A stretch of DNA of 32,000 bases. It comes from Candidatus Micrarchaeum sp. Lineage in GTDB: Archaea > Micrarchaeota > Micrarchaeia > Micrarchaeales > Micrarchaeaceae. The DNA is taken from positions 780,001-812,000 of the forward strand of contig NZ_CP060530.1 in assembly GCF_016806735.1 (NCBI RefSeq). Reading direction: 5' to 3'. Position numbers and translations under genes: made by a program. Shown in pieces: positions 1 through 32,000 of the stretch (position 1 is the stretch's first letter; each line of letters opens with the position of its first letter). The notes under the pieces were generated by a model. The model ran no database searches, was not told the origin of the DNA, and saw only the letters and a program-made list of their open reading frames with translations.

Positions 1-251
1 TTAGATAAATTATTGTAAGCGGCCTGCAGGCTGCTAAAATTGACCTTTTCTGTAATATAGTTGTATTTGAGAGTATTATAATTTGATTGCAACACGCTAT
101 AGTTATACTTCACAGAGGAATAGGAGCCTTGTGTTTGTGCATAAGAGCTTAACGTTTGTGCATACAGCACTGCAAAGACCGCTACCAAAACGAGCAATAT
201 GCCTATTACTACGTAAAATCCGGTCTTAGGCTTAGATACGCTTTTTGCCAT
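1..251 (-). CDS. Partial hypothetical membrane-anchored coiled-coil protein (N-terminus in window, C-terminus runs off the left edge)
   Basis: Not in the supplied ORF track because no stop lies in the window. Hand translation from ATG at 249-251 (minus) gives MAKSVSKPKTGFYVVIGILLVLVAVFAVLYAQTLSSYAQTQGSYSSVKYNYSVLQSNYNTLKYNYITEKVNFSSLQAAYNNLS... This shows a basic N-terminus, one hydrophobic helix, then about seven xxYxxLx heptads. Confidence 0.4.
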   Translation of the reverse strand, partial: MAKSVSKPKTGFYVVIGILLVLVAVFAVLYAQTLSSYAQTQGSYSSVKYNYSVLQSNYNTLKYNYITEKVNFSSLQAAYNNLS

Positions 252-493
252 AATAGAACCCCCTACCCTATTTGACTATTAGTAAGAAGGTTTTTTAATT
301 GTATTTGTTTGATAGGCAATATTGAGAAGTATTTTGTATATGAGCAGATTTCAGTTAGTGACAAGTACCCTTGTTTTGTGGGCTAATTGACTTTGCCATG
401 CTACTTCTTTATATAGTTTTACAAAATTTGAGTTAAGATAGAGCTACGACCACAAGATTTCGTAAGACAAATGATATACTCTTTAGCCAAAGA

Positions 494-751
494 GTGCACG
501 AGATAGTCACAAACAGCATTCCGGGAAACGGACTCCTGAAGCTGCCAAAGCTGAGCTACAACCTCACAGAAGCCAAGAGGTCAGTGCTGGAGAAAATGGC
601 GCAGAGCGAGAAAAAGAGCGTGGCGCAGATAGCAAAGGAGCTGAAGAAGACCAGGGGCATGATATACCAGCATCTCCGCGAGTTAAGGGACACCGGATAC
701 ATTGATGAAAAATTCAACATAACCGAGGCAGGCAGGCTGGCCCTGCTTTGA
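494..751 (+). CDS. Small winged-helix (HTH) transcription regulator, copy 1
   Basis: 85-aa ORF with a GTG start in the track. ...SVAQIAKELKKTRGMIYQHLRELRDTGYIDEKFNITEAGRLALL reads as helix-turn-helix plus wing (ArsR/MarR/TrmB-like size and layout). Family-level call only. Confidence 0.6.
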   Translation: MHEIVTNSIPGNGLLKLPKLSYNLTEAKRSVLEKMAQSEKKSVAQIAKELKKTRGMIYQHLRELRDTGYIDEKFNITEAGRLALL

Positions 752-752
752 A
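542..752 (+). repeat. Direct repeat copy A (wHTH gene cassette, ~211 nt)
   Basis: Hand alignment with 1511-1717 shows about 7 substitutions plus one 4-nt indel. There are two GGCA units at 727-734 here versus one at 1696-1699. Confidence 0.9.
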
Positions 753-833
753 TTAGATTTGTGTCAGCACCAGTTTAATATTATATAGCACTAATCTGAA
801 GAACGATTTAAATAATTTAAATGCAAGCGTTAC

Positions 834-1487
834 GTGTGCGGTGTTAATTTGGTAAAATATGCAGTATTGCTTGGGTATGGGCTATTTGATCGTTCAAATA
901 TGAATTATAAGAGATACTTGGATAATTTTGCTTCTTTTGTCAATAAAAACGATATTGAAGTTGTTGTACTTTCCGGGGGACACACAAACCCTAGAAGACC
1001 CTTGGAATCCGAGGCAAGCACCATTTCAAAATATCTAGAGAGTAAAGTAAAGCGGAATACAACCATACTGCTTGAGGAAAGATCTTTGACAACTGCTCAG
1101 AACATAGAGTTTACCAAGCCATTGCTAAAATTGGCCAATGGTTCAGTGACGGTTTTTTGTGATAATATAAGGCCGCCAAAAGTCATGTGGTATGTACTGC
1201 ATTATTGGTTCGGACTTGGCAAGAGAGAAATAGAAAACTATTTTTTGGAATATTCGCTTAAATTCTATTCAAAACATTTTACCACAGAGCAAATAGGAAA
1301 AGAACTGAATAAGGGCTTGGCATATAAAAATGTCCTAGTAAAACCTTATCGCATGCGCACCGGCATCGATGACGCAATTAGTGGTCAAATTGCTTCTGTT
1401 CTAGAAATAAACTCCTTATATGATAAAAAGCTGTACTCAAAATTGATTAAGGCAGTAAAGATAAAATTTGGACTTAAAAACCGATGA
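834..1487 (+). CDS. DUF218 / YdcF-ElyC-like protein
   Basis: 217-aa ORF. VVLSGGHTNP...ESEASTISKYL...ILLEERSLTTAQNIEF matches the DUF218 signature as I remember it (SGG...SEA..m..yL....E..S.nT.eN). The gene is very AT-rich (a 60-nt sample at 901-960 has 15 G+C). The GTG start at 834 is uncertain. Confidence 0.5.
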   Translation: MCGVNLVKYAVLLGYGLFDRSNMNYKRYLDNFASFVNKNDIEVVVLSGGHTNPRRPLESEASTISKYLESKVKRNTTILLEERSLTTAQNIEFTKPLLKLANGSVTVFCDNIRPPKVMWYVLHYWFGLGKREIENYFLEYSLKFYSKHFTTEQIGKELNKGLAYKNVLVKPYRMRTGIDDAISGQIASVLEINSLYDKKLYSKLIKAVKIKFGLKNR

Positions 1488-1798
1488 AAATAGCAAATAC
1501 CACAAACAAACTGCAAAAGCTGAGCTACAACCTTACAGAAGCCAAGAGGTCAGTGCTGGAGAAAATAGCGCAGAGCGAGAAAAGGAGCGTGGCGCAGATA
1601 GCAAAGGAGCTGAAGAAGACCAGAGGCATGATATACCAGCACCTGCGCGAGTTAAGGGACACCGGATACATTGATGAAAAATTCAACATAACCGAGGCAG
1701 GCTGGCCCTGCTTTGAAGTTGTCAAACATAACTATTTTTATTTAATTATTGAAATTTACATACAGATGATAGCTTCAGGGACAGCTTTTCGACAATAG
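1484..1798 (+). CDS. Small winged-helix regulator, copy 2, with C-terminus altered by a 4-nt indel (variant or decaying paralogue)
   Basis: 104-aa ORF. Its ATG overlaps the stop of the DUF218 gene (ATGA at 1484-1487). Residues LSYNLTEAKRSVLEK...FNITEAG are nearly identical to copy 1. Loss of one GGCA unit then shifts the frame past the ancestral TGA (1714-1716), adding WPCFEVVKHNYFYLIIEIYIQMIASGTAFRQ. Confidence 0.5.
   Translation: MKIANTTNKLQKLSYNLTEAKRSVLEKIAQSEKRSVAQIAKELKKTRGMIYQHLRELRDTGYIDEKFNITEAGWPCFEVVKHNYFYLIIEIYIQMIASGTAFRQ
1511..1717 (+). repeat. Direct repeat copy B (wHTH gene cassette, ~207 nt)
   Basis: See copy A. The offset between copies is 969 nt at the 5' end and 965 nt at the 3' end, consistent with a single 4-nt deletion. 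Confidence 0.9.
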
Positions 1799-1893
1799 TG
1801 CGCCTCTGGGGGCTATACGCCTGATATCATAAAATTAATATCTCTTATAGACAACTGAAAAAGGCGTGATTAGGTCCTTTTCAGGGCCTGCTA

Positions 1894-2370
1894 TTATCTA
1901 AAAGAATCTTTGTACATATCACGTTTGCCTTCTGCCATTCCACGCTTTACATTTTCATTTTTTTCTTCAAGATTTTTTATTTCCTTGCGCACATCATCAG
2001 AAATTTCTTGTGGTACTTGCTCTGACAGCTTAGGGTAACGGGAATTCCTTAACATGCGTATTGCGTCCTCTCTCGAATCATCAATACAATCAATCTCTTG
2101 TTGCAAATAATAGCCAAATATTTTAGCAGTATTTGGCACAGTTTTTAGAAAATCACTCGTTTGAGTACGATTTTCACCATCCATATTTCTGAAGGAATGT
2201 GCAAGAGAAGAACCTAATGCGTCACAAACAGAACTTGGGCTTCTACCCTCATCAATCAGACGAACGGCTTGTTCCAACATAGAAACAAAAACAGAACCGT
2301 TTGTTTTAGTTGTTTTTTGTTTAGAAGTTTCGTTTGACGGGTTTGACGTCGTTGTTGACGATGTTGTCAT
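1894..2370 (-). CDS. Hypothetical protein with Thr/Ser-rich N-terminus
   Basis: 158-aa ORF with no overlapping competitor. No motif I recognise. Confidence 0.4.
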   Translation of the reverse strand: MTTSSTTTSNPSNETSKQKTTKTNGSVFVSMLEQAVRLIDEGRSPSSVCDALGSSLAHSFRNMDGENRTQTSDFLKTVPNTAKIFGYYLQQEIDCIDDSREDAIRMLRNSRYPKLSEQVPQEISDDVRKEIKNLEEKNENVKRGMAEGKRDMYKDSFR

Positions 2371-2651
2371 AATACCACAAAGTCACTCTATTAATCCAGA
2401 TATTTATACCTATTTGTATGGCAGGCTTGGCTCTAAAAGTGTGCTCCTAATCTTACCTTAGAAGCAGATTTAACACTTTAAGAGCAAGATAGACTAAAGG
2501 AGCGAAGCCTTGAATAAAATGTACAGCCAGCTGCGACATCCGGGACAGCGTTTTGGTGATCACCAAGCCATTTAGACTATCTGAAGAATGCTCTGTTCAA
2601 TACTTCATCGGCACACTTTGCGATAAATATTACCGTAAAATCATAACCTAT

Positions 2652-3248
2652 CTAAAATTTTGCCTTCTCGCGCATTATAATATTGGTTATGCTTTTTTCC
2701 ACTACCTTAGAACTGCCAATTCCTATTTCTGACAATACCTCATCTATTTTTGCTTTTGCCGAATCCTCTTTGTCCTTGGTTGCCATTATCTCTGCTTCGA
2801 TCCCCAGGCCAAAATCTTCGATATTTTCTAGGGATATGCTAACGCCTTCAAGTGTATACGCTAATCGTTTTTTCTTTATAGTGCAGAAAGGCTTGAACCC
2901 TATGGCTTTTAGGATAGCCGTAGCTTCATCCATCGATCCGACTAAGATTTCGTGTTCTTCCCAAGAATTGTGGTCATTTTGCCTGGTTATTACCTTGACG
3001 TTCATCATCGTCTCTTTTGGCTTATCCGCTGCCGACTGTTCGCGCAGCCTTAAACTGAACGATCCAACCTCTTTCATTTCGATTTCTGAAAAAGATTTCG
3101 TATCTTTCCTGCAGAAATAGGTATCATTAATGTTAACAACTCCTTCATTCGAAGCTCCAAGCGTTATGAGCTTATTTTTAACCGCTTCATATTCAGAACC
3201 GTTCAATAAGGCCCTCTTTTCAACTTCCTGAACCCTTTTTTCTTCCAT
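2652..3248 (-). CDS. CYTH-domain protein (CyaB-like class IV adenylate cyclase / triphosphate tunnel metalloenzyme family)
   Basis: 198-aa ORF. It has an N-terminal EVEKRALL (ExExK-type motif), DTYF, SFSLRLRE, KVITRQ, and a C-terminal KKKRLAYTLEGVSISLENIEDFGLGIEAEI resembling the CYTH ...R..y...g..v.lD.v..LG.f.EiE pattern. Confidence 0.65.
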   Translation of the reverse strand: MEEKRVQEVEKRALLNGSEYEAVKNKLITLGASNEGVVNINDTYFCRKDTKSFSEIEMKEVGSFSLRLREQSAADKPKETMMNVKVITRQNDHNSWEEHEILVGSMDEATAILKAIGFKPFCTIKKKRLAYTLEGVSISLENIEDFGLGIEAEIMATKDKEDSAKAKIDEVLSEIGIGSSKVVEKSITNIIMREKAKF

Positions 3249-3378
3249 AGTAAAACCTTTTTTACTTTAGGATGGCTTTATAATCTATTAATTATTCCCA
3301 TAAGTTGTTTGAGTCCGCTGGGCCATAGGTTTACGCATGCTGCGATTAGGATTTAAGCGTTTGCACTAAAATAGCGAT

Positions 3379-3990
3379 ATGGTGCTTGCAATGGACATAA
3401 TACTTCCAAAGCTAGATTTCATTTACTCCTATATATACGACAGCACCTTGGCAGAATTGTCAGGCAAAGAATATAGCAACAAAATGCAGGCAGAAGCTGA
3501 GAGATACATAAAGATTGTCAGCAAGGAATTCTCAAAATACTCTAAACGTGTGCTTAAGGACATTTCAAATATCTCAGGGCTTAAATGGCAGAAGCAGTTG
3601 ATAGACGTTTATATATCCAAATATGCCCCTAATTCGCTATCTGTGCCTCTGACCATAAAGATTTACAAAGACGTAAAGGTAAGCACTGCAATATTAGTGC
3701 ATGAGCTTGTGCACAATATTTTATTCCAGAATGAGAAGCACATACGATACAAAAAACTTTTTGAGGATTTCAGGAATGAGAGCACCGCCACAAAATACCA
3801 TGTAATAGAAGGTGCAATATTATACGAACTTAACAGAATGCTGTTTTCTGACGGGCTCAGTGGCTTTTTCGAATACGATAACTGGAAATCCGAAGACGCT
3901 GGTAAGGAATACAACAGAGCCATAAGCATCGTAATTGATAAAGGCCCAGAGAATATAATAAAAAAGTACATAGCAAGAAACTCAAAATAA
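3379..3990 (+). CDS. Hypothetical protein with HExxH motif (possible zinc metallopeptidase-like)
   Basis: 203-aa ORF. ILVHELVHNILF contains HExxH. No further family signature recognised. Confidence 0.4.
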   Translation: MVLAMDIILPKLDFIYSYIYDSTLAELSGKEYSNKMQAEAERYIKIVSKEFSKYSKRVLKDISNISGLKWQKQLIDVYISKYAPNSLSVPLTIKIYKDVKVSTAILVHELVHNILFQNEKHIRYKKLFEDFRNESTATKYHVIEGAILYELNRMLFSDGLSGFFEYDNWKSEDAGKEYNRAISIVIDKGPENIIKKYIARNSK

Positions 3991-4124
3991 GCTAGACGCC
4001 CTTGTTGTAAACAATAATGGTTAATTGCATGAGAATTTAGTCAATAAACCTTGGCTGGCTTGATCGCATAGGATATCTATGCAAATCTTTAATAGGTTTT
4101 TATGGAATTACCTAAGACGATAAC

Positions 4125-4601
4125 ATGGCGAAATTTACCAATTCAAACTCCGAAAAACTTCTTGGCAGCTTGTCTTCAGAACTCACCCCCGTAGAGAAAG
4201 AGATACTTCTCAACGAGGAGATGACTCAGACCGAAGTGTCGAATATCTTAAAAGTACCCGTAAAAGTTGAGGTTATTGCACAGCACGAACTGTCAGATGT
4301 TATTGTGCGCCAGGTGCGGATTTATGCCGAGCGAGCAGATGGCAGGCATCCTACTGTCTATTTTGCCGAGTCGGTAATACCAATCAGCATGAATTCTGAC
4401 CAGTTTATTGCAATCATCAGGGAAAAGAATATGGGTATCGGCCAGGCAGTGAAAGCCATGCATATAACCCAAAATAGGCATATCATCGACTTGTACGCCG
4501 ATGAAAACGTGATATCCAGAAACTATAGCATCGAAGGCGACAAACTTTTTATACTTATAACTGAAGTATTTCCTAGGAGCGTATTGAAAGCCATAGACTA
4601 G
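4125..4601 (+). CDS. Chorismate-lyase-fold / DUF98-like protein
   Basis: 158-aa ORF. LTPVEKEILL..., VYFAESVIPIS, IGQAVKAMHITQNRHII and RNYSI...LFILITEVFP follow the DUF98 pattern I recall (LTP.qriLL ... yAeS.iP ... iG..l....i.t.Rei ... R.Y.i......i.E.Fp). Confidence 0.45.
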   Translation: MAKFTNSNSEKLLGSLSSELTPVEKEILLNEEMTQTEVSNILKVPVKVEVIAQHELSDVIVRQVRIYAERADGRHPTVYFAESVIPISMNSDQFIAIIREKNMGIGQAVKAMHITQNRHIIDLYADENVISRNYSIEGDKLFILITEVFPRSVLKAID

Positions 4602-4655
4602 ATTGCTTCTTAACTTATCTAGTAGAGTTAGGATAAAAGCTTCTTTTTATTCCGG

Positions 4656-5030
4656 TCATATCCTGCCGTATATAGTCCCGAATTCCTGCATTCTTTTTTT
4701 GATTTCCTGTGCGGATTTTTCGTAATCCTCCAGAGCTTCGGTCCCCTTCTTCGTTATGGAGTACTGCCTTCTTGTCTTTTCGGACCTCTTTTCGGTTTCG
4801 TCTGACTTTATGTAGCCGTTCGCCTCAAGCCATTCCAGGGTTGGATATATTGCTGCCGGGCCGGGCCTCCACATGCCGTTTGTCTTTTCGAATATCTGCT
4901 CCATGAGCTCGAAGCCGTGCATGGGCCTTTCAGAGAGCAGCTTCAGCACCAGGGGCTTGAGCAGCCCCTTTGGCACTATGTCTACCCTGAAAGGTCCGCA
5001 GTTGCAATAGCCTCTTGGCATTTCATTCAT
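4656..5030 (-). CDS. PadR-family transcriptional regulator
   Basis: LKPLVLKLLSERPMHGFELMEQI...GPAAIYPTLEWLEANGYIKSDE...RRQYSITKKGTEAL is a typical PadR winged helix. Confidence 0.8.
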   Translation of the reverse strand: MNEMPRGYCNCGPFRVDIVPKGLLKPLVLKLLSERPMHGFELMEQIFEKTNGMWRPGPAAIYPTLEWLEANGYIKSDETEKRSEKTRRQYSITKKGTEALEDYEKSAQEIKKRMQEFGTIYGRI

Positions 5031-5316
5031 CCTTGGCTTCGGTTTCGCTTGAGCCTTTCTGGATCTCGTCTATGCGCTTTGCTATGAATTTTGCCTGCTC
5101 TTCCAAGTCCTCCTTGTAGAGTTTGAGCTTTTCTATGAGCCTTTCCTTGTGTAGGGGGCCCATTTCATCCATGCTGTCCATGTCAGAGCTCGTTCCCATT
5201 CCGTGCATGTGCATCCCCATTCGTCCGCGCATACCTCCGCGCATGCCACCATTCATGTTTCCGTGGCCGCATCCGCAACCGCAGTCGTTTCCATTTTCGT
5301 TCATTTCGTATCTCAT
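5023..5316 (-). CDS. Small Cys/Gly/Met/His-rich protein with C-terminal coiled coil (DUF5320-like)
   Basis: 97-aa ORF overlapping the PadR start by 8 nt. The N-terminal half is DCGCGCGHGNMNGGMRGGMRGRMGMHMHGMG. The C-terminal half, LIEKLKLYKEDLEEQAKFIAKRIDEIQK, is helical. The layout resembles DUF5320 proteins, which commonly sit next to PadR genes. Confidence 0.5.
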   Translation of the reverse strand: MRYEMNENGNDCGCGCGHGNMNGGMRGGMRGRMGMHMHGMGTSSDMDSMDEMGPLHKERLIEKLKLYKEDLEEQAKFIAKRIDEIQKGSSETEAKDE

Positions 5317-5353
5317 ATTATATCACTACTGATATAGTTAGTTATATAAATAT

Positions 5354-5800
5354 TTAAATGTTTCGTTTCATGGAATCGAGCTTTTCAAACGCTTTTTTTA
5401 TCTCGTCCGAATTCGCGTATTCGTCTATCCATGGATAGAAGTCAGACTCTTCCATGGAATCATGGGAAGTGAGCAGCTGTTCAAGCTCTGACACAAATCC
5501 AGGGATTGTTTTATTTGCACTAGGATTCTTTATTGCCAGCCTTATTTCCTGAATCAGGGACCTTATCCTGGAATGCTGCAGTGATATCTCTTCGAGCAGA
5601 AGGTTTTCTGTTTCGCCGGTATGCGATTCCACAATCGGAAAAAGTATTTTTTCCTCAAATTCCATATGCCTTGATATCCCTGAAACAAAGTTTTCGAAGT
5701 ATTCTGGCGATTCCGAAAGCTTGAACTGTTCGAGCAGTTCGTACTCTTCGTGATGCTCCCCGGACATGAATTCATAGATTTTTCCCATTGTTTTGAACAC
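5354..5800 (-). CDS. Hemerythrin-like (HHE cation-binding) domain protein
   Basis: 148-aa ORF. GEHHEEYELL, HMEFEEKILFPIVE, LQHSRI and SHDSMEESDFYPWI give the His/Glu spacing typical of hemerythrin-like four-helix bundles. The track start overlaps the upstream gene by 29 nt. Alternative in-frame ATGs lie at 5788 and 5767. Confidence 0.5.
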   Translation of the reverse strand: MFKTMGKIYEFMSGEHHEEYELLEQFKLSESPEYFENFVSGISRHMEFEEKILFPIVESHTGETENLLLEEISLQHSRIRSLIQEIRLAIKNPSANKTIPGFVSELEQLLTSHDSMEESDFYPWIDEYANSDEIKKAFEKLDSMKRNI

Positions 5801-6254
5801 CGTTTTGAGCTTGTACTGGCTCTTTTTTCTGTATTACAGGCTTTATGCTCTTTCCAGAAGCCATTATGTGCCAGATGTTTGCCACATGTATAAGTATTGC
5901 CAGCACAAGAAGCGCTAGGCCCAAAGGCAGCAGCGCAGTAGTGGCGCTTCCAAAAAGCCCTATCATGGATAAGAACAACAATATTATCCCCATGTTCATT
6001 GCTGCGAGCTCAACTGCTACTGACTTGTAGTTTGCAAAAGTCGCATGGGAAAGCCCGGGTGCGAAAATATAGGAAAGCCCAAATACCATCATAGTGACAA
6101 AGCCGTAAAGCTCCAATATGAATATTGGATCGTGCTTTATCAAAATAACCCCTGTTAGATCGAGCGCCAGCAGTATCGTGCCGATTAGCAGATAGGCAAA
6201 GGCTATTGCCATGTATGACCTTGCCAGCTTTGAACTTGCGGATACGTTGTCCAT
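5772..6254 (-). CDS. Hypothetical integral membrane protein (about 4 TM helices)
   Basis: 160-aa ORF with four long hydrophobic segments and a polar C-terminal tail. No family recognised. Confidence 0.5.
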   Translation of the reverse strand: MDNVSASSKLARSYMAIAFAYLLIGTILLALDLTGVILIKHDPIFILELYGFVTMMVFGLSYIFAPGLSHATFANYKSVAVELAAMNMGIILLFLSMIGLFGSATTALLPLGLALLVLAILIHVANIWHIMASGKSIKPVIQKKEPVQAQNGVQNNGKNL

Positions 6255-6258
6255 TTGA

Positions 6259-6648
6259 CTAACCTTGCTTTGAATCCATATTTGAGGAATCAGGAATAAA
6301 CTTTATAGATATGGAATTGACGCAGTGCCTTACGTTCTTCTTTGTAAGTTGCTCGCCGGTAAATACGTGGCCCAGATGGGCGCCGCACCTGGCGCACTCT
6401 ATTTCAGTCCTTATGCCGTCAGCGTCAAGGATTCGCTTAATTGCTCCAGGAATTTCGTCGTCGAATGCCGGCCATCCGCATCCGGAGTCGAACTTGTCCT
6501 TGGAACGGTACAGTGGAGCCCCGCATCTTTTGCATACATAAGTTCCTGGCTTGAAAAAATCGTCGTATTCTCCGGTGAATGGAGCTTCCGTGCCCTTGTG
6601 CAGTATTACGCGCTCCTCCTCTTTTGTGAGTTTTGCGTATTCCGCCAT
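6259..6648 (-). CDS. msrB: Peptide-methionine (R)-S-oxide reductase MsrB
   Basis: Two CxxC zinc motifs ([20 protein letters not shown]), GCGWPAF and the catalytic RHCVNS motif. Confidence 0.9.
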
Positions 6649-6657
6649 TTTATTGCC

Positions 6658-6999
6658 TTACTTGGCCTTTCCGCTCTGCTTCTTGTACTTCTTTATGAGG
6701 TCTATTGCCTGGTCTATGGAGCGCTTCACGTCGGCCTCGGTCCTGGCACCAGTGCATATTATCTTGCCGTTCTTGAATAGAAGCAGCGCAGACTTGGGCT
6801 CGTGTATTTTGAGAATTGCCCCTGGAAACTGCTCGGGCTCATAGTCGACGTCGTAGGACAGCCTTGCAAGGCCGTAGAGATCCAGCTCTATGCTGAGGTC
6901 AGCGCTTGCGACCATGTTGACAACCCTGTACGTCGGATGAAGCACAATATGCTTCCCTAGAGCTGAATCGTGAGATTGGGACTTTGCCATCAAGAACAC
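6658..6999 (-). CDS. Single-repeat TATA-box-binding-protein (TBP) domain protein
   Basis: 113-aa ORF. VVNMVASADLSIELDLYGLARLSYDVDYEPEQFPGAILKIHEPKSALLLFKNGKIICTGARTEADVKRSIDQAIDLI is one complete TBP repeat, closest to the C-terminal repeat of archaeal TBPs (...EYEPEQFPG...EPK...LLF.SGKIVCTGAK.E.D...). There is no second repeat. Flanking sequence is msrB (9-nt spacer) and a promoter region. An alternative ATG lies at 6990. Confidence 0.75.
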   Translation of the reverse strand: MFLMAKSQSHDSALGKHIVLHPTYRVVNMVASADLSIELDLYGLARLSYDVDYEPEQFPGAILKIHEPKSALLLFKNGKIICTGARTEADVKRSIDQAIDLIKKYKKQSGKAK

Positions 7000-7023
7000 C
7001 TAGAAGATTTTTAAGCCTTAAGG

Positions 7024-7037
7024 CATAAATATATATG
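7024..7037. promoter_or_regulatory. TATA-like element in divergent intergenic region (TBP-domain gene / rpl21e)
   Basis: CATAAATATATATG lies 25-38 nt upstream of the minus-strand start at 6999 and about 60 nt upstream of the rpl21e ATG. Positional argument only. Confidence 0.3.
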
Positions 7038-7096
7038 CGCTTAATAGTCCACTTGCAAGAGCGCGGCTTTTGCGCAATTTTTTTCGGGTTTTTGAA

Positions 7097-15546: not shown

Positions 15547-17013
15547 TTATTTTATGAGCTTTAGCTCCTTTAGCTTCTTTTCCAGCATCGAATGTTCGGC
15601 GCCAACGGTTACCTTTGACATGAGAGCAAGATACCTTGTAAGCCCTACCTCAGTTCCTTCGGGCGTTTCGCTCGGGCATATCTTGCCTATGTGTGTGCCG
15701 TGTACGTCCCTCGCTTTCAGGTGGGGGTGCTTCTTTGCCAGCGGAGACTTGACCCTGCGCAGGTGCGCCACGGAGCTCATGTAGTTGACTCTGTCGAGAA
15801 CCTGCGATACCCCGGTTTGCCCTGCTGGCCATGAGCCGGTGCTCATGGAATAAAGTATCTTTTCTGTAAGCGTATCTGGGTTTATGTTGGTCTTTACCGT
15901 AAGCCTGCGTCCTCTGGCGGTAGTCCTTTCGACGTGGTACTTTATGTCCTTTATGAACGCCTTGAAGGCAGTGTTGAAAAGCTCCTCCAAAAGGTCCCCG
16001 GCAAGCTTCACGCGCTTGTTGGCGTAGTGGTCCTTGTCGTCAGGCTTGACCGTGCCGTTCGCCACCATTGACGTGCGCGACGCCATCCTTATCAGATACG
16101 CCGCTTTTTCCTTCCTGACTTCCGGAGACGTGCCGAGATGCGGCAGTATGTATGTATCCAGCTGTGTCTCTGCTCTCTTTTCCTGATAGGCCATAGCCTG
16201 GTTTGGCGCCGTTATCCTGCCCAGCTCTATTATGGCATCTTTCGGCTGCATCTCCATGTAGTTCTTTCCTACTTCCATGTTCAGCATCAGGTCGTTGCGT
16301 GCAAAATTGTCCTCGGTAAGAGCCAGAACCGACTTCTGGTCCATTCCAAGCGACCTTAGTATGAGCGAAAGGCTTATGCCCTTGTTCAGCGTCGGGAACA
16401 GAACCGTGTACATGCCGTAGTCGTCTCTGGTTATGCTGCAGCGGGCCCTAAAGTTGACAGTGGTAGAGAAAACCTTGACCACTATGCCCACTTTCTCCTT
16501 TGTCGTTATCATCCTGTTGGGCGCAAGGTCCTCTATGCCTACGAGAACGCGCTCCGTGCCCTTTATTATGAAATAGCCTCCTGGGTCGTCCGGGTCCTCG
16601 CCCTCCTTCACGAGCTGCTGCTCAGTCATGTTCTTTGTGTAGCATAGGTTGCTCTTTACCATCACCGGGAGCTCGCCCACATAAGCCTCGCCCATTGCGT
16701 CGGCCTTCTCTATGCCGCTTATCACAGGCACGTAAGTGAGGTACATGGGAGCCGCATATGTGAGGTTCCTGGCCAATGCTTCGTTGGGGAGAATTCTCTT
16801 GGTGGAGCTGTCCGATTCTATTATTATGGGCTGCTCAAGCCTTATGCTCCCGAGCTTTATTGCGAAATTGGATACGTCAGGCTCTATGAGGCTCTGCGCC
16901 TCCACTATCTTGTTCAAGCCTGTAGTTATGAACCTGTTGTAGCTGTCTATCTGCTGCTGTGAGATAGAAGTAGTTTTCAGATATGATTCCATTACCTCGT
17001 GTGTTGCGCTCAT
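15547..17013 (-). CDS. rpoB2: DNA-directed RNA polymerase subunit B'' (N-terminal part of split Rpo2)
   Basis: 488 aa. QQIDSYNRFI..., GYFIIKGTERVLV, DKDHYANKRVKLAGDLL and HGTHIGKICPSETPEGTEVGL are conserved N-terminal Rpb2/beta motifs. The ORF ends where B' begins, with a 15-nt spacer. Confidence 0.95.
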   Translation of the reverse strand: MSATHEVMESYLKTTSISQQQIDSYNRFITTGLNKIVEAQSLIEPDVSNFAIKLGSIRLEQPIIIESDSSTKRILPNEALARNLTYAAPMYLTYVPVISGIEKADAMGEAYVGELPVMVKSNLCYTKNMTEQQLVKEGEDPDDPGGYFIIKGTERVLVGIEDLAPNRMITTKEKVGIVVKVFSTTVNFRARCSITRDDYGMYTVLFPTLNKGISLSLILRSLGMDQKSVLALTEDNFARNDLMLNMEVGKNYMEMQPKDAIIELGRITAPNQAMAYQEKRAETQLDTYILPHLGTSPEVRKEKAAYLIRMASRTSMVANGTVKPDDKDHYANKRVKLAGDLLEELFNTAFKAFIKDIKYHVERTTARGRRLTVKTNINPDTLTEKILYSMSTGSWPAGQTGVSQVLDRVNYMSSVAHLRRVKSPLAKKHPHLKARDVHGTHIGKICPSETPEGTEVGLTRYLALMSKVTVGAEHSMLEKKLKELKLIK

Positions 17014-17026
17014 TTTACCACTTAGG

Positions 17027-17047
17027 GCACGCCCTTTTGGGGCGGGC
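17027..17047 (-). other. Intercistronic GC-rich hairpin between rpoH and rpoB''
   Basis: On the minus strand this reads GCCCGCCC-caaaa-GGGCGTGC (7 of 8 pairs), within the 45-nt spacer. It is followed by an SD-like GTGGT and the rpoB'' ATG. Function unknown. Confidence 0.25.
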
Positions 17048-17058
17048 TTTTACAAACT

Positions 17059-17307
17059 TCAGACCTCCTTGGTCACGTAGCGGTAATAGATGTAGCTGCT
17101 GTTCGGGTCCTCGCGGTGTATCGCTATGAGGTCTCCCGGCTGTGCATTGAGCTTCTTCGCCTGAGGATCGGATATCGATATCTTAGGGAATTTATCGAGT
17201 GCGGTGCCGAATTTCTTTGCTACGGCTTTCGCCTCGCTTTCGCTCAACAGCTCATGTTTTACTAATAAGTCTTCTCCAAAAACCAATGGCTCACCAACAA
17301 GCAGCAC
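17059..17307 (-). CDS. rpoH: DNA-directed RNA polymerase subunit H (Rpo5)
   Basis: LVKHELLSESEAKAVAKKFG...KISISDPQAKKLNAQPGDLIAIHREDPNSSYIYYRYV matches RpoH. It is first in the canonical rpoH-B-A operon order. The GTG start fits a TATA-like element about 25 nt upstream. Confidence 0.85.
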   Translation of the reverse strand: MLLVGEPLVFGEDLLVKHELLSESEAKAVAKKFGTALDKFPKISISDPQAKKLNAQPGDLIAIHREDPNSSYIYYRYVTKEV

Positions 17308-17326
17308 TATACCTAGCTACGGGCAG

Positions 17327-17337
17327 TATTATATTTA
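17327..17337 (-). promoter_or_regulatory. TATA-like box for the rpoH operon
   Basis: The minus strand reads TAAATATAATA, centred about 25 nt upstream of the GTG at 17307. This would give a leaderless or near-leaderless transcript. Confidence 0.4.
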
Positions 17338-17514
17338 CACAGAAAGTAATAAATAGGTTACTAAAAAACCGCTGAGCATAGGCTCTAACCCATGGCATTT
17401 CACTTACCGTGCGTAGCGCCATGCTTTCATATTCCCTTAGCATGTTTATATACCTTTTTGTTGAAACCAATATGGCTGAATTTACTGAGCCAAAATCGTT
17501 TAGGATGATTTATA

Positions 17515-18435
17515 ATGGTGGATGCCAAAGCCCAGTTCGACGCGGTGCTTGCCGAGGTCAGGAAGAAGGTGGCAGGCAACGACGCAATAATAAAGCTCAT
17601 TTTCATAGCCATAGTGGCAAACGGCCACGTTCTCCTTGAGGGAGTCCCCGGAGTGGCAAAGACGACAATGTCAAAAGCCGTATGCGACGCAATACAGGCC
17701 GATTTCGGAAGGATTCAGGGAACGCCGGACCTGGAATTCAAGGACATAGTAGGATACGCATATCTGGATGACAAGACCAAAAACGTTGAGCTCAAGAAGG
17801 GGCCAATATTCACCAACATGCTGCTCATAGACGAGCTCAACAGGGCGCCGCCCAAGACAACCACGGCTTTGCTCGAGGCACTGGAAGAAAGGCAGGTAAC
17901 CCTTGGAAATGAGACCATGCCGTTGGAGAAGCCGTTCATAGCGCTCGCAACTCAGAACCCGCTTAACATAGAGGGCACTACAATGCTCCCGAAGGTTTTG
18001 GCCGACAGGTTCCTCATGCGCATAGCCGTCGATTACGCTTCGATAGAGGCAGAGCAGCAGATGCTCAGGATAAAGGAGTCTGAGGAAAACATAACCGTAA
18101 AAAGGGTAATGGGGATAGAAGACATACTTGAGCTGCAGAAGCTTGCCAAAGGCGTAAAGGTCCCCGACAACGTAATAAACTACATAACAAAAGTGGTCAA
18201 TGCTACCAGGAAGGACATACACGTAGTCATGGGCGGAAGCCCAAGGTCCGAGATAAGCTTCATGAGCTGCGGAAAGGCCAAAGCGCTTATAGAAGGAAGA
18301 AACGAGGTTTCGATAGACGACATAAAGTACCTTGCAAGGCCAGTTCTCAGCCATAGGATAGTGGTGAGGAGCAGCGGAGGAGTAGGAGTAAACGGAGTCA
18401 TAGACGGAATAATAGCCACTACGAAGCCCGACTGA
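17515..18435 (+). CDS. MoxR-family AAA+ ATPase
   Basis: Walker A GVPGVAKT, Walker B LLIDELNRAPPKTTTALLEALEERQVT, ATQNPLNIEGT and SPRSEISFM are typical of MoxR/RavA-like proteins. Confidence 0.9.
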   Translation: MVDAKAQFDAVLAEVRKKVAGNDAIIKLIFIAIVANGHVLLEGVPGVAKTTMSKAVCDAIQADFGRIQGTPDLEFKDIVGYAYLDDKTKNVELKKGPIFTNMLLIDELNRAPPKTTTALLEALEERQVTLGNETMPLEKPFIALATQNPLNIEGTTMLPKVLADRFLMRIAVDYASIEAEQQMLRIKESEENITVKRVMGIEDILELQKLAKGVKVPDNVINYITKVVNATRKDIHVVMGGSPRSEISFMSCGKAKALIEGRNEVSIDDIKYLARPVLSHRIVVRSSGGVGVNGVIDGIIATTKPD

Positions 18436-18515
18436 AAAGAAAAAGTTCGCGCTTATTTGCTAGTTGATCGCAAGAGTGTTTGCCGCATACGCAGGCACAG
18501 CGAAGGAAAGCGGCT

Positions 18516-19187
18516 TCACTTCTTCTTTCTGCCGAAAAGCTTGTCCTTTATAGTAAGCTTCTCCTCCTTTATTTCTATGCCGTACTCCTTTGCCAGCTCA
18601 GGATGTTCCTTTAGGTACTGCATTTGGAAGTTGTGGAATTTCTCCTCGTTCTTGAGCTTGTATTCTGCCTTCTTTTTCTCCCACTGCGGCTTCATCTTCT
18701 TCCATTCCTGTATGGTATAGCCGTATGGAGCGTGCTCCCTTATTGACGGGGAATTGAAAGCGTAGGAATAGAAATTTTTGTAATAATCGTAATCCTCGTT
18801 TACCATGTGGTCCCTGCTAACCTTGACCCCTTCGCTGTCCAGGAATTTTATTATCTCGTCTATGCTTATTTTCTCCTTCAGGTTGTCGGCATTTGGGGGA
18901 TTGTATATTATGGTTATATTGCCCCTTATGTAATGCACCCTGGCCTTGAGTATTGCGTCGTTGAGCATAAGCCTGTACTGCAGCCTTGCAGCGTGCTCCG
19001 GATCCTTGAAGTAAGCCTTGTCTACGTTGCTGAACACTACCTTGGCCACAATCCTGTACGGAACCCTGTAGAGGTTGCCGTTCTCCACTATGTACTGCTT
19101 TTTTATCTTCTCGTCGTCTATATTGGCGTTGTTTATGAGGTCCTGCTGATACTCGCTCATCTTTGGCTGCTTCTCTGACTTGTCCAT
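18516..19187 (-). CDS. Hypothetical protein: HMA-like (ferredoxin-fold) segment lacking CxxC, plus Lys-rich helical C-terminus
   Basis: 223-aa ORF. VVFSNVDKAYFKDPEHAARLQYRLMLNDAILKARVHYIRGNITIIYNPP...ISIDEIIKFLDSEGVKV has the beta-alpha-beta-beta-alpha-beta spacing of heavy-metal-associated domains, but without the metal-binding cysteines. The tail is KKMKPQWEKKKAEYKLKNEEK...LFGRKKK. Weak, by-eye call. Confidence 0.45.
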   Translation of the reverse strand: MDKSEKQPKMSEYQQDLINNANIDDEKIKKQYIVENGNLYRVPYRIVAKVVFSNVDKAYFKDPEHAARLQYRLMLNDAILKARVHYIRGNITIIYNPPNADNLKEKISIDEIIKFLDSEGVKVSRDHMVNEDYDYYKNFYSYAFNSPSIREHAPYGYTIQEWKKMKPQWEKKKAEYKLKNEEKFHNFQMQYLKEHPELAKEYGIEIKEEKLTIKDKLFGRKKK

Positions 19188-19219
19188 TGTGCTGCACCAT
19201 TTTTCATAAGGTTTTATAT

Positions 19220-19267
19220 GCCCGCATCATGAGCGGGCTGAAAACAAAAGATTAAACAAAAAAATAA
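19220..19267 (-). terminator. Oligo-T tracts plus hairpin downstream of the radical SAM gene
   Basis: After the stop, the minus strand reads TTATTTTTTTGTTTAATCTTTTGTTTT, then GCCCGC-tcatgat-GCGGGC (a perfect 6-bp stem). ATATAAAA follows, about 30 nt upstream of the next ATG. Confidence 0.45.
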
Positions 19268-19272
19268 GGCAT

Positions 19273-21162
19273 TCAGCTGAATGCCTCGTTTGCGAAGTTT
19301 GCTACTGGCTTGCCTCCGTTGACAGGCAGGGCGAAGTAGTCTATCATCTGCCCGTACGTCTTGCGGTACGCAGGAGTGGCTTCAAGCTGCTTTATGTTCC
19401 TGACATACTTGTCCTTTGAGTAGTTCCAGTCGCTGTGCGTCTGCTGCCATTCCTTCGAAGGTATGCTGTACTGCTTCTGCACCTTGTCCCTGTATACTTC
19501 AGGGAACACGTTGAACGTGCAGAAAGGCAGGACTTCTCCATCAGGCATCGCATAGTGTATGTCGCACTTTTCCACCCTGTGTATGTCGTAGGTGTACTCG
19601 TCCTGGAAGTGCATCATTCCGAGGAATATCGACTTCATCTGGAACTTGCCCATTGTGGCGAAATCGTGCTTCATGAGCACTGACATGAGCAGCTTAGAGA
19701 AGTTCACGCTCTTTGGCTGCTTGGATTTGTCAATGAACTTGTTGAAGCCAAGCAGTGCCTTGACGGCAATCATCTTGCGCTCCAGCTTGCTCTTGCCTTC
19801 CATTTCGTCCACGGTTCTCTGCAGGTGCTCGATAAGCCCTGCGGCATCGACGAATCTTGTTATAGGTATTATCTTGTTGTCGCTGTCCAGGAACACGTAT
19901 GTGCCCGCGCCGCATGCGAAGTGTATTGACATGTCGTACTTGTATTCCCCTGTCAAGGCTTCTATGAACTTGTTTATCCCGCCTATGTAAGGGACCGAGA
20001 ACCAGTCCTCTTTTGATACAACTCCGTTTGTCTGCTGCTCGATTAGCTTTATCGCTCCCGGTATCGAAATGCGCTGCTTCTCCCTCAGCCTTGAAGGCAT
20101 CCTTCCTACCAGCGAAACAGGCTGGAAGTTGACTGCCCTTATTATGTCTGAGTTGTTCAGTGCGAAGTTTATCATTGCTCCGAGCTCATGGTCGTTTACT
20201 GTCCTTATGACCGTTGGAACCAGCACTATGTTTATCCCTGCCTTTCTAGCAGCATCTAGCGTTGCAGGTATCTCCCAGTGGTTCTTAGGATTGGCCCTCT
20301 TGCTCACTCCGTCGTAGCTCATGTATAGCGTGCTCACTCCAGCGTGCCTAAGCTTAGGCCCGAGGTCCGGGTTCAGAGCAAGGTTTATGCCAGTTGTGTT
20401 GAGCTGTATCTGGTCGAAGCCGGCCTTCTTTGCCATCTGTATTATTTCCACTATGTGGGGGTGCATGGTAGGCTCTCCACCTGTTATCTGTATGGCGTTG
20501 GCCGGTATCGGCTTCTGGTTCCTCAAGTTGTTGAATATCTTTTCTATCTCCGGAAGGCTCGGCTCGTATATGGCCTCTCCCTCCTTGGCATAGAAGAAGC
20601 AGTACCAGCACGAAAGGTGGCACCTGTTAGTCACTACGACGTTTGCCAATCCAGTGTGTGATTTGTGCCTTTCGCACATTCCGCAGTCGAACGGGCAGTT
20701 TGCCCCTTTCGTTTCAGTTATGTAGTTTGGGTTGTCGAATCCCCTGCCGTAGTAATTGTACCTGCGCATCTTCATGTACATGTCATAGTCTTCCCAGTAT
20801 TTCTCTATGGTCCAGCCATGCTCAGGGCAGTTCTTCCTTATCATGACGTTGTCGCCGTCCTTGTATATTGTTCCGTCTATTATGAGCTTGCACTCAGGGC
20901 ATACTGTCTTTGTAGTTTCTATTACCGGCATCTTTTCTATTTCTTCTATTGTCCTATGATAAGGCGCCAGGATAGGGTCCACCTTTGCCTGCGCGTCAGT
21001 GCTGTCCGCAGTCTCTGGCCTCACGTTGTTTATGTTGGAGATAAGGTTCTGGTCCACAGTTTCTTCTTCCATGGTCTTCTCCAGATCCAGCTGCACAGAA
21101 ACTTCACTAGCGCTCTGTGCTGACATTTCTCCTATGTTATCGCCACTTCCCAATACGTCCAT
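19273..21162 (-). CDS. Radical SAM enzyme of the COG1964 / tetraether lipid synthase (Tes, GDGT-MAS) type
   Basis: 629 aa. It has a rubredoxin-like CPECK...CPEHG, a second cluster motif CPFDCGMCERHKSHT, and the radical SAM motif VTNRCHLSCWYC (CX3CX2C) followed by ITGGEPTMHP. This order and spacing match what I recall of MJ0619-type proteins. A ~85-aa acidic, low-complexity extension precedes the first motif. Confidence 0.6.
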   Translation of the reverse strand: MDVLGSGDNIGEMSAQSASEVSVQLDLEKTMEEETVDQNLISNINNVRPETADSTDAQAKVDPILAPYHRTIEEIEKMPVIETTKTVCPECKLIIDGTIYKDGDNVMIRKNCPEHGWTIEKYWEDYDMYMKMRRYNYYGRGFDNPNYITETKGANCPFDCGMCERHKSHTGLANVVVTNRCHLSCWYCFFYAKEGEAIYEPSLPEIEKIFNNLRNQKPIPANAIQITGGEPTMHPHIVEIIQMAKKAGFDQIQLNTTGINLALNPDLGPKLRHAGVSTLYMSYDGVSKRANPKNHWEIPATLDAARKAGINIVLVPTVIRTVNDHELGAMINFALNNSDIIRAVNFQPVSLVGRMPSRLREKQRISIPGAIKLIEQQTNGVVSKEDWFSVPYIGGINKFIEALTGEYKYDMSIHFACGAGTYVFLDSDNKIIPITRFVDAAGLIEHLQRTVDEMEGKSKLERKMIAVKALLGFNKFIDKSKQPKSVNFSKLLMSVLMKHDFATMGKFQMKSIFLGMMHFQDEYTYDIHRVEKCDIHYAMPDGEVLPFCTFNVFPEVYRDKVQKQYSIPSKEWQQTHSDWNYSKDKYVRNIKQLEATPAYRKTYGQMIDYFALPVNGGKPVANFANEAFS

Positions 21163-21177
21163 TCATTCACCTAAATC

Positions 21178-21190
21178 TATAGTTTTTAAG
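21178..21190 (-). promoter_or_regulatory. TATA-like box for the radical SAM gene
   Basis: The minus strand reads CTTAAAAACTATA, 16-28 nt upstream of the ATG at 21162 (leaderless-type spacing). Confidence 0.35.
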
Positions 21191-21363
21191 CGCACAAAAG
21201 CCTTTTAAAGGGTATCGCAACAAAACTTTACTTTTTTACAGATTTTGCAAGTTGCAACATACGCGCTTCTACAGAACCTTGATTTTGCCTTGGCCCTGGA
21301 ATTTTATGTATAAAAATTGGATTTTTTATATATTTAGGCTTTAACTTTTTACCCAGTAAAACG

Positions 21364-21381
21364 CCATTGTTTTGGCAATGG
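21364..21381 (-). terminator. Hairpin just downstream of the 21396 stop
   Basis: CCATTG-ttttgg-CAATGG, a perfect 6-bp stem about 15 nt after the stop codon. Confidence 0.25.
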
Positions 21382-21395
21382 GGCCTGCTCGTGTT

Positions 21396-22277
21396 TTATC
21401 CCGTAGCGTTTGGATGGTCCGCTATATAGCTCTCGAACGCGTTTATGGTTGCGTTTTCTACATTCTTAGTATAGGAGATAAGATTTAGCGCACCAACATC
21501 TGGACTGAAGCCGGCGCTGGTAGCCTTTATTATATAGTTGCCATACATGGCTTCGGCCATATACACGGTCATGTTTGGTTTTGGGCCGAGATAACTGCCG
21601 AACTGTTCAGTGGCATTTGCACTCATGTTTGAAATTCCGAAGAAGTACACAGTAATATTGTCATGGGTATATTTAGATTTCGAAACAGAGGATTCAGACA
21701 TTACCAAAGACATAGATGGCCTGCAAAAACCTCCGTTGGATTCGAACAAAGCGTTATAACCTGCTGCATTTGATGGATTTATGCCCTCCACGGCAGCGTA
21801 TTCCGCAATCGGCTGGGCCCTGTTCAATTTGGACAGATTATATGCAGTGGATATCATTGTCTGATTTTGCATATATCCGAGTATGCCTTCCAGGCCAGTG
21901 CAGTTTGCGTTTGTGGAATATGGCTTGAAAACGGTCCTGAATGAGTATTTGAGTGGCGAGCTGAAGCTATAGTTACTTATGAAGGCATTGGCAGCCAAAT
22001 AGGTAACCGGCTCAAAGATTTTACCGATTCTCGGACTTGTCGGAGTTGTTGAATTATTTGCCACAGATATAGTACTGATCGTTGATGTAGACGCATTATG
22101 CGGCACATAGGAATGCAATGTGATTATTATGCCTGCTAGTATAATTACGATTATTATGCCCAGCGCTATTGTTGATTTCCTGCCCCTTTTTATGGCAGTA
22201 TTATTGTAGTTATTGTTAGCGGGCTCTTGAGCAAGTATCGCACCTTTGGCGTCCTGTTCTGCATTTAATTCAGTCAT
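21396..22277 (-). CDS. Membrane-anchored extracellular protein rich in N-glycosylation sequons (hypothetical)
   Basis: I prefer the ATG at 22277 (MTELNAEQ...), 10 nt after the upstream TAG, over the track start at 22343, which overlaps the upstream gene. It has a cytoplasmic N-terminus, one TM (STIALGIIIVIILAGIIITL), then about 230 aa with at least 10 NxS/T sequons counted by eye. Confidence 0.55.
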   Translation of the reverse strand: MTELNAEQDAKGAILAQEPANNNYNNTAIKRGRKSTIALGIIIVIILAGIIITLHSYVPHNASTSTISTISVANNSTTPTSPRIGKIFEPVTYLAANAFISNYSFSSPLKYSFRTVFKPYSTNANCTGLEGILGYMQNQTMISTAYNLSKLNRAQPIAEYAAVEGINPSNAAGYNALFESNGGFCRPSMSLVMSESSVSKSKYTHDNITVYFFGISNMSANATEQFGSYLGPKPNMTVYMAEAMYGNYIIKATSAGFSPDVGALNLISYTKNVENATINAFESYIADHPNATG

Positions 22278-22287
22278 GATATCATGC

Positions 22288-24648
22288 CTAACTATTCTTG
22301 TTGAATGTATATGTGGAATCTGGATTGAATACGTAGACTGCATAGCTGAAGCTCGTTGAGCTTCCAGTCATCAGCTCTGGGCCAATCCAGCCGCCGGTTC
22401 CGTCGTAAGGTATGTTGCCACATGCCAGTATATAAACGTCGTTGTAGTGGGTTGAAGAGAACAACGGAGTAGTCTGCTCCAGGTTCTCTGTAACGCTGCA
22501 ACCATATGTTGGGAATGAACCACCATCATACATTATGGCTGAAGTGCCAGGCTCGGTGGTTGAATTAAGTATGCCTTCCTGTCCTCCTGAAGTTGCGTAA
22601 GTAAGAATCACCAGCGAACTTGGTATTGAGCCGTGGTTTACCCAGAACACAGGTTGAACGCCGCTATTGTAATTTGATCCGTTTGTTGCCCACAGCTGAT
22701 AATTTGTGGCAGGGTTCCCACCTATTGCAATTGCACCGGATGATGATGAATCGGCCGTTGCGCTGCATGCGTTGCCATTTGTAATGTACCCTATATTTGT
22801 GGAGCAGTACTGGCATGTTCCACCTCCTTCTGAATTTATGTTCCAATCTACGCTTGACATTGATTGGTATATTGCAGCAACGCATTCGCTGAAAACACCG
22901 TTGTTATTGCTACATGACGGACTGAATGTCGTGGCGCTGCTGCTGTTAGTAGTACATGTTCCGTAGAACGGTATTGTGCTGGAGCTTGTGGTTGTAGATG
23001 TTGAAGTTGTTGTCGAAGTCGATGTTGTAGTAGAGGTCGATGTTGTTGTCGAAGTAGAAGTGGTTGTCGATGTCGATGTTGTGCTGGTGCTGGTGGATGT
23101 TGTCGACGTTGTTGTGGACGTTGAGGTTGTTGATGTCGAAGTCGTAGATGTCGATGTCGTAGTGCTCGTTGACGTCGTAGTAGATGTTGATGTTGTGCTT
23201 GTGGATGTGGACGTTGTTGATGTGGTTGTACTCGTTGATGTGGTTGAAGTTGTTGTTGATGTCGATGTTGTTGATGTAGAGGTAGTAGTGCTCTGGAATA
23301 CTGCAGTTTCATTTATCGGATTGTTAAGCGTTACCGAAGTGGATGTTGCAGTTCCGGAATAGCATCCTGTGCCCGTGCACGTCCAATCTATGAAAACGTA
23401 ATGCCCTGTAGTGTTTGGCGTTTCTGATATGGTAACGCTGCTGGATGGTGCGTACCATGAAGTAGCAGGAGAAACTGTTCCCCCTATGGAAGGCGAAGCG
23501 ATGTCATAAAGCTCATATTGTTCTGCATAAGATACGGTGACGTTCTGGCTTTTGCAGGTCGACACCGTTGCGCTGCCTGAATTGCTGTCGGAAGTGAACC
23601 CGTCTATGGTTACGCTCTTGAAAACGAATCTGGTTCCGGATGAGTTGTATATTATTGGGTCAAAGCTGTACGTGTGCGTAGTGTTGCAGCCCCAGTCGAA
23701 ATTCGTTGGCTTCTTTGTGAGCTGCGAATATGAATATGAAACGCCGTCTATGGTTGCAATGCCTGAAGGATTGCTTTGCAGCGACGTCGGTATGTTTGAT
23801 ATGTTGAAGAATATCGGGACTACTGCAACGAAATTTATTGTTTTTGTCGCATTAAGGCCTGCATAATTGGCATTTACCGTAACATTCGAAACTGTTGTAC
23901 CCCAAATGTAGTCAATCGCCTGGCCGTTGGTTCCAGTTGTTACGAACTGGCTCTGCAGCGAATAAGGTGGAACAGCATTTGTCCCGTTCTTTGTAAATGT
24001 TGCAGTCAAGTTCACTGTTGCGCCGCTCTGCGGATATCCCAGAAGGTCAACCCTTGCAATTAGTTCGTCTTTTGCGTTGTTGGCAGGGTTGGTTGAATTG
24101 ACTACCGAAAGCGAAAGCGTGTAACTTGGTGAAACGAGAGGCTCAGCGTGCGCGCTGTAGATGCCTTTGTAAGTCTCCTTAGGGACTGTAGAGCACGAAG
24201 AGGGAGAAGATGGTTTAGGGGCAAGGCCGCAATATGATGCATTAAGATATATGCTTCCGGAGAAGAACTGCCCTAGTGTAGAGGATACGCCTGGGATCTC
24301 TAGCACACATATGACAGAACCTCCGGGAAGAACGAAAGAGGGTTTGCATTGCACGGCAGTCGTGTTTTTTCCATTTACGCTGGCATAAAGTTCAGGATCG
24401 TATATGGGATATTTCCGGGAGTTGGTTATGAAGAGGCCCATGGTGGTTGCATGGGTTGTGGCATTTGTGCCGAAAATCATGTCCTGGCATACTGCGCCTG
24501 TGAGAAAGCTGCATGTTGATGGAACTATTATCTTTGGGACTGCGACGTACAGGTAAAGCAGGGATATGACCACTGCAATAATTAGTATTGCCCAGCCGTA
24601 TGTTATGAGGTATTCCAGTGCGGATTGCGCTTTTCCCAAATATATCAC
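22288..24648 (-). CDS. Large surface protein with archaeal class III (type IV prepilin-like) signal peptide, B-repeat-like segment, Thr/Ser stalk and Cys-containing C-terminal domain
   Basis: The N-terminus MIYLGKAQSALEYLITYGWAILIIAVVISLLYLYV has a short basic leader and a KA|QS cleavage context. It has Glu at +5 of the predicted mature end and a ~25-aa hydrophobic helix (QxxxEYL-type motif of PF04021-like pilins). GGTVSPATSWYAPSSSVTISETPNTTGHYVFIDWTCTG resembles InlB B-repeat-type domains. GTG start. Confidence 0.7.
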   Translation of the reverse strand: MIYLGKAQSALEYLITYGWAILIIAVVISLLYLYVAVPKIIVPSTCSFLTGAVCQDMIFGTNATTHATTMGLFITNSRKYPIYDPELYASVNGKNTTAVQCKPSFVLPGGSVICVLEIPGVSSTLGQFFSGSIYLNASYCGLAPKPSSPSSCSTVPKETYKGIYSAHAEPLVSPSYTLSLSVVNSTNPANNAKDELIARVDLLGYPQSGATVNLTATFTKNGTNAVPPYSLQSQFVTTGTNGQAIDYIWGTTVSNVTVNANYAGLNATKTINFVAVVPIFFNISNIPTSLQSNPSGIATIDGVSYSYSQLTKKPTNFDWGCNTTHTYSFDPIIYNSSGTRFVFKSVTIDGFTSDSNSGSATVSTCKSQNVTVSYAEQYELYDIASPSIGGTVSPATSWYAPSSSVTISETPNTTGHYVFIDWTCTGTGCYSGTATSTSVTLNNPINETAVFQSTTTSTSTTSTSTTTSTTSTSTTTSTTSTSTSTTSTSTTTSTSTTTSTSTTSTSTTSTSTTTSTTSTSTSTTSTSTTTSTSTTTSTSTTTSTSTTTSTSTTTSSSTIPFYGTCTTNSSSATTFSPSCSNNNGVFSECVAAIYQSMSSVDWNINSEGGGTCQYCSTNIGYITNGNACSATADSSSSGAIAIGGNPATNYQLWATNGSNYNSGVQPVFWVNHGSIPSSLVILTYATSGGQEGILNSTTEPGTSAIMYDGGSFPTYGCSVTENLEQTTPLFSSTHYNDVYILACGNIPYDGTGGWIGPELMTGSSTSFSYAVYVFNPDSTYTFNKNS
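22975..23292 (-). repeat. 106-codon Thr/Ser low-complexity tract (degenerate ACN/TCN/AGY short tandem repeats) inside the 786-aa ORF
   Basis: Translates as STTTSTSTTSTSTTTSTTSTSTTTS...TSTTTSSS without interruption. Boundaries were read from codons: Q at 23293-23295 on the N-terminal side, I at 22972-22974 on the C-terminal side. Confidence 0.9.
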
Positions 24649-24893
24649 AACATTTTCTTGTGTAATCGATTTGTAAATATTGCTATATATAGTAAATATC
24701 TACAACGTTTCTTTATACAATTTCTAGTGTGTGAAGTATTTAAAATGTTGGTATGTCTGAAAAGGTGCGCAGGAAAGGCATTTGCAATGGACATTGCCTG
24801 CTCGAGCCCATGTTTTGATAAAGCCAAGCGGCAAACCTTATAAATCTTAAAATCGCAGTAGCTAGTGCGACCCTAACCGCTTAGAGTGAATTT

Positions 24894-25397
24894 ATGGAAG
24901 AGATATACATACCGCAGGAGAGGAGCAAGATGCTCAGGCAGAAACCAGGAATGCTTAAAAGGCTGGGCGAGCTGTGCAATTGCAAGATAAGCTTGGAGGA
25001 GCCCAACTGCATAAGGATAGAAGGAGATGGCTACGGCGAGTTCACTGCCAGAGGAGTAATCCAGGCTTACGGCAGGGGATTCGGCATGAGGATTGCTGAA
25101 CTGCTGCTAAAGGACGGGTATTACTTTTCGAGCATAAGCATGCGTGACATAACCGGAAACAAGAACAGGATAAGGAAAATGAAATCAAGGCTCATAGGCA
25201 GCGATGGAAAAGCCAAAAGGTATATGGAGAGCGTCAGCGGGGCCATGATCGCGGTATACGGAGATACGGTAAGCTTCATAGGCAGCTCGGAAGCGATAGA
25301 AGAGGCCGAAGCTGCAGCACGCACAATAATGAAGGGCAGCTCGCACAGGCTGGCTTACACCAAGATGGAAGCCTCGCACAGGAAACACAGGTCTTAG
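24894..25397 (+). CDS. KH-domain RNA-binding protein, archaeal Dim2/Pno1-like
   Basis: GVIQAYGRGFGMRIAELLLKDGYYFSSISMRDITGNKNRIRKMKSRLIGSDGKAKRYMESVSGAMIAVYGDTVSFIGS matches the two-KH aDim2p pattern (…AIGRGF....A..LL.d.y.........R.kgRiIG..GktrR.iE..tg..isvyG.Tv.iIG). Confidence 0.7.
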   Translation: MEEIYIPQERSKMLRQKPGMLKRLGELCNCKISLEEPNCIRIEGDGYGEFTARGVIQAYGRGFGMRIAELLLKDGYYFSSISMRDITGNKNRIRKMKSRLIGSDGKAKRYMESVSGAMIAVYGDTVSFIGSSEAIEEAEAAARTIMKGSSHRLAYTKMEASHRKHRS

Positions 25398-25416
25398 TCA
25401 AATTTTAGGTGCTTGC

Positions 25417-27060
25417 ATGGCGGAAAGAAAAGCCAATGAGATATTCAAAGAGTTCAAGGAGCATTCGATAGCGGAGTTCTTCAAGAAGAACAAGCAGATG
25501 CTTGGCTACGCGGGATTGGTGAGATCCCTTGTAACGGTAGTGCACGAATATGTGACCAATTCGCTGGACGCCTGCGAAGAAGCTGGGATTCTTCCCGACA
25601 TAAGCGTTTCGATATCGCAAAGCGGCGAGAACAGATATATAGTGGAGGTGGGCGACAACGGGCCGGGAATACCCAAAAAGTTCGCGGGCAAGGCCCTTGC
25701 GACCATACTTGCGGGGACGAAATTCCACAGGTACATACAGCAGAGGGGACAGCAGGGAATAGGAGCCGCAGGATGCACGCTTTTTTCGCAGATAACAACT
25801 GGAAAGCCGGTGGGCATGAGGGCTTTCACCAAGGATGGCGAGGCTTACTCGTGCAGCATAGCCATAGACACGATGGGAAACAAGCCGGTAATAACCGAAA
25901 CCAAAGAGCTTGAAAACCCCGAAGGAATAACAGGGACCATCATAAGGGCAGAATTCGCCGAGGTAAAATATGAGAACAGCGAGCACGGGGTATACGAATA
26001 CCTGAAGAGGACGGCGTTGGCAAATCCGCATGCGCAGATAAGGTTCAGGGACCCCGAAGGCAAGGAGTATACTTTCGTCAGATCCTCGGATGCGGTTCCG
26101 GAATTGCCGAAACAGACACTTCCGCACCCGCTTGGGCTCTCGATAATGGACATTCTCGACTTCGCAAAGAAGAGCCAGGAAAGCAGCGTAGCCTCTTTCC
26201 TCATGGCAAGCTTTTCCAGAGTCAGCCAGGGAAAGGTAAAGGAGCTGAAGGAGATTGCCACCGGCGTTGATTTCTCAAAAAAGCCAAAGGAAATGACCTG
26301 GAACGATTCGGAGGAGCTCGTAAAGGCGTTCAAGCAGGTGAAATGGCTGGCTCCCGACGCAAGCGTGATAAGACCCATAGGCGCAGATAGGGTCAGGCTG
26401 GCAGTGCGCAGCATACTTAACCCGGAATACATGCACGTAATAGAAAGGAAGCCCCAGGTTTTCAAGGGAGGCATACCGTTCATTGTCGAAGCGGCAATCT
26501 CCTACGGAGGAGGCTCAGGAAAAAAGGTCGGAAACGAAGAGTATACGGGAAGCATACTTAGATTTGCAAACAAGGTGCCTCTGCTTTTCGATACCGGAAG
26601 CTGCGCCATAACCCAGGCAGTAAGGGACATACAGTGGAAGCGCTACGGCATAGACATGGACAACCAGCCGGTGAGCGTACTGGTGAACATATCTTCGGTG
26701 TACGTGCCTTATTCCGGAGTCGGGAAAGAGGCCATAGCCCAGGAAGACGAGATAATAGACGAGATAAAGCTTGCGCTGCAAGAGGCTGCCAGGAACATAC
26801 AGAGATACATGCACGGGAAGCAGCAGGTAAACGTTGAGAAAAACAAGTACAAGACCATAATGAGATACGTTTCGCAGCTTTCGAAAGATTTGGGAAGCCT
26901 TACCGGAACCGACAAAGCAGTAATACGCGGCAAGCTTGAAGAGCTGGTTACCGAGCATTACCCGAAAGTAAAAGAGGAAGAGGAAACAAAAGACGAGGAC
27001 GAGAGTACGCTTGAAATAGTCGAGAGTTCATCGGAAGAAGAAAAAGGCGAAAACGAATAA
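25417..27060 (+). CDS. top6B: DNA topoisomerase VI subunit B
   Basis: 547 aa. It has the Bergerat-fold motifs EYVTNSLDACEEAG and VGDNGPGIP, plus RGQQGIGAAG, with the transducer domain following. The C-terminal tail is acidic. Confidence 0.95.
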   Translation: MAERKANEIFKEFKEHSIAEFFKKNKQMLGYAGLVRSLVTVVHEYVTNSLDACEEAGILPDISVSISQSGENRYIVEVGDNGPGIPKKFAGKALATILAGTKFHRYIQQRGQQGIGAAGCTLFSQITTGKPVGMRAFTKDGEAYSCSIAIDTMGNKPVITETKELENPEGITGTIIRAEFAEVKYENSEHGVYEYLKRTALANPHAQIRFRDPEGKEYTFVRSSDAVPELPKQTLPHPLGLSIMDILDFAKKSQESSVASFLMASFSRVSQGKVKELKEIATGVDFSKKPKEMTWNDSEELVKAFKQVKWLAPDASVIRPIGADRVRLAVRSILNPEYMHVIERKPQVFKGGIPFIVEAAISYGGGSGKKVGNEEYTGSILRFANKVPLLFDTGSCAITQAVRDIQWKRYGIDMDNQPVSVLVNISSVYVPYSGVGKEAIAQEDEIIDEIKLALQEAARNIQRYMHGKQQVNVEKNKYKTIMRYVSQLSKDLGSLTGTDKAVIRGKLEELVTEHYPKVKEEEETKDEDESTLEIVESSSEEEKGENE

Positions 27061-27067
27061 CACTTTA

Positions 27068-29503
27068 TCAGTCGAATATGTTTGCCGGATTCTCCATCGA
27101 TATCAGTTTTACGTATCCTGCCGATATGTAGAGCTTGAGCTGCTCCGCACCCGCATCGGAAATCGAATATAAGCGGTCCTTGAAGTCTTCGAGCCTGTCG
27201 TCGTTCATGAACGCTATGAATGTCTTGGAATTGGCGCTTACGGGTATGTTCTTGAACTTGCTTGAAGGAGCGTATATCACTACGTTGTGCCTCTCTCCGC
27301 CAACGACCACGTTCATGTCTGCGGTCTGGCTAGTGTCGAGATCGGTGAACACGTAGGCATGGGTCACCATGTATATCCTGAGCTTCTTGAACACCGCAAG
27401 GTATTCTATGTCGTGCTTGCTCTCGTCTATCCAGCCCTTTGGCGCATACAGGTCATCAGCCGATATGACGAGCCCGTTTGCAATCAGCTGGTCTAGAAGC
27501 ACTTCGACGTTTGAAGGGGTAAGGTTGACCGGAATCCCGTTGTACCTTATGTTGCTGGCTATGGCGAGCTTGAACTCGCTTATCGACAGAGGCATATAGC
27601 GCCAGTGGTAATACGTGTTGAGCTTCTGGAAAACAAGCATCACGTCTTGTGCATTGAGGGTTATAAATGTGCGCTGCTGTTTCGGCATGTGCGGCACGTC
27701 TATGAAGAAATCGTCCCTGTTCGGCGACCTCACCATCGTTACCATGAGGAGCATCAGCACTATCGCAACTATCAGCGCTATGTCCTTCGAAGTTATCTTT
27801 ATGACCGGAGCGGGATTGCTTGCCACGTAGGAGAATTTCTGCGAGAGTATCTTTGCCGTGAAATTCAGCGTTCCGAACTGCTCGCCTATTCCCTTAGGAA
27901 GCGAATAAAGTATCGTGCCGTTTGTCAGCGTGCCGTTCAGAGGGTATTTGCCGTTAAGCGTCATTGTATAGTCGAGCCCTGTCAGCGGAGCGCCGTCGGA
28001 GCTTATGTAGAACCTGAATGAATTTGACGTGTAGTTGGAATATACCTCAGTAACGTTTACCGGAGGCACTCCGAAGAGCGCGCTGGCATAGAGGTTGTCG
28101 GAAAAGCCCTTGAGCTGGATTATATAGCTGCCCGGGACAAATGACGATTTTATTAGCTTTACAAAGGTGAAATTTCCGGTTGCGGATATGGAGGACAAAG
28201 GTATGGTTGAAACCTTGACCATGTTCTCAGTGTATATTGAAAGATGGGGCTGTATCTGTATCGGAACGCTCGAATGCGTATATATCTGCATCGTTATCGA
28301 CTGGGAGCTTCCGAGTACAATAGTAGAAGGCAGCGAAACCGTGCCGCTGCTTATGTAGCTTGATGGCTCGCTTATGTACCTGTATATTGATTTGCCGGAA
28401 TTGCCATAGCTGGAATTTGTGTATATTTCAGCGTAAAGCCATCCCGACTCAAGGGCTGCGACATTCTGAACAGTATAATTTATCTTGGGGCTTGGCATTG
28501 CTATTCCGGCCGAGCCCGACTCGGTCCTGGATGCGTTTAGCGCAATCGTTTCCAATCCGTGCGCGTAGCGCGGAAGCCAGAAGGCGCTCGAAATTGCTTT
28601 TGCCATGTCTTCCGAAGCCAATGATGGAGACGGCCAAGAATTTAGGTAATTAGAGAACGCCACTATGCTGCCATTGAAAGCATTGACGTATGATATGTCG
28701 CCATAGCTGCGCCCGCCGGAAAACGAAAATGTAGGATTGTTGAATGCGAATATGCTGTTTGATGATACCGAGGACGTTGTAAACATGTAGGAGGGTATGC
28801 GGGAATTAGGGACTATCACACCGTTCTGCAGCACGACCCTTGAGAATGCCTGCCCTATATATATTACGCTAGTCCCCCTGTCAAGAAGGTAGTGCATCAG
28901 CGTTATGTTGCTCGAGCCGTAATTGCTAAGCATTGCCTGCGGCATTAGCCCGTTCGGTATTATAAGGATGGAATTGTTTGAAATTGTTGGGAGATCTGAT
29001 TCGTTTATTACAGTTAGGTTTCCGACTTCGGAAGTGAGTCCGTAGAGCGCAAGGTCGGATTGCACAACGTCCTCGAAAGCCTGGAAATCTCCGCAGTTTA
29101 CACACCCTGACTGCGATGCGTTAAGCATGTACACTTTTGCAGGGAAGTTGGATTTGAGAAGGGACACGTTTACGTAGAGTTTTGTAATGTTGGAAGTAGA
29201 ATACGAAAGTTCCGCGTATGGAATGACAAACTGCGATTCGTTGCTGTCAAGCAGGGCCTGGTAGCTCACATACGTGCTTAGCGAAGTAGGCAGGACCACT
29301 GGCGGCGCAGGTGGAGTTATTTTTATGTGGCTTAGCTCCGAGGATAGGTATAGGCCGCTGGCTACCATCGCAATGATGAATATTGCGGCAATGATTATCA
29401 CAAGTTTTTTGAAATTTGCCAATGTTGATGCACCGTCATTTTTCCTCTTTCTTGGTAAGCGCCTTGGTAAAAAGGCGCGACAGGAAGTTCTGCTTTGGGC
29501 CAA
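27068..29503 (-). CDS. Large bitopic membrane protein: TM, ~520-aa sequon-rich ectodomain, TM, ~215-aa cytoplasmic domain (hypothetical)
   Basis: 811-aa ORF. TM1 is LVIIIAAIFIIAMVASGLYL and TM2 is IALIVAIVLMLLMVTMV. There are at least 18 NxS/T sequons between them by eye. The start is uncertain: TTG at 29503 in the track, or an alternative TTG at 29422 (LANFKKLVIII...) preceded by GGTG 8 nt upstream. Confidence 0.6.
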   Translation of the reverse strand: MAQSRTSCRAFLPRRLPRKRKNDGASTLANFKKLVIIIAAIFIIAMVASGLYLSSELSHIKITPPAPPVVLPTSLSTYVSYQALLDSNESQFVIPYAELSYSTSNITKLYVNVSLLKSNFPAKVYMLNASQSGCVNCGDFQAFEDVVQSDLALYGLTSEVGNLTVINESDLPTISNNSILIIPNGLMPQAMLSNYGSSNITLMHYLLDRGTSVIYIGQAFSRVVLQNGVIVPNSRIPSYMFTTSSVSSNSIFAFNNPTFSFSGGRSYGDISYVNAFNGSIVAFSNYLNSWPSPSLASEDMAKAISSAFWLPRYAHGLETIALNASRTESGSAGIAMPSPKINYTVQNVAALESGWLYAEIYTNSSYGNSGKSIYRYISEPSSYISSGTVSLPSTIVLGSSQSITMQIYTHSSVPIQIQPHLSIYTENMVKVSTIPLSSISATGNFTFVKLIKSSFVPGSYIIQLKGFSDNLYASALFGVPPVNVTEVYSNYTSNSFRFYISSDGAPLTGLDYTMTLNGKYPLNGTLTNGTILYSLPKGIGEQFGTLNFTAKILSQKFSYVASNPAPVIKITSKDIALIVAIVLMLLMVTMVRSPNRDDFFIDVPHMPKQQRTFITLNAQDVMLVFQKLNTYYHWRYMPLSISEFKLAIASNIRYNGIPVNLTPSNVEVLLDQLIANGLVISADDLYAPKGWIDESKHDIEYLAVFKKLRIYMVTHAYVFTDLDTSQTADMNVVVGGERHNVVIYAPSSKFKNIPVSANSKTFIAFMNDDRLEDFKDRLYSISDAGAEQLKLYISAGYVKLISMENPANIFD

Positions 29504-29570
29504 CCCTCTTCACTATTCCGTAGACCCTTATGTACCTGACACGCTTGTTGACCCTGGCTATGTATTTCAT
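29436..29570 (-). CDS. Candidate 44-aa highly basic small ORF (not in track)
   Basis: Hand translation gives MKYIARVNKRVRYIRVYGIVKRVGPKQNFLSRLFTKALTKKEEK*. The ATG lies 3 nt after the TAA of the 242-aa gene, and the TGA lies 13 nt before the alternative TTG start of the 811-aa gene. It competes with the track's N-terminal extension of the 811-aa ORF, so only one of the two readings can be correct. Confidence 0.3.
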   Translation of the reverse strand: MKYIARVNKRVRYIRVYGIVKRVGPKQNFLSRLFTKALTKKEEK

Positions 29571-29573
29571 AGT

Positions 29574-30302
29574 TTAACCCTTGAGTTCTATGTAGCCCGT
29601 GGTGACCATCTTGTTGAGCATCTGTTCTATCCTTGGCGCCGGTATCTTGTAAGATTTGGAGAATTCAATTATGTCGATGGTACTGTTGTGCGCGTCTATC
29701 CAGTCCTCCAGCATCACCATGAGCGATTCGTCCGAATAGGTCTCCAGCTGCTTCAGCCTTTCCTTTAGCTCCCTGTTCTCCGAAACTGCCTGCGTGGCCT
29801 GAACGGTAAGGTTCTTGTTCGAAGCGGTGAGCTCTATGTTGAGGCGCTTGAGCTCCCTGTACTCGTTGAATAGGGAATCGTAGTTGTTGAACAGGGCGCT
29901 GTAATTCTGCGAGAGCGAGCCCAGTACATCATCTATTGTGGAATCGACGTACTGGTATAATCCGGCAGGGTCGGCATAGTACAGGTCGGTTATAAGCGAA
30001 AGCACGCCGAGCAGGTTCTTCACCACGTAAAGCTTCCTCATCTTTTCGCTAGTGTCCAGGGCTATTGAATACTGCACATCTATGGAATCCGGCTTTAGCG
30101 TTATTATGAAGAAAAGGAAAGGATTTTTCTGCATGTCCCTGCTCTCCACGCTCAGCAGAACCAGGCTGTTGTCCTGCTCGAGCTTGACGGAGAACATCTG
30201 CAAGGTGGAGAATCTTTGGGCTATGCTTGGGAAATCGCCAGTTAGCGTGGCCTTGAGCGAGAACTCTGCTATTTTTGGTTCTATCAATCCTGTTTCAGCC
30301 AT
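29574..30302 (-). CDS. Hypothetical cytoplasmic protein: N-domain + Tyr/Leu heptad coiled coil + C-terminal winged helix
   Basis: 242-aa ORF with no TM. Residues 132-187 form heptads (QNYSALF NNYDSLF NEYRELK RLNIELT ...). The C-terminus, SLMVMLEDWIDAHNSTIDIIEFSKSYKIPAPRIEQMLNKMVTTGYIELKG, looks like a winged helix. A TATA-like CTTTTAATTTAT lies 24-35 nt upstream. Confidence 0.55.
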   Translation of the reverse strand: MAETGLIEPKIAEFSLKATLTGDFPSIAQRFSTLQMFSVKLEQDNSLVLLSVESRDMQKNPFLFFIITLKPDSIDVQYSIALDTSEKMRKLYVVKNLLGVLSLITDLYYADPAGLYQYVDSTIDDVLGSLSQNYSALFNNYDSLFNEYRELKRLNIELTASNKNLTVQATQAVSENRELKERLKQLETYSDESLMVMLEDWIDAHNSTIDIIEFSKSYKIPAPRIEQMLNKMVTTGYIELKG

Positions 30303-30347
30303 CGGAAGACCTTTAGGTTATCTACAACATAAATTAAAAGTTTATTC

Positions 30348-30731
30348 TTATATTTGTTGCCCTGTGCTTTTGGATGCGCCCCTGCCCTGCTGCTTCAGCC
30401 CGGGCATGTAGCTGAGCAGCGACAGGGCGTACATCAATATTATTATTGCGATGCCGGCTGCAACCGCGCCTAGGCTTCTCCCGGTTATTATTAGCAGCGC
30501 CGCGAATATGACCCCTATTGCCAGGTACGATACGGTTTTCGAGTTGTACGAATCCCTGGCTTTCTTGTATTTCACGTAGCAATCCTTGCATACTACTAGC
30601 CTGTAGTTCTTCTCATTGTGCGTAACGTTGTGCTTGAACCAGCGCAGCGATTTTATAACATAGTCGTCTTTCACTTCGAGCCCGTTGAGCTCCTTTCCGC
30701 ATATTATGCATCTTGTCTCCTTTTTCATCAT
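30348..30731 (-). CDS. Zinc-ribbon membrane protein (CxxC...CxxC N-domain + 2 TM helices), hypothetical
   Basis: 127-aa ORF. CIICGKEL...VCKDCYVKY is followed by two hydrophobic helices (VSYLAIGVIFAALLIITG, AVAAGIAIIILMYALSLL). The start lies 2 nt after the upstream stop. Confidence 0.55.
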   Translation of the reverse strand: MMKKETRCIICGKELNGLEVKDDYVIKSLRWFKHNVTHNEKNYRLVVCKDCYVKYKKARDSYNSKTVSYLAIGVIFAALLIITGRSLGAVAAGIAIIILMYALSLLSYMPGLKQQGRGASKSTGQQI

Positions 30732-30733
30732 AA

Positions 30734-31039
30734 TCAGCTAAAATTTATCGTAGCCTCAAAAATCCTCCCGGATTCTGCAAGGAGCTTCTGCTCGTCCATG
30801 CTGTCTATGGTGCTGTTTATCGTTACGTCGTCCATGCCAAGCCTCCTGAGCACGTTTACGATTGCGTCCCTCTTCAGGTTTATTTTCTCCAGCATGCCTG
30901 CAAACGCTATTGCGTTTATGTGCCTGTGGGCCTTCTCCATGTCCGAGAAGAGCTTGGCCATGCTCGATTCGTCCACCTTGTATATGGTGAGTATGCGCCT
31001 CAGCTCCTGCCTGCTTATCGTAAATGTGTCCTTAGCCAT
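30734..31039 (-). CDS. Small soluble helical protein (hypothetical)
   Basis: 101-aa ORF. Its start overlaps the ATPase stop by 8 nt, which suggests translational coupling. No family recognised. Confidence 0.5.
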   Translation of the reverse strand: MAKDTFTISRQELRRILTIYKVDESSMAKLFSDMEKAHRHINAIAFAGMLEKINLKRDAIVNVLRRLGMDDVTINSTIDSMDEQKLLAESGRIFEATINFS

Positions 31040-32000
31040 TCACAGCACCCACGGATGACATTATTCTGGTTATCAATAGGTCCTCTATGCTCAGGTTCTT
31101 GAGGAACTGGACTACGTCCTCGGTAGTTATGCCGTTTGACATAAGCAGGCGTATGAAGTCTAGTATCTTTGAGGACCTGTTCTGGTCGTTGAGGACCTTG
31201 AATATCGAATTTATGGCTTCTGTGCTTACGTTGTATTCTATGAACTTGTTCTTGAGCTCCTCCTCCTCGAACTGGTAGTCCTTCTGTATTATGCCGGCGG
31301 AAAGCTCGCTCTGTGTCAGTATGTCGGTTATGTCTAGCGTGTACACGTATAACGGTTCCTCTCCGCGCACCCTGTCAAGCACAAATATCTCCGGGAAGCG
31401 CAGCGATGTCTGGAATGCCATGTTGACAGCAGCCTGGCCCACGCCGAACTTGCTTATCTCGGAGCGTATGAAGTCGGAGAAGTTTATGGATCCCTGTATG
31501 TAATCGAGGAACTTTTCGAACCTTATCCTTAGTATGAAAGTTGTGCCTACGTTGGAAAATATGGCTTCGTTTATGTCCGTTGGATTCTGCGATGCCACTA
31601 TTAGGCCGAACTGGTATTTTCTGCCCTCCCTGACTATCATGACCGCGTCGCTCTTCTCATCTCCCGCTATCTTCCATGCCTCGTCGAGAACGACAAGGGT
31701 CTTAAGCCCTTTTGCCTCGTTCCAGCCCTCGAAGCGCATGCGTTCCTTGAGCGTCTGAAGTATGAAAAGGGCGGCAAGAGCCCTGAACCTCTCGTCAGGA
31801 AGGCCAGACAGGTCTATGTCGACAAGCCCCGAGTTCGCGAGCTTTTCGAGGTTGACAGTGCTTTTCCTTGCGAAGTAGTCCTCTCCCTCTCGTGCGAACT
31901 GCCTTAGCCTGTATATCGCATTTTCGAGTTCGGCAGGATATTCGTAGGTGCCCTCCTGCAGCTGCTCTTCAAGTATCGATATCGCGTCCTTTAGCGTTGG
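31032..32000 (-). CDS. FtsK/HerA/VirB4-superfamily P-loop ATPase, C-terminal ~320 aa (N-terminus outside window)
   Basis: The track ORF starts at an internal Met (31739). I translated 31740-32000 in the same frame and found no stop (...LSGLPDERFRALAALFILQTLKERMRFEGW...). It has a Walker B LVVLDEAW, then REGRKYQFGLIVASQNPTDINEAIFSNVGTTFILRI (compare HerA ..EGRKfG.....SQrPs.l...vlsqcnt.i.lrl). Walker A is not in the window. Confidence 0.75.
   Translation of the reverse strand, partial: PTLKDAISILEEQLQEGTYEYPAELENAIYRLRQFAREGEDYFARKSTVNLEKLANSGLVDIDLSGLPDERFRALAALFILQTLKERMRFEGWNEAKGLKTLVVLDEAWKIAGDEKSDAVMIVREGRKYQFGLIVASQNPTDINEAIFSNVGTTFILRIRFEKFLDYIQGSINFSDFIRSEISKFGVGQAAVNMAFQTSLRFPEIFVLDRVRGEEPLYVYTLDITDILTQSELSAGIIQKDYQFEEEELKNKFIEYNVSTEAINSIFKVLNDQNRSSKILDFIRLLMSNGITTEDVVQFLKNLSIEDLLITRIMSSVGAVNG

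Follow-up and report, generated by a model that had tools for sequence, protein, structure and literature searches.

Does an archaeon start transcription with half a TATA-binding protein (TBP)? TBP is the textbook example of a pseudo-symmetric protein, and it is thought to descend from a one-repeat protein that worked as a homodimer, an ancestor so far hypothetical and deduced from the internal repeat (PMC3597702, PMC4910066, PMC12917281). The DNA analysed here (the window, 32,000 nucleotides in all) comes from Candidatus Micrarchaeum and encodes a TBP that has one repeat only. We consider it likely, with a probability of roughly 60%, that this protein is a general TBP acting as a non-covalent homodimer, and this is the best-supported mechanism among those weighed below.

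The gene and its single TBP repeat

The gene lies within an open reading frame at 6658..6999 on the minus strand. A first, sequence-only reading of the window began the protein at the GTG at 6999 and gave it 113 aa. Translation almost certainly begins at the ATG at 6990, which gives 110 aa, because all database orthologues are called as 110 aa with the N-terminus MAK...; the GTG is part of AGGTG, a putative Shine-Dalgarno-like motif (Table 1). Upstream, the promoter region of ~70 nt that had been proposed is replaced by a spacer of 106 nt between the start codons of the TBP gene and rpl21e. The remaining features described around the gene were recovered as stated: Pfam identified the divergent rpl21e on the other strand, the distance from the TBP stop codon to msrB was confirmed, and the Lys-rich tail KKYKKQSGKAK is seen in the sequence.

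In the middle of the divergent spacer, ~40 nt ahead of the first TBP codon, lies a nearly palindromic AT-rich element, ATAAATATATAT, which is a candidate TATA box of the TBP gene and may also belong to rpl21e. An element serving both genes would fit a symmetric TBP. Judged by position, its minus-strand form ATATATATTTAT appears to suit the role of TATA box better than TTAAAAAT (7007-7014, minus strand), which was set aside because transcription would then start inside the conserved ORF.

Pfam TBP (PF00352) matches the protein once, over aa 24-105 of the 113-aa reading and profile positions 2-85 of 85 (E 1.3e-25), as predicted for a single complete repeat. The match carries the repeat signature along its whole length, as do both repeats of the solved archaeal TBPs; the two tandem repeats per polypeptide that characterize TBP proper are not found. 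A six-frame search with a repeat HMM detected exactly one TBP domain, and no second one in any frame, in the 32-kb window; the earlier statement that no second repeat is hidden by a frameshift therefore holds. Stop codons flank the ORF on both sides, and the downstream frames contain nothing TBP-like. A frameshifted or adjacent second repeat is thus excluded by the six-frame search, which covered the window and all loci, and by inspection of the downstream frames.

The single repeat contains the stirrup motif Y50-EPEQFPG-57 and the Phe pair F55 and F72, and residues Y50-G57 and F72 are invariant in both alignments that we made (A1 and A2). From established TBP structures, Phe residues of this type kink the DNA and the stirrup Y-E-P-E-Q-F-P-G contacts TFB. 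In the 83-column repeat alignment, identity between the protein and either repeat of the TBP from M. jannaschii or P. woesei is 38-44%. The one-repeat consensus retains all invariant TBP residues and departs from both repeat consensuses in only 2 columns out of 83, where D replaces E ahead of YEPEQ and A replaces S ahead of LLLF.

The AF2 monomer model (pLDDT 87.9) has the order of elements listed in Table 1 and superposes on one lobe of solved TBPs with an rmsd of 0.8-1.0 Å over ~81 residues, so that the protein is predicted to adopt the fold of a TBP lobe. All 44 significant Foldseek matches in the PDB are bona fide TBPs, nearly all at an rmsd of 0.8-1.4 Å, and none of these 44 is a one-repeat protein; glycosylase-type folds are confined to E > 0.1. 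The start of S1 in solved TBPs corresponds in the alignment to residues 21-25 (YRVVN), which are not assigned as a strand in the monomer model. In solved TBPs, S1 is the central strand and pairs with S1' across the dyad, and the missing strand call is therefore consistent with a missing S1 partner.

Just ahead of S1, the one-repeat proteins share an N-terminal arm with the pattern basic-basic-hydrophobic-hydrophobic-Leu-x-Pro (consensus K.vvLkP in 79 proteins). The three positions before the K/H-P are hydrophobic in 77, 63 and 95% of them, and the two positions preceding these are basic in ~80%. The motif in that form is absent ahead of repeat 1 or repeat 2 in 119 two-repeat TBPs. From its conservation and position, we propose that the arm may be a dimer contact replacing the inter-repeat linker; this basic-hydrophobic segment would probably pack on the partner subunit where other TBPs have a covalent connection. 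The C-terminal tail was rejected as a hallmark of the half-size form, since basic tails occur phylum-wide in Micrarchaeota TBPs (mean net charge +1.8 in two-repeat vs. +2.6 in one-repeat proteins).

The protein is easily overlooked by name-based annotation. Its best score against the NCBIfam TBP models is 83 bits, below all ten cut-offs (181-347), because it is half length. This would explain why NCBI-derived records (P0001, P0005, P0017, P0123) name the half-size TBP 'hypothetical protein'; IMG names it TBP. Genome surveys relying on NCBI names may consequently score one-repeat archaea as lacking TBP.

Table 1. Features of the window around the one-repeat TBP gene (window coordinates; strand in parentheses).
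Feature	Position	Strand	Description	Basis
One-repeat TBP coding sequence	6658..6990	(-)	110 aa; stop codon 6658-6660	ORF list, Pfam, orthologues
Single TBP repeat	6685..6930	(-)	aa 21-102; S1-H1-S2-S3-S4-S5-H2	Pfam, alignment, AF2, Foldseek
N-terminal arm	6934..6954	(-)	K13-H-I-V-L-H-P19, just ahead of S1	One-repeat consensus
Basic C-terminal tail	6661..6684	(-)	YKKQSGKAK	Read from sequence
Putative Shine-Dalgarno-like motif	6997..7001	(-)	AGGTG, 6 nt upstream of ATG 6990	Sequence (putative)
Candidate AT-rich TATA-like element	7025..7036	(.)	ATAAATATATAT on + / ATATATATTTAT on -	Sequence (candidate)
rpl21e	7097..7381	(+)	Conserved divergent neighbour marking the canonical Micrarchaeota TBP locus	Pfam Ribosomal_L21e, E 9.6e-15
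msrB	6259..6648	(-)	9 nt downstream of TBP	Pfam SelR, E 1e-43
Variable cluster downstream of TBP	4656-6648	(-)	msrB, 160-aa membrane protein, hemerythrin, 97-aa protein, PadR	
97-aa protein	5023-5316	(-)	Gly/Met/His/Cys-rich; MNGGMRGGMRGRMGMHMHGMG...	
Sm-like protein	8672-8896			
RNA polymerase operon	10078-17013	(-)	Large subunits split	
Rpo2, in two genes	15547-17013 and 13708-15531	(-)		
Rpo1, in two genes	11161-13704 and 10078-11160	(-)		
786-aa ORF	22288-24648	(-)		
811-aa ORF	27068-29503	(-)		
315-aa ORF	21396-22343	(-)		

Distribution, genomic position and selection

We scanned one genome per GTDB species and took the best 80 of 562 relatives, which gave 80 loci from 80 different assemblies. 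A single-repeat TBP ORF (94-168 aa stop to stop, detected by HMM) is present at ~74 of these 80 loci, and a two-repeat TBP at five, one of which is cut at a contig end. The one-repeat TBP thus occurs in at least 70 related species besides Ca. Micrarchaeum. Among the best 80 of 562 relatives, no assembly has a second TBP match, and no second TBP ORF lies within ~6 kb at any of the 80 loci. The closest two-repeat protein in a database of 5.8 billion proteins does not exceed 66% identity to the window protein.

Both forms occupy the same place in the genome. By tblastn with the neighbours from the window, rpl21e is located 100-170 bp upstream of most one-repeat genes, and it is found at the same distance from all ten two-repeat TBPs for which flanks were available, four of them looked up separately; none of the flanked two-repeat TBPs is off this locus. 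DUF655 and Rpo4/F are also among the Pfam-identified neighbours in the window, and in relatives with an 89% identical protein the TBP gene adjoins rpl21e, DUF655 and Rpo4 in the same way. In other Micrarchaeota, a two-repeat TBP stands at this site, divergent from rpl21e-Rpo4-DUF655, and presumably does the same job. By position, then, the window gene is orthologous to the general TBP gene, and one- and two-repeat TBPs are alternative occupants of one ancestral locus. For the sequence-only reading, full-length orthologues at the same locus in close relatives would have pointed to a recent truncation or a pseudogene. Such orthologues do exist next to rpl21e in more distant Micrarchaeota, but the conclusion drawn from them fails: the one-repeat form is found at ~74 loci of the best 80 of 562 relatives, falls in one clade of 40 sequences and is under purifying selection.

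That clade emerges when 253 non-redundant repeat units are compared over 83 columns by neighbour joining; the tree is rooted on the M. jannaschii and P. woesei repeats and, being built without bootstrap, indicative. In it, the 40 non-redundant one-repeat sequences group together, and the Micrarchaeota two-repeat units as a whole are their sister group. For two-repeat proteins, lineage tends to determine which repeats group together, rather than position as repeat 1 or 2.

Gene order also differs between the two groups. In the one-repeat clade (window 7097-8440, L007-L074), the pair DUF655-Rpo4 has an inverted orientation with respect to rpl21e, and rpl21e-Rpo4-DUF655 is one co-oriented block in two-repeat genomes (L004, L006, L075-L086). 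Possibly the inversion and the halving of TBP characterise one and the same lineage.

Six further one-repeat genes (L078, L079, L080, L082, L084, L085; match at ~6000-6300 in most) are nested among the two-repeat clades. They are intact ORFs at the rpl21e locus with the ancestral gene order, and they come from short-read MAGs, which leaves two possibilities for them, independent collapse in nature or a merging of the repeats by the assembler.

The gene of the window itself is well documented. An identical protein is encoded on CP060530 (989,838 bp), the closed circular chromosome that PacBio and Illumina sequencing gave for the cultured Ca. Micrarchaeum harzensis A_DKE, and the collection searched contains it in 62 blocks, on contigs from JGI, ENA, NCBI and Logan assemblies. 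Orthologues of 110 aa with 89-98% identity are present in several MAGs. Six one-repeat loci, one of them on a 1.05-Mb contig, come from MAGs labelled MFD, an isolate prefix that we take to denote the long-read Microflora Danica set. An assembly artefact is rejected for the window gene because the identical protein stands on a closed PacBio/Illumina chromosome, as well as in the 62 blocks. The one-repeat TBP is under strong purifying selection, with dN/dS of 0.02-0.07 among close orthologues and, when 850 pairs of one-repeat genes are taken, a median of 0.13; the values among close orthologues rule out a pseudogene.

Origin and mode of action of a half-size TBP

How might a TBP gene lose exactly half of its length? 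In 119 Micrarchaeota two-repeat TBPs, repeats 1 and 2 share 52-93% of their amino acids (median 66%), against 56% in the M. jannaschii TBP and 43% in that of P. woesei. Two of these proteins, P0015 and P0016, reach 90-93% at the protein level. At the DNA level, the two repeats share identical tracts of 93 nt in L004 (8001-8549), 89 nt in L077, 65 nt in L081 and 177 nt in L096 (1501-2049), centred on a YEPEQFPGAILK...LLLFKNGK core. On the flanks of these tracts, the repeats show synonymous divergence, conserved amino acids being written with different codons. This mosaic looks like the product expected of intragenic gene conversion, which appears to be ongoing.

The repeats within two-repeat genes are offset by 273-279 nt, and recombination or slippage between identical tracts would therefore delete exactly one repeat in frame. 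We thus infer an in-frame collapse as the origin of the one-repeat gene: gene conversion would keep the two repeats of Micrarchaeota near-identical, recombination or slippage between identical tracts would remove one of them, and one such product would have reached fixation in a large clade to which Ca. Micrarchaeum belongs. The reverse direction, in which a two-repeat TBP was re-duplicated from a one-repeat ancestor, is also possible.

The window protein has the same architecture as the hypothetical proto-TBP, one repeat that must dimerise. It is probably secondarily derived and not a relic, since its phylum otherwise carries two-repeat TBPs at this locus and a mechanism of collapse is obvious. 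A 2016 study found that TBPs of the Methanococcales clade (M. jannaschii and its relatives) have a low inter-repeat distance among those examined (PMC4910066). Similarity between TBP repeats can mirror ongoing gene conversion, which calls for caution where a low distance is read as closeness to the ancestor (PMC4910066).

Compared with canonical archaeal TBPs (M. jannaschii 2Z8U, P. woesei 1PCZ/1AIS), the window protein is alike in repeat signature and predicted fold. The canonical proteins have two repeats per chain, whereas the window protein has one, plus the clade-specific N-terminal arm; the saddle must therefore be a non-covalent homodimer, and a perfectly symmetric one. Two chains would associate through their S1 edge strands and rebuild the ten-stranded saddle, which would present four DNA-kinking Phe residues (F55 and F72 of each chain) and two identical EPEQ stirrups. 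Such a dimer would bind and bend TATA boxes and recruit TFB, and contact between TFB and the BRE would set the polarity of the promoter. In archaea, established work attributes promoter polarity to TFB-BRE contacts, and a symmetric TBP is therefore compatible with directional initiation. In natural two-repeat relatives, identity between the repeats reaches 90-93%, which makes such proteins almost covalent homodimers and demonstrates that an interface close to self-complementary is functional.

A broader proposal, which we hold to be slightly better than an even bet, is that one clade of Micrarchaeota, including Ca. Micrarchaeum harzensis, has no two-repeat TBP and carries out all initiation with a symmetric half-size homodimer, repeat number in the phylum being labile through conversion and collapse, and possibly re-duplication. 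If a cultivable archaeon whose genome is closed had this as its sole TBP, the protein would be a natural working example of the architecture proposed for the ancestor. A symmetric TBP would allow direct experiments on directional initiation in which the role of TFB and the BRE is isolated, and one could ask what the covalent link and the asymmetry of the repeats add.

The most serious competing explanation, though an unlikely one, is that the protein is an accessory TBP-like factor beside a two-repeat TBP encoded elsewhere in the genome, acting as a TBP variant, a competitor for TATA or TFB, a partner or a decoy, a possibility that the sequence-only reading had raised too. A divergent full-length paralogue would escape a scan of the best 80 of 562 relatives, and the known single-domain TBPs, Halobacterium TbpA and the monopartite proteins of Thermococcales, do coexist with full-length TBPs. 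TbpA is one of several TBP paralogues in Halobacterium, whose genome retains full-length TBPs. It clusters with the repeats of TBP proper rather than with remote TBP-like folds, is very similar to the full-length TBPs of the same species and is non-essential (Brindefalk et al., 2013, PMC3597702). The window protein is likewise a single-domain TBP proper; unlike TbpA, it is encoded at the canonical locus of a genome of <1 Mb, and the one-repeat form recurs in ~74 of the best 80 of 562 relatives. The Thermococcales proteins (~82-136 aa) are highly diverged, form a separate cluster and exist beside a normal TBP (Brindefalk et al., 2013, PMC3597702). Going by their published description, they resemble the window protein as stand-alone chains of ~100 aa with one TBP-like domain, but have diverged from TBP, whereas the window protein is a TBP-proper repeat (Pfam E 1e-25) that keeps the signature motifs.

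Several observations weigh against an accessory role. The gene sits at the site of the only TBP observed in other Micrarchaeota (10 of 10 flanked two-repeat genes), and this positional orthology makes a regulator or decoy less likely. The matches in the best 80 of 562 relatives each came from a separate assembly, even though the list reaches down to two-repeat TBPs with 51% identity. The repeat is as conserved as canonical repeats and shows no decoy-like loss of DNA-contact residues. Moreover, reduced archaeal genomes of less than 1 Mb rarely retain paralogues.

It is improbable that the protein is one half of a split TBP, forming a heterodimer with a divergent single-repeat protein encoded elsewhere. 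DPANN archaea often have split genes, and a divergent second half lacking both search motifs would escape the scan. However, no second TBP-domain ORF lies within ~6 kb at any of ~90 loci, and no assembly among the best 80 of 562 relatives has two matches. The protein also resembles both repeats about equally and has a TBP-like N-terminus as well as a C-terminal tail, which fits the product of a collapse and not a half left by fission.

We give marginally less credit still to a monomeric TBP-fold protein with another nucleic-acid-binding role, initiation being left to a different factor. Single TBP-like folds do function outside TBP, for example in the N-domain of RNase HIII and in DNA glycosylases, and it is the RNase HIII domain that a 2026 paper continues to use in place of the monopartite TBP prototype. 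Those folds lack the TBP signature and are fused to a catalytic domain, whereas the window protein is a stand-alone chain of 110 aa that keeps the full signature of TBP proper, with the EPEQFPG stirrup and both intercalating Phe residues conserved as in canonical TBPs. Its significant structural matches are TBPs throughout, glycosylase-type folds staying above E 0.1. Archaeal RNA polymerase genes lie in the same window, and we know of no alternative TBP for this polymerase.

Finally, the merging of two near-identical tandem repeats, which short-read assemblers can produce, or a decaying pseudogene, is a negligible prospect overall and already refuted for the window gene by its closed PacBio and Illumina chromosome, the identical copies in 62 blocks, the one-repeat genes in the presumably long-read MFD-labelled MAGs, the clade's own sequence features and dN/dS of 0.02-0.13; it remains a real worry for the six sporadic genes.

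Homodimeric action as the general TBP is thus the reading that we prefer, and we infer that the genome encodes no other TBP. In DPANN genome surveys, TBP is simply listed as present. We found no half-size TBP described for Micrarchaeota, ARMAN or DPANN in the full-text literature that we searched, which has most subscription journals outside its coverage. What sets this case apart from the single-domain TBPs reported before is a repeat of TBP proper at the canonical locus, conserved in a large clade, in apparent replacement of the canonical gene.

Neighbouring genes

The position of the TBP gene next to redox genes had suggested stress-linked expression to the sequence-only reading. Comparison with relatives does not support this idea: msrB is absent from this position in the 89% identical loci L001-L003, and the downstream cluster varies between strains. 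We therefore rejected a stress-operon link (msrB, hemerythrin, PadR) as a conserved feature. In the window, msrB is probably co-transcribed with the one-repeat TBP gene, without being a conserved partner of it.

Three loci that encode an identical TBP (L088, L091, L089) lack hemerythrin, and their msrB is shortened or altered. The 160-aa membrane protein of the cluster has no Pfam match, and at E <= 1e-5 the same is true of the 786-, 811- and 315-aa ORFs further along the window. The RNA polymerase operon, on the same strand as the TBP gene, has both of its large subunits, Rpo2 and Rpo1, divided into two genes each (Table 1).

Follow-up and report, generated by a model that had tools for sequence, protein, structure and literature searches.

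A conserved Micrarchaeota gene cluster around a HerA/VirB4-class ATPase, a probable divergent derivative of conjugation-type machinery

Micrarchaeota are very small archaea that live attached to archaeal hosts. A 32,000-nucleotide stretch of the chromosome of one such archaeon (DPANN), here called the window, encodes RNA polymerase subunits, Top6B, and a universal archaeal KH protein, together with an ATPase gene open to the right edge and a string of partner genes that ends in a large surface protein. The ATPase is 98–99% identical to proteins from Micrarchaeaceae genome bins. The question raised by this locus is what such a motor and its partners do; the original prediction, made from the nucleotide sequence, proposed a translocation or envelope assembly system of an undescribed class.

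Gene content and conservation of the cluster

The edge ORF translates without stops from 31032 to 32000, and the 8-nt overlap and the 2-nt and 45-nt spacers described for the 101-, 127-, and 242-aa ORFs were verified (Table 1). The next spacer, of about 70 nt and previously taken as empty, is occupied by a conserved gene for a very basic protein (p44; MKYIARVNKRVRYIRVYGIVKRVGPKQNFLSRLFTKALTKKEEK) that was missed in the first reading, and the operon in view thus contains six genes rather than five. Because this gene fills the spacer, the large protein starts at a TTG codon and has 784 residues, as in all database orthologues, rather than the 811 first assigned; the 811-aa start at 29503 would overlap the p44 gene in a different frame. 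Gene callers report p44 in L001, L002, L004, L005, and L007, and tblastn finds matches in 58 loci (median identity 49%), with p44 adjoining p242 in 63 loci and p784 in 62.

Table 1. Cluster features within the window (p, protein, with its length in residues)
Feature	Position	Strand	Basis
ATPase, C-terminal part (residues 184–505 of 505)	31032..32000	−	translation, identical contigs
p101, soluble, 101 aa	30734..31039	−	ORF
p127, zinc ribbon and TM hairpin, 127 aa	30348..30731	−	ORF
45-nt spacer with TATA-like element, candidate internal promoter	30303..30347	−	sequence
p242, cytoplasmic, 242 aa	29574..30302	−	ORF, AlphaFold2
p44, very basic, 44 aa	29436..29570	−	ORF, gene callers, tblastn
p784, TM-ectodomain-TM-cytoplasmic domain, 784 aa	27068..29422	−	ORF, AlphaFold2

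The window ORFs are real genes and not chance reading frames: each has orthologues, in the same position, in 58–80 other genomes, with median protein identities of 39–73%. Extending the contig rightward recovered the ATPase N-terminus and showed that the six window genes form the distal end of a ~16-gene chromosomal cluster, spanning roughly 16–17 kb. Gene order, whose conservation in relatives had been left as a question, is strongly kept, in about 80 species-level Micrarchaeota genomes. The two genes directly upstream of the ATPase, p277 and p276, are adjacent in that order in 77/77 loci; p101 comes immediately after the ATPase in 80 of 82 loci, p127 follows p101 in 78 of 80, and p242 and p784 retain their neighbouring order in 69 of 70. 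The identical cluster order is seen in Ca. Mancarchaeum acidiphilum, whose genome is complete. A position beside Top6B-KH is common to 49 of 58 testable loci and a complete genome, and the housekeeping neighbourhood extends to distant relatives. Vertical inheritance across Micrarchaeota is the best reading of this distribution.

The ATPase and its window partners

The motifs originally read from the edge ORF are present: Walker B LVVLDEAW, then REGRKYQFGLIVASQNPTD...TTFILRI, as well as REGRKY...SQNP. Walker A (GITGAGKS) lies just beyond the window edge in the full-length 505-aa protein from identical contigs, and residues ~420–501 form a helical C-terminal tail. Its homologies place the ATPase in the FtsK-HerA superfamily, within the VirB4/CedB/CedD/HerA group. 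NCBIfam matches include CedD (E = 1.7e-18), VirB4-like CD1110 (1e-17), CedB (2.9e-16), HerA (2.4e-14), and VirB4_plasma, the five models together spanning 1e-14 to 1e-18, and the scores to Ced-type families all lie far under NCBIfam cut-offs. A PDB profile search (HerA 8wiv, 1.9e-21; VirB4 4ag5, 6.6e-16) agrees with these in upholding the predicted class of motor. The DUF87/HerA central domain matches the ATPase core (E = 9.9e-17), and VirB4 and HerA cannot be told apart by the ATPase domain alone. The closest relatives outside the family are proteins of 810–913 aa that match CedB near full length (E = 1e-34 to 1e-42), two of which come from loci that also hold CedA1- and CedA-like genes.

The window partners, which the first reading could not assign, match no named family in Pfam, NCBIfam, PADLOC, or PDB, or by Foldseek. 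While p101 returned nothing over threshold in the family searches (Pfam, NCBIfam, PADLOC), profile comparison identifies it as a free-standing paralogue of the ATPase C-terminal tail: p101 residues 13–94 align with ATPase residues 420–501 (hhalign probability 97.5%, E = 7.9e-12), and blastp gives E = 0.002–0.009. The p127 protein has an N-terminal CxxC...CxxC zinc ribbon, its Cys residues kept in ≥90% of 80 orthologues, followed by a two-TM-helix hairpin; its family matches are weak and of generic zinc-finger/TM type (TIGR04104, E = 0.002; DUF983, E = 0.0037), and it may serve as a zinc-ribbon membrane anchor.

The AlphaFold2 model of p242 (mean pLDDT 83) bears out the earlier domain sketch, with an alpha/beta N-domain (10–130), a helix of ~70 residues (132–204), and a small C-terminal winged-helix-like domain. 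No significant PDB match was found by Foldseek (best E = 5.9e-3) or by sequence, and its homologues (250 clusters) are all annotated as hypothetical or mislabelled as ZapB, to which p242 itself has sub-threshold matches. In distant relatives whose ATPase is just 40–43% identical, a p242 homologue lies directly 3' of the ATPase (HMM E = 8.3e-63 in L088 and 1.5e-36 in L095); by this distribution, no other partner of the ATPase is conserved as deeply as p242. A role as cytoplasmic adaptor is proposed for p242, with its coiled coil and winged-helix-like end.

For p784, too, the model (mean pLDDT 78.8) agrees with the topology first sketched: TM1 (2–30), an ectodomain comprising an alpha/beta domain (~45–285) and about three Ig-like beta-sandwich domains (~286–540), TM2 (545–563), and a conserved cytoplasmic alpha/beta-helical domain (~590–775). 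Foldseek returns generic tandem Ig/macroglobulin-domain matches only (E ~1e-7, TM ~0.1), and p784 has no family in Pfam, NCBIfam, PADLOC, or PDB. Eighteen of its 19 N-x-S/T sequons fall in the ectodomain, as would suit a surface protein that bears Ig-like domains and is glycosylated, and median identity is 34–38% in the ectodomain versus 49% in the cytoplasmic domain, which marks p784 as a fast-evolving surface protein. The 3' end of its gene is convergent with Top6B.

Two observations agree with the suggested pair of transcription units: an AT-rich TATA-like element (CTTTTAATTTA) lies in the 45-nt spacer, ~30 nt before p242 begins, and in L079, L086, L064, L040, and L035 the p242-p44-p784 block stands apart from that of the ATPase. 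A block displaced in this way must be independently expressible, and it is probably a second module with its own promoter.

Upstream genes and relation to type IV secretion, Ced, and Ted

The p277 and p276 proteins are paralogues (hhalign 98.7%), each with a two-TM-helix hairpin. Both p276 and p277 (1–257) align with the N-terminal domain of CedB-like proteins (hhalign 95.5% and 96.3%; E = 1.6e-8 and 1.7e-9), compared with 0.2–8% for unrelated control pairs. Members of the p276 family also match the N-terminus of VirB4_plasma (best E = 3.6e-5) and of CedB, every match to a VirB4 N-terminal domain lying under curated cut-offs. These alignments show that the usual VirB4/CedB N-terminal domain is encoded apart from the ATPase, and twice: a split VirB4.

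Further upstream lie five to seven polytopic proteins, mutual paralogues (hhalign 97.5–100%). Among 18,950 NCBIfam models, CedA (VirB6-like) is their only recurrent family match, found for 4 of ~137 members (about 3%; best E = 2.6e-7); hhalign against three true CedA-like sequences (best probability 9%) and a PDB profile search did not confirm the similarity. These proteins may be CedA/VirB6-like channel subunits. Some loci additionally encode, at the cluster head, an 80–122-aa protein with two TM helices whose top Pfam match is T4SS_pilin (PF18895; E = 5.9e-4 and 0.01; TrbC/VirB2, 0.03), all pilin matches being under curated cut-offs. This small protein resembles the N-terminal hairpin of the polytopic paralogues, a relation on record for CedA1/CedA and VirB2/VirB6 (PMC9905601), and could act as a T4SS pilin where it occurs. 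Neither a coupling protein nor a relaxase nor a cell-wall hydrolase was seen among the cluster genes.

The proposed membrane-associated translocation module around a HerA/VirB4-class ATPase is supported by these data, as is its separation from type IV pilus and archaellum loci. Its separation from Ced, argued from the lack of a polytopic CedA-like protein, was an artefact of the window edge; given the polytopic paralogues, the two VirB4/CedB N-domain homologues, and the T4SS-pilin-like protein, the cluster is better described as a divergent T4SS/Ced/Ted member than as an undescribed class. We consider it probable that it is a vertically inherited, strongly diverged derivative of conjugation-type (type IV secretion/Ced/Ted) machinery with a split VirB4, the window genes representing putative lineage-specific accessories.

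Ced, from Sulfolobales/Desulfurococcales (CedA, CedA1, CedA2, CedB, CedD, CedE), is likewise chromosomal, neither a relaxase nor a coupling protein having been seen, and shares an ATPase of the CedB/CedD/VirB4/HerA group, polytopic proteins (several paralogues in Micrarchaeota, with CedA as their one recurrent family match), and a small two-TM protein related to the polytopic N-terminus. Its VirB4 N-terminal domain is also spread over two polypeptides, CedB and CedD (PMC11868833). In Micrarchaeota, however, this domain is fully split off as two TM-anchored proteins beside a single ATPase-only polypeptide, channel paralogues number five to seven rather than two, and p101, p127, p242, p44, and p784 have no counterpart in Ced-like loci; sequence similarity is marginal, and the lineages differ (DPANN versus Thermoproteota). 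Ted (Thermoproteales; TedA, TedB, TedC) is similarly a minimal chromosomal T4SS derivative, and the pilin-like protein of L073 has a signal-peptide-like N-terminal segment and two hydrophobic helices, as described for TedC (PMC9905601); the VirC1/ParA, Rad50, and HerA genes linked to Ted are not seen at the Micrarchaeota cluster.

Alternative functions and a possible role at the host contact

An integrated conjugative or other mobile element would account for a VirB4-like ATPase and conjugation-like membrane proteins, but the cluster keeps its chromosomal position, tRNA genes are missing from the window and from five related loci, and the neighbours' Pfam lists hold no integrase or relaxase; plasmid relatives reach at best 27% identity, and cluster G+C content resembles that of surrounding genes. 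The locus shows no sign of a mobile element, and this reading is largely refuted and very improbable. Equally slim are the chances of a HerA-based repair (HerA-NurA) or anti-phage defence module. HerA models match the ATPase (E = 1e-12 to 1e-19 across searches) and HerA is top scorer in both PDB and PADLOC, the ATPase core being shared with the HerA-NurA end-resection complex, with similar PDB scores. However, searches of the partners against Pfam, NCBIfam, and PADLOC recognised no NurA, Mre11, Rad50, Sir2, DUF4297, or nuclease, in line with the first reading for the nuclease, Mre11, and Rad50. The ATPase is accompanied by membrane proteins, the N-terminal domain resembles that of VirB4/CedB and not the HerA HAS barrel, and lineage-wide fixed synteny is unlike defence islands; this reading, too, is largely refuted.

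A DNA pump with a housekeeping task in chromosome segregation or division of the cell, an FtsK analogue in which a membrane-anchored motor clears or moves septal DNA with p242 and p44 as DNA-binding adaptors, is quite unlikely, though it draws on several observations. The ATPase is more conserved than neighbouring Top6B (median identity 73% in 75 loci versus 61%), and inteins, which usually reside in highly conserved proteins, are present in some orthologues; with the housekeeping neighbours, such conservation would also fit a core cell-cycle function. The top PDB scores of HerA and the long coiled coil of p242, with its ZapB matches, point the same way. However, such ZapB matches are usual for any coiled coil, the N-terminal-domain proteins resemble VirB4/CedB rather than FtsK, and a septal pump would not be expected to come with polytopic paralogues, a protein resembling a pilin, or a glycosylated surface protein that evolves fast. 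Also unlikely, if less so, is that a T4SS-like architecture here serves surface filament assembly or protein/effector secretion to the host instead of nucleic acid transfer. The pilin-like protein would suit this task, VirB4 is needed for bacterial T4SS pilus biogenesis (PMC9905601), pili-like links between ARMAN cells and Thermoplasmatales are on record (PMC5498576), and Nanohaloarchaeota VirB4-domain proteins have been proposed to secrete effectors (PMC10266531). Against it, the cluster has no recognisable effector-like or toxin genes, both archaeal relatives that have been characterised, Ced and Ted, import DNA, and the winged-helix-like domain of p242 and basic p44 hint, by inference, at nucleic acid.

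Under the preferred reading, a diverged conjugation-type machinery, the ATPase ring would dock onto the polytopic channel via p277/p276. Where the cell touches its Thermoplasmatales host, the ring would then drive a macromolecule, with nucleic acid the likeliest candidate, through the Micrarchaeota membrane. The cluster may be how these parasites pass large molecules across the membrane at host contact; Mia14 lacks nucleotide and amino-acid biosynthesis (PMC5498576). In Patescibacteria, chromosomal T4SS genes are reported to be essential for the epibiotic lifestyle and comprise VirB4, VirB3, VirB6, and a T4SS_pilin-type pilin (PMC12102498), the same family as the top Pfam match of the Micrarchaeota small protein. 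That system, a relative of the conjugation apparatus found in single-membrane bacteria, is likewise conserved and relaxase-less in an ultrasmall, reduced-genome epibiont; it belongs to another domain of life, VirB4 is split in Micrarchaeota, and TrsD, VirB8, and VirB1 homologues are not recognised in the Micrarchaeota cluster, so that the resemblance is one of lifestyle and logic rather than close sequence relationship. In the proposed mechanism, p784 would make the exposed contact, with its cytoplasmic domain and p242 linking it to the motor. By description, SPEARE-type giant proteins of Nanohaloarchaeota, also DPANN and with a proposed role at the interface with the host (PMC10266531), likewise link a VirB4-class (VirB4/TraG-like) ATPase to Ig-like surface domains; there, Ig repeats, TM segment, and ATPase are fused in one giant protein, whereas p784 and the ATPase are encoded by separate genes in Micrarchaeota.

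Gene content and order of the cluster

Translation places all ORFs of the original prediction on the minus strand. The ATPase frame, open up to the window edge, holds both LVVLDEAW and REGRKYQFGLIVASQNPTD...TTFILRI; ORFs of 101, 127, and 242 aa (p101, p127, and p242) come next, with the claimed overlap of 8 nt and spacers of 2 and 45 nt. The ~70-nt spacer predicted after p242, however, is not empty: it contains a very basic ORF of 44 aa (p44) whose sequence and position are both retained in ~60 other genomes and in Ca. Mancarchaeum acidiphilum. Because this ORF fills the supposed spacer, the start of the large protein is placed at a TTG that yields 784 aa (p784) rather than 811 aa, as in every database orthologue. 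Contigs identical to the window over the shared region carry the locus past the right edge, as had been proposed, and supply the remainder of the ATPase (505 aa in full, with a canonical Walker A) and the genes upstream of it. In Ca. Mancarchaeum acidiphilum Mia14, whose genome is complete, the gene order is identical and likewise ends convergently at the neighbouring Top6B and KH genes.

Coordinates and positions of the cluster genes, compared loci, and other features of the window
Feature	Location	Strand	Description
ATPase (partial)	window 31032-32000	-	frame open up to window edge
p242	window 29574-30302	-	
p44	window 29436-29570	-	
p784	window, start TTG 29422	-	
p276/p277	directly upstream of ATPase		276/277 aa, each a 2-TM hairpin and cytoplasmic domain
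Polytopic membrane proteins	upstream of p276/p277		six paralogues, the five nearest p276/p277 being 371-541 aa long
Membrane protein	beyond sixth polytopic paralogue, going upstream		~245 aa
Small 2-TM protein	L088:727-972, L060:34-279, L073:7635-8003		80-122 aa, two hydrophobic helices; heads the cluster
Distant Micrarchaeota relative	L096:10001-12327		ATPase of 625 aa
Ced-like outgroup locus	L090:168-5578, L093:4659-10396, L092, L094		nearest ATPase outgroup, compact; in order, CedA1-like (84 aa), CedA-like (291 aa, NCBIfam CedA E 1.4e-25), TM protein (60-65 aa), CedB-like ATPase (870-913 aa), unassigned protein (426-438 aa), small ORFs
786-aa protein	window 22288-24648	-	N-terminus MIYLGKAQSALEYLITYGWAILI..., long Thr/Ser-rich (TSTSTTT) linker
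315-aa protein	window 21396-22343	-	secreted or membrane protein, after the 786-aa one
MoxR-type AAA+ ATPase	window 17515-18435	+	AAA_3 E 2e-48
223-aa protein	window 18516-19187	-	unassigned; adjoins MoxR-type ATPase
ORF	window 1484-1798		winged-helix regulator-like, by eye from translation
ORF	window 2652-3248		CYTH-like, by eye from translation

Gene order, which the original prediction had proposed to check in related genomes, proves fixed across the lineage. Among 82 non-identical loci, gene pairs are adjacent and in order in 77/77 cases for p277-p276, 75/80 for p276-ATPase, 80/82 for ATPase-p101, 78/80 for p101-p127, 67/75 for p127-p242, and 69/70 for p242-p784; p784 is convergent with Top6B in 49/58. 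Where the order breaks (loci L079, L086, L064, and L040), p242-p44-p784 shifts as one block, and a TATA-like element (CTTTTAATTTA) lies ~30 nt before the p242 start. Block movement and TATA-like element therefore support two putative modules—one of the N-terminal-domain proteins p277 and p276 with the ATPase, p101, and p127, the other of p242, p44, and p784—in line with the two transcription units suspected earlier.

Conservation of the ATPase is unusually high, with a median identity of 73% across 75 loci, where Top6B reaches 61% and the KH protein 47%; the Mia14 ATPase is 74% identical to that of the window. N- and C-terminal intein splicing regions were detected in two orthologues, P0260 (1196 aa) and P0261 (1026 aa), which are 53% and 46% identical to the window ATPase, respectively. 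Inteins usually reside in highly conserved proteins.

The motor and the genes upstream of it

The ATPase contains Walker A, Walker B, and arginine motifs. Its best NCBIfam matches are CedD (E 1.7e-18), CD1110 VirB4-like (1e-17), CedB (2.9e-16), and VirB4_plasma (5.3e-16), and residues 59-325 match the VirB4 structure 4ag5 in PDB (E 6.6e-16). The motor thus belongs with the VirB4-class FtsK-HerA ATPases characteristic of T4SS-derived systems, although HerA models score equally well, so that the core by itself does not settle the VirB4 class. The mixture of VirB4 and HerA motifs seen originally is mirrored in scores that fall between the VirB4/CedB/CedD and HerA models, which agrees with the placement of CedB and CedD in the HerA clade (PMC11868833). 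Automatic annotation by JGI already names some orthologues "VirB4 component." The closest relatives outside the family are proteins of 870-913 aa that match nearly the full length of NCBIfam CedB (E 1e-34 to 1e-42); two of these lie in loci ordered CedA1, CedA, small TM protein, ATPase. The Ced-like loci L089, L090, and L092 carry ENA accessions in the ERZ272 range, as does L002, which holds the locus of the window.

The paralogues p276 and p277 (hhalign 98.7%) align end to end with the N-terminal residues 1-257 of these CedB-like proteins, at hhalign probabilities of 95.5% and 96.3% as compared with 0.2-8% for control pairs. Some p276 orthologues directly match VirB4_plasma positions 24-276 (best E 3.6e-5) and also CedB, in both cases at sub-threshold scores; a PDB sequence-profile search with p276 returned nothing meaningful. 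The VirB4 N-terminal domain is thus present in the cluster, on polypeptides separate from the motor. As a possible trace of a VirB3-like small membrane partner of VirB4, the TM hairpins of p276 and p277 also show a weak, in-register match to the 60-65-aa proteins preceding the CedB-like ATPases (E 1e-4 to 1e-2), which hydrophobic composition could explain.

Five to seven polytopic paralogues adjoin the ATPase, with mutual paralogy of 97.5-100% in profile-profile comparison. CedA is their only recurrent match among 18,950 NCBIfam models, found in 4 of ~137 members (best E 2.6e-7); the matching region spans a loop motif common to the family, P-[FW]-[RT]-x-x-x-G-G ... P-L, that can also be seen by eye in CedA-like proteins. 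Comparison of the polytopic families with three CedA-like sequences from the Ced-like loci was not significant by hhalign, and a PDB sequence-profile search gave no meaningful match. For the small 2-TM protein the best Pfam matches are T4SS_pilin (E 5.9e-4 and 0.01) and TrbC/VirB2 (0.03), all below cut-off; the L073 copy has no Pfam match and carries a signal-peptide-like segment. In the genome of the window, any counterpart would be located >10 kb upstream of the ATPase. These small proteins resemble the N-terminal hairpin of the polytopic paralogues, and the same relation of small protein to N-terminus has been reported for CedA1/CedA and VirB2/VirB6 (PMC9905601). Taken together, these sequence comparisons suggest a separate T4SS counterpart for each of four gene families in the cluster, though each link alone is weak or moderate.

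Accessory proteins

None of the five window partners has a family match in Pfam, NCBIfam, PADLOC, or PDB, and HMMs built from them match no gene of the Ced-like loci L089-L094. Within the cluster, p101 is a free-standing copy of the helical tail at the C-terminus of the ATPase (97.5%, E 7.9e-12), and p127 combines a conserved CxxC...CxxC zinc ribbon with a TM hairpin. The model of p242 (mean pLDDT 83) comprises an alpha/beta domain, a helix of ~70 residues, and, at the C-terminus, a small helical domain. Foldseek found no significant neighbour for it (best E 5.9e-3), and a PDB sequence-profile search with p242 was likewise uninformative. Resemblances to START, BamC-N, and KA1 folds are weak and confined to the N-domain, and Pfam matches of p242 and p101 to ZapB, EAP30, and IF2_N fall below threshold and were taken as coiled-coil or small-helical-domain noise. 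Some p242 orthologues bear the NCBI name "cell division protein ZapB," which is probably wrong, since the Pfam match is below the gathering threshold (25.4 vs 31.5 bits) and covers the coiled coil only.

The persisting partner of the motor is p242, kept beside ATPases only 40-43% identical to that of the window: the local order is 2-TM protein, polytopic protein, p276-like protein, ATPase, p242-like protein in L088 (p242-like HMM E 8.3e-63) and p276-like protein, ATPase, p242-like protein in L095 (E 1.5e-36). In the distant relative L096, the ATPase has a longer C-terminal tail that still matches the p101/tail profile, and the next gene encodes a 150-aa protein whose similarity to p242 is confined to the coiled coil and C-terminal part (E 4.4e-11); this arrangement suggests that the accessories may be modular.

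The p784 model (mean pLDDT 78.8) shows two TM helices around an ectodomain—an alpha/beta domain, then approximately three Ig-like sandwiches—with a cytoplasmic domain after them. The ectodomain contains 18 of the 19 N-glycosylation sequons and evolves faster than the cytoplasmic domain (34-38% vs 49% identity), as expected if p784 is exposed at the surface and has a conserved partner inside the cell. Foldseek returned only generic tandem Ig/macroglobulin-domain matches, and a PDB profile match of the cytoplasmic domain to designed TIM-barrels is a repeat artefact.

Interpretation and genomic setting

The best-supported reading is that the cluster derives from machinery of the T4SS/Ced/Ted type, is carried on the chromosome, and is inherited vertically, with VirB4 in three polypeptides, an expanded channel family, and lineage-specific accessories. 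Elsewhere, the window carries genes for RNA polymerase B''/B'/A'/A'', Top6B, the universal archaeal KH protein, a radical-SAM enzyme, and a MoxR ATPase; it represents the core chromosome of a DPANN archaeon. The locus is similar in G+C to neighbouring genes, and no tRNA genes occur in the window or in the five related loci checked. A mobile conjugative element, a possibility the original prediction had proposed to check through flanking integrase or plasmid genes, is contradicted by this fixed chromosomal synteny, by the missing defining partners (Pfam detects neither relaxase nor VirD4 coupling ATPase families among neighbouring genes), and by the low identity of plasmid-borne ATPase relatives (<=27%, tblastn against plasmids). 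A HerA-NurA repair operon is likewise contradicted by synteny and, as originally argued, by its missing partners: NurA, Mre11, and Rad50 are unmatched among the ~16 cluster genes and their neighbours. A HerA-based anti-phage defence system would draw on the HerA/DndH matches that PADLOC gave for the ATPase, but these are generic P-loop matches; nothing credible was returned for eight partners, among which Sir2, DUF4297, and nuclease effectors were sought, and synteny conserved across the lineage contradicts the patchy, island-like occurrence of such systems.

Two further alternatives concern function. The motor may serve cell division or segregation, and it is a live variant that the cluster assembles a filament or secretes protein rather than transferring DNA. 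Under the preferred reading of a T4SS/Ced/Ted derivative, the ATPase ring would be anchored via p277 and p276 on a VirB6-like channel, p784 would act as surface contact element coupled through p242, and the cargo would likely be nucleic acid. This mechanism is proposed on the basis of the architecture, of what Ced and Ted are known to do, and of how Micrarchaeota depend metabolically on their hosts (PMC5498576); the T4SS that is reported to be essential in Patescibacteria offers a parallel (PMC12102498). DNA import between cells, the function of Ced and Ted, is a candidate function of the Micrarchaeota cluster. Least certain are the assignments to VirB6 and pilin and all that concerns substrate and direction. 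It is conceivable, if rather doubtful, that the cluster is a host-interaction machine: an essential T4SS-derived conduit taking up host nucleic acid or other macromolecules, convergent with the chromosomal T4SS of Patescibacteria, in which p242-p44-p784 would form a previously unknown contact-sensing and coupling device gating the split VirB4 motor.

T4SS-derived archaeal systems are already known; the novel features of this one are its lineage, the splitting of VirB4, the expanded set of paralogues, and the five orphan accessories. The literature searched for Micrarchaeota with VirB4, type IV secretion, HerA, or conjugation does not describe the cluster, the 2015 and 2019 surveys of archaeal "dark matter" do not mention it, and the account of secretion in the Mia14 genome paper names pili, Sec, and Tat without including this locus. 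The cluster would extend T4SS-derived systems to a DPANN lineage besides Nanohaloarchaeota, show a new split of VirB4 (two N-terminal-domain proteins and one motor), define five accessory protein families without known relatives, and parallel what is seen in Patescibacteria, which correspond to DPANN among the bacteria. DPANN archaea lack nucleotide, lipid, and most amino-acid biosynthesis and obtain material from their hosts. Because the cluster is conserved across the lineage, under stronger constraint than the neighbouring topoisomerase gene, and similar to the sole machines by which archaea are known to pass DNA from cell to cell, it is a concrete candidate route for such material that can be tested in cultivated Micrarchaeota-Thermoplasmatales co-cultures.

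Several observations concern related contigs and the rest of the window. The 101-aa protein is identical in sequence on many public contigs, and proteins with 98-99% identity to the full-length ATPase occur in bins labelled Micrarchaeaceae, Micrarchaeota, "Marsarchaeota," and "Methanothrix." Near-identical copies of the locus (L008, L009, L021, L074, and others) lie in bins labelled Methanothrix sp., Candidatus Marsarchaeota, Acidiferrales bacterium, Acidoferrum sp., and Baltobacteraceae bacterium; the Methanothrix, Marsarchaeota, and bacterial labels are probably binning or taxonomy errors. G+C is 38-39% in window positions 1-4000 as compared with 44-54% elsewhere in the window. The 786-aa and 315-aa proteins, which have no Pfam or NCBIfam match, are encoded on the same strand as the cluster, just past Top6B-KH; judged by motif alone, the N-terminus of the 786-aa protein resembles a signal peptide of archaeal class III (type IV pilin-like).
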